Positions 1 through 64,000 are shown, numbered from the stretch's first letter. The stretch: DNA of 64,000 bases from Microthyrium microscopicum (GCA_010405405.1 MU004238.1:817530-881529); one strand, 5' to 3'. The notes: generated by a model not told the origin, from the letters alone. Made by a program: numbers and translations.

Positions 1-1
1 G

Positions 2-445
2 ATTACGAGGATATTGAAGAAGAGGAGATCGAGTTTTTTGCCATTTGCGCATACGAGTAGGCTTGCGACGAGGAGTAGCTATAGTACGTTGTCGAGGCTT
101 TCGCAGAAGTCGGCGAAGGATGCGAAGAGGGGGGATAGTTGGACTAATAGTACACCGCCGAGCTATACAAACATTGATCTTGAAGGTATTGACAGGCACG
201 ATGGGCTTGGGTATTCAGTGAAGATTACGGGCCCGCCACGACCTGAACGTACTGGAAAATTGCGAAAGCGATTCCGGCCGGTCAAGTTGAGTATTCCGTT
301 GAAGACGGCGAGTGTTTCGCGCAAGATGAGTCTTTCGAGTGCAGGCTCCTGGACGTTGGACCGCAGACAGGATGTTTTTGCAGAGACGACGATTAGCATT
401 AGTGAGAGCTGGGAAAGGGAGAACGCAAGGCAAGGGACGAGATGA
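2..445 (+). CDS. 3' end of a gene entering from the left edge; hydrophilic Ser/Arg-rich C-terminal tail, function unknown
   Basis: The frame is open from position 2 to TGA at 443-445 and converges on the urease 3' end. No domain recognised. Confidence 0.4.
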   Translation: MTRILKKRRSSFLPFAHTSRLATRSSYSTLSRLSQKSAKDAKRGDSWTNSTPPSYTNIDLEGIDRHDGLGYSVKITGPPRPERTGKLRKRFRPVKLSIPLKTASVSRKMSLSSAGSWTLDRRQDVFAETTISISESWERENARQGTR

Positions 446-573
446 TTGTATGACTTGGTGAATGACCTGGGGGTTTAGGAGGAGTTGGGAGGCAATATTG
501 TCGATACCTTATTATGATATGATGAATTTACACAAAGCTCCATATGAAATATTTGGCAACTTTCGCTAAGGGA

Positions 574-3326
574 TCAATAAACAAAATATGCCTGACTCAA
601 CGGTAACGTCTCCGACGGCTCCGCCGTACACACTTCTCCATCTGCCTCGACAGTCTATCACGCGTTAGCAAAAGGTCTACTGCTACGAAAAATGTACTCA
701 CATATCGTTCCGGATCTACCTTCATCTTTGGCATAGCATCATTATACTTCATATCCTTCTTGCCCACCGTCCGACATCCCTTGACAGCCTCAATCCTCTT
801 TCGCAGACCGTACGTCTCAATCACACCACTTGCGATACTCGCCTGACTCACAAATGTCACACTAGTACTCGGCACCAAAGGCGCAAACATAGGCCGCATA
901 ATCACAGGCTCCACCGTCGGGATACTCGCGTTGGGATCACCCATCTGCGCATAACTCACCATACCGCTCTTGAGCACTAACTTCGGCTTAACACCGAAAT
1001 TTGCTGGCGTCCACAGTACAAGATCAGCCAACTTGCCCACCTCTACACTGCCAAGCAGATGGCCCATACCCTGCGCCAGTGCCGGGTTGATGGTGTATTT
1101 GGAAATGTAGCGCTTCACCCGTGTGTTGTCTGCGTCAGAGCCAGCGTCTTCAGGCAGTGTGCCGCGTTGTACTTTGTTCTTGTGGGCAGTGTGCCAGGTA
1201 CGTAGGATGACTTCGCCACAGCGGCCCATGGCTTGCGAGTCGGAGGACATCATGCTGATGGCACCGAGATCGTGCAGGACGTCTTCGGCGGCGATTGTCT
1301 CAGCGCGGATTCGGGATTCGGCAAAGGCGACGTCTTCGGGGATGTTGCGGGATAAGTGATGGCAAACCATTAACATGTCGAGATGCTCGTCCAACGTGTT
1401 GCGCGTGTATGGCCTTGTGGGATTGGTGCTGGATGGAAGGACGTTGGGGTGCTCGACGACGGAGATAATGTCCGGCGCGTGGCCACCACCTGCACCTTCA
1501 GTGTGATAGGTATGAATGGTACGGCCTTTGAAGGCATCGACGGTGGTTTCGACAAAGCCAGATTCGTTCAGGGTGTCGGTATGGATTAGGCACTGGACGT
1601 CCATTTCATCGCAGACGGTGAGACAGGCGTCAATTGCAGCTGGAGTAGTGCCCCAATCTTCGTGGAGTTTGAGACCGACGACACCGGCTTCAACTTGCTC
1701 TCTGAGTGGCACTGGTGACGAGTCGTTGCCTTTGCCTGTGATACCATAGTTGACTGGTAGTTCGTCAATTGCCTGAAGCATTTGACGAATGTGTGTTGCG
1801 CCAGGAGTGCATGTAGTAGCGCATGTTCCAGTACTATATCTCGTCAGCTGTTGGAACACATATACGGAACAATACTCACCTTGGACCCGTTCCTCCACCC
1901 AACATCGTAGTAACACCAGAAGCAATCGACTCGTACGCCTGCTGCGGACAAATAAAATGAATATGCGAATCCAGCCCACCAGCCGTAAGAATCAGCTTCT
2001 CGCCTGCAACCACATCCGTACACGATCCAACCACCAAATTAGGATTGACTCCATCCATGACATCTGGATTACCAGCTTTGCCTATACCCACAATCATGCC
2101 ATGCTTGATACCGACATCTGCCTTGTAGATGCCCGACCAGTCAATGATCAACGCATTCGTTATGACCGTATCTAGCGTCTCCTTATCTGATCGTCCACTC
2201 GCCTGTCCCATGCCCTCACGTAGCGTCTTTCCACCACCAAACGAGCACTCATCGCCATATCGCGTATAGTCCTTTTCGACACGAATCCACAGATCCGTCG
2301 CCGCTAATCGTATCAGATCTCCAGTCGTTGGTCCAAACATACTGGCGTATGCTTCACGACTCATAGTTGCTGCCTCTATAAGTACCGAATCGCTGGCTGG
2401 CTCTGGTACATGCGCAAAGCCCATTTGTGCTGCGCGCTCCGCAAAGTTCTCAATGGCTAGGTCGATGGGCCCGTTGGCCAAAGTGTTGCCGCCCCGCACG
2501 ACTTGGTGGCCTGCAATTTGAACTAACGTAACTGTCTTTGCATCACCAGGCTCGAAACGCACTGACGTGCCTGCCGCAATATCTAGTCTGAAACCGCGCG
2601 CACGCACACGATCAAAGGCTAATTGGCCATTCGTCTCGGCAAATGGATAATGTGAGCCAACTTGGATCGGCCTGTCACCGCGACTTGTGACTTTGAGTGT
2701 TATGCGCTTCCGGCCTGGATTGAGCTCTACACGCTGATTCTTGACCACGACGAGCGCACCAGGGCGAGCTTCCGATGCGAAAGCGGCGGCATCGACAGCT
2801 GGAAAGACGGAGGCGTCGGGAATAGGAAGGAAGCTGCCGTAGAGAGCCTTGGAGAGATCGCCATCATCTGTACTGACGGGGTGATGGACAGTGACGAGAT
2901 AGGTTCCGGTGGGGAAGGTGCCTTCGATTTGTAGCTCTGTAAGCGAATGGACTACGGCGGGCAGGACATGGCGGCGACCAAGCATGGTCTTGCCAATGGA
3001 CATGAGGTCGGCGACTGTATGGTTGCCATCGCGGACAAGCTGGAAGCGTTAGAGTTGCGATTTATACTGGATGCTAGTAGTACTTCTTGGAGATTGTTGG
3101 CTATTAGCGCCTAGTGAATACAATGTTAGTCCAGAGAGCTTGATTTATGACTTTCACAACTTACAGAAGCTTCAGCATGATTTAGTCTCACGCCTCGAGC
3201 CAGTCGGCGCTGAGCAAGCAGGCCGAGCTGGGTAATGACCAGCTTGTCGAGCTGTATGAGTTAGTATAGAGCCACATATCCGAAGCTATAGACGGAACAA
3301 CCGACTTCTTTTGGTTCGAGCTGCAT
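574..3326 (-). CDS. URE1: Urease, fused gamma-beta-alpha fungal type, spliced
   Basis: ATG at 3326 ([35 protein letters not shown]). Beta motif [13 protein letters not shown]. Nickel-site motifs [41 protein letters not shown]. Last exon [26 protein letters not shown] with stop at 574-576. Five GT-AG introns. Confidence 0.98.
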
Positions 3327-4143
3327 GGTGTCACTCTTCAGAACTCAATTGATCACAAGAGAGTTTGAATATCTGTGTTGAAAGAGTAAATATGGGCAGC
3401 GGTTCAAAGGAAGATCTCAAGGTGGAGTTGAAGCTGGCCCCTGCCAAAACCAACCCCCGCTCAGAAATGCACCGCGATAAGGCTGCATTTGCCAATGGTC
3501 CGATAGCGCAGGATGGGCTAATTTAGTGGCTCGTGTATGGTTTGAAGCTGTGTTTACACTGAAAGGCGTATATTCTACTCGCTAAAGGTTGTAATGGATG
3601 CCTCATAAGTATGCGATTGGCGACTGAACTACTTCTTATCTTCTTTTGCTCCAGTTTGTTGGACAGTACGATCCATTTCATGCAAGCACTGTGTGAAAAG
3701 CTTGATAGACGCCGCTGCATGCTGCACGCCTACTCATTGTCGCAATATCCAAACTAGGAAAGATGTAAACATTGCATTCAAGCGCGACAAGTACATACAT
3801 TGCTCGCTTTGGGTCTATCGCGATACCATCAATATCATCTTCTCCTAGTCAATCGTAAAATATATCCAGAAGGAACAAAAAGGGGAATAATGAAGAACCT
3901 GGGAATAATAAGAGCATAAAACCGGAATTTCAGCACAAAACAATAAGCCGCCTCCCATTATCACCAACGCCAGCCTTGGGAATCGATATGAACAATGACA
4001 AGAGACTCCCATCTTGAAACAAACAAGAAATGTTACAAACCGCCAATATACCAACTTGCACATAAAAGTACAGTTGCCAGCTAGTAGTAGCAGAAGATGT
4101 CAAACTCCTTATATATTCTTTATACCACCGACCAGATCCCATT

Positions 4144-5481
4144 CTACTCTTTCTTGGATCTCTTCTTCTTCTCTTTGCCTTCTTTGACGGGTTTGGCATC
4201 GACTGCAGGCTTAGCATCTGGCTCCTCAGCATCAGCACCCTTTGCCTTACGAGACTTCTTCTTCTTTGGTTGCTCATCTGCCTTTGCCTCGTTCGATGTT
4301 GCCTTGCGCTTGCCACTGCCGGTATTACTGGATGATGGCACAACTGGCTCAGAGCCTGGCAAAGGCACAGCGGAGGCTGTTGGCCGTTGAAGAAGCTGTG
4401 CTGAAGGGCTTGGACTGCTCTGAGTCTGTGGCTTTGCGGTCGTTGTAGTGGTCTTCTTTGGCTTTGCAGCTTTGGCGGCTTTCGCGGATTTGACAGGAGG
4501 GGCGGTGGTAGCCTCATCATCCGAAGAGTCACTGTCGTCATCATCGTCTGCTACAGCACCAGCAATGGCGTCTTCGGGTTCTTCATGAGCTTCGTCGTCT
4601 TCTTCGGGTGCGGCAGCTTGGCCAAGTGTATCGCGGTAGACCTGAAGTTCAGCGCGATAAGCATCGGCATTCTTTTCGTAGACTTGTTTCCAGTTCTGCT
4701 GATGGATTAGAACAAGCGCGTCAACAACCATGGGTCAGTACTTACGTGTCGCTCTCCATCTGGCATTTCCTTCCAGCGCTTCAAGATTTCTTCGCTTATT
4801 TGGTTCGCTGAGGGAACAAGATGCTGATTCTCAAAATCCGCCTTTACAACTGGCCTCGCGCTCTTCGCGTACAAAAAGTAGGCAGTCAATGGCCGTTTTG
4901 GCGCGTTAGGATCGCGCGCTTTACGCTGCTTAGTTGGCTTGCGTTTCTTGTCGGTCGATTCGTGTAATGTGCTGGTCAAAGGATTGCTCGAGTTGGTTCC
5001 AAAAAGATTTGACATGGCGCTTATGTCCAGCGCCGGAGGAAGACCAGTCATCTCTGCTCCAACCCATTTGTTAGTGTGTTGGATGTAACTACGACTGAAT
5101 TCGTTGATGGCGGAAGATATGTTGGAAAGACCTGTGACGAGCTATAAAGCAGAGTAAGCATTGCGCTGATAGAAGATGTGTTGACGCGTATAAGTGGCAG
5201 ATCATAACAGAAGCGCATTGGGGGACAAGACACGAGTCCTCATATGATCGGGATGGTGCAGGTATGGGAAGAAAATGAGAGAGCCGGAGTAGCAGAAAAC
5301 GCGTATTGATGGTCACAATCTGCATTGACGCGACAAGTAAAAACTTCAGAACAGAATACGCGATACATACCTGTTCTCTAGTACGAAGCAATTCGTCCAC
5401 GTTGATGGTGATAGTTTGGGGCGCAGGAGCTGGTTCAGCTCGAGGCTCTGCGGCCTTGGAACTAGTTGGTTTGGCGGCCAT
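4144..5481 (-). CDS. HMG-box chromatin protein (Hmo1/Nhp6-like) with acidic and Lys-rich tail, 3 exons
   Basis: ATG at 5481 (MAAKPTSS...ITINVDELLRTREQ). Exon 2 reads LVTGLSNISSAINEFSRSYIQHTN. HMG box RDPNAPKRPLTAYFLY...ISEEILKRWKEM spliced to NWKQVYEKNADAY. Ends KKKRSKKE. Confidence 0.9.
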
Positions 5482-6369
5482 TTTGCGCGGAGTGGATTGA
5501 TTTGGTTTGTAGAACTCAAAAGTGGTGGTGAGTGCTGGTAGAGGGACTGATGAGGCTACGATAGTGGGTTGTGATGGCGGTTTGCGCAGGGAGGATGGGG
5601 GAGTGGATGAGTAGAGGCCAGTGGAGGTGTTCAGGGAGGGAGAAGGAAGCAGCGTCGCTAAATCAGAGAGGCTGGGGGGCATTTTTGTGGTTGCAAAGGG
5701 ATGGAGGGCAGCGAACATCACTGGGCGGGCCTTTGTTTTTGCTGGCGCGGGACCTGAGCGAGCCTGCTCCTTCTCTTGGTTTGGTGAGGGATTGGCGGTA
5801 GTTCGGCAACGGCGAGCACCTAACGTAAGCTGCACTGTGGTTTGGTGGTCGAGCTGCCCAACGAGAGAGCTCTGTGGACCACACACAAGGATTGTGGAAT
5901 TGACGCTAAAGGGGCCCCGGATGCCCACTAAAACCTCCGCTTTGGGTACACACACGCCGCAGATAAGGTGCTAAACCGTCCTTTGAGCGACGATTACTGG
6001 TTGCCGGGTTTCAAACGGGGAGTAGGTGGTGTGGTGATACGGAGAAAAGCGGTGGACCTCCGCTAAAGTTTTGGAGGTTGTTTTGAGCCTCACAGTGCAG
6101 TCAGCGCAAGCTTGGATTTAGTGAGAAAAATAATTAGGTGTCAAGGTTTATCAGTGGCTCTTTCCACTGTTTCGCTCTTTGAACTGGGCTCCTGTTTCCT
6201 CGCTGTTCAGTACGCACCTTCCTTGATAGGCCTATCATCCCCACTGCCTTTATTGGCTTCTTCCAGCGTTATTGCCTCACTATCTCACTCTATCGTAGCC
6301 ATCAACTGCTAGCGGTTCAAGGATTTTTGCTAATTGCTATACTTTCTTCCCCAAAAATATATCTCCAAC

Positions 6370-7424
6370 TCAATTCGAACCACTCAAATTCCCACTAACA
6401 AATACCACAAGCACTGCTGCGTACCTTGGAAGCCAGTTAGCCAGGACATATTTGATCGATATGCTACTCACGCTGCTGTCGCGGCAAATATTTCTGACCG
6501 TTTAGCCGTTGTAAGAAGACCAACACTGCCCGCAAACACTACCATGAAGACCGCGACCAAAGCTATTTTCGTTGCTGGCCTAGAGACTATATGCAGACTG
6601 ATGATTGCCACGAGTAGAAGGATCACAGCCATCGCGATACTGATGATACTGACGACACGAGTTATACGTTTTTCAGATATGTATACTGTATCATCTGTTC
6701 TTCGACCAGACTACGATGATGGTCAGTTATTTATGCACTGCAAAGTACTGCTCAACGAGCTGTGAGTATGACATACCGTGAAAAGTACGGGCAGGTAGTG
6801 GTGCATAAATTGGGTCAATCGATCTTGCTCTCCGGGGTGATTCAGAAGTACCAGATCATCATTGCTAGAATACATATCCTGACTGCTTCCAGTGAGGATC
6901 GAGTATTCGTTATTTTGGTCGTCTTTACGATATAGAGCATGTCTGATAGCTTCGAATGTTCGTTTTGGTGGTGGTTTGATGGACGCCATTGTGCTCTCGA
7001 AAAGCAGCGCTTCCCCTATTACACATAAGACTGATGTTCAGTTACGCATAAATATCAACTCACGATACTCTTTTAGTTTTACTCGAATGTCCTTGGCCAA
7101 GTCGACCCTCTCTTGCTGCTTCGCATCTCCCGCCTTTGCCATTTCTTGCGACTTGAGCCAGCTCATAGCACATCCTTTCATCTCTCGGCCGGCTTTTATA
7201 GATCTATCTTCTTCATCAAAACTTTCTTGTTTCTTCTTCAGCTCAGCTAATTCGCTTTGGAGATATAGAAGATTGCGGACCGCTAGATCGTCGAACCTTC
7301 TGAAGACCAGCGTCGTTCGATCATGGTCGCTTGTGATGAACCTCGTCAAAGAAGGATAGCCATGTAGAGTTTGGATTTCGAGTTTTCCGGCGTCTGACTC
7401 TATATCCGTATTCTTTCTGCCCAT
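6370..7424 (-). CDS. DUF6594-family membrane protein, spliced
   Basis: Typical N-terminal motif GYPSLTRFITSD...VFRRFDDLAVRNLLYLQSELAEL. C-terminal transmembrane helices end EIFAATAA/YAAVLVVFVSGNLSGSN with stop at 6370-6372. Confidence 0.85.
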
Positions 7425-7822
7425 AGAGTGAATTGCGATATGACAATACCTACTGGAGACAGTCTACAAACACAGACATCAGCCTGGTAGCTATGGATGT
7501 CTAAGAACTGTGATAGTTGGAGATGGGCAGAAGCTGACGACAACAGCTGGCCGCAATTGGACAATGAACAGTGAGGCGCATTCTAAGGCACTCGAGTATA
7601 AATACTCCGCCCCTCTCCTTCTTCACTGATTAGAACATACGCATTATTCTCCAGCTTCGCCAAGAATCTATTTCTCTCCATTTCGATTCGGTTCTACGTG
7701 TATTACAAAATATTTCATTCACGTTACCAATACCACAAGACTACACTATGTCGCAGCTCTTCCTGTCCATACATTGACGACGATGAGCCACTGACAGATC
7801 CTGCTGCCCAAGCCGCTGCGCA

Positions 7823-10666
7823 ATGGAAAGGATCGAATACCGAATGGCTCAGATCACCGCCAACAGAGAAAGTCCCTCCTCCGGCAACATACCCTTTACC
7901 TGGAGATGTGCTTTGTGCAATCTAAAAAGTTCCCAGTCGGACGAGGATAGCTTCCGGCGCCATATCGACGTGATACATTATGACGAAGTTGAGCTACGGT
8001 CTAGTCGCTCGACTGAGGAGTTGAATGCGTGGCGTAAAGAACTACTCGACCAAGGAATTCCTAATCAGTGAGTTTCAAATTCCAGGACCCATTTGATGAC
8101 ACACACCTACATGGAACACAGATCGCTAATAACATCTTCAGTGTGCACGAGGCCATAGCACGGGCACCAGGAGTTGCTCCTCCAGTCAAGACCGCTTCTT
8201 TTGGGTCAGATTTTCAGAAACTCACGGTTGGAATAGAAGATGTAGCAGAGAAGGTACCCAGCCTTTCCTCTCAACCGAAAGCCAGGAGAGACGGCCGAGA
8301 GCAGTTGGCTACTGAAGTGCGAAGTATGTACGTACCTTCCGGATACTTATGAGCTCTTTAAGGTTATACAATAACTAATGGTTTTTGAAGCTATAATGGT
8401 CTCACAGCTCTTGAATCTCGTTGTATAAAACTAGATCAGGAGCTGACTACATGCTCAGAGAAAGGCCCAATACCCCCTGATGTGTGGAGGGCACTAATAG
8501 TAATCCATCGTGCTCTTCTAAACGAGCATCACGACTTCTTTCTTGCTAGTAAGTTCTATCTTATCTCTGCTAATAGTTTGGCAATATCTATTGCTATGCT
8601 AAGTATGATGAAGTGCTTCTAGAGGTAACTTCTTCAGACTTGCAATAGACCAACGACATATTCAGAAGGATTTTTCTTCGTACTTACTATTCCAGGTCAA
8701 CACCCTTCAGCAACTCCGCCATTTCACAGACTTGCAGTCAAATATAACATGCCGGCGAGGATGTGGAAACACGGTGAGAATAGCCCACGTAAAACTTCTT
8801 CTCGTTCAAAGCAGTAAAACTAACATATTAGGTACCTAGGTATTCATAGTTTTCTTAAACTGCTCAGGCATCAACTCCCCGCCTCTTTAGAGTTTATGAT
8901 TTCGTTCATCTATCTAGCGCATCAGATGATGTCTTTACTCCTTGAGACCGTCCCTGCGTTTGGAGACACATGGATCGAGTGCCTTGGCGACGTCTCGAGA
9001 TACCGCATGGCTATAGAAGAAGACGACCCTAGAGATCGACAGACATGGTCAAATGTTGCCAAGTACTGGTATCCTAAAGCTGCAGATCGAATACCAGATA
9101 ATGCACGAGCCAGACGACTACACCATTCTTTGTTTATGATAGCTCGTGCAGATGCTCTACAGCAAGCATTCGTATATTCTGAGGTGGACCGTTGCTTCCA
9201 AGCGCGAAACAGCCTCCTATGCCTCCCCAGGGAAGGCGATCATCGCCCATCGATTTTGAAGAGACCGCAGCCAAAAGGTCTCCCAATTCAGTTTCATTCC
9301 ACAACAAAGCACACAGTCATTATGACGAAATACGATACCGGAACGGCTGCAAACCACATGACACTAGCACAAGCGACTGAGCTAGGTTTACATGTCGACA
9401 GCAATCCAAATATCAATTGCAGATTCAAGCTCGCCAACGGCAAAATCATCGAGTCCATAGGGCAGACCTCGACTGAAGTGTCCTTCGCAAATGGACCCAA
9501 CCAAGCTGGAAGAATGACATGTCATTTCAACGTCTTCAAGAGTCTGGCAGTCCCAGTGTTGATCGGCAAGAAGTTCTTGGAGGCGACCAAAACGCTGTCC
9601 AAATACCGATCCAGATTGGTCGACTTGCCCAGACGGATGCTCCGCTCCCTCAGAGTTTGTGCTGTCGGTGATGTCGAAAATGAAGTAGTCTGCGTCATCA
9701 ACGGTATAGAAGTTCGTGCAAGCGCAGACACTGGATCGGAGATTCCATTGATGAGAGGCGATTACGCGCGTTCTCGTGGAATTTACTCACCTCATGGGGT
9801 AGAAGAAATCCAATTCGCGGACGGAAGTATAGGTTATACCTCAGGAACTGCCAATGTCACGATTTCTATGGAACATGAGTCTGGAAATTCCTCGATAGAT
9901 TTGCGAACGACTTTCCATATCTTTGAAGACCTGAGCATGAACGTTTTGTTGGATGAGTACCTGGTTGACCAGCTGGAAATCTTCCAGCTCAAGGCCCATA
10001 GGTTCCTGGCTGGAATAGAGAGGCTTTTCGAAAGCCTTTGTCCGGTTATATGGCTGCGAAGTGTGGAAAAAACCATCCTAGATATCCCTGATCGACTGTC
10101 CAGGCTCGCTGGAGGACTGAGAGATCGTATGGGCTTCGCGAACGGGAACCAAATACTGCCGCAATCCAGTATGCATAATCCTTACATTGTGGATAACATC
10201 GGAGCTTGACTAACTGAACTTTCCAGATCATAACATTGCGCCAGAAATCACTGAAATGGAGCTTATTCACCAGTTGAATGCGCTCAATCAGCAAGAAAGT
10301 ACTAGTAGAGCTGCATTTCAACAGCAAATCAGTAACTTACCACCGGATATGCAGAGCATGGCGACGCAAGCGGAACACACGCGGCGAGCCAACTTCAAGA
10401 TGAAACGAAACGACATGATCCGTTCTGTTCAGGCCATAGAGATTACGCTTCTCAAGCGGTTGAATATGCTCGACCAGCAAGAAACTGCTAGCAGAGCTGC
10501 TAGTGACCAAAGCATCGGCAATCTGACAGCAGGATTACAAGCAGCGGCAAGGCAAGCTGAAATGACCCGGCAGGCTGATTACGATCAAAAAAGAAACGAT
10601 CTGATCAATTCCATTCAAGTTTTGCAGCTTAGCCAGTCTTCAATTCCTGGCTTGATCGATCCATAG
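7823..10666 (+). CDS. Multi-exon fusion: C2H2-like finger + truncated Est1/SMG6-like helical domain + two retropepsin-like (DTG) aspartic protease domains + duplicated coiled-coil tail
   Basis: Spliced reading: WRCALC...FRRHIDVIH; EQLATEVRSIYNGLTALESRCI; LLNEHHDFFLASQHPSA; YNMPARMWKHGIHSFLKLLR; TWIECLGDVSRYRMAIEEDD; then KYDTGTAANHM and SADTGSEIPLM. Intron donors near 8068, 8328, 8548, 8774 and 10169 join these exons in frame. Start codon uncertain. Confidence 0.75.
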
Positions 10667-10985
10667 CACTCTTCGTCCAATTTCATCTGTTGCTCTGAGA
10701 CGATGCCTCTGGTTCGGTTTCTTTCACACGTATTCACTTGCACGTCTTCACGAATGTGACGATATGTTTGTGGTGTTTTTGTTTGACTTCTCTCAGGTTA
10801 TTGATTTCTTAGTGGTCTTCCAACTTTTCCTTTAAGCATTGATTAGTATAGAGTTCAGCAATACCAACCTACTAGGGACTCATTGTCCAGCCAAATGAAC
10901 AGGTCGCAATCCGCGCCATTTTAACGCCTAGCTTAGCTCTTACCCAAATAGGTCAAGTTATCCAGCCCAATCTTTGCTCTCACAA

Positions 10986-11545
10986 TCACTTATACTCCAT
11001 CTGTCCAGGTGGCGGTGGAGGCGGTCCTTCAGGTCCCTTAGGACCAGGCGGCTGCATCTGATATTGTTGTTGCGCTCCATGTGCTTGGCCACCGGTCACG
11101 TCAGGCCGAAACTTGATATCTTGATAGAAATTGCAGATGTGGCAGCCGATTTCCTACAACACAGTTAAGTCCGCCTATATCTAGCTCGTGTAGGATCGTA
11201 TACCTTCCAGGGTTTCAGCGAGAAGGGTACTAAAGGCTATGAATCGTCAGCGGTGCTTTGATTGGTAGTTGGATGCTGTTCGAGTGACGTACGACGAAGC
11301 AAAATGTGAACCACTCCCTAAATCGTTATATGAACGTTAGCGTTGCCAGATCGTATCTCCTTCGTTGGGATTGACGGACCATCGCTTGAATACGCGTCCT
11401 GACATGTTCCCGCAATTGTGGCACGGTACTGTGACATTCTCGTAGCCCTTAAGCGGCGATGTGAACGCTATGCGCGTTAGTCTTGTAGGTTTCTAGCAGG
11501 TATGGAGGTCATACTATGCGTTCCGCAGGTGAAGAAGAAGAACAT
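10986..11545 (-). CDS. Small zinc-ribbon protein (zinc_ribbon_15-like), 5 exons, missed by the ORF track
   Basis: Spliced product MFFFFTCGTHTFTSPLKGYENVTVPCHNCGNMSGRVFKRWEWFTFCFVPLVPFSLKPWKEIGCHICNFYQDIKFRPDV...PPPPPPGQMEYK. Two CxxC pairs and four GT-AG introns. Confidence 0.88.
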
Positions 11546-12795
11546 AATGTATGATCGTATGCGCTACGAGTACTAGAAATGGTGGCAATGAGGAGGTATT
11601 CGATGCGTAGCGATGCTTGTGAGATGGAGGATGGTAGTAGTGTTGAATGCTGTACGGGAGATCAAGAGGATGTTATGACGAGGTTGTTATTGTTGTCAGG
11701 TCGGTCAGGCAGGAGGCATCTGGATTCGGAGAATAATTAATTTAATGCAAGTCCATCTTTGCCCTTGTAGCAAGAGCTCACTGGATGAAGTGAAGTTAGT
11801 GACGGAATAGGCTAGTAACGCCTGGACCACGCGTCGGATTGGCTGCGCCACCAACCAAGAGTTCTTGGACTCTTGGATGCATTGCAGCTGTCGCGCGTCC
11901 TCCAGTCGTTTTGCTGCAGGATCCGCCGCTTTCTCGACGATCACTAGCTAAATTTCGAAGAAAACAACAACTTCGTGACCAAAACTACTTTTTGCTCTAA
12001 CTCTACTACCACTACGAATTACTATCTAATAAATACTATAAAATACTTCTTTAGCTTTAAAGAATTTTGCCTAACTCTTTTTAATAATAAATAAGGTAGC
12101 GTAGTAACCTATTATAAATATTAAAGATCTAAACTTATAGATATATAGATCTAATATTATTATAAAAATTAATAATATTATTAAATTTATTTATAATACT
12201 ATAGAAAATAAAAAAAAATTATATCTTTAGTATAAATTAAGACTACTACTTTACTTTATTAATAATTATTTTAAAAAATAAGAATAAGAATCTACTATAA
12301 GTAATATTCTAAAGGCTATTAACTAGATTAAAGAAAATACTAATATATTAAAAACTAACGTAAAGGCTATTAAATATAATATTAATGCGCCTAAACCTAA
12401 TACTAAAAGCCTTAATATTAAACCTTAAGAAGTATATATTTAAGTTAATATAGTAGCCTTAGCTTTATTACCTTCTTTAATCTAATCTAAACTAACGTTA
12501 ATCTCTTCCTTTAGTAACGTGTTTAAATACTATATTTTAATAGTATGTATTAATAATAAAGAATAGTCTTCTATATTCTATACTACTAAGAACTATAAAT
12601 AAGATATTATTAAAAAGGCTAATAAGAAAATCTAAAACTTCTCCTTCTTTCTTTTTTATTAAGTTAAACTTATTACTACTTACTTCTTTCTAAATAGAAA
12701 CGTATAGCTATTTATTAAAATAGTTATATAAGTAAAGATTCTCTAAATTTATAAGAAAAAATAGTAAAAGGCTATAGATATATATATAAATATAT

Positions 12796-13901
12796 TATTA
12801 TTAATTCTTACTTAACGTCTAATAGCGGGCGCGCTACGGGCCTATATAGATAAATGCTAATATTAGACCGTAAAAACCTACCTAATCTAGCTGATCTACC
12901 TAATTACCTACGGGTATTCTAACTATTAGCACACCAAAGAACTAAATTATATAGGAAAACTAACCCCTTGTGTTGCCGTTTGCCCCTTAGGCTAACGTTC
13001 TACCGTTATGCTAAGCTCTATTAGAAGCTTAATGTAGCTGTAAGTAATTATATAATATTACCTCTAAATTCTAAGTAATAGCCCTTAATTGGCCTAGCTA
13101 GGGCCCCTTCTATATAATAGTTTGTTAGCCGTTTAGGTAGTTGCTTCTATAAATAATAGTATGCTATATATTCTATACTAAGGCCGTAACAACGTAGCCT
13201 TAGTCTGATTCCATTCCTATTGCTTATTCTAATCTCGCCGTTCTTATTGCTATATTTCTAAGGAGGCGCCGTTAGTCTACCAAAGGTTCTCTAACTACGC
13301 TATGCTTCGCTTTAAGCTATGAATCCTAATCTAGTATTCTAAAGAATATTAGCTCTTTTTGGTGGAGCGGGTTGGGTCGGCCGATATAAACTCTATAATA
13401 GCTAGGCCGAAATGTTACGTAATAACTAGTATCTTTACCTTTCGGACTATTAATCCCTAGATTAATTTAGCTTAGTTAGATCTAATAACGGCTATCTAAT
13501 CTTATTACTAAGAGCCGTAGCTAATGATTCTTAGTATGCTAAATAGGCTCCCTTGGTATCTACAACGCGTTATATAGTACGCTTTTATGTTGTTATAAGC
13601 GCCCTTTAGGAGGTTGCTTAGGATGTCGTAGAAATATACGCTAGACTATTCTAGGGTTAGTATAGGCTTAGTAAGAAGAATCTTACTAGGCTAGTAGCTA
13701 TAATTACTACTTTAGCCGTCGTCGCTACTACTTCTAAAAATAATAGGTACGTGCCTACTACTTCTAGAAGCAGCTATTGCTAATTTTAGTCGTAATAGTT
13801 ACTAAAATTAGGAGGAGGAGTGTAGGAATTAAACCTACGCCTTCTTGATCCGTAGTAGAAGCTACGGTAAGTCGAGATATACTCTACTATACTAACTCCC
13901 C
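12796..13901 (-). mobile_element. About 1.1-kb tRNA-derived SINE inserted in LINE ORF1, partially RIP-mutated
   Basis: 13-bp TSD TATATAAATATAT at 12783-12795 and 13902-13914. The 5' end is a tRNA cloverleaf at 13815-13901 (acceptor GGGGAGT/ACTCCTC, T-arm GTAGG-TTTAATT-CCTAC). The 3' end is a short (TAA)n tail. No long ORF. Confidence 0.8.
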
Positions 13902-14374
13902 TATATAAATATATAAGTCTTTACTTATAGCGTCCTTATATATAACGTAAATATAGAAAGCCTTAAAAGAAATAAGTTAGAAATTATTAAGAAATAGACC
14001 TATTAAAACTAAGAAATATTCTATAAATATTTAATTAATAACTTCTTTTTGCTTAAAAAGCTAAATATAAATTAAAAAGATATATTAATAGTTCTTAACT
14101 TTAAAGCCCTATTTATTATTAATAACGTTTTATATATTAAGGTTCTTAATTAAAATAGAGGAATTAAAAAAGTCTAAAAATATACTAAGAACTATAAAAT
14201 TAAAAAATATTTTAAATATTATAAATATAAATATATAGAAACTTAATATTCTAAGAGTAATTATTATAGCTATTATACCTTATATACTTATCTAACCTTA
14301 GTTTATTAATTAGTAAATAATATACTAAAATACTACCTTTATAATAGACTATATAAAACGTAATTAATAATATA

Positions 14375-14693
14375 TATAAAAGATAGTTTAAAGTAAGGGA
14401 AATAGATTCTAAGAACTAGTATTAAGATAAGACTAATACTTAATCTTCTAAGAGATTAAGTCTACTTCTTTACTTATGCTCTTTTTTATCTCTTTTTTAG
14501 TAAGGCTATTTCTTCTTCTTATTCTTAGCTCTATTTTAGCTTCGTCTTATTATAGTAGAGAGTAGGCACTATCTATATTAACTTAGTAGTTTATTAGTAA
14601 AAAGCTTTTTTATAGCATACTATAAGAGTAGAGTAAGTAAGAAGGTAGTAAAATACTTACGTCTCTATAGTAAGTCTATAAGGATTTATAATA
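14375..14693 (-). repeat. 3' LTR of the Gypsy element
   Basis: Colinear copy of 22825-23143; the differences seen are C/T or G/A transitions. Confidence 0.92.
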
Positions 14694-17600
14694 AAGCCTT
14701 CTCTTTTAAAGGAAGTTGCCTCTAATAACTTAGCTATTATGCCTTTCTTTTTTAGTAGGTATAGTCTTAACCTATAGTATTTCTATCTCTAAAGTTATTA
14801 TAGTATTTACTATATAGGTAATAATAACTCTATTTATTATAATAGTATTATATATATATATAATACTAAAATATTTTAGAATTATAATACTCTATCTTCT
14901 TAATACTATAACTTTTTCTTTTTATAAGTAATCTATAAGTATATTACTTACTTAAAATCTTAAAAGTTTTTAAAACTATATCTTTCTAGAGTTCTTAATT
15001 TAACTTATACCTTTTCTATGCTCTATCTATATTCTTTTTACCTATCTTTAATATTTTTAACTTTTTAATATATATTTTAATAGCGTTTTAATTATTCTCT
15101 TATAATGTCTTCTTATTATTATTTTAGTAATTTATATAGTAGTAGTTTATCTTATTAGGACCTTATTAACGTTAATTTCTTTAATAATAATAACTTTATT
15201 AATAATAGTAATTTATAAGAGAGTAAGTAGTTAGTTAACCTTAACTTAGGTAATTATTCTTTAGGAATATATTACGCTTTTTAGGAGTTCTAATAATCTT
15301 AGTAACGTAGTAGCTAACCTTCTAAGCATATAACTTATTAGCGTTCTATTACTCTTTATACTTTATAGAGTTCTTAGCGCGCTCTTAAGGGGCTTAAGTT
15401 ATATAATTATAACTTAGTCTAACTTACTAACTAGGTAGCCCTCTTAAAGCCTTAGGGAGGCTTATTAACTCTTTACGTCTTATTACTCTTAGGTTATATT
15501 ATTACTAGTACTAATCTGCTATTTATTTCTTATTTAGCCTAACGTAGTATTAATAGCTTTTATTACCTACTCTAAGTACTTTTTAGTACTACTATAATTA
15601 ACTTAATTACTAACTCTACTCTATAGCTAACCTATACTTTATACGCCTCTTAGGCTAATAGAAAACGTTATTATAAGGATACTTTATTACTAGAGCCTTT
15701 ATAGCTATCTACTACTTATCTTATAATTAAGAAGTAGACTACTTACTAGAGTACTTTTGCGCTACTCTATACGTTATTCCTAGATAGTAAGAAGTCTAAG
15801 TTAGATAACTTATCTAGTAAGCTAGAAGATATAGACCTAAGTCCTATAGCCTAGACTACTTAGTAGTAGGCCTTTATAGTAAGTATATTATAAGTAACTT
15901 ACCTAATTCTTTTACTAACTTATACCTTTATAGAATATTACTTAGATTATATCTTACTCTTAAGCTATACTTACTCTACTTCTCTTCTTATATTACTTTT
16001 AATATTTATAGAATATTATTAATAATATAGTTTACTATTGTCTTAATAGTAGCTATATTCTATAAGATACTATATATAGTTATAAAGATAACTTTACTAA
16101 GTATTATTACTATACCTACTAGAAGTATTATTATAATATTATAAGTATCTTATTAGTAACTTAGATATAGCTTACGTGCTAACCTCTATTTAGGTACTTA
16201 TAGTCTTTAATAAGGTTATAAATAACCTAATCTACTTACGTATTTACCTTACGTCTTTTAACTTTATAAGTTCTATTATAGTTATTATATCTTTAGGTTT
16301 CTTTATTAAGTTTTATTAGTATAGTAATATATATTATATTTATAATAAAGAGTTAATATATTATTAATAAGCCTATAATACTTTTATTATAGCTTAGCGT
16401 TATATAGAGGGTTACTTAAGAGGCTATAGCTATCTTATAGCCTTAGATATAGTATTCTATATTTATATTATACTTAGTTATATTAAAGATATACTAGAGT
16501 AAGCTAATAATATTTAGTATCTTAGTATAGGTTCTTTTACGTTTTATTTATAAGTTATACTCCTACTAACTATTATTTCTAGAATTATCTTTTATCTATA
16601 TTCTATACTTAGTTATAGGTTTAAGTACTTATCTAGCCTATAAGAATCTACCTAGAAAGCTTTAAATTACTTAATCCTTACTAGAAGCTAGGTCTTATTA
16701 CTAATAACCCTCTATTATCTTTACTTATTAGTAGTTTACTTATATAGGGCAATTATCTTTATATTTGCTTCTTATCTTTTTTAGTCTAAAATAGGGAGAA
16801 TATTACTATATTTAAGGCTTATATGCTTCTTAAATTTATTCTAGACGTTAGTACCTTATGCTTTATAGTATATCTACCTATTATAGAGGAGATTAAGGAT
16901 AAAAAGGTAGGTAGTATATAGACTAAGTAGTTTAATAAAGAGACTATACTACTTTTCTATAGCTCTTCTCTAGCTACCTAAGCTTAGGCTTAATATACTA
17001 ATAAAATAGCTTACTCTTTCTACTAATTTTAGTAGCATTATGCTACTAGTAAAGTAACTACTTACTATAACCTAGATAATAGTATTAATTCTATTAGTAT
17101 TAATCTTAGCTATTTTTATCCTCCTCTTACGCCTATAACGTCTATAACTTATAATATTTCTTTGCTTACTTACTTATTTACTAATAGCGTACTAATTATT
17201 TTAGCTATATCTATTACGTACTTCTTTCTTAGTAGTCTTAAAGTAACTAATAGTATCTAATGCTTACTTTTAAAGTTATAGCGTTCTAATATATAGAGTT
17301 AAGGTCTAGTAATTAGGTTACGTTTTAGTTATATAAATACTATATTTATTTATTTCTTTAGGTATAAGTTACTAGTCTTAATATTTTTTAGGACTAGCTT
17401 TTTTATTAACTTACTATTTATAGTTATAGTATTTAGGAAAAATTCTTATTTTTTATTATATTTATTAGTAGTCTACTCCTTCTATCTCTATAGAAAAGAG
17501 TCCTTTTTTATAGTACTAGCCTATTAGTTTCTTATAAGACCTTTTAATTTTATTTAGGTTTTATTTACGTCTTACTAGTAATTTACTTAGCTATAATTTT

Positions 17601-20600
17601 TACTATTTCTATTTTTAGTTTTCTATTTTTTATCTTGCTAGTTAGTTACTTTTTTATAGTAAATAAAAAGCGTATAAAAATCTCTTCTCTCTTATAACGC
17701 CTTTTTTTATAGTTTTATTCTTCTTTTTTTCTTTTCTTTATAATAGTAAGCTTAAGTCTACTAGCTTCTTTAAAAACCTTAATTAAGTCTTATACGTTTT
17801 TATAGTCTTCTTCTTATTCCTAAGAGTTATAAATTAAGAGATAGCTTTATTAATAGATAAAGTATTTAACTTTTCCTTTCTATTTCCTTTTATTTAAGAT
17901 AGCTCTTACTTTCTATTCTTCTTTATTTTTTAGCTTAATAGCTATAGAGAGCTCTAGTTCTTTTTAACCTTCTCTTTAATAATATAGCTTAAGTTTAGAT
18001 ATATAGAAGACGTTATAGATTTAGTAGCCTATTAGGAAGTTTAGTTAATAAGCTTATTCTCTAACTATATTTTAGATACTAAATAGTCCTATATAGTAAA
18101 AGGCTAGCTTCTTACTTAGTAGTTTAAGTTTAATATTCTTTATTAATAGTAGAACTTTATCTCTTATATAGAATAATATTAAGGTATGCTTCTTATTATA
18201 GAACTTAGCTTAGTATTCTACTACTTTTTCTTAGCGTTTCGCTATCTTTTCTTAGTCTTATTTTATTCTTATTACTCTTTACTTTACTATTACTACTTTA
18301 CTTTCCTCTTCTTTAAGCCTATCCTTAGGGTTTATAAAGAGGTCTACTAAGAAGATTAGTTTATATCTTATTTTAGCTATATTTAGAGTATAGTTAAGTA
18401 TTTTATTATAAGACGTATTTATTACCTATTATATTATAAGTAAGAGGCTTAACTAGTTTGTTTAGTTTTTAGTAGTAAAGGCTTATAGATAATATCTTAG
18501 TACTAAGTTTTGCTACTTAGTTTAGCTATTAATTTATAAATACTAGGCTATAGATAGCCTATATTTTACCTTTCTTACTTAGTATAGTTTAGTCTAAAAT
18601 TTACTTATAAAAATAGATCCTCTATTTAATATAATACTTACTAGTAGGCCTTTTTTTAAGAAAACTCTTCTTTCTATAAGTTCTACTAGCTCTTTAGTAG
18701 TTATATCTTTTATAGTTTTAATATACTTTATTTATTTAGTATACTAATCTATAATTACTAATATAGCGTTAAATATTATAAGTCTATATTTATAAGGTAA
18801 TAAACTTATAATAAAGTCTATAGTAATTTCTTACTATAGTTAAATTAGTTAAGGTAGAGACTTTAACTTACTATAGGGTTAATACTATCTTATTTTTATT
18901 CTTTAGTAGATTAAGTAAGTCTTTACGTATATTTATACATCTTTTTTTATCTTTAGCTAGTAAAACTATTTATAGAATAGTTTTATAGTACTTTAGACTC
19001 TTAGGTATCTTATTAGTAAATTATTATAGTATATTACTAAGAGTTTATCTCTTAAGGTAAGCTTATAGAGTATATATAATTAGCCCTTATAATAGAGATA
19101 GTCTCTTTAGACTAACTAAGTATTCTTTAGCTATTAAGTCTCTTTAAACTTTAGCTATATATTAAGTACTTCTTAAATACGTTTAAGTTCTTTATTACTA
19201 TCTTAGGTAACTTAGACTAAGGTAATTAGCACGTTTAGAGCTTCTCTATTTATAATATATAGATTTTATATTATTTCTCTTATTATAGTTCTTAAAATAT
19301 AAATATAGTTTAGAGTAGTAATTACTTTCTAGAAGCTAAGGAAGTCTTTACTCTCTTTACTTATAGTATCTTAGTTACTTATTTACTTATAAGGTATCTT
19401 ACTTATTCTTAATACGTTTAGTACTAAGTAGTACTTAATATTAGATATCTTATTTATAAGGTTATACTTATTTATTATTAGCGTCTTGCTAATAAGTTAC
19501 TTTATTAGCTTAAGACTATTTATAAAGACTAGCTTTTTCTATTTCTTTTTTAAGAAGAGTCCTAGCTTTTTCTAAAGAGTAGGTAGTAAGTTATTTATAG
19601 CTTATTTTATAATAGTATAGTTAAGTTATTTTAATAGTATATCTATAGAATTTATCTTTTTACTTTAATACCTAATATAGAAGTTATACTTTACTAATAT
19701 AATTACTTAGCATACTTAGCGCTTATTTAAGTTCTTTTATTTTATAAACCCTACTAGGTTATTATAATTAGTTAAAATCTTAATAGGGTAGTAACTACCT
19801 TTAAGGTAATATTACTAATATTTTATAGCTTTAATAATAGTAAGGAGCTTCTAGTTATAGGTTTAATAGTTAATCTTAGCTTTTATTAATTTCCTTAACT
19901 AGAAAGTAATAAGGTACTATTAGCTATCTTTTTATAGCTAAGAAAGGATACTTATAATAGTATATTAGGACGTATTAATCTTAAAGTAGATCCTTTTCTT
20001 TAGGTTAAAATATATAAGGATAGAGGCTTTACTAAAAGCTATATAAAGCGTATAAAATACTTACGTTGCTTCCTTTATCTAAATAAAAGGTTTATATTTC
20101 CTTCTAAGTTATATACTCTTAAGTAAGTTAGTTAAGGATTTTGCTACCTTTAAGTAGCCTTTAATAAACCTATAGTAGAAATTTATAAAGCTAATAAATA
20201 CTTATATATTATTATAGCTCCTAGGTTCTAGCTACTTTATAATAGACTTAACTTAACTAAGATCTATTTTTACTCCTTTTATAGAGACTATAAAACTAAG
20301 GAATTTTACCTTATTAGTAAAGAATTAGTACTTCTTAGGATTAGTATAAAGCTTAGTAGCTAGTAAGTATTTTAATATAGTATATACATTATAAACATAA
20401 TCCTTATACGTTTTAAAGAAGATAAAGATATTATTAAGGTAAATAATATAGATAATATCTAAGAGTTTTACTAATACTTTATAAATATAAGCTTAGAACG
20501 TAGCTAGGGCGTTAGTAAGTCTAAAAGGTATAACTTAGTATTTATAGTATTTATACTAGGTATAGAATACTATCTTCTATTAATTTTATTCTCTAATAGG

Positions 20601-22824
20601 TATTTAGGTATAAGTATCCTTAAGGTTTATCTTAGTATAATATACTACTCTACTAAGTTAATCTAATATCTTACTTATTAAAGAAAGTAAGTAATAATTC
20701 TTAATAGTAATTATATTAAGTAAGTAATAGTCTACGTAAAGTTATAATTCTTTATTCTTTTTAGATATAAAGAGTATAGATACTTTAGCTAGGCTAGTTA
20801 ATTCCTAAATTTAGCCTTTTATAAGGGCTAACTTAAAGTATTCCTATAGTACTTTAAGTTTTATTACTAATAAGTTATAAATAAATCTAAAAGAAGGGTT
20901 TATAGTTATCTTAATAGTATGTTTAATACCTTTAGAGATAAGTTTATTCTTATTCTTAATCTTAACTTAAGAGGCTAAGTTCTATAGCTCTTATAGTAGT
21001 TTATTTTCTAAATTAATATCTACCTATAAGCTTAGCTTAAAGCTAATACTAGAGATTTCTACCTTCTTACTATTTAAGTATAAATACTTATTAAATTTTA
21101 TAGTTAGTTTAAATACCTTACTATATTCTTATAGCCCTTTCTTAAATATACTCTAGTCTATAATCTTATATTTTAGCTTCTCTTTTCTAAATAGCTACTT
21201 CTTCTACCTTAAGTAGATAGAGATATTATATTTCTCTTATAGAAGAGTTCTCTATATTATAAGGTAGGTATATTTAGTCTAATTAAAAGAAAAGAAATAG
21301 TATTTAATATCTTTATAGATACTAGAGGAGTTTTTATAATAGAAACGTAGCTAATACGTACTATAATATTTACTTCTTATTATATTATTAGTAAAACTTA
21401 TAGCTTAGATACTTTCTATAGTTACTTTCTTAAGGCTATAGCATTATATAAGTTATTTATTAATAATATTAATTTAACTACTAGTATCTAAGAGGACATT
21501 TATAGATTAGTCTTCTATAGTAAGAGAAAGATTAGCTATTATTTAAATCTATACCTCTATAGTCTAATTTAGTATTATAAAGATAGAGTTCTTAACCTTT
21601 ATAATACTTACTCTTTTCTTAGGTTAGTTTTAGATCCTAATAAGAAGAGAATAGTATTTAGGTTTCTTCTCTAGCCTTTATATCCTAAGAATTCTTCTTA
21701 CTCTTAAGTAGCCTAAGAGCCTCTTAGAAGCTTATTATACTTATTTATATAATACCTAAATAGATTATAATTATAATAGGTAATTCCCTTATATATCTTA
21801 CTATCTTTTCTAGGCTTTATACTTATTAGTAGGTAAGTTAATAGTATATACCTTATATAACTTTTATACTCTTATTATTTACCTTAGCTACCTTATAGAT
21901 TATAATTTAATTAGGAAGGTTAAGGATTAATATTACTTAATAAGTCTTCTTATAAGTACTTATAGGTAATCTACTAAAAGCATTTAGTAGTATTAACTAT
22001 ATTAAGTTTAGTAGTTAGGATATACTTTATTAATTTAATTTATTTCTATAGTTCTAAGGTTAGCTTAATAAGGAATTTTAAGTATTATTTATCTTCTTTA
22101 TAAGTTATATTAATACTAAGTTAGGTCTCTAGTAAGTTTAAGTAAGCATTAAACTCTATAGAAGTCTAAGTAGAGTACTACTTAGCTTCTTTAAGTTTCT
22201 TAATAACTAAAAGTTTAGCTATAGTAGAGTAAGCATATTAATATTAGAGCTATTTTATAAACTTCTTCTAAGTCTAAGTTAGTAGCTTAATCTTCTTCTT
22301 CTTTAAGTTCTATTAAGTTTATAAGTTAGGACTTATAAACTAGCTAGCCTATCTAATATAGCTCTCTTACGTAGTAAATTAAGAAAATACTAAATAGAAA
22401 GCGTTTTTTATACTTACAATCTAGTTAATAAGTTCTTATTAAGTCTTACGTTAAAAGACTATAAAGTTAATAGGTTTTAGTTCTCTTAGTTAAGAAGAAG
22501 GAGAAGGATTCTATTATAAGACTTATAATAAGGCTATAATCTTATTATAGAGCTATTACGTCTTAGCTACGTATACTTATTCTTATTTATTAATTTAAGC
22601 TATTACTATATAAAGAGTAGCTAAAGTAGCTTCTAAGTCTATTAGTAGTAGTAGGCTATTATATTAACTTAAGTTATTATTTAAGTTATTATCTAAGTTG
22701 TTATCTAAGTCTTTATCTTTATCTTTACCTTTATTTTAGCCTTTATTAGAGTTCCTTATACTCCTTATTATTATAAAGATTTATTAGGCTTACTACTATA
22801 TAGTACGTTAAGAAGTATTAGAAT

Positions 22825-23143
22825 TATAAAAAATAGTTTAAAGTAAAGGAAATAAATTCTAAGAACTAGTATTAAGATAAAACTAATACTTAATCTTCTA
22901 AGAGATTAAGTCTACCTCTTTACTTATACTCTTCTCTATCTCTTCTTTAGTAAGGCTACCTCTCCTTCTTATCCTTAGCTCTATTTTAGCTTTATCTCGT
23001 TATAGTAGAGGGTAGGTACTATCTACGTTAACTTAGTAGTTTACTAGTAAAGAGCTTTCCTATAGCGTACTATAAGAGTAGAGTAAGTAAGAAGGTAGCA
23101 AGATATCTACGCCTCTATAGTAAGTCTATAGAGGTTCGTAACA
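22825..23143 (-). repeat. 5' LTR of the Gypsy element
   Basis: Colinear copy of 14375-14693; retains the terminal ...AACA on the plus strand. Confidence 0.92.
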
Positions 23144-26100
23144 ATATATAAAAACTATAAAAAAGAAGAGAAAAAAATAGTAAAAGTAAAAGCTAAACTA
23201 GCTAAAAACGTATATTAGCTAAAGCCTATTAAGATAAGCCTATTACTATTTAAATTACTTATAAGAACTAATAAAGAAATATTACTTAAGGAAATATTAA
23301 AAGAACTACTTAGAACTATACTAATAAAAAAATTACTACTAATACTTATAGAAATATAACTATAATAGATATTATTACTACTAATAATAATATTTAAAAT
23401 AAATATAAATATAAAGTTAAAGGTTGTCCTATTAAAGCTAAAAGCTTTACTATTAATTAAGGTAAAACCTATAATTATAAAAGCTATTATATTAAAAGGT
23501 TTAGTCTTTATAAATATAAATATAATAACCCTTAAGATTAAACTAATAGGCATAAGGCTAACTATACTATATAGACTATTCCTTATTCTATTATTAGTAG
23601 AATTTATCTTAAATAGATAAAAAAGCTCTTTTAAAAAATAAAAGGACCTTAATAGCTTATTATTAATATCTTTCTTTATAAAAAAAAAGTAAGGAAGAGG
23701 CTTAGGATTAATAGGCTTAAAGTTATAAAAACTAAAGGAGGATAAGCTAATTAACTTTAATACTAATAAAAAAGAATAGAACAAAAATAAGGTAATAAGT
23801 ATTTTAATAGAAGTTAATAAATTATTTAACTATAAGAGTACTATAGTGTTAACTAAAGCTTTATCTTTAATAGTACTATTAAATAAAAAGCTAATAGTTT
23901 TAATAAGTATAAAGACCTAAAGTACTATTTTAAAATTAAATAATAATAAGTAATAATAATACTTTAGACGATACTATTATTAATATAAAAGATAAACTCT
24001 ATATTTTATAAATTAATATAAGAAAGAATATTAAGATTATAAAAAAAGTACTTATAAATAAAAGAATATAGAGTTATAATATTATAGTAATATAAGAACT
24101 ATAGCGAAGTATATAAAGAGATATACTAATAACTACTAATCTAATAGCTAATTAATTTTATTTATTCTACTTATTATTTTTAATAACTTAAGTTTATTTT
24201 TTTATAAATAACTCTATTCTTTTTTTATATATTTAAATTATATACCTTAGCTTAGATCTTACTATAGTTAAGATATAGCTATTTAACTACTTAATAATAA
24301 TTTATAATATATATAATCTTTATAAAGATAGTACTAAGCCTTTTACTAATGTTAATAACTTATAATATAGTATCTTTCCTTATCTTACGTTTATACTTTA
24401 ATATAACTAGTAATAATCTAATAGCGTAATAGTTATAAAAGATTTAAATATATACTACTATTAATAGGGTAGATATAAAATAAAAACCTATTATCTAAAA
24501 TATATTAAAATCTTTTAAGAAATACTTTAAAAGAATAGTCTTCTACTTAACTTTAAAGTAGATATTATTATAAGATTTATAAATATAAGGAATAATATAA
24601 TTAAAGGATCTATTATTAACCTTAGTTATGTAAGTTATAACTTATAGTAATATTTAATCTAAAGTAATATAGTAAACGTTTTAAATAAAGATTCTAATTA
24701 TCTTCTAATTAAAATAATTTTTAGTAACTTACTATAAGAGTAAAGCTTATAACGCAAAATCTTCTTATAAAATAAAATTAACCTTAATAAATTTTATAAA
24801 TAACTAAGTTAAAGACTTTTAAAAGAAGAAAATATAAGACTTAAAATAACTAAGTAAATTAATAAGACTTTAAAAACTATTATTAAAGTAATTAATAACG
24901 CTATTAAAACTACTATACTAATTAGTATTATTAAACCTAGATTACGCCTAAGATAGACTTTAAAATATATTATAAAACTTAAAGTATAAAAACGTATAAA
25001 ATATAAATATTAAAGAATAAGCCTTAATAAAAACTTTATCTAATTCTAACTTATAAGATAGAAAGTAAGTAAAACTATATATAAAGTATCTTAAGACTAT
25101 TATTAAGTTAAAATAAGTAATATAAAGAATACAGATAGTTTATAAAAACTTATAAAATAATTAAAGAATAAGAATACTATAAAAATAAACTTTACCTTAG
25201 ATATTAAGAACGCTAAAGATTAATTATAATATATAATAGAAGATAAAGCTAAAGTATATAATAATATATTCTTTTTAAAGCTACTAAAAGTAAATCTATT
25301 AAATATTTAAGGCTACTAGTATAGATAATCTTTAATAATATTAATAATTACTTAATATAAAGTAACAAAAGCTATTAAGAAAATAAGCCTTAATAAGGCT
25401 ATAGGCTTAAACAATATTAAACATAAAGCTATTAATATAGCCTTTAATAAGCTCTTTTAGATTCTTATACCTTTCTTTAACGCCTATTTAAACTTAAGAT
25501 ATTATCTAATATATTTTAAGAGTTTAAATACTATTATACTTTATAAGCTAGGTAAGCTAGATTATACTATAACTAAAACCTATTAATTTATAACATTACT
25601 TAATACTTTAAGTAAAGTTATAAATAAAGTCTTAACTAAAAGACTTATATACTTAATTAAGAAATACTAACTACTATCTTAGATATATTATAAAAGAAGA
25701 TAAGCCTTATTTTATAATTACGCCTTCTACCTTATCTTTAAAAAGATTCTAGCTAATTACTAATAGAGAATAACTATTAGTATAGTACTATTTAATAAAT
25801 TAAGCGCCTTTAATTTTATAAATTACTTATAACTATTTTATAAATTATAAGCTATTAATATACTAATAGTAGTAATTAACTACCTTAAAAGTACTCTTTA
25901 AGAATAATATACTATAATTATACTTTTAAAAGATAATACTACTAATATTCTATAATTATTAAGTATTCCTTAAAGCTTATTTATCTTATTACTCCTATAT
26001 ATTATTTATAACTCTCTACTAGTCTAAATTAGTTAATATCTTAATAACTACCTTATTATTATATTTATTAATAATATTAGCTATATAGCTAAAGATAAAA

Positions 26101-28965
26101 ATACTATAAAAATAATAAGTATTCTCTTATAAATATATAAAGAAACTAAGTAATAGGTTACTAAGTCTACCTTAATATTTAACCTAGAAAAATATTAACT
26201 TATTTACTTTCTATACTTAATAATTAATAAAAGAAACCTTATTATTAAAGATAAACGTAAAGTAAATAAAGAGAGACTACTTTATATTTTACTTATAAAT
26301 AGAATAATCTAAATAATAAAGCTATTAATAACTATTAAATATCTTAGTATTATACTTAATAGTAAACTTATTAGAAATACCTATCTTACCTTTATAATTA
26401 AGAAAGCTAAAAAATATATTAATACTTTAGTTATAGTTAGTACCTTAATATAAAGTTTTTAACTATTATAACTAAAAACTTTATATAAAGGAATTATTAT
26501 ACCTTAAATACTATATAGACTAATAATATAGTATATATTAGCGTATAGCTATAATATAATTAAAAAGATTAAAAAGATTAAAAAAGCTATAATTATAATT
26601 TAAAAAAAAGCTCTTTATTATATATTTAGAGTATTTAAAACTATATTAATTACTACTTTTAAAGTCTAACTTATAATACTACTAATAAATATAACTATAA
26701 AATAATTTATAAAAAATATGTTTCTACGTATTTAAATATTACTAATATATTATAAAATACTACTCTTATAGAATAATTATAAGGATAGTCTTTCTATTAA
26801 AAATTATTACCTTCTTAGTTTATTATAAAAGCTTAAAAAGCTCTTTTTATAGAATTACTACTTATTTACTCTTTTATTAGATTTATAAAAGATAATCTTA
26901 TATTTAGAGGTTATTAAATCTAATATATTTCCTCTATAAGAAGAGTTAATACCTATCGTAATTATTAATAAGAAATAAGTAATTAAATTATATAATACTA
27001 TTATTAAAGTAGCTCTTAATAACTCTATAATATATATACTCTATAGTAATAAAAATACTATAAAGAATAAGGTTAGCTCTATAGCTTATAGTATATTAAT
27101 AATTAAAAAGACTTATCTTTATATAAGCTATAATAATATAAGTAATAACTATATAGCTAAATTATAAGAGATTATTTTAGCTCTTATAATAGCTTATACT
27201 ACTTTTACTATCTACCTTCTTATAAGAGATATTATAATCTTTATTAATAGCTAAAGTATTATAAAAGTAGTTTATAAATTAAAAGCTAAATTTAGTTAGT
27301 ATCTTATTATAAGAATAATATAGTACTTTAAAATATTAAAAAGAAAGGATATAAAAGTCCTTATCTATTAAGTATTAGCCTATATTAATATTAAGAAGAA
27401 TAAGTTAGTAAATAAAGCTATTAAAGAAGCTACTATTAGAAAAAACTAAAAGAGTTTAATTATTAATATATCTATATTACTATCCCTCTATAAGATTAAA
27501 ATAGTAATATTAATCTTAATTCTTTAAAGTACTAATTAAAAATAGAAAGAATACTAGACTAAAAGAACTATTAAATAATATTTCTTTAAATTTATTAAAG
27601 AATTCTCTACTATAAAAGGCATTCTTAAGACTTATAAGTTTATAAGTAAATACTCTTCTATAATACTTATTTAATTATACTTTAGAAAGATTACTTTTAA
27701 AGACTATTTTAAGAAGATAAGGGCTATAGAAAATAATATTTATAATTATAAATAGAAAAATTAAATACTATTCTACCTACTTATTTATTATATTAATTAT
27801 AATAATCTATGCAAAAGTATTTAACTATAAGGTTAATTAATTAATAAAAAAATATTCTTAATTAAGGTAAAGAAAGTAAAATACTCTTCTTACTTTATTT
27901 ATTAAATAAATATTCTTAAGTAATTTATAAACGTTAAGATATAACTATATTTACTTTATTAGTATTAAAGTAAAGATAAATAGTAATATATATAGTTTTT
28001 AATATATTATCTATTATTATAATATACCTTTCTTTATAATAACTTAAAAATATAAAATAAAATAATTATTAGATATTATTTAGGCTATTTTTTTTTAATA
28101 TTATATAATCCTTTAACGCTTATTAATTTATTTATTTATTTTAGTTCTATACTTACTTTTATTTTTATAATTATAAAAATTATGTTAGTAAATAAAATAC
28201 TTTTATTCTAATATAAAAACTTAATTTAATCTTTATTAAGACTAATTATAAAAAGAAATTTATACTTTATTACTATTATTATATATAAGAAAATATTAGT
28301 ATATTAAACTATAAGTAACTTAATTTTAATAAAAAACGCTATAATTTTAATATTTATCTTTAATATATTTTATTATCTTCTTATATAATAGCTAGCTCTT
28401 TATACTTAAGAGCTAATTAACTAGTTATAAAGGATAGACTAAGATTAAAATAGACTTACTAGTAATTTTAGATAACCTAATCTTCTAAGTAGGAGAATTA
28501 GTACTTAGACCTATAAAAGTAGTTTAACTACTTACTTAGGTAGATTTAGATCTTTAGATATAACCGACATAGCGCCATTTTGAGGCAGCTATAACGGATT
28601 AGGATTTAATCAAATCAAATCAAATCAAACTGGCTAAATTTCCTGGACATGTCGCAGCAACAGAGTAGCTCGAATCGGCAGACTGCAGACGAAGCGAATC
28701 CAAAAGGCGGCCTGCATGTGAAAGGATTCAGGCTGTGGGGTAGAGTACGTTTGATGAACCTGATATTAAGAACAGAGAGGAGTAAACTGTAGTAATGTAA
28801 ATGTTCGAAGCCAATGTATTGATGCCAACTCAGATGCTCGTTAACTCCCATAAGATTGCTTCATGGCTGCTAATCGTGTCAATCGTAGAGCAAAATCATT
28901 TCTGTCCTTCCGCAAATATTTAGCACGTTTGGTGCCGCAATCCCAATCGTTCTTGAAGTATAAAA

Positions 28966-29512
28966 CTACTGGGTTTTGAAGAGAAGAATCGCACAGTGGC
29001 CAAGGTAGAAATAGATGAAGTGTTTGGTTTCTGTATGGTGAATTAGTTTCGTGTTCATGGCTGTCTATCTGGAAATTCTGACCGTGAGTAACAAAACTTC
29101 CAAAGTTGCGACCGACGATGCAGTGCCATGTTGCGCCCTTCCGTTTGTCGAACTAGACTTGATTTAGTGGGTGAATGTGGTCTGCGATACGATCGCATCG
29201 TACCTCGCGCTTGATGAATTGTGCAATGTCCTGCCAATGGTTAGCGTGTATAACACTCGCATACAGCAGCTCCGCTCACTTTCTCAATGGTATACTGGCT
29301 CATAGCGTCTTGAGCTACACAAAAACAATCAGCTATTGGCCATGCGACCAGACCGTATGATAAGCCTACCAACTTCGATTGCTTCAGTTTGCATATCGTC
29401 GTTCTACGAGCTCGTTAGTTGGGTATGGGCACACGAGAGGCGCAACACGAACCATATCAACAGCTTTGATCTGCACTTCGAGCTTTGCATCTTCGCTTTT
29501 GCTGGACGACAT
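28966..29512 (-). CDS. DYN2: Dynein light chain LC8, 6 exons
   Basis: Spliced product [96 protein letters not shown], containing the LC8 signature [16 protein letters not shown]. Confidence 0.97.
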
Positions 29513-29920
29513 GGCGGCGGGGAACTTGGGCTTCAGTCGCGAGGTTATGGGTGATAGATTAATGGGTATGAGAGAGAGAAGCAAAAACAACAGGCTTGAG
29601 GCAGCTCGAGAGAAAAGGGAGGAGAGGAGGTTGTTTTCAGAGCCGCATCCCCTTTCTGGACTGGAGTGCTTGAGGAGCTTTGTAGAGAGAGGTCGCTTGT
29701 TCTGTTAGATCCAACCGTTAGTTGCGCTTCTCCTGCCCGCTGCCTCTGGCCCGCGCCAGCCCCCGGCCCTAGCGTGGGAGCCCCACCGCTCAAAAAACCG
29801 TTCGTCTTTTTTTCCTACTGCTTCTTCACCGTGTTCACCATCTCTTCATTTCGTCAAGCTCAGCGCCCCATTTCCACCCTCCCTTTAAAGCGAGCATGCC
29901 CCTGCGTTGAATACCTAGAC

Positions 29921-32529
29921 ATGGCGTCGCAAACCTCATCGTCCCGCATATTTGTGCGCAATCTCCCCCTGTCCATATCAGACGATCAATTCCGCGCCCA
30001 CTTTGCGAAAAATGGCGAGACTACCGATTCCAAGCTGCTGCGTAACCGAAGAATGGGCTTTGTGGGCTACAAGTCTCCCGAGGATGCCAATGCCGCTGTA
30101 AAGTACTTCAACAGGACTTTCATTGGCATGGCAAGAATAGCTGTAGAGATTGCTCAGCCGGTACAATACACCTTGAATAGATCGGTCGCTTTTGTATCTA
30201 ACTTGTAGAAATAGTATGCAGAGGAACAGTCAAAGCCTAAGCAAGCCATCGTGCCTAAAGGATCCACCGAATCATCCAAGACTTTGAAGCGAAAGCGTGA
30301 GGTCCCAGACGAAAATACGGACCCAAAGCTGCGGGAATTTCTTGGGGTGATGCAATCGACTGCAAAATCAAAGACGTGGCAAAATGAAGTTGCCGTTGAT
30401 GATAATGATACAACCATGGCAGTGGACAAAGTGAATGAATCAGACGATGATGTTCAAGTTCTTCCTTCCAAGACGAAGCAGCAACAACAGTCAATCGATG
30501 CCATATTCGAGAGCGACTCAAATGAAGATACAGATCCAACGGCGGAGGCAAAGCCAATTACACAATCAGACAAGGACTGGCTACGGTCGAAGAAAGGGAA
30601 GCTTCTGGACGAGGACGCAATTCCTCAGGAGAAAGATCAAGAACTGGCGGAACAAGTGACCGCCGGCGATGCAGGCGATGAACCAGAGGACGTGGAAATG
30701 CAAGACGAAGATATTGACGAAAGTCCGGAAGTTTTCAAAATACGGCAATCAGGACGGCTGTTCCTTCGAAACCTATCCTTCAAAATAACGGAAGACGAGT
30801 TGCGAGAAGGATTTTCTCAATTCGGAGATCTTGAAGAAGTAAGTGACTCTTTTGTCCTTCTACACCAATCTGCCTTTATGATGAAGCCTGATAGGGACAT
30901 CCGATGCTACTCGCATATGAGGTGAACTCAGGAAAAGTATTTTAGTAGATGCTTCTTTTTGCTGATAATTGGCCTCTCAAACACCTTTAACTAGTACTTT
31001 ATGGTCTTACAGAAACTAACTGTAATCAGGTCCACGTCCCATCTGATAAGACAGGATCAAGTAAAGGCATTGCCTTTCTCTTGTTTGACGACCCGGAATC
31101 TGCTGTTGCAGCATATCAAACACTAGACGGCAAAACTTTCCAAGGTCGACTAATACACATTCTTCCCGCAGATCCCAAAAGAGAAAGCAAGCTGGATGAT
31201 TACGCCATTTCCAAGCTGCCCCTCAAGCAGCAGCAAAAGATCAAACAGAAAATGGAATCAAATCTGGCATCCTATAAGTGGAATTCACTGTACATGAACA
31301 TGGACGATGTCATGTCGTCAATAGCCACTCGTCTTGGAGTCGAAAAGTCTCAACTACTTGACCCAACATCTTCAGATGCTGCCGTCAAACAGGCCATTGC
31401 CGAAACTAATGTTATACAAGATGTCAAGTCGTATTTCGTGGAGAATGGCGTGTCTCTTGACAAATTCAAGCCAGGGAAGCAACGTGGCGACACAGCTATC
31501 CTCATAAAGAATCTTCCTCATGGCACAAGCCCTGATGAAATTCGGGAAGTATTCAGTGCTCATGGACGAATTTCTAGACTGCTTATTCCAAGAAGTGGAA
31601 CGATTGCGCTGATAGAATTTGGATCCGCACCCGAGGGCCGTGCAGCCTTTCAAGCCTTGAAGTACAAGAGGTTCAAGAACACGATTTTGTTCCTGGAGAA
31701 AGCGCCAAAGAACGTATTTGACAAGCCGGCACAGGGATCTGTTGTGGTTCCTGCCAAGGCCGATGGTATTAAGGCCAAACTAACCACTTCAGATCTACTT
31801 GAAGAAGCTCCAAATGTGGAAGCCATCGAAACTAGCACATTGTTTGTTCGAAATTTGAACTTCACGACAACCTCTGAAAAGCTTCGAGACACCTTCTCAC
31901 CATTGAGTGGTTTTGTATCTGCACGAGTTAAGACCAGAACTGATTCCAAGCGCCCTGGGGAAATTCTCAGCATGGGCTTTGGTTTCGTGGAGTTCAAGAG
32001 TAAATCCGAGGCTCAAAGTGCAATAGCTACTATGAATGGTCACTTCTTAGAGGGTCATACTCTGACCTTACAGCCTTCCCAACGAGTGTTGGACGCTGGT
32101 GAAGATCGACGTAAGCAAGACAAAGCCAAGGCTATAGCTAGCCAGCAGACCAAAGTCATCGTCAAGAACCTACCATTTGAGGCGTCGAAGAAGGACGTTC
32201 GCGCCTTGCTTGGTACTTATGGACAGTTGCGTTCTGTTCGTGTTCCCAAGAAATTTGACAGTTCTGCTCGTGGATTTGCATTTGCAGAGTTTACCACGGC
32301 TCGAGAAGCAGCCAACGCAATGGCTGCATTGAAAAGTACCCATCTTCTTGGTCGACGGTTGCACCTGGAGTATGCCGCACAAGATACGCTTGATCCCGAA
32401 GATGCGATCGAAAAGATGCAAAAGAAGGTTGGATCGCAGGTTGACAAGGTCGCCTTGCAGAAACTGACAGGCGCGGGCCGAAAGAAGTTCAACGTCTCAG
32501 GGAACGAGCCCACGGAGCCTGATGGTTGA
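29921..32529 (+). CDS. MRD1: Multiple RNA-binding-domain protein 1 (five RRMs, 40S ribosome biogenesis), 3 exons
   Basis: SRIFVRNLP...RRMGFVGYKS; WNSLYMNMDDVMSSIATRLGV...LLDPTSSDAAVKQAIAET; LSMGFGFVEF; LRSVRVPKKFDSSARGFAFAEF; THLLGRRL. Introns at about 30161-30214 and 30839-31030. Confidence 0.95.
30873..30970 (+). ncRNA. snR64: Box C/D snoRNA, snR64-like, in MRD1 intron 2
   Basis: Box C ATGATGA at 30878-30884. Guide GATAGGGACA (30890-30899) is complementary to 25S rRNA TGTCCCTATC and is followed by a D'-like CCGA (30901-30904). TTTTAGTAGA element. Box D CTGA at 30962-30965. The match to yeast snR64 is from recall. Confidence 0.8.
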
Positions 32530-33181
32530 GGGAGGACAAATCTCAAGGATACTTGTGCGATATCAAATCTCCTTGCTTTCTTCCTTGCCACTTGCCGAGC
32601 ACAATCTCGATACTTCGAATCAACTCATCAAAGGTGTGTAGTAATATTGCTGGTAGCACTGAGAAATAATACTTTGCTGCAGGCTGTTTAGCTGCATAAC
32701 GTCTTCATGGTTCATCCACGAACGTAATGCCATACAAATGATGAAAGGACTGACAGTCTCAGTTTATGATAGAAATCAACAAAAGATGGAAACAAAGCCA
32801 ACTACATTCCATCAATATGATGAAGATCTAGGAGTGCATTCCTATTCACTCTGGTTGTTGTCGTGTATAGACAATACGCGTGAGGCCAGAAATTAGCAGC
32901 AATACTCCTTTGAACCCTTGCAGAGGTACTTCCAACTAACAACTGGACTATTCACTGTGATTTATTATACAGTGTCTGCCTGAAAGGCCAAAGGGTGGCG
33001 ATGGATATCTCTCCTCCTTTCTCTCGAGTCTCGATCGTACTGTGATAGTCATATTATTGCCATCGCAACCAACATTCATTTTTGTATCTTTCCAACTGCT
33101 GACGCTCTTTTACTCGTAATTCAAAATTCCTACGCTCCTTTATCTTTTCTCTTTGCATTTCTCCAATATCATTCCTTAACA

Positions 33182-35957
33182 ATGAATCATCTACTGGTTC
33201 TCAATATGGAGATCCCGCCTTCCAACTGCATTCTTCCTTCAAACGTTCCAATACCAGATATCCTTCCTACCGGTATCCTTCAACATCATCATGATGACTC
33301 TGAAGACACAGATTTCGACGATGAGGATGAAGGAGCATCTTCAGCATATGGACTTGTCGGCCGACACAACTATGGCTTTCCCGAAACAGCATATTATGTT
33401 CAACCGGACCAGGAGACGGGTTCACAATCACCCATGGACGATTTCGAAATACTCTCTAGAATATATCAAAATGTCAAATCTGACTACCACTACAACAATG
33501 ACACGAGAATCTTCTTGGAAGAATTAGCAGCCTTGAATCCTTTCTGTACTAGGGTCAAATCGGACGAAGCACTGGATCGAGAAGCTCGGGATGCGATACA
33601 ACAATTTCTACGCTTCGAAGGATTTCGAAACTATCGTAAACGAGAACGGGACAATGCTGGCAAGATAAAAGGCAAGAAGAAGGATGAAATGATATGGTAT
33701 GATCATATCGAACTGGCATTTTTCAAAGGTATGACATACTCATTGTCTAGCATTACATTTTCTCACATACCTAGCTCTTGTTCTTTTGCCTCCTCAAGGC
33801 CGAAAGCAATGGAAATATCCTCCAAGATTCGATATGAGGCGTCCCGATGACTTGAAAAAGCCACCACAAAGGGGTCGAAATGAACTCATTGCCGAGATCA
33901 TTGTGAAGTGGACTGGAGAGATCAAATGTACTCGAAAAAAGGTCTCAAGTCATATTCAAGTGCTTCAAAACTACATCGCCATGGACAGCAGGAGTAAGTG
34001 ATGCATATGCTTTGTCAGTGTCACCTTCTTATCGTCTCTAGTGGTCGTCAAGTGGTTTGGCAGGTCAGCGAAGAAGACCAAGCACACTCATATATCCACC
34101 AGGCATGGTCTGAACTTGTCATCAGGCAGAGAGCGATCGCAATACCTATTAGAACCGTCATCCTCTCCTTCGAAAGTACGGCAGCTCGAGCTACCCACCA
34201 TGTCTCCTCCGTTTGGTTTGCCAGTGTGGAATCTGACACCGCAATTTGATGTCGCTCGTTTCGAGATGTATGTGAAAGATCTTAGGAATGGCAAGATTGT
34301 GCACAACTTTAGTCGTTTTGACGCTGGAGACAAGCCCAAACCGACTCTACCGCATTCGACTATAGACAGTTTGTGGCCTTCATTGTCTTCTGTTCTCAAA
34401 TCTGAAGGGACAAGTACCCACAGCGACTATGACTTGATTCTCGCCAATTCGTCCTTGGCCGTCACATCCACACTTCTGGCTGATGCAGAGCTCGGGATCG
34501 ACTTTTCAATACAGACAAAGGCAAATTTAAGTCGATATGATAAGTTCGAGTGTCGAACTCGCTTTTACCCAAATGAAGGGAGTGAATCCTTCAAGAACGG
34601 AAACCTGGGGAACAATCTAACCAAGGAGATAAACTACGACGTAAAACTCGGCCTGCTCAGTGGAGTGTCATTTGGTTCCCATTTTTGGGCTCTACGTGTT
34701 TCCAGATTTGCCAACAAGCTTCGTGATGCAACCAGATTCACACACAAAGCAAACACTTTGGGCGATGCAAAAGAAGCCGCTGCCGCCGCCGTCGCAGCTC
34801 AAACGAATCAGAATGAAGTCAAAGCCTATATCGAAGGTCTCTCTGCTGTACAGGAGATCTTTGCTTCAGCAAGGGGAGCCCCACGTACCAGGCTCGCTGT
34901 GATCTACTGGAAGTTCCAGGAAGCTGCTAAAGGTAGCAATGGGCAAACCACCTGGCAACATATATCAAAGACATCCCCATCTACCGCCCTATCAAATCGC
35001 TCTGAGGCCACACATAATCAACCATCCTACAACTTCTCCTCCGCCTCTGCCACTTTCCCCGGCGCACTCGCACCCAGTGCCGAAATCCATTCTCACACCC
35101 AGAGCCAACACACCACAGACTTCAACTCTCCCTTTCCATCCCTTTCCTTTGACTCCCACCCGCAGTCCTTCAGTTCATGGCCCTCATCTCTACCTTATAC
35201 ACACCTCTCTGCCGCTGTAGCAGGCGCCAGCACATCTGCCCCAGCACCCGCGCAAGCATATCACTTTCCCGCCTTCATGGACTCACAAGATCACGGCATC
35301 TATGACGACCCCGTGAGCGCCACTACTGCCCACTCGGGCCTTAGCAACAGTCCATCTGCCTATCATGACTCGAATTGGCACAATTTTAGCGCCGAATCCT
35401 CAAATTTAGGCGGATACTTCTATACGCCAAAGGCGACACCGGCGAGCACCGTGGAAGGACAAACGCCGATTGAGATGGAAGGACAGCATGGCCTTGGGGT
35501 CAGTATTCCTGACAACAATCTGGAGTCTGCGGGCCTGGAGACGAACGCATCGCCAGTGAAGGAAATGGGCAGTGCGGAGGTCAATGTGGACGTGGGCATA
35601 AATGCTGATGAAGGGTTTGGCGCACATGCACCACATATCGAGGAGCATCATCATCTTACTATGCAACTCCAGTTCGACAACTTACCAGCTGGGGCGCATG
35701 AGAATACATTGCCTAGTCCGTCTGCACCAACGACGCATGAGCTGTACGCAGTGCAAGAGTTCAATCGGGCAGCAGAGCATGAACCGACAGCCGAGATACT
35801 GTTAGGCCAAGAGGAAACGCCGCAAGCCTACACGCACCCCGAAGCAAGTGAAGCCACCACGATGTCTGAGCACGCATTCACTCAGGAGCAAGCGCAAGGT
35901 GGAGCGACAGATGGAATGTCACTGGAGCGAGCCTGGGCTATGGAATTAGGGGAGTAA
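33182..35957 (+). CDS. abaA: TEA/ATTS-domain transcription factor (AbaA/Tec1-like), 3 exons
   Basis: TEA motifs IWYDHIELAFFK/ALVLLPPQGRKQ...RGRNELIAEII...TRKKVSSHIQVL. Central SFGSHFWA...SAVQEIF...IYWKF block. Long Ser/Pro-rich tail. Introns at about 33729-33774 and 33994-34041. Confidence 0.8.
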
Positions 35958-36434
35958 TGGGGAAGCAGTGGTTGCTTTTGGAGTTCAGTGATTGGGCTTA
36001 AAAGTATATCATTAAAGAAAAAACTAATCTAATAATTAAAGTATGAAGCCAGTCAAGCAAGTTCCAAATAATAATGCTGTCGTAAGTGGTGCCATGTAAG
36101 GAAGAGTCCTTCACACCTACAAGGGGATATCTGATACATAAAAGCATTCAATCAAGAGTTGTATTGGGCCAGTGCATTGGCAAGGGAGGTAAATCAAGGT
36201 CCAGTCCAGTTGTACTGATACAACTCAAGAGTTAAGTGTATAGCATTTACTCGTGCCAGAGCGAGATTTACCTTCCTTGCCGCACAACCGTGAAAGGTAA
36301 GCATACGGATCGGAAAGACATCAAAGTAAAACGTTGGAACAGGTCTTGTCTCCCGTGTCCTTTCGTTACATCAGATTACCAACGCAGATTGGTAATTGGA
36401 GCTTCTCCATCGACAGAGTCCAAGAGCCTACTTC

Positions 36435-38263
36435 CTAAGTCAAAGCTTCCTCTTCAAGAGGATCTTCATCTTTGGTAGAGGCTCCCTCGCCACGAGAAGT
36501 TCCAGGATTCTCCGCAGGTGTAGATCCCGTACCATCAAGAACATGTTTCCCGTCGGAGGATGTAGCATCCTTCAGGTTGGCAGGAGCATCAGAGTCCAAA
36601 GCAGCGGGCGTGGATTCCAACTCAGCAGGAACTGAGGGGATTTCACCCGTAAACTTCTTCAACTCGATGACAACCTGACGAGCCAACTCGGCTTTGGCTT
36701 TGGCCTTACCAAGCTGGCGTCGCACTACGCCAACAGTGCGACCACGAAGCTCTTCTGGGGCACGCTGGTCAAAGAACTGAGCGCGGCCAGAGAACATGGA
36801 ACTCGAGCCAGCATCTTTTGCAACTTCGAATGCTGGGCCATCGAAGCCTAGGCGAGTGCACATACCTAGAAAGATGTCAGTATTTTGCTGTTGATGACAG
36901 GACTTTGATCCACATACGATTTAGCTCGTCAAAGGCATTTACTGCTGATCCGTCTGGCAGCTTCATCTTCTGCTTCTTTGCAGCTGGGCCCTCTGAGGAT
37001 ATATGGCCTTTTTCACGAAGCCACAGAACCGCCTGGCGAGTTGCATCATTTCGGGCAGCCTTTTTGCTTTGAAATGGTTCGTTGCGGTCACCGAATGGTT
37101 CTGGGCGGAATGGAGTGGTGATCTCATGTGAATACATAGATCCATAGTGTCCCTGCAATTCAAAGGCCTGCTCACGAACCTGACCAATATCTGGACTAGA
37201 TTGGAAGTATTCTATTTCTCTTGTTAGTATGGTCGCACGAATCCGGGAACGGGTTCGACATGCCATAGAGGATCACAGTCCATTTTTCAGCTGGCTCTTC
37301 TGCTTTGTTGGGGGTGATCTTGGCCACAGAGGCCTTGCGTGGACGCTCTGGCGCTGGTTGAGATTTCACCCATTCCAGTGCTAACTCAGTAGCAAAGTGC
37401 TTTGCTTCCTTCTTGTTGTTCTGAGGGCGTTCGGTAGTGAATGCCTTCTTTGTACCATCCGTCAAAGTCAAGGTGATCTTCCCGAGGAACTGATAGTTCT
37501 CTCCCTCAGGACTCCAAGCTTCGAACTCGACAACAATTCCACGTCCCTGACAGATTTCGTATAGTTGACTCACTGTGTGCGGACTACGGGCAGTTGTCAA
37601 AGGTACAGCCTTTGGCCCTTTTGAGAGGTCAACCGCAGAATTTGAGCGTAAGTTGATTTCAGCCTGCTCCTCGAATTGGGCAATTGGAATTGTATTGGCA
37701 CGCATTGTTGAGAAACTGCGCTTGTTGTTCAATGATTTTGTTTTGGGATAGAAAGGAGATGCAGGGTCCGAGGTTTGAAATGGGTTGAGAGTTGTGATAT
37801 TCTGGTAGATGCGATCCTGAGATCTGAATCTACTGTTTGGAATCAAAGGGATTTTGTTAGGATTAGAAAAGGTTTTATGCTTGGAGATTTGGCCTGCGGT
37901 CACCGCTTCGTGTGAAGTAACTCGTAGTTGTGCGGGTGAGGAGGTCTGAGGGGCAGGTTTGAGTGTGGTTGTGAGGCCAGAGACTTGAGATGCTAAAGTC
38001 GGGATCGAATATAAGACTGAATCAAAATGATCTTCTTGTTCGCGCTTGATGGCAGGTGAAGGCTTGAGTACTGGAGTCAATTGGCGTTGAGGATCTGAAG
38101 TATCAATTTTAAGGCCAGGTGGGACGAAATTGTGGCGGGTACTTGCTTGAGACAGCAATTCCTTCACTTCTGTCACACGCTGAGAAGCTGGAGCAAACTG
38201 AAAAAATCCTCGAATAGTGTCAAGCTTTTGCTTAAACTCAGAAACAGTCATTTGTGCCGCCAT
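36435..38263 (-). CDS. Protein with about three divergent double-stranded RNA-binding domains, 3 exons
   Basis: dsRBD-like blocks VSQLYEICQGRGI...NNKKEAKHFATELALEWV, FQSKKAARNDATRQAVLWL and VNAFDELNR/MCTRLGFDGPAF...GKAKAKAELARQVV. ATG at 38263. Confidence 0.75.
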
Positions 38264-38569
38264 GGTGAAGCAAGGAAGGGACGCCTGAAGCAGGCTCAGA
38301 TACCTTAGCTGGCAGAGCAAAGACGAGCTGTAGCAAATGGAAAGTTTGAAGTTCTAGAGTAAAGAGAGAAAGCGATGAATTGGAGACAACAGGCGGGAGA
38401 TGGGAGACTAGATTTGGTGTTTGTTGGAGGCTTGCCTCTAATTATTTGTCATTTTGTCCTTACCTCTTAATATCGCCCAATGTTACGTGTAGATATTAAG
38501 AACAGAAGCATTATAGGGAGCAAAATTTAATAGGATTAGGCACGGTTTAAGTCATAGATTATGTAATTT

Positions 38570-41500
38570 AACATTAAACTAGCTATTTATTATTTAGCGC
38601 GCCTTAATTAATAACATTATATTTAGAATATTAACTTCTTAACTTTACCTACTAACTCTACTTTACTATATAATAATTTAATAATAGCTACACATATTTA
38701 TTCTAACTATAAAATCTTACGTAATATAACCTTCTTTTAAAATACTAATACTATTACTCTAGATTTTAATACCTATTTTAAATATTATTAATATAGGCAA
38801 AGTTAACCTAGTAGAGTTATTATAACTAATACTACTACTATTACTAAGTAGTAGTATACTAAATATTATTCTAAGTACGTAATCTACTTCTTTAAAGTAA
38901 AAATTAGTAATAGAATTATTAAATAATATACTTAATATTAAAAACTTCTAAATCTATTAGAATATACTATAGTAAACATATAAATATTATATTTACTACC
39001 TTTACTAAATCCTTCTCCTATTAACTAATAACGTCTATTACTTTATAAGTACGTTAATAATATTACTTATAATTATCCTTATAGTACTAAGATTATTTAA
39101 TAATTCTAGTAGAAAACTTAATAGCATTAAGGATTAAAGTATACTTATAACAATAATAATAATAAAGAACTTCCTTCTACTCTTTAACTAACTAATATTA
39201 TTAACTAATTTAACGCAAGAAATTCTCTACTACTATCTTCTTACCCTTTAATGTTATAAAGCATTCCTCTAAATAATAACTTTTCTAGACTATAAAACTT
39301 ATAGCTATTATGTTTCTTTACTCTTACTATATTATAGGCTAAAAAAGCTAGTATTAAAATCTTCTTATCTATATAATATAATATTAAGAATCTAGATTAG
39401 CTTAATAAACCTATGCTAAGTACTAAAGATTAAGAGATTATAAATAAATTTTACGCTATATTAATAATAAAAAAAATAACATTATATAATTAGTATAATA
39501 AGTAATAGTTTAATATAGGTCTTAAATTAGTTAGTAGTAATAACGTCTATTAAACATATTATAATAATAAATATAATATTAAGAAATAGTTAAAAAGGAA
39601 TAGGATAAACGTTAGGAATATACTAGTATATTTACTAAAATTAATATAGGTTAAGGAAATATTAATTTCACTATTATATATATATATTTCCTTATATTAA
39701 ATTTAAGGATAGTAATATAACTATAGTAGCTATATTATAATATTCTAACGCTAGGTAGCTTTACTATACTATAAGTTACTATTACTACTAAAATAGTTAA
39801 ATATTATAGTATTAAAGCCTATAAATACTAATAAGGATTATTAATTATAGCGTCAATTTATAAAGTAATATACTATTAAATAGGCTACTATTCTAGAGTA
39901 GTTATTATAGCTTAAGAATAATAATACTTACTTTAAAGATATTATTATTAATAATAATACTCTTAACTAACTACTAAAGAATAGAGATATTATAGCGTAG
40001 TTTAATACTAAGATTATTAAGCTAATTATTAACGATCTAGCGCCTAATAAAGGTCCTAAAACTATATAAACTACGTAAGATATTACTAATATTAATTCAT
40101 CTAGAAATAACGTTTAGCTCTTAACGTATAGTATTATTCTAGATCTAGGATTAAATATTACTAGTATTAAAGTAGTAGCTAAAGATTTTAGGGTATAACC
40201 TAATAATATTCCTTTAATAGTTCCTTCTATTAGTACTACGCCTATTAATAAGTTTAGTAACTATTAGACGTTAGCTAAAGCTTTTCTTATATTATATCTA
40301 TATAGTATTAGTAATTATAATATTAGGCGTAATTAAAATATAATATATAGTAAGTATACTAAATATTTAATATAATATAAGAATAGTCATTTTACTTAAT
40401 ACCTAAGATAGCGCTATATAGTTTTTAATACTTATATATAGCGTAAGATTTAAGGTTTTAGCACTTACTTTATTAATTGCTAACTATTATCTAATATTAT
40501 ATTAGAATCTATTTACAAAGTATTAGCTAACCCTAATAATAATATTACATAATAGCTAATTACTAAGTTAATTTAATATTCTTATTACGTACTTAGTAGT
40601 TATCCCTTTTAGAATAAGAAATAATAAGAAGTTATTATAATAATTTAGTAGTTAGGCTATCTAGCATTGTTTTTAATATAGTCTACTATAGACTTATATT
40701 AGCGTAAACTAGCTCATTATATATTAAATTATAATTAGTAGCTTATAGCTAATAGTAAAGGTTATACTTATATTACCTACTATAATTTAACTAATAATCT
40801 CTATATTACTATATAGTTTTTTAATAGACGTTATACGTTATTTAAAGACATTATATTAACTAGCAAATTTAGTATTATTAATTCCTAGGAACGTATAGAA
40901 TATTAAGCAAGAAGTAGTAATTATTATTATAAATTTGTATAGTATAATATTAAAGGACTAGATATAAAGACTACTAATAGTATATATCTTAAGCCTCTTA
41001 ATAATATTATATAGTTCTTATAAGCCTAAAAATATTTACTAAAAGCTATTAACCCTATTCTAAGTACTAATAAATAGGTCCTTAATAGTAATATTAGTAC
41101 TTTATAAATAAGTACTAAGAAATAGCAAAATACTATTTAATAACTAAATAGTACTATTAATTAGGTACTTACACATAGATATAGTATCTATTATTAACAA
41201 ATTATTAAAGCTAATCCTACTAGACTAAAGTAATATTAATTCTACTATCCTTATCGTATTAATCTTTTACCTAAAAATTAAAATACTAATATACCTACTA
41301 ATGTTTCTAAATCTAATATTCTTATATTTTAATTTATAGTACGTCTTAACCATGACTAGAATAAGTCATATTCTATCTTTAAATATAATTATAATAACAC
41401 TAACTTTATACTATTTAACTAGTTAGCTATTATATTATAGTTAGCTAATTATAATATATTACTAATAATAAGCAAAGCTACTACTACTAATTATATTACT

Positions 41501-42469
41501 AAATATAGTACTAAAGCTAAGAAGTAGTCTAAGACTTATAAAGATATACTATTAAAATATTTAAAGTATATATTAGATTAAGGGTAGATTAGAACGTTAG
41601 TTTTTAAAATAATAATAATATTAGTATTAGAACACAATTAGACTACTTCTAAAGTTATATATCTTCTACTTTAAATACTATTAGTATAATTAATACGTAG
41701 TATATTAGTTATTAACTATTAATCTAAAAATAATTAATTAGCTAACTTTTTTAATTAACGTTAAGCTAATAATAGAGAAGATAGAATATTAGAAAGGAAA
41801 AGTATACTTATAAAGTATAAAGAGCGTAGAGAAGAAATAAAGGATATAATATTCCTTAATTTTCTTTTATATTATAATACTACTAGTCTATATTACTAGT
41901 ATAAAGGTTTAATAAAAGCTTATATTTTATAGTATTAGCCTCTTTATAATAAGGATATACTATCGTAATCTAAAGACTACTATTATATTAAAGCATAGTT
42001 ATATTATCCCTTTTATAAAACTAAAGATACTAAGAGTAGATTTAATACTTAAGAATAAAAATATAAAGATTATATTACTAAACGCTATAACTATAAGTAT
42101 AACTTCCTTTATATTATTAAAACAAAGCTAGATTCTAATAATGATAAGTTAAAGAATAATAGTATTAATTTAGTTAATAAGAGAACTACGCCTAATTAGG
42201 CTAATATAGTAGTATAGCACTCTAATAGTACTATAGATAACATAGAAAATAATTAGGGTAAGCTAGGCACTTAAGATATTAATAATATTAGATAGAAAGA
42301 TTATATCTATAAGTTACTATTCTATAAAATATTAAATAAAGTATACTAGGATTAATAGAAAGAATTATATCTACTTTAGTAGAGTAGCTAAAAAATATTA
42401 TAATCTACTACTAATATACTAAATATTAAATAATAAGAAGTTTATAATTATATAACTAGCTACTATTAA
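38570..42469 (+). mobile_element. RIP-degraded Helitron Rep region; runs into an assembly gap at 42470-42804
   Basis: De-RIPed plus-strand motifs AFPTLYPYGIGD (~40280-40315), HUH motif EYQARGSxHxHGFVW (~40898-40942), Y2 motif NYIAKYSTKAE (~41490-41520) and RDWTASEV (~41635). Boundaries are approximate. Confidence 0.7.
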
Positions 42470-42804
42470 NNNNNNNNNNNNNNNNNNNNNNNNNNNNNNN
42501 NNNNNNNNNNNNNNNNNNNNNNNNNNNNNNNNNNNNNNNNNNNNNNNNNNNNNNNNNNNNNNNNNNNNNNNNNNNNNNNNNNNNNNNNNNNNNNNNNNNN
42601 NNNNNNNNNNNNNNNNNNNNNNNNNNNNNNNNNNNNNNNNNNNNNNNNNNNNNNNNNNNNNNNNNNNNNNNNNNNNNNNNNNNNNNNNNNNNNNNNNNNN
42701 NNNNNNNNNNNNNNNNNNNNNNNNNNNNNNNNNNNNNNNNNNNNNNNNNNNNNNNNNNNNNNNNNNNNNNNNNNNNNNNNNNNNNNNNNNNNNNNNNNNN
42801 NNNN

Positions 42805-45640
42805 AGTATAGTATTAAAGTAGATTATATAATAGATAGGTAGTAATAAAATAATATTAGTCTTTTATACTATATTATAAATACTATAAGATAGTTATCTT
42901 TTTAGAGAGCATTTTTAATAGTTAATAACTCGTATCGTATTAGAACTTCCTTAGTAAAAAGTTATAGAGTTCTATAATAGTCTATATATCTTTGCTAAGA
43001 ATAATATAGTTATATAATATAATATTAGTAGATTACTATATATTATAAAGCTAGTAATAGTTATTAAAGCTATTAATACTTCTCTAACTACTAAGAAAGT
43101 ATTTATAGATATTATAAAGATCTACTAGTCTATTTCTATCTTTCTTAGATATTAAGTAATATTAATAACTAATATCTAGACTAATTATAATTTAGTTAAT
43201 AGTACTATAAGAATAGTCCTTAATATCTAGTAGCCTATAGGAACTACTAATCCTTAATATACCTAACCTTTTATTATTATAATTACCTTTAATTAGTATA
43301 ATATTAATTTACTAGTCTATACTATAGTAAGTAATAAGAAATATATTTTAATCTTCTCTATTATATAGTAATTTAATTTTAAGGATAGAAACTACTATCA
43401 TACCTAATTTTCTTTAATATTAGCGTATACTATTATAGTTTATAAGTCTTAAGGAATTATAGTTAATAAAATAGTATTAGACATATTTATAAAAGATTTT
43501 ATATAGAGCTTAATATATATAGTAGTATTAAGAGTTAAGAGCTTTAATAGCTTAATGTTTACTAAACTATTTAACTATAAATAGTAAAATAGTAAAAAGG
43601 ATCTTACTAAAGGTATATAATAGTAGCTTTATAATTTTAATATACGCTAAAAATAGCTACTATTAAAATTTAAAGATAGAAATATACCTTTATAGCTACT
43701 TTTATTACTACCTCTATCTCTACCTTTATTACCTTTATTACTAGTAAGTTACTATTTACTACTTCTACTAATATTACCTTTATTATCCTAAGGTAGCTAT
43801 ATTATAATTACTAACGATAAGGATAAGTTACCTCTTTCTATATATTATAACTCTAATAATAGTAAGGCTAAAGAGGAAGAATAAGAAGAAAATCTAATAG
43901 TATTAAATAAAGATACTATATTTAATAATAACCTATAGTCCTCTCTCTATATATAATCTAAAATTTAAGTTAGATCTACCTCTTTTATTATTAGATTAAG
44001 TGCTTCTACCTTAATATTATATCTCTACCTCTCTCTTTCTAGATAACCTCTATAGCTTCTTAAATTTAATATTATCTTTAAATCTTATAATATATAATGT
44101 TATCCTTCTTAGTATTAAATATTTACTTTACTATTATTACCTATTTACTTCTCTCTTTTTAATACTTCTTTCTTAACTTTAACTAATACTTTTATATCCT
44201 TACTCTCTAATACTACTATTCTATATTTAATACTTACTTAATGCTTACTATTAGGTTATTTAATAAATATCCTTACTTAATAATAGTCTTAATCTAATAT
44301 TCTCTATAGAAATCTATTTAATCTACGTTAAATCTTACTTTATAATAAGTATTAATCCTATTTAGAGTTATTAATAATCTAATACTCTTAATTAATCTAA
44401 TACTCTTAATAGTACTCTTAATAACATTCTAATACTTTGCTATTAAACTATAGAGTATAAAGCATTTTAAATTCCTTTAATTTTAGACTTCTTCTTCTTC
44501 TCTCTAGCTTAATATTCTTTACTATTATATAAGTATAATATTATTACTTAATATTACGCATTTACTAACTATTACTATAGAACTATGCTACTTAGATTTA
44601 AAAATAACGTTAAAATACGATCTTCTATCTCCTTTTCTATTCTTATCGTTAAAGCTATAAATAGCAATATAAAAGAACTTTCTTCTCTCGTTATATTAGT
44701 AATACTTAATGTTAATAAGAAGTGCATCTTGCGTAATTAAACTACGCCTAGTAGTAGCTCTACTAAAAAAAAGCTAAAAAAATCTTTAATATCTATAGTA
44801 GCGTTTACGCTTATTAACTAGCTATTACCTTTAAAAGTTAATACTTATTACTTTTATATTAGTAATAATATATCTACCTTAGCTAATGTTATACTAGCTA
44901 TAAGTTATAGTATACTAATATATATTATATATACTTTACGTCTAGTAAAGTATTATAATAATTAAGGTTATTAGAAGAAGAATTTATACTTTACGTTCCT
45001 AAATATTAAGTATCTTTACGTAGATAATACGTATAAGTCTTTGCTATTATATTACTTTTTTCATTAAAGTAAAGTTTATAAGTATTCTAAGATATAAAGG
45101 GATAGTATTTAGGATAATCTTAAGGTATTTAGAATACTAAAAAACTTCTTTAAATATTATAATCTTAATTTAAAGAAGAAGACTTATAGCGCTATATTAA
45201 AATACTTAGAATAATATTAGGATATAGCTATAAAAGATATTATTAGGAAAGAGGAAGATAGTGCTAGTACTATTACTACTACTAATAATTTTGATAGTTA
45301 TTTATTATAAATATTAATTAATACTAGTAATAAACCCTTAGTACTATTTAGCTAAGTAAAGGTTCTATTTATACGTCTTAATTACGCTAAAGCTTTAGTT
45401 CGTAACACTTATATTTAATATATAAGTAATATTACTAATTTATAACGTTATTCTTTTAACGTCTTATATTAGATTATAGGTTAGGGTATAGATATTTCTT
45501 AATAGATCTTAGATAGTAACATTAACTAATATAATGTTACTTCTATTAGTATTAAAAACTATATTCTTCTATATTATAATATCTAATATTTAATATTATA
45601 TCTTATATTTAAACAATATTATAGCGGCCGCTAGCTAATT
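42805..45640. repeat. RIP-degraded AT-rich repeat DNA, unclassified (Helitron 3' part or a second element)
   Basis: Strong TpA excess and near absence of CpA/TpG. No helicase or transposase motif could be read with confidence. Confidence 0.6.
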
Positions 45641-46088
45641 AAGTTATAAAGAGCAAGCCTCTTCCCCCAAGGTTATATGGCCTACGTTGTTATATACTAG
45701 TAAGTAAACAGGCAGCTACGACCCACAGGTGCTTGCCTTTTTTGAAAACTGCAAGAGCGACCTCATAATCATTCTCAAGCAAGCCTCTACCCTGTTTGAG
45801 TATTTATAGACTTGGTGCTGAAGGTGAAGGGTAGCCTTTGATTTCATTTTCCGTCGAATGACTCCCAGATGTGGACAGTCACAGCCTGATGAAGAATCTG
45901 CTGCATAGAGATTGGAATTCTCAAAATCTGTGATTACATTGTTTGTATTCAAACACACACATCTCTCTCGAATCATGAAGAATATAATCATAGGCTAAGC
46001 TTGGAAACATAGCTCTGCTTGCTCTGTTTTCATCAGTCATAAACGTTCCCAAACTCGATCAAGACAAAAAGAAAACCAACAAGACCAT

Positions 46089-47675
46089 TTAGTGTTTTAC
46101 TGGCGGGCGCGATACTCTCGTTGCAACGAAAAAGAGTATCTTAATTGGCTTAGGAAACTGTAACCACAACCAGTCTTCCGGGCTAAAGCCAGCTTCCTCT
46201 AGAGGCACTAAAGTCGCTTCAAGAAGCCACATCAGCTCTCGATCTTGGTCCCCATCCCCCAGCACGATCTGAAGTGAGCAGAATTCTCCAGATATATAAT
46301 GGACAAATGTGTTGTGATGGTAATGCGGTGTCTCGGGCTCAGAAGGCTGGTCCCACTCGATGATATGCTGATCCGTTGGGTCGCGATCGTATCCAATTGT
46401 CCAACCTGCTAGGCGCGTGCCTTTTTTCGAGATGAGGGGGAGTATTGAATCCAATATTTGCCGTTGATTGAAGAAGTCTAGCCCATAGAGAAGATCGTGT
46501 ACTAGAATGATATCAAAGGCCCAAGTAGGCAGTTGCTTCTGCAATTTCGTCTTCTCTTCACTCGCAGATGTGCTCGTCAGGCCTCCACAGGCGAAGAGAT
46601 GTAAGTTGGTTTGTATGAACTTCGCGCTGGATGGTTTATGTCGGAATAGTCTTTTGCCCAACTTCCATAGCTCTTCCCATTCGTCCAAAGCATACATATG
46701 CCCACTTGCACCGTCAACGTGAAGTTGATGCAGTTCCTGGCCGAATCGAGATGCAATGTCAATTATCGAATGCCCTCTCTGGGCTATGTCAAGGATTCTG
46801 TGGTAGTATGGCGATTTGACCATCGTACTACGAAGGAACCACCACCGTCCGAGTGATGGCAATTGAATCGCATCCCAAGCTGCGGCGCGGATAGAAGCAA
46901 CATCTGACTCGAATAGGTAATCCTCATAGTTGAGAGGGTAGCATAAGAATCCTTTTGCTTCTGGGCCAATGGGAGGATTGAGCAAATACCAAGGGCAGTC
47001 AGTTCTGGTAGGAAAAGAATTTGGCCGGTAGTGCTCCATAATTCGCATCAATAGGCCGTGGCTTTGGCGACGATGATGGAGACGGTACGTCGGTTTGTCC
47101 AATTCGAGGGAGAAATTCTTGTTGTAGGCCTTGTGGATTCCATTTAGCCAATCAATTTCCTCCAAATTATCTTCTATCTCAAATTTGATGTTTCGAATTG
47201 CCCGGTGTATAAGGCCATCTTTATGTGCTAGCATGCGATATATCAGATCGACCTTCTCGCATTTATCCTTTGCTTCATTCTTGAGGTTTCGATTGGTTTG
47301 ATGTGCAAGATCATCAGTATTCCAGCAACTTGGCTTCCAATGCCTATAACCTGACAATGGATATCCTGAAGAGGAATTTGAGTGGCAGCTGACTGGAGCG
47401 CCTGAAGACAAGTTCGAATGGTCGTTGACTGGCGGTTCAGGAAGACATTCGAGGCTGTCCGATTGCTTATCCTTCTGGGGCTGTATCTCCAAAGGTTTAA
47501 CAAGTGTTCGAGTTGATCCTTGGCCTGATGGCAAATGTAATGTTAGGTCAGATGTCTCATCAAGCGTATAGAACATATCATCATAGTCCCTTTCGTTCTG
47601 GTCGACAGGTTGTGTTGATTGAGTAGAATCCTGGCCTGTCAGCCAATGTGTTGGTAGTTCAGAGGTCCAATTCAT
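46089..47675 (-). CDS. Divergent class I SAM-methyltransferase-like protein (AusD/Trt5-like fold) with long N-terminal extension
   Basis: 549-codon open frame. AWDAIQLPSLGRWWFL...SPYYHRIL...IIDIASRFGQELHQLHVDGA...MYALD...LWKLGKRLF...FDIILV. First ATG at 47675; true start uncertain. Confidence 0.65.
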   Translation of the reverse strand: MNWTSELPTHWLTGQDSTQSTQPVDQNERDYDDMFYTLDETSDLTLHLPSGQGSTRTLVKPLEIQPQKDKQSDSLECLPEPPVNDHSNLSSGAPVSCHSNSSSGYPLSGYRHWKPSCWNTDDLAHQTNRNLKNEAKDKCEKVDLIYRMLAHKDGLIHRAIRNIKFEIEDNLEEIDWLNGIHKAYNKNFSLELDKPTYRLHHRRQSHGLLMRIMEHYRPNSFPTRTDCPWYLLNPPIGPEAKGFLCYPLNYEDYLFESDVASIRAAAWDAIQLPSLGRWWFLRSTMVKSPYYHRILDIAQRGHSIIDIASRFGQELHQLHVDGASGHMYALDEWEELWKLGKRLFRHKPSSAKFIQTNLHLFACGGLTSTSASEEKTKLQKQLPTWAFDIILVHDLLYGLDFFNQRQILDSILPLISKKGTRLAGWTIGYDRDPTDQHIIEWDQPSEPETPHYHHNTFVHYISGEFCSLQIVLGDGDQDRELMWLLEATLVPLEEAGFSPEDWLWLQFPKPIKILFFVATRVSRPPVKH

Positions 47676-48709
47676 AGCATCGAGTTGTTTTTCAAAGTCC
47701 TTGGGAAGATCTCTGAACTCATCGGTATCCTGTCTCACGGGCAGCTACAGAAGTTCAGAATTTATGTTGGAAGATAGCAATCTGTACCGCTAAGATTGCC
47801 ATAAGCTGTAGCTTGAGCGGGCTAACTCTGATCTGAGGATCTTCATGGCTCCTCACATGAGTCGCCTGTGAGCTATGCCTTGTAGGATCTTTGATGCTGC
47901 GCTCAAAGTGCAAGGGCGTGAATCCAATAGTATCATGCATAAGTTACCAGCGCGGCTGTACATGAATGCCAACCACACATAATAACCAATAAAATTCCAA
48001 AGACGTCCCCAGTTTCCAGTTTGCTGGAGACAGTCAAGGCTGCATACCCTCACAAAGGATGAGACAGTTCTTACAACAGATGTTTGCCCACAAATCTGCA
48101 GCTTACTTTTGAGTAAATGATCTTCTTGCAGTTTCCCTATGTCAAAAAGCCCATTAAACACAATACCAGCTCAAATTATCATAAGCTACCTCTTCGTTCA
48201 TCTTTATTAGCTAGTCAAAAGGCATTGGATTATCTTTTACTCGGGGCCTATCATTTCTTGATTTGTGCGAACGGAAGTATTGAAGTGAATCACAAACCCA
48301 CAATGTATGAAAATATTAGATGTCGCTCACAACTCCCAATTTCAAACGGTATTTAATCTTGAAAGCTCTAGGTTCTTCTCTTATATCATGTGAACATATT
48401 TTAATTCTGAAAATTGTGATTAGTTGTGAACTTAAGAAAGATTATCCATCTGGACTTTGTAGGCTTTACAGGGGCTCACTATTATCATACAGGTTATACA
48501 AAGAATCCTCCTCTCTTCATGAATTATCCAATACCTATTAAAATAACTGATATTTTCGTCATATTAGCTTTGGAAAAGTTTAGTACTGTACCTTGTAATA
48601 AATTCGTTTAATAGACGCAGTGGTTCTCAGCTGGGAAAGGCACGTTAAAAGCTAAGATATAGTCGAGAGCTATATACAAACTTATGGCTATTGCCTTTCA
48701 CAATTCATC

Positions 48710-48908
48710 GGGCAATTGGTCTAGTGGTATGATTTTTCCTTAGCATCTAGCAGTACGTTGTACTAGCCGAGCTTGGAGTAAGTTTACCGTATCATACTAC
48801 TAGTTCAAAAAACTAACAACCCCGTCGAGAGGTCCAGTTGCGTATCCCTGTCATATTCCTTCGATCCTTTACTAACATGTTCAAGGGGTTCAATTCCCTG
48901 ATTGTCCA
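48710..48908 (+). tRNA. tRNA-Ala(AGC) gene split into 4 exons by one canonical tRNA intron and two spliceosomal-type introns
   Basis: Acceptor stem GGGCAAT/ATTGTCC with G3:U70 and discriminator A. A-box TGGTCTAGTGG. Anticodon AGC at 48742-48744. T-arm CA|GGG-TTCAATT-CCCTG. T10 terminator at 48915-48924. Inserts at 48746-48773, 48778-48827 and 48837-48885. Whether it is functional is unproven. Confidence 0.85.
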
Positions 48909-48914
48909 AATCAG

Positions 48915-48924
48915 TTTTTTTTTT
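48915..48924 (+). terminator. RNA polymerase III oligo(T) terminator of the tRNA-Ala gene
   Basis: Run of 10 T starting 7 nt after the discriminator base. Confidence 0.8.
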
Positions 48925-51120
48925 GCTTTGAGCTGCTATGAATTCGTTTTGCATTGTGTTTTTATATCTACCCCCTTACTTTTTTTTGCAACACGTTACA
49001 AAGTGTAAAATGTGAAAGAGTCGACGGCAAATCAATGCAGATTGGAATCAATGAAAACCATCTTGGCTTTTCGTACGTCGATGTCGGTCGTATCGAGGTA
49101 GAGAACTTCTGAGTACTGCTTGAAGACCGAACAAAAGACATTGAATCATTAAGTCCTTGGATTAAAGAGCGATAGTATCATTCGCTTCTAAAGACTGTTA
49201 CCGGTAAAAAAAGAAAACCTCTACCGGCAAGTAGCATTCTCCTAATGCTAGTTACGTATCACATCTAGTGACAGATCATGCCATGGCCCAGGAGTGTTAA
49301 AGTATGAAAATTATAGGTAGCTTCACAACTTCTTACTCCGTAGAATACTAATCACTACTAGAGCAAGTTGTTTGTTTTCATACTAACAAAGCGCAGTGAT
49401 CGAGATGAAATGTCAGCCTGCTTACCAGGAAATTAGAATGGCTCAAGGGTTGCAAGCGATAAGATAAAACATATACTAACATATGATTCCATACTCAAAG
49501 ACTATTGTTGATCTTGATCAGACAACCTCGTGGGAATTTATCACTCTTCAATTACAAGATGACCACGATAGATTGATGGTGAAGCTTTGCCTTTGCTACT
49601 CTTGTCTTGTGCCATCTTTCTCTATATTAACCTGCTACGAAAGGTAACATCAGCTTTATAACGCATTAGCTGGTAGATTTGATCGAAGCTTTGAGCCACG
49701 TCTCTCTTTGGTAGGTGTTCTTCATAAGGATTGGCAACGTTCCAATTCATTCATTTCTTCTTCTTGAAAAACATTCGATCGTGATTCACGAACTCTTTTC
49801 AGAAAGATAACACGGCCAAATGCCGCGTTCTGACGACCGAAGAGGTCCAAATGTAGACAATATGCTTCCCAGAAGTCATGATGGTGATATGGTTCTCAAC
49901 GATCGAAGAACACTGAATCCCCTATCCTATCAGAGGGCCGTAATGCTACAAATGGGTTGATATGCACTTTACCGTGGCGTCCAACTAAATAATGGCAAAC
50001 ATGAAACATTTCAATCGCATGGGGTCAGTCTTTCGTCACATGAGATAAGCTGATGTTTTCCTTGAAAAAGGGGGATTAGGAACCCTCTGGACAACATCCC
50101 ACTGAACAGATCAAGTCTGAGAGCAAGTCATGACCATAGATTTTACCGTTGTAATCTACATTGTGTATTTAAGAGGGTATCTAAAGTTTGTTCTCTTTGT
50201 ACAACCTACGGCTTGGGAATGGGTTGTACTAGCTCACTTGTGCATTGAATGGATACCTTACCATTATGTTTAAAGTGACCTAAGAATTGTAAAAAAAGTC
50301 TTAATGGAAAGTCTTATATGATCTCAGCAAATGAAAAATATTTTCCAGCACTAATAGTTCGTGAGTTGGTAGAAAACTTGCAGTGACTTCGCTACCAGCT
50401 GGCCGATCATATCGAATACTACATTTAGCACGTCCCAAGAATTGTGAAATAATGAGGCCTTATTGTCACTTTGGTTGATGATAAAACTACAATCTTATCA
50501 TACACGACAATTGGTGAAATTGCAATCATAGCAAGAATCCGACTTGTGCACTACATCGGGTTTACTCCCATGGGCGTAGGTTCCCGTCACTTCACCCAGT
50601 CCTCAACCTGGAAAAGCTTCAGCGCATCCCGCCATAATGAAGTTTGACAAGAATAACTAGCCTGAGCATACACCTTTACTCCATGAATTCCTTGGTCAAG
50701 TATACATGGTATCATCGTAGATGTGTTGCTGCTTGCACGAAGAGTGTCAGATATCGAACCCAAATCCAATCCCCACGTCACCAAGTTAACCTTCACTCTC
50801 CCTCAATGATGTTCCTGCTGGATTGAGTTTCAGCCCGTGCTCTTTGCGTTGCGCTCTTTCCTTCCAACATCGTGCTTTACTCCTTCTTATGGCCATGCGA
50901 ACTGGCTTCACGCGACGTGTGCCTTTCGCGTTTCTGGTCCACGTTTTCCTTCCCTTTCGAGGGTATCGAACGAGATTTCTTTCTTCTTTAGGGATATGCG
51001 ATGACTCAGGCCCCGTGATTTAGGTAGTGAATTTCTTATAAAAGGCCTGAGGTGCTGAAGTTTCCTCACTTTCGCCTCACTTCTTCACAAACCTCACTCA
51101 CTGAAGTAATTTTTTTAAAG

Positions 51121-51836
51121 ATGAATACTCAAAACTCCTCTGCCGTTGCCAGCAATGGCAACACCAACCCACCACCACCACCTCCACCTCCACCACCACA
51201 GCAGCAGCAGCAACCGCAGCAGAGTGGCCGCTGTGGCAATTGCCGCAGTCGGCAGCATGACCGGGCGAGCTGTCCCAGTAAGTGCCTTCCGTAAGATCAT
51301 ATATGTAAGCTGTAAGATTGACACTGTAATGTAGAGCCGCCTCAGCAACGCGGGCGACGAGGTGCGGCCTCGGCCGCTCAATTCAATACCTTGGCCCAGG
51401 TAAGCGGTGCCATCCAGGCGCGCTTGACGCAGGCTTTGCTGGCCATGCAAAATGTATGTAACTTTCTGCTTTGCTATTATGCTTAACTCATATCCTTGAC
51501 TAGGGTGGACGACGAGGAGGACGAGGACGAGGACGAGGAGGACGAGGAGGCGCCGCTGCTGCTGCAGCACCTACCCAGGCCGCTCCCCAGCAGCCTCTCC
51601 CCAACTTCAACGGGGCTGCCGGCGCTGGTGTAGGAGCGGGCGGCAGTGGTGCCGTGGTTTCTGCGGTTGTTGGTGTTGGGGGCGCGACTGGTCCTCCCGC
51701 CCAGCCTCAGCCAACTCAAACGGCTGCTGGCGTGGAGGCCAGTCGTGGCCCAATTGTTGTGCCAGTGCCTTCTGGCGATGCTGCGGCTGCTGCCAATACT
51801 GGCGCGGACGCCATGGATCAAACTGGCGGTGAATAA
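51121..51836 (+). CDS. Small low-complexity protein with a CCHC zinc knuckle and an RGG box, 3 exons
   Basis: MNTQNSS...P-tract...Q-tract...CGNCRSRQHDRASC (CX2CX4HX4C). Introns with GTAAGT (~51278) and GTATGT (~51454) donors. Exon 3 reads GGRRGGRGRGRGGRGG...MDQTGGE with stop at 51836. Confidence 0.7.
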
Positions 51837-54800
51837 GCATAGATATCTCAACAGCACATTATCATTACTGGCCATATCTTAATCAATACATCATTTGGCA
51901 TATGCCTTAACCACATTACTCTCTCATTCTACTTCCGACGTGACAATGCCTTTCATTCCACCTTCTAATATGATCATACCATCCCTTATATTTCCGTGAA
52001 CCCAGTGTCGTAAGGTGGTCGGGGGCCTATCCTGATCATCGAGGTGCTGCTCGCCTCCTGACACCATGCTCATCGCAGCGAAGTTATGGTTCAGCCCCTT
52101 CGTTGATGCAGACAGCTTGACAGCCTTGAAGATACTGTCCGCAAGGTTTGTCTAGCGTTCGAGTACTCATCGAGCATAAGATTCGAAAAACCGATGTCGT
52201 CCTTTGCAGTCCCTCACTCTCGCTAGCTGCACGTCCATCGACCTGCCATGTGACCTTGAGATATATTTGCCAAATCAGGCACTACGCGTTCAAGTATTAT
52301 CAGCACGACCTCGATGCTCCAAGGTATGAAACCCACCTTGAGCCAGGTCATGACCATGGACCTAGGCTTGCCAGTCGTGATAGTGAAGGATGAAGTGGTC
52401 AAGCATCGCCACTGTCTTCCTTAGATCACTGGTAGTTATTTCAGTCGCCTGGCGTTTGGGCAAATTAAGGTAGCGTAATTGTTCGCGGTAGTCTTTTCTG
52501 AACGCGTCTGGATCTACGTAGTTACTGTATTTTGGCATCGAAGCAGTTGCGTCGCTCAGACTGCCCTTTTGTCGTGACGGTCTCCAGTGCTGTAGCAGGT
52601 ATATCGTCATTGTCCATTGGAGCGTACGTGTCGGTTTCACTGCTGGAGACCTTGTTAAAAGATCGATGCGCCTGTATTCAATAGCACCATTCCTGAATTA
52701 TCTACCTTATTCCTGCCTACTCTCGTAAGGATAGGTTGTGGTTCAGCATCACTCGCTGGCTCGCCTTGAGAGGTGTGAGGTCGGAAGTTTCATGAAGAGA
52801 TCTTGTAACGCGTGTGGAAAGCTCGCGGGCTCTGTCGCTACAATCTGGGCAGATTTGCCAATTCGTTGGCAGGAAATATAGGATGGAGCAGACATTGCTG
52901 GAATTCTGCCGCAATTGCTCGCTGTCTGATGGTGTTGGCGTGCGGCCTCCCGATTAAAGTGATGTTTAGCCTCATGCTTTCGCAGGCTTCTGCGCGCAGC
53001 CCTCCAGGCTCCTGGCGACGAGCTCTTTGCTGGTGTTCTTTTCATGATCTCTTGGCTATCGTAGGACTCGTGGACGTCAAGTAGCAACAAGGCACCGGTC
53101 CTGCAGACTCGAATCAGTAGCTAACCAGCGAACGGAGTTGTGGTGCCCTTGAGAGTCTCATTGGTGATCATACGACATCTTCGCAATAAAAGTCATCACC
53201 ATCAACTTCTTGAGGCTGAGATTCCGCTATGTGTAGCTCTAGAGTAGTGACGAGCGCACTTTTGACGTTGACATGGCAACGGGGTTCCGAGTTTCCAGAC
53301 CATTGTCACCGCTTTCAAGAGCTATACATATCAACCATCCAAGCTGAATCTTCGACTCTCTTCCTTCCTACTCACTGAACAGCTCGTGTTATCAATAACG
53401 ATATTCCTTTCGCCGGTAGAGCAGTGCTCAAAGGATTCCCAGGATTCCGAGGGAGATCGGCAAGATCCTCTTAGCTCACAACATGCCTTCGAAAGCTTGA
53501 GTGCAAAACATTCTCAAACACAATAAGCCGCCGATACCGAGGTTCCATCCAGATCCAGATCCACGTCAATCTCTGTCTAGAGGTCTACTAGTCCGCGACA
53601 CGCTACTCCCTGAGTCTCTGCCAGGCCAAAGTCGGACAGCTGGAATAACCAAGGCTACATAATTACGCACATCCCATCGAGTAAGCGCACCCAGGTGGAA
53701 CATATCACGGAGATAGAAGGTCATGTACTAGAACGGTGAGCTAGACACGCGGCACGGGCAATAATGGTAAGAGGTGTTGGCAACCAGCACCAGGGCGCAA
53801 AAGAGACATTGGCACTTCAAGCGCTTTTGTCGGCCAAACCATAAGTCTGGAGAGAGGTCGTCCAGTCCTAACTGTACAATACCATTCAAGAGTCAGGATA
53901 AACTTATGGTGTTTGTGGTAATCGCCTGAAGAATTGAGACTAGTCGAGATATTCACAGCGTTAAGGCCACAAGACTTGGATTCCCCTTCATATCACTGCA
54001 GCCTGCGGCCGACAAGCACAAATACAGCAGCGATTGCCCACGTTGGAGAGACACGACACTGCGTACGAAGCGACATCACAATTCATCCTTGAATTCCGGT
54101 TCCCTTTGCTCGTTCCCTCGCTCTTGCATATATGATGTCACCAAGAATGTTATTGCAAAAGAACTACATTGCAACCTGTCCAGTACTACTTGAACAGGTA
54201 GCAGACAAAGATGAGATGAAATGAAGACTCAAACGACCTGGAAAGGTTTCCGGATGGAACCACAATGAATCTTTATGGCAGAAGTAAGGGCGACCTTGAA
54301 GCGATGAGTGCACCAACCACATTTCGCCCCATATCGCAAGATATTCGGCTTTGTGGTGGGAAGGCTTCACAATGGAAAGGCCCACTAGCACATCCAATAG
54401 CTTAAGCTACTCACTACCTGAACATGCGAACTTGATCTGCATACCGATAAGCCGATATGAATGGATTCAAATGAGATCTGACTGGATTCAAATGAGATCT
54501 GAATGGCGGAACGAGATGGAATCGCCAACTACATAGCAGCAAATAAAAATGATAATATCAAGTAGGCAGCAGAATCTTCAGCATTATACATTTTACTGCC
54601 TCTATCTTCTGTCTTATTGAAGAAACTACCAACATGCTCTGACACAGGACCGAATCTATATTCACGTCGAGTGACGTTGGTGTATGATATCCACCAGATT
54701 ACTCCAGCGGTTCTTCAACCTTCCGGGTAGATAACAGCTTTCCAGGCTCCTCGGCCTTTATACGTGTTCCATAGGCCAATATCAACGAGACGTGGTAATA

Positions 54801-55480
54801 ACGCTACAGAGTATACCGTATGATCTGCAGGGACTAGAGGCGGTCACCGCGAAAGATAAAATGCACCAGAAATCTTGATGCACCTTGAAGGCGAGCCAAC
54901 GGCCGTCATACCTACCTCCTCATTCCGGTGCTTTGGTTCCCATAGAAGACAGTGACTTGCTGAGAGCAGATCGAATGCAACGGTAGGTATCTTATCTTCT
55001 GTGTAGCAAGGCTTGTGGTAGCCATCACCTGTGATGGTACTTGTACATAGAGCGCCAGTCCTTCCACCGCCTGATCCGTTTGCAGCGGTCCATCGCTCAA
55101 GGGACTCAATTCTCCGTAGAGCCTCAGGGAAGGTACGGACAGGAAATGCCAGGGGGTACGGCCGATTTGTAGATCCGTACCACTTGAGTTGGAAGGCACG
55201 TGTGTTCAGAATGGAAGTCACGATAGGCCAACTCTGCATGAAATAGCGTCGCGCGCACTCATCCGGAAGGCACGCGTGTTTTCGCAAAGGAAGGCACGAT
55301 GGACCGAAGGCTGCCTCTATCGTGATAAAAACTTCGCTTCGCGTCGCGTCCGTCTCTTCTTCTTCCTTCTTCCATACATTGTGACCATACTGATCTCTGT
55401 GAAAGTCTCAGCGCGCGCTTCAAAAGCAACTTCCCAAGACTCAAACTCTTCTGTATATCTCTGTACCCCTGTACATCACA

Positions 55481-56812
55481 ATGTCTTTCCCTCTTGTTCC
55501 TACTACCTACCGGCAGAGCCTCCATGCCTGGATCGCAAAGGTATTCACTCCTGGTTTCCTAACCAACCCTCAGTTCACTACGGCGTTCGACTTTGTCGCA
55601 CTGGAGCAGGCGAAGCTCTCCTATGCGGATTTCGAAACGGTGGAGTTCTGGGAGGAGCAGGTGGACTCTGTCCTGCTCCCAGTGGTCAAGGTCTGGCTTG
55701 CCAGATCTAACCCTCCGTCCACTGCTGAGCTCTTTACATTGCCAGAGGTACGTGACACCAAAAACTGTGGTGTTTACATGGGTCTACTTACCCGACCAGG
55801 ACACTCCACTGGAGCCTACGGTGGATCCGCAACAGGCCCGTCTTTCGGTCTGACCTACCGCTGTGGGCAGCATGAAAGTCCGGCCTTCAGAGCGACCCCG
55901 AAAGAAGCGGGAAAGTTCTTCTATCGAATGATCAAGGCAGATCCGGCGAATCGCCTTGAGCCTTTTCGCATCTTAGCTAAGTATCGTGAATTTCAAACTG
56001 GAGATGGTGATATACTGCCAGTGACCATTATGAAACTCACACTTCTTCTAGCTGAGAACATGCTCATACGAGCATTCAACCTCCTTGATTCGGGCGCAAG
56101 CATCGTCAAAAAGGAGGCTTTCCCATTGTGGCCATGGGAGTCTCAGACTACTGACTACATCGGGCTCAACAGTGCTTGGCCGCTACAGGAATCGGCATCC
56201 TTTCCGTCCGGCTACATTGCTGCGACAACAGAGGAGAGACACAAAGCTGGTAATGATCGGCGCAGAGTAAGACTCGCGGTTGATGCCGCAGCTGCGAAGC
56301 ACCGAAAAGAGCATGACGCGCAGTATGAAAAGGATGTTCGCGGAACTGCAACCCTCTTGCGGAAATACGGTTTTGCTCATTTAGAGCAACAGTTCAGAGC
56401 TGACATGAAAGCACAGAAGGCTCACAAGCCAAAGTCCAATACTGTCAAGCGCGACATGATCATGGATGCGCTTGCTAATGACCCAGATGCGGACATCACC
56501 ACCATCGAAGTGCCAGAGTTTGTACTGCCACCTCTCACCCACCCATTGATTGATCGGATGAGAGCACTCGTCGCTGCAAAGACGCCTCCCGTCGTTGGTT
56601 GGGATGATATCCATGACAGACTCTGCAGTAATTGTGGACAATGGTTTGAAACCAGGTTTTGGTATAAAAAAGCAAATCACCAAAACAAGTGCACGCCGGA
56701 ACGGCCATGGCCGCCTTGCCAAACACCAGAGCACATAGCACGTCAGAAGCGACATGCGGATGCCGCTGCCAGCACTGGCGAACCAGTTGCCAAAAAGGCC
56801 AAGACGGGGTGA
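55481..56812 (+). CDS. GIY-YIG-like endonuclease domain protein with C-terminal Cys/His finger, intronless
   Basis: 443-aa ORF. CGVYMGLL...AYGGSAT...GLTYRCGQH...LLAENMLI fits the GIY/YIG/R/E layout. Finger CSNCGQWF...HQNKC and basic tail KKAK. Confidence 0.65.
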   Translation: MSFPLVPTTYRQSLHAWIAKVFTPGFLTNPQFTTAFDFVALEQAKLSYADFETVEFWEEQVDSVLLPVVKVWLARSNPPSTAELFTLPEVRDTKNCGVYMGLLTRPGHSTGAYGGSATGPSFGLTYRCGQHESPAFRATPKEAGKFFYRMIKADPANRLEPFRILAKYREFQTGDGDILPVTIMKLTLLLAENMLIRAFNLLDSGASIVKKEAFPLWPWESQTTDYIGLNSAWPLQESASFPSGYIAATTEERHKAGNDRRRVRLAVDAAAAKHRKEHDAQYEKDVRGTATLLRKYGFAHLEQQFRADMKAQKAHKPKSNTVKRDMIMDALANDPDADITTIEVPEFVLPPLTHPLIDRMRALVAAKTPPVVGWDDIHDRLCSNCGQWFETRFWYKKANHQNKCTPERPWPPCQTPEHIARQKRHADAAASTGEPVAKKAKTG

Positions 56813-59800
56813 TTCCCGTCTAGCCCATACGAAAGACAATCACGGTATTCCCTTCCATGCGTAAGCGGGTCGAGTTGATGTTGCCATTGTGATGAGTTGA
56901 TCGACGCCGGTGAAGCTGGGGTTAAAAACCCAGTGGAGGTACCCGTAAGAAGAGCTCGCATCTTGACGCGATTTACGGGCTTTGCATCCTGCTTCGGCAG
57001 GATGCGACTAAGCCGAGCTCATGTTTGTAGAAGGTAGCTGTACTGCACTAGGCAGGTCAACGTATTCAATCTTATGCCCTATTCCTTTATTTGCTGACGC
57101 TTCCCGTGATGTTTCTCCATTGACGTGACCCATTCCTGCTGCCGCTGCTGGTGAAAGGCAGCGACTCAAATGCAGCCAGTAGCAACTGCTGAAAATTCTG
57201 CGCTCGTAAGATCTGAATGAGACCATAAGCGCACACTTGCGACTAGTTTGATCCCCACGACGTTGACTGTTTCTAGTGCTATGCTCATTGGCAAGCGCTC
57301 CTTCTACTAGAGGCAGTGAGACAATGGAAGCAGTGCTGTGCTCCTATCGACTGGGTACGGTATTATCCATCTCTTCACCTTCAATAAGTGTATCCTCCTT
57401 GCCATAGGAAGTGTTCAGGTCTTTTTCATAGCCATGCGCACTCTCGTATTGCTCTTTGAATGAGGTAAAGTAGCTGTCGTTGCTGAGAGGAGGGCGCTGT
57501 TATCTCGTCATGTCATTTGTAGGCTAGAGGGTGATGAGGCACAGATGAAGTTGCGCGTGCTCTCATTATCCAAGATCTGGCGCACTACAGTGAGGAAGTA
57601 AGACCATAAAGTTGGAGGCTGTGTCTTTCACATGGCGTGAGAAAGTCCACGGATTCCGTGACTCACAGGTCGTGCGATGTATCCTTCTCGTCATGAATAT
57701 TTTCGCCAGGGCATCTAGTTAAATAGGCAAATCGTGTTGCATATGGATAATACGTGCCGCGAACTTGAGGATGGCAGCCAACAGTGCCCAAACGGTTCAC
57801 TGGTTCAAGCCCAGAGCCAACATGTCAATCTGAGTGCTCCAGTGAAGCAGTTCCCAAGACGCTTTGATTCAAACTGGACTCGAGATTCGAATCCTGGTCC
57901 AATCGGAGTCGGTCCTCGTCGTAGTTTTGTTTGTTGTAGAGGAACAAATTGTTCACGGCGTTCAAGATCAGTGGGACAGCGAAAGAGCAATGTCGCAGAC
58001 TGCCAGGTTGGACTCAGACGTGGTCTTGAGCATCAGTCCTTAAATTGCAGCCAAGCGATTGAAAGTTGTTGCGGCTTATGTCTCGAGATTCGTTTATCGC
58101 TTGTTGACGAGAAGAGTTGTTTAACCTCGTTCATGTTTGGGCGGTCACTTTCCACTAGTGGCTGTTTGGCTAACGAAGGGCGACCGCCGTGCTCGATGAC
58201 AGATCAGTTCTAGACTCATTGCAGATTTGTCTATTGACGAGGTATGTGTCGAATCATCAACTCGAGGTTCTGTGGGACGCGTCTTACAGTGATCGTCGTC
58301 GATCCATGGAACGCGCCAACAACACCCGAAGCAACAAGTGTAAAGACCTTAAAGATCCCGTAAGTTACATCGACCAAGTGGAAGGCAATGTTTTCTCATC
58401 CTAGGCGCCAACAAGGACCGCATGGGAAACTATGAGCGCATTAACAAAAGCGAACAAAGTCTGAGACAATAGGAAGTGGACAGCCACTACGTAAAGACTT
58501 CATCCTGCGGTTTAGACTAAGGAGAGATGCTCTACTGCACTTCCTACTCTACGGATGTGACCTCGGTCTGCTTCTTTGATAAATCGGATTGAGATCGTGT
58601 AACTTCGTGTCGCCCGTCAATGCTTTCCACGTCTTGTTTCAGCTGAATAGTGAATCGATGAAGCGCTTTCGAGCCGATAAGAAAATATGAGAGGAGGCCA
58701 TTCATGGAGGTAGGAATGGATTTGAGGGTTTGTCGTTGGCTGAAGTCGAAAATTTGCGGACAACGCTGACTGCTTGTTGTTTTTGATGTTTTTGATGGAT
58801 GGTGTATCTTAATGTGGCAGGTCTGCTGCTTCCTTGCCGCAAACTCGCGACTCAGCTCCAATATAGCTACTAAGAACTCAAATCGGAGGTCTTTTGCTAC
58901 CGAACGCAAAAAAATTCAGGTATCAAAAATGTGTTGTTGGTGAAACAGGTGTCAGTGACGTGGCGTGGTTGGGCGGTTGGGCGGTTGGGTGATTGCTCTC
59001 GATCGAGGTTACGCTCTGTATCTATATATTGTGGCTGAAAGTGGGACATTATCATTGCGTGTTATGTAATCGAATTTAACATTGAATATTAAATGTATAT
59101 CTCGAGCAAGTTTCCCCTTCTTGCCTGACTTGAACCTGATTGTGTTGCGGCCTCAGAACAGATACTGGTTCACAAAGCCTAGTAAGCTTTCGGGGCGCTT
59201 TGTAACCTTGGGGCCGCAAAGAGTAACAGCTGCTTAACAGAGGCGATAAAGAAAGCGAGTTCATACTAGTAGTTGTGAGCCTCAGGTTCTCGCCCCTATT
59301 TTGACACCTTTTGGCTCTCTATTTCCAAATGCTCTCTCGAATTTTGTTCCCACGAGATGACCTAAAACACCAGCAAAAGTCAGCCACGTCTTTGCTTGTT
59401 CACCAACAGTAAGAGTTCTGAATATCATCTTAATATTACGTCTGACATATATATCCGAGAATGGGGTAGTAGAAATCAGTTGAGCTTGATCACCTCTAAC
59501 GCCTCAATATCGTTTGAACTCTAGCATTTTTATCTCGCTACCAATTCTCGAGTTCTACCCTGTAAACTAGCTACGTAGTCTTGGTAGCACCCATGCGAGT
59601 GAATCCTTGCGTCATATGAGCTTTGGCATGGCCAGTTGGGCTCTTTGCCAGCTTCATCGAGTTGACTTTTTGTTGACTATGCTTTGGCTCACAAGTGTTG
59701 TATGCTCCAGATGACTGTGGTGTGACATTTTCTTCGTGGATGCCGAGTCAGATAATGATGACACCACAGTTGTTGTTCTCGAATGCCAGTGTGTTTGGTC

Positions 59801-60182
59801 GGACCGGAGGAAATCCAAGCAAAGGTTTCGCCTGCTTGGGATCAACACTGCTTGAGGATCTAATAGACGAATGGAGACAGCTAGTGGAGGGCGCGTGGTG
59901 TATGTGACGGAAGACAGCTGCTTGACGAAAAGATGGAGACTCTGTCTTGACTAAGCTTTCACCCAGATTCCCCTCCGCATTTCATCCCTCAAAAACGTAC
60001 AGCTTGGAGTTGCCGCTGGATTCCTTTCCACAAGTATAATCCGCGCCTTCAAGGAGGGACCAGGAACCCTCGACCTGCCGTGGTGCAGTGGCGAGCTTCG
60101 CGGGCTGCTCACGCGTCGATTGCGTAATTATTCTTGGCGGAAGAGATCGAGTCATAATGTCGATAGGATGGCGCTCAACGAA

Positions 60183-60712
60183 TTGCTTGGTGATGACATT
60201 GACAGAGTACTTCAGCCGGTCCTCCTCTAGGCACGTCCTCGTCTAGTTACGTCAGTCGCACAAGCACGTTAGGCCCAGGAAGTTGAGACAATGTGTCGAT
60301 CGCATGGCGCTCGACGAAGTTCTTGGTGATGACATTGACAAAGTACTTTAGCTCGACCTCGAGCTGCTCATTCGTTAATCGCGCCCAGAGCGGACACAAG
60401 ATGCTGAGGCAATTTGCTGATAGGACGACACTCAATGACCTGCTTGGTGATGACATTGACAAAGTACTTTAGCTCGACGTCGAGCTGCTCATTCGTTAAT
60501 CGCGCCCAGAGCGGACACAAGAAGCTGAGGCAATTTGCTGATAGGACGACACTCAATGACCTGCTTGGTGATGACATTGACAAAGTACTGGAGCGCGTGC
60601 TACTCTAGGTCTGTTAGTCAGGTAACCTTGTCGAACACAAGACGCTGAGACAATTTGCTGGTAAGACGGCGCTCAAAGAATTGTTTGGTGATGACATTGA
60701 CAAAGTACTTCA
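60183..60712 (-). repeat. Five-unit tandem array (periods 136/121/121/120 bp) of a dynamin GED-like coding fragment
   Basis: Core TTGGTGATGACATTGACA(A/G)AGTACT at 60187, 60323, 60444, 60565 and 60685. The minus strand encodes variants of KYFVNVITK..xERH. Confidence 0.8.
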
Positions 60713-60796
60713 ACTCCTCCTCATCAAGGCGAGGTCGAGGACTTTGTTATAATAGCTCACCTGACGCCATGAGAGGTATCAGGAGCGGGATCGAGT

Positions 60797-61142
60797 TCTT
60801 CCCAGGGACTGAAAGCCGGGTCTCTATCTGCCCAAGACACAATTGTACCGAGCTCGTCGGCGTAGCTTACCTATGAGGCCGCTTCAAAAGCTTGGTAACT
60901 CGTATGCCCGAAGTCGTTTGCGATGACATCAATAATTTTCGCAACCGGAAAGTTTGTCGGAGTCTTTGCTCTTCCCAGGGACTGAAAGCCGGGTCTCTAT
61001 CTGCCTAAGACACAATTGTACCGAGCTCGTCGGCGTAGCTTACCTGTGAGGCCGCTTCAAAAGCTTGGTAACTCGTATGCCCAAAGTCGTTTGCGATGAC
61101 ATCAATAATTTTCGCAACCAGAAAGTTTGTCCGAGTCTTTGC
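60797..61142. repeat. Two near-identical 173-bp tandem units
   Basis: CCCAGGGACTGAAAGCCGG at 60801 and 60974, colinear throughout. Confidence 0.9.
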
Positions 61143-61635
61143 GCCATTTAAGAGGGTGAGATTTATTTCGCTCCAGAATAGGGGATGTTCGAACAACGGA
61201 CGAGGAATCGAGCGAACTGCGCGCTTGAAGGCAGTCCAGTTTGTGGTGTCGATTTTGAAACTGTTGATGGGCTCGCCGAAGATATAGTGGCGAAATCGAT
61301 CCCTTTGCGCCGTTCAAGAGGGTGAGATTTATTTCGCTCCAGAATAGGGGATGTTCGAACAACGGACGAGGAATCGAGCGAACTGCGCGCTTGAAGGCAG
61401 TCCAGTTTGTGGTGTCGATTTTGAAACTGTTGATGGGCTCGCCGAAGATATAGTGGCGAAATCGATCCCTTTGCGCCGTTCAAGAGGGTGAGATTTATTT
61501 CGCTCCAGAATAGGGGATGTTCGAACAACGGACGAGGAATCGAGCGAACTGCGGGCTTGAAGGCAGTCCAGTTTGTTGTGTCGATTTTGAAACTGTTGAT
61601 GGGGTCGCCGAAGATATAGTGGCGAAATTGATCCC
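61138..61635. repeat. Three near-identical 166-bp tandem units
   Basis: GCGCC(A/G)TT(T/C)AAGAGGGTGAG at 61141, 61307 and 61473. Confidence 0.9.
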
Positions 61636-62556
61636 GAGATAGGCAGCATTAGTAGAGTATATGCCACCCTATCCGAGCCTTGATCGGGTTGGAGCAAGCT
61701 GTTCTCGTCAGCAAACTCAAGAAACTTATGTCAATGACGCGAACGCATATGCTGGCACCTGATCTCAGGAGGGGTCGTTCCATCTTCTTCCGTGGTTTCG
61801 GCCAATGTCAAAGTGTGGGACTAATCCACAGACTCGTCGCAGGTTTTTTTGTTGACGAGAAATAGCTGTTTGCCAAACGGTGTAATTTGACCTACATCGG
61901 TCGTGGAAACGATCTCGAGACTCGTTGCAAATTTGTTCGTTAACGAGCAAGAGCTGTTGCCAGATGAAGAGTGTTTGGCCCGCGTCGGTCTTAAAGCTCA
62001 CTGAGAGTCGCGGAGGTAGGGGAACGTCGATGTTATTGAGCTGCTTCTGTTGTTGCGGCAGTCCTTCCTGCTATCTGGATCGTGTGTTTCCTTTCGCAGC
62101 AGTCTCAACAAGTCCTATTATTGCGAAAGCGCTGGCGACTTTTCCCGGCGCCAAACTCGATCGTTTGCAGTAGTCTTGACACTTCGCAGCTTTTACAAAG
62201 AACCATTGCCTTCCTCAGCTATGCTCAATTTGGCATCTGTTCGCTTGCTCTTAACAACCTTGGCATTGTCTTTGGCTTCTTTTCTCCACATTTCAAGGCT
62301 CCTCAAAAGGTTTCCACGAGTTCTTCCTATCTTCTGCTCATATTTGGAATGAGCTTCTTGTTAGAATCGCCGATCTCCGTAGTAATGCTTCATTCGACAA
62401 CATCTTTCTCAGAATCCTGGTTTTGAGCATGTTCTCTACCTTGTTCGACGTTAGAGCAGCTCGTTACGAGAGAGCAAAGAATTAGACCAACATTTCAGTC
62501 GCTGTTTTTGACAAGGTGTGCTGTGCCCATACCACTGGAGGCATAGTCTGTTAACG

Positions 62557-62836
62557 TAGCAGTGGATTTCCATCAGAAGACCCGAAAAGCTGCGGACGTA
62601 GATTGTAGGTCTCGCAGCGGAGTTCCATTGGAAGACCCAGAAAGCTGCGGACGTAGATTGTAGATCTCGCAGCGTATTTCCATTGGAAGACCCAGAAAGC
62701 TGCNNNNNNNNNNAGATCTCGCAGCGTATTTCCATTGGAAGACCCAGAAAGCTGCGGACGTAAATTGTAGATCTCGCAGCGTATTTCCATTGGAAGACCC
62801 AGAAAGCTCCAGATATAGATTGTAGATCTCGCAGCG
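62557..62836 (-). repeat. 55-bp minisatellite encoding an F-box-like motif; contains an assembly gap
   Basis: Unit starts at 62607, 62662, (gap), 62714, 62769 and 62824. The minus strand reads SFLGLPMEIRCEIY in rotating frames. Confidence 0.85.
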
Positions 62837-63693
62837 GGCTTCCGGCTGAAGACAAGTAAGAGAAAGAACATATTTCAAGAAAAAGACAGACCTGAATGGT
62901 AACGAAGCTGTCGTGATAATGTTCGCTCAGATCGGGGAAACAATGCGGGGTGTTGTGACAGATACGGTAAATGGAAGCCGCGTTGCAAGGTGCACTACTT
63001 TTTTGGTGAGGAGGAAACTTCATGTTGAGTTCAATGTTGACCAGCTCAGCCTTGCAAGCTGCAGCGCAACTTGACCAATCATGTCGCACAAGGCTGAAAG
63101 TGCACATCGAAACCAACAATGTGATGGGCAACGGAAACTAAGTTTCCTTATTGAATCTTAAGACATATCAAACTATTGAATTCACAATCAAGTAACAGAT
63201 CCAAAAGTTTACCAGAGACAATCGTTCCTGGCGTATTGCTTACCTACTTGGTTGCTTGTGAGGAGTACCTGGGTGTCAGAATTCAACTAGGAAAGCTAGA
63301 CCCGGTCAGGCTGCCCTGAAAATACGGACGTTGCTAGATCTAGAAACTCTCAGTCGTTGACAGCTGAGAAGATGCTTCTCAAGGATCATTGACGTTTGGT
63401 TTCTTGGCGCCACTTACGCAGGTCTCAATTCGGCCATTATATACTTCAAATCATGAAGCGTCCTAAGTTGATGTATATGAATCTCCTTTCAGTATCATGC
63501 ATTCCCTGCCAGAAGCACAAGACGTTGCTCTTGCCTAATAACATTGCTGTCCTTATTCCCAAAGCAGGTGCTGAGCTTCGTCCGCGGTTCATTCCTCTTT
63601 AGGTATTTGAGATTGTTCAATTCAGGCAGTGGCTATCTTCTTCGCGTCGAGCAGAGTGACCTTCCTCTTTCCACCTGCCCCTCCTCCTCTACC

Positions 63694-63751
63694 CCTCCTC
63701 CTCCTCCTCTTCTTCTTCTTCTTCTTCTTCTTCTTCTTCTTCTTCGTCGTC
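63694..63751. repeat. (CCT)n/(CTT)n microsatellite
   Basis: Read directly from the sequence. Confidence 0.95.
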
Positions 63752-63786
63752 TTTTTCTTACTTTTTTCAAATTCAATTTCTTCTAA

Positions 63787-64000
63787 ATGAAAAACAACTA
63801 TCAACAAGCCTTTGCTGCCTCTCGTCCTCCATCATCACCACTATCTACACAGTACCAGCAGCAACCAGCTCGTTGCAGCCGCTGCGGCAGCACGATCAGG
63901 TGAGCTGCCCGATGTACGTCCAGTATGTACGATACTATTGGCAGTGACTAACAATTGCTTTTAGACCCACCAGGCGAACAAGCACGGTGAGCCAATATGG
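63787..64000 (+). pseudogene. Frameshifted paralog of the CCHC/RGG gene at 51121; runs off the window edge
   Basis: MKNNYQQ...QQQPARCSRCGS, then HDQVSCP in another frame. A GTACGT donor sits at about the same position as intron 1 of the 51121 gene. Confidence 0.55.

Follow-up and report, generated by a model that had tools for sequence, protein, structure and literature searches.

Of the known systems, the one closest to the locus described here is that of the fungal U6 genes with their spliceosomal introns. A single fungal U6 gene can carry up to four introns, and the intron in the U6 gene of S. pombe is removed by the spliceosome (PMC5855946). The fungal U6 introns are short, with canonical 5', branch and 3' sites and otherwise unconserved sequences, and many of them appear to be lineage-specific insertions (PMC5855946). 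Introns of the spliceosomal type outside protein-coding genes are also found in the genes for U1, U2 and U5 RNA and in rRNA genes, including ascomycete rDNA (PMC5855946), and in U3 (PMC5832005); tRNA genes are not on the list given in the former source. In a 2025 paper the three nuclear intron types are called completely unrelated and spliceosomal introns are placed in Pol II transcripts, nuclear tRNA introns and spliceosomal introns being treated as unrelated systems with separate substrates (PMC12530127). In a review on tRNA introns the word stem "spliceosom" is absent (PMC4090602). Among the matches listed in a search of full-text papers, largely from outside the subscription journals, none described spliceosomal introns in tRNA genes; a preliminary description of the present locus had likewise known of none.

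The locus was studied within a 64-kb stretch of DNA, analysed as a whole and called the window here. The window appears to be ascomycete DNA, probably of a filamentous species, as judged by a match to an Aspergillus box C/D snoRNA family, by the nearest Atlas clusters of a neighbouring protein, most of which are from Ascomycota, and by AT-rich blocks of 17-26% GC. At positions 48710-48908 of the plus strand the sequence reads as in the preliminary description, that is, as a tRNA-Ala(AGC) gene interrupted by three inserts. Like fungal U6, the host is a small structured RNA gene of the Pol III type with A and B box-type promoter elements. Unlike U6, a tRNA is not part of the spliceosome, and the origin proposed for the U6 introns, by reverse splicing at the active site, is not directly applicable; moreover, the window copy has one defective signal in each of inserts 2 and 3, and its splicing is putative. 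A tRNA host that also carries a Sen-type intron would be new relative to the fungal U6 introns. From the introns of U1, U2, U5, U3 and rDNA the present case differs in the host, which is a tRNA, and in the exons left, which are of only 4 and 9 nt. The ectopic introns of Cyanidioschyzon merolae and of Archaea are similar in that a tRNA gene is split at several places, stems included, and is missed by standard finders. However, those introns are defined by a BHB motif and cut by an endonuclease, whereas inserts 2 and 3 are without a BHB motif and carry signals of the GT/CTAAC/AG type; to our knowledge ectopic BHB tRNA introns are not known in fungi. The canonical position-37 intron, which is processed by Sen and tRNA ligase, corresponds only to insert 1, by which the anticodon helix is extended, and leaves inserts 2 and 3 unexplained. 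Introner-like elements are short spliceosomal introns with complete splice signals which multiply into new sites in some ascomycete lineages. They are present in many similar copies per genome, unlike inserts 2 and 3, which are single-copy within the 64-kb window.

Structure of the locus

Joining of positions 48710-48745, 48774-48777, 48828-48836 and 48886-48908 produces an RNA of 72 nt, which ARAGORN identifies as tRNA-Ala(agc). The product forms 20 of 21 stem pairs and contains the G3:U70 identity pair, in agreement with the 72-nt cloverleaf proposed earlier. The single unpaired stem position, 13:22 in the D stem, results from the D-arm sequence, which is fixed in every relative by the search pattern used below. 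No tRNA match was obtained for the unspliced locus 48710-48908 in ARAGORN or Rfam, a permissive Rfam scan included, and ARAGORN with long introns allowed produced only spurious calls in the raw window, with introns of 838 and 2383 nt. When the 140-nt interior was shuffled, the 13 nt absent from the cloverleaf could be built from at most two ordered pieces of it in 46 of 200000 shuffles.

Exon 1 (48710-48745, plus strand, as are all features of this locus) encodes the 5' strand of the acceptor stem, the D arm with the A box, the 5' strand of the anticodon stem and the loop up to A37. Exon 2 (48774-48777) has the sequence TGGA, comprises position 38 and three nucleotides of the 3' strand of the anticodon stem, and stands immediately 5' of the GTAAGT of insert 2. 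Exon 3 (48828-48836), AGAGGTCCA, contains the end of the anticodon stem, the variable loop AGGTC, which is that of the closest relatives, and nucleotides 1-2 of the T stem. Exon 4 (48886-48908) encodes the remainder of the T stem, the T loop with the B box GGTTCAATTCC, the 3' strand of the acceptor stem and the discriminator A.

The A box region, the B box and a terminator-like run of ten T residues, which had been noted before, were all located in the sequence, the boxes being about 170 bp apart as judged by the general box consensus. The T10 run (48915-48924) begins 6 nt past the end of the tRNA, and related genes have runs of T4-T9 at the same place. A TATATA element, read in the sequence at 48671-48676, lies about 35-39 nt 5' of tRNA position 1; TATA-like runs are found at a similar upstream distance in several related tRNA-Ala genes, and the element may have a role in the selection of the Pol III start. 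The motif TTTCACAATTCATC (48696-48709) abuts the 5' end of the tRNA. An identical 14-nt sequence stands upstream of the uninterrupted tRNA-Ala gene of the metagenome locus L014, 4 nt away from the gene, and similar motifs of the TCTCACAAT type precede the genes of L007, L008 and L033. By its sequence, this motif is a candidate functional element.

A misassembly of the locus was considered and rejected, being contradicted by Logan contigs from three DNA runs (X1, X3 and X4), which span the locus with 0 differing letters and all derive from one sample, possibly the source of the window itself and not independent of it. No RNA run was among those listed as containing the locus; a further run, X5, which is guessed to be RNA, aligns only to the neighbouring gene at 45682-47872.

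Insert 1 is a 28-nt intron located after position 37 (48746-48773, or equivalently 48747-48774). After removal of inserts 2 and 3, ARAGORN reports a tRNA-Ala with the intron i(37,28), and in the BHB register of this intron the anticodon helix has 4 of 4 pairs and the central helix 3 of 4. RNAfold predicts for the same sequence a paired acceptor stem and T arm, an anticodon helix extended by the intron, and an open D arm. Among the 49 related genes that ARAGORN called, 24 have an intron in or beside the anticodon loop; insert 1 is thus an ordinary trait of this tRNA-Ala(AGC) family, and its earlier assignment as a canonical 37/38 tRNA intron agrees with both the call and the relatives.

Related genes in metagenomes

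Relatives were collected from metagenomes with a pattern consisting of the D arm and the anticodon loop (TTAGCA), which gave 52 matches in 49 loci; the same pattern gave 0 matches each in viral_contigs and in genome_contigs. ARAGORN, with introns allowed, found 49 tRNA genes in 46 of the 49 loci and nothing in L004, L045 and L028, the last of which is cut by the end of its contig. Parsing succeeded for 46 of the 52 matches and gave 11 distinct mature sequences, the other 6 matches having failed a simple parsing rule and been left out. The mature tRNA of the window differs from these 11 sequences at 9-16 positions, and from the nearest of them at 9-12 of 72, mostly in compensated pairs. Compared with the type represented by L010 and L014 there are 10 differences, all of them located in 5 stem pairs that are changed on both sides, with 0 one-sided changes. 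In 2 of these 5 double-changed pairs one partner lies in the 4-nt or the 9-nt piece. Decayed tRNA-Ala copies were otherwise not seen among the metagenome matches. Given the compensated pair changes and the 14-nt upstream motif common to L014, the sequence supports a derivation of the locus from a real, structurally constrained tRNA-Ala(AGC) gene with promoter context.

Anatomy of inserts 2 and 3

Insert 2 (48778-48827) is 50 nt long and is located in the 3' strand of the anticodon stem. It starts with GTAAGT, contains AACTAAC at 48811-48817 and ends with CG. Insert 3 (48837-48885, or equivalently 48838-48886) is 49 nt long and is located in the 5' strand of the T stem; it starts with GTTGCG, contains TACTAAC at 48870-48876 and ends with AAG. 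The putative branch A is found 11 nt before the end of insert 2 and 10 nt before the end of insert 3. The motif CTAAC by itself falls into the observed branch zone in 2-5% of shuffles. Taken jointly, the features of insert 2 (GTRHGT at the start and CTAAC at a distance of 5-27 nt from the end) were reproduced in 5 of 300000 shuffles, and those of insert 3 (a GT start, CTAAC and an AG end) in 13 of 300000. A strict-pattern set of 17 candidate mRNA introns, taken from the GC-normal parts of the window, ranges from 39 to 92 nt with a median of 55, and the lengths of the two inserts fit within it. The earlier statement that the inserts look like mRNA introns is borne out by their length, their GT starts, the CTAAC motifs and the AAG end of insert 3, and not by the CG end of insert 2 or the GTTGCG start of insert 3.

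The BHB motif, with two 3-nt bulges and a 4-bp helix, was sought at both inserts. At insert 2 the central helix had 2 of 4 pairs and the flanking helices were poor; at insert 3 it had 1 of 4 pairs, again with poor flanking helices, at either of the equivalent boundaries. Removal of the inserts by Sen alone, which the preliminary description had named as a finding that would speak against the spliceosome, is unsupported by this check. Taken as sequences, inserts 2 and 3 are thus supported as having the anatomy of spliceosomal introns and not that of BHB/Sen substrates.

No further copies of either insert were found in the 64-kb window, where the best exact matches were 11 nt long and a few imperfect matches extended over 13-17 nt. 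Insert 2 contains an inverted-repeat arm of 18 nt (48791-48808) complementary to the D arm and A box at 48716-48733. The two segments are 83% complementary, and a count by hand that admits G-U gives 17 paired positions of 18. The energy of the duplex, -23.1 kcal/mol, was reached by 6 of 1000 shuffles. Intron-exon pairing of this kind was not seen in insert 3 or in the inserts of L004 and L045 described below. The inverted repeat could be a trace of the origin of the insert, or it could serve in intron-exon pairing.

Two further genes with intron-type inserts

The metagenome loci L004 and L045 each have an insert of the same type. In L004, a 56-nt insert of the form GTAAGT...TTCTAAC...CTCTGTAG is located between nt 8 and 9 in addition to a canonical 29-nt intron, and in L045 a 54-nt insert of the form GTAAGT...CCTAAC...TTATAG is located in the 5' strand of the T stem. 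With the insert taken out, each of the two genes is called as tRNA-Ala(agc). The joint signal features were reproduced in 1 of 300000 shuffles for L004 and in 2 of 300000 for L045. It had been predicted that standard tRNA finders would miss such genes, and ARAGORN was indeed silent on both loci carrying a spliceosomal-type insert.

Both genes have flaws of their own. The T loop of L045 has one extra A and its B box is altered. The insert of L004 moves the A box about 56 nt from the 5' end, and the first T4 run is found 36 nt past the gene, behind a T-arm-like hairpin. This second hairpin (CAGCG TTCAAAT CGCTG, within 160-245 of L004), located 3' of the tRNA and ahead of the first T run, points to either a partial duplication or a leftover of a neighbouring tRNA.

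The three genes, that of the window included, are different isodecoders, and their four inserts occupy four different positions; on these two grounds they look like independent events. Some likeness between the inserts was found at the sequence level. The insert of L045 (443-496) has a start resembling GTAAG(T)TTACCG, as does insert 2 (48778-48789), and towards its end it shares TTNCTAACA(G)TGTT with insert 3 (48868-48881), the scores for insert 2 and insert 3 being reached by 39 and 40 of 1000 shuffles. Splice consensus makes up much of these matches, so the likeness is suggestive only, and could reflect either the consensus alone or distant kinship. Judged from these sequences, spliceosomal-type inserts in fungal tRNA-Ala(AGC) genes look like a real and recurring kind of thing. 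For the hidden family of such genes that had been suspected, the two independent metagenome cases, with one complete intron-type insert each, provide two candidate members, whose splicing is a prediction.

Splice signals and T runs of the window copy

The 3' boundary of insert 2 is unique, and no shifted boundary was found that would give the same 72-nt product. The closest AG lies 2 nt further on, at 48828-48829, and both this AG and the following one at 48830-48831 are preceded by G. Use of the first AG would yield a 70-nt RNA with a variable loop of 3 nt, the parsed relatives having loops of 5 nt, and use of the second would yield a product without any ARAGORN call. With CG at the end of insert 2, only a GT-CG excision would produce the 72 nt. 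The proposed maturation by the spliceosome first and Sen second fails at this point under the GT-AG rules.

The consensus of fungal 5' splice sites is GTRNGT; the GTAAGT of insert 2 is a full match to it, and the start of insert 3, GTTGCG, is weak by that measure, as it agrees with the consensus at GT only. The weakness is expressed relative to this general consensus because an ORF-joining intron finder, applied to obtain the 5' sites of this genome, gave 62 candidates inside ORFs that were mostly false. The strong signals of the locus are the outer ones, namely the GTAAGT of insert 2 and the TACTAAC and AAG of insert 3, which together delimit a well-formed intron of 108 nt. If the spliceosome acts on this sequence, the 9-nt piece would probably be skipped, because the strong sites are the outer ones and the piece itself lacks an acceptor before it and has a weak donor behind it.

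A T5 run is present in exon 1 (48733-48737), where 0 of 51 parsed relatives have one. An internal T4 run is present in 16 relatives; in 15 of these 16 the first downstream T run is T5 or longer, and in 8 of the 15 it is exactly T5. A run of T5 can act as a Pol III terminator, and the one in exon 1 argues against efficient read-through by Pol III. The absence of T4 runs from the inserts had earlier been taken to fit such read-through. The absence itself is confirmed for inserts 2 and 3, but it says little: 3 of the 17 candidate mRNA introns have a T4 run, and the absence over all four spliceosomal-type inserts has a joint chance of 0.20, so it was rejected as a sign of Pol III compatibility.

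Interpretation

We lean, with modest confidence, towards the explanation that the window contains a copy of a tRNA-Ala(AGC) gene that was invaded by two intron-type inserts, a process recurrent elsewhere, and that now likely gives no normal tRNA. The starting point would be a nuclear tRNA-Ala(AGC) gene of a filamentous ascomycete with TATA and CACAAT-type elements, a position-37 intron and the T10 run. Two spliceosomal-type inserts of roughly 50 nt would then have entered it, one in the anticodon stem (3' strand) and the other in the T stem (5' strand). The spliceosome would join the strong outer sites with loss of the 9-nt piece, or would use the AG 2 nt on and leave the 70-nt RNA, and the T5 run of exon 1 could stop Pol III. 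What the analysis shows is the anatomy of the sequence with its shuffle statistics, the relatives and the lack of BHB motifs in inserts 2 and 3; that Pol III transcribes the locus, that the spliceosome acts on it and that the window copy is now inactive is what we infer.

Inactivity is contradicted to some extent by the state of the gene. Its exons are undamaged: all stems pair, no conserved position is lost, and both a terminator and promoter-like elements are in place, which is not what one would expect of a gene dead for long. The defects of this copy are located in its splice signals and in the T5 run. Of the complete genes in the 49 metagenome loci only L004 and L045 are aberrant, their inserts are well-formed, and the lack of decayed copies is more in keeping with retention by function than with random decay. 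The DNA runs are all from one sample, and insert 2 could owe its CG end to a recent change in this strain. It is also conceivable, although we hold this only tentatively, that filamentous ascomycetes possess a hidden class of tRNA genes with true spliceosomal introns at varied positions. The positions would be nt 8/9, the anticodon stem and the T stem, the spliceosome would act first and Sen second wherever a position-37 intron is present, and the gene of the window would be either a member of the class or a very recent casualty.

If such a class exists, one small RNA needs both splicing machineries in a fixed order, the reach of the spliceosome into Pol III transcripts goes beyond U6, and the tRNA gene counts of fungi are underestimates. 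Even if all three genes are dead copies, three different fungi show intron-type sequences that landed precisely within tRNA genes of 72 nt. The landing sites constrain the ways in which new introns spread, whether they reach abundant RNAs through reverse splicing or insert into open Pol III chromatin.

That the window copy itself is a working gene, transcribed by Pol III, freed of inserts 2 and 3 by exact spliceosomal removal and then processed by Sen to a functional 72-nt tRNA-Ala, is in our opinion unlikely. In S. pombe U6 the spliceosome takes an intron out of a Pol III transcript (PMC5855946), which is a precedent, and L004 and L045 are analogues with complete signals. The flawless exons with their compensatory pair changes, the promoter-like elements with the T10 terminator and the presence of a CTAAC-type branch motif in both inserts (AACTAAC and TACTAAC) would be as expected of a working gene, as would the fold of a precursor without inserts 2 and 3, in which the acceptor stem, the T arm and the helix of anticodon stem and intron are formed and the D arm is open. 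However, such a gene would have to excise insert 2 as GT-CG, no shifted boundary giving the same product and the two nearest AGs, each preceded by G, yielding a 70-nt product or none. It would further have to recognize a 5' site of insert 3 that agrees with the fungal consensus at GT only, to retain a 9-nt exon that should be skipped between a missing acceptor and a weak donor, and to be transcribed through the T5 run of exon 1.

We regard it as improbable that the inserts are not derived from introns at all, and that the locus is a dead tRNA gene with unrelated insertions, local duplications or products of templated repair in which the motifs are incidental. The 18-nt inverted copy of the D arm in insert 2 is a type of mark that foldback or templated repair leaves behind, each insert has one signal missing or weak, and a second copy of either insert is not present in the window. 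Incidental motifs are difficult to reconcile with joint signals found in only 5 and 13 of 300000 shuffles, with a GTAAGT that starts exactly at the break in the tRNA sequence, and with the complete intron signals of L004 and L045 at exact tRNA breakpoints. Tests for a tandem-duplication origin of inserts 2 and 3 were not significant, as 14672 and 11095 of 20000 shuffles scored as well (15779 and 3982 in the further comparisons), and this origin was rejected.

The inserts could also be introns of a Pol II transcript, a non-coding RNA or a long UTR, in which the tRNA part is a passenger or from which it is released. The spliceosome normally works on Pol II transcripts, and a region of about 3 kb without an ORF of at least 80 aa (48171-51030) leaves room for an unannotated transcript. 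Such a host would not account for the A and B boxes, the upstream motifs common to ordinary tRNA genes and the T10 run 6 nt past the 3' end; furthermore, the boundaries of the inserts are exact tRNA breakpoints, which is not required of an unrelated host transcript, and we consider this origin quite improbable. Finally, multiple and ectopic tRNA introns do exist in a eukaryotic nucleus, that of Cyanidioschyzon merolae (PMC3728597), as well as in Archaea, but the view that all three inserts are Sen-cut BHB introns of this kind is very improbable, since in inserts 2 and 3 only 1-2 of the 4 central-helix positions pair and the flanking helices are poor, at either equivalent boundary, and both inserts bear spliceosomal signals instead.

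Other features of the window

A second tRNA-like sequence was found in the window at 13814-13901 on the minus strand. It is an 88-nt Rfam tRNA match of 38.9 bits on which ARAGORN was silent, it lies in an AT-rich block, and its D and T loops appear to be mutated by transitions. Probably it is a tRNA gene degraded together with the surrounding repeat-like DNA. The AT-rich blocks at 12001-28000 and from 40001 to about 45600 have 17-26% GC, the gene-bearing DNA having 42-50%, and they resemble the repeat-induced-point-mutation isochores of some filamentous ascomycetes. The Logan contigs break at about 45500-45690, which suggests the presence of repeats there.

A box C/D snoRNA of the Aspergillus family Afu_335 was identified with Rfam (75.8 bits) at 30874-30967 on the plus strand, between two long ORFs of the same strand. 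The second of these ORFs (30991-32526, plus strand) encodes a protein with four RRM domains, and the snoRNA is probably intronic. An Rfam match to the Helicobacter 5' ureB small RNA (69.4 bits) was obtained at 1932-2220 on the plus strand, antisense to an ORF (597-1991, minus strand) that matches the amidohydrolase family. This ORF is probably a urease gene, and the match most likely reflects conservation of the coding sequence and not a small RNA. An ORF of 461 aa at 8824-10206 on the plus strand has a weak match, under the Pfam cutoff, to the aspartyl protease domain of gag-polyproteins, and may be a retroelement remnant.
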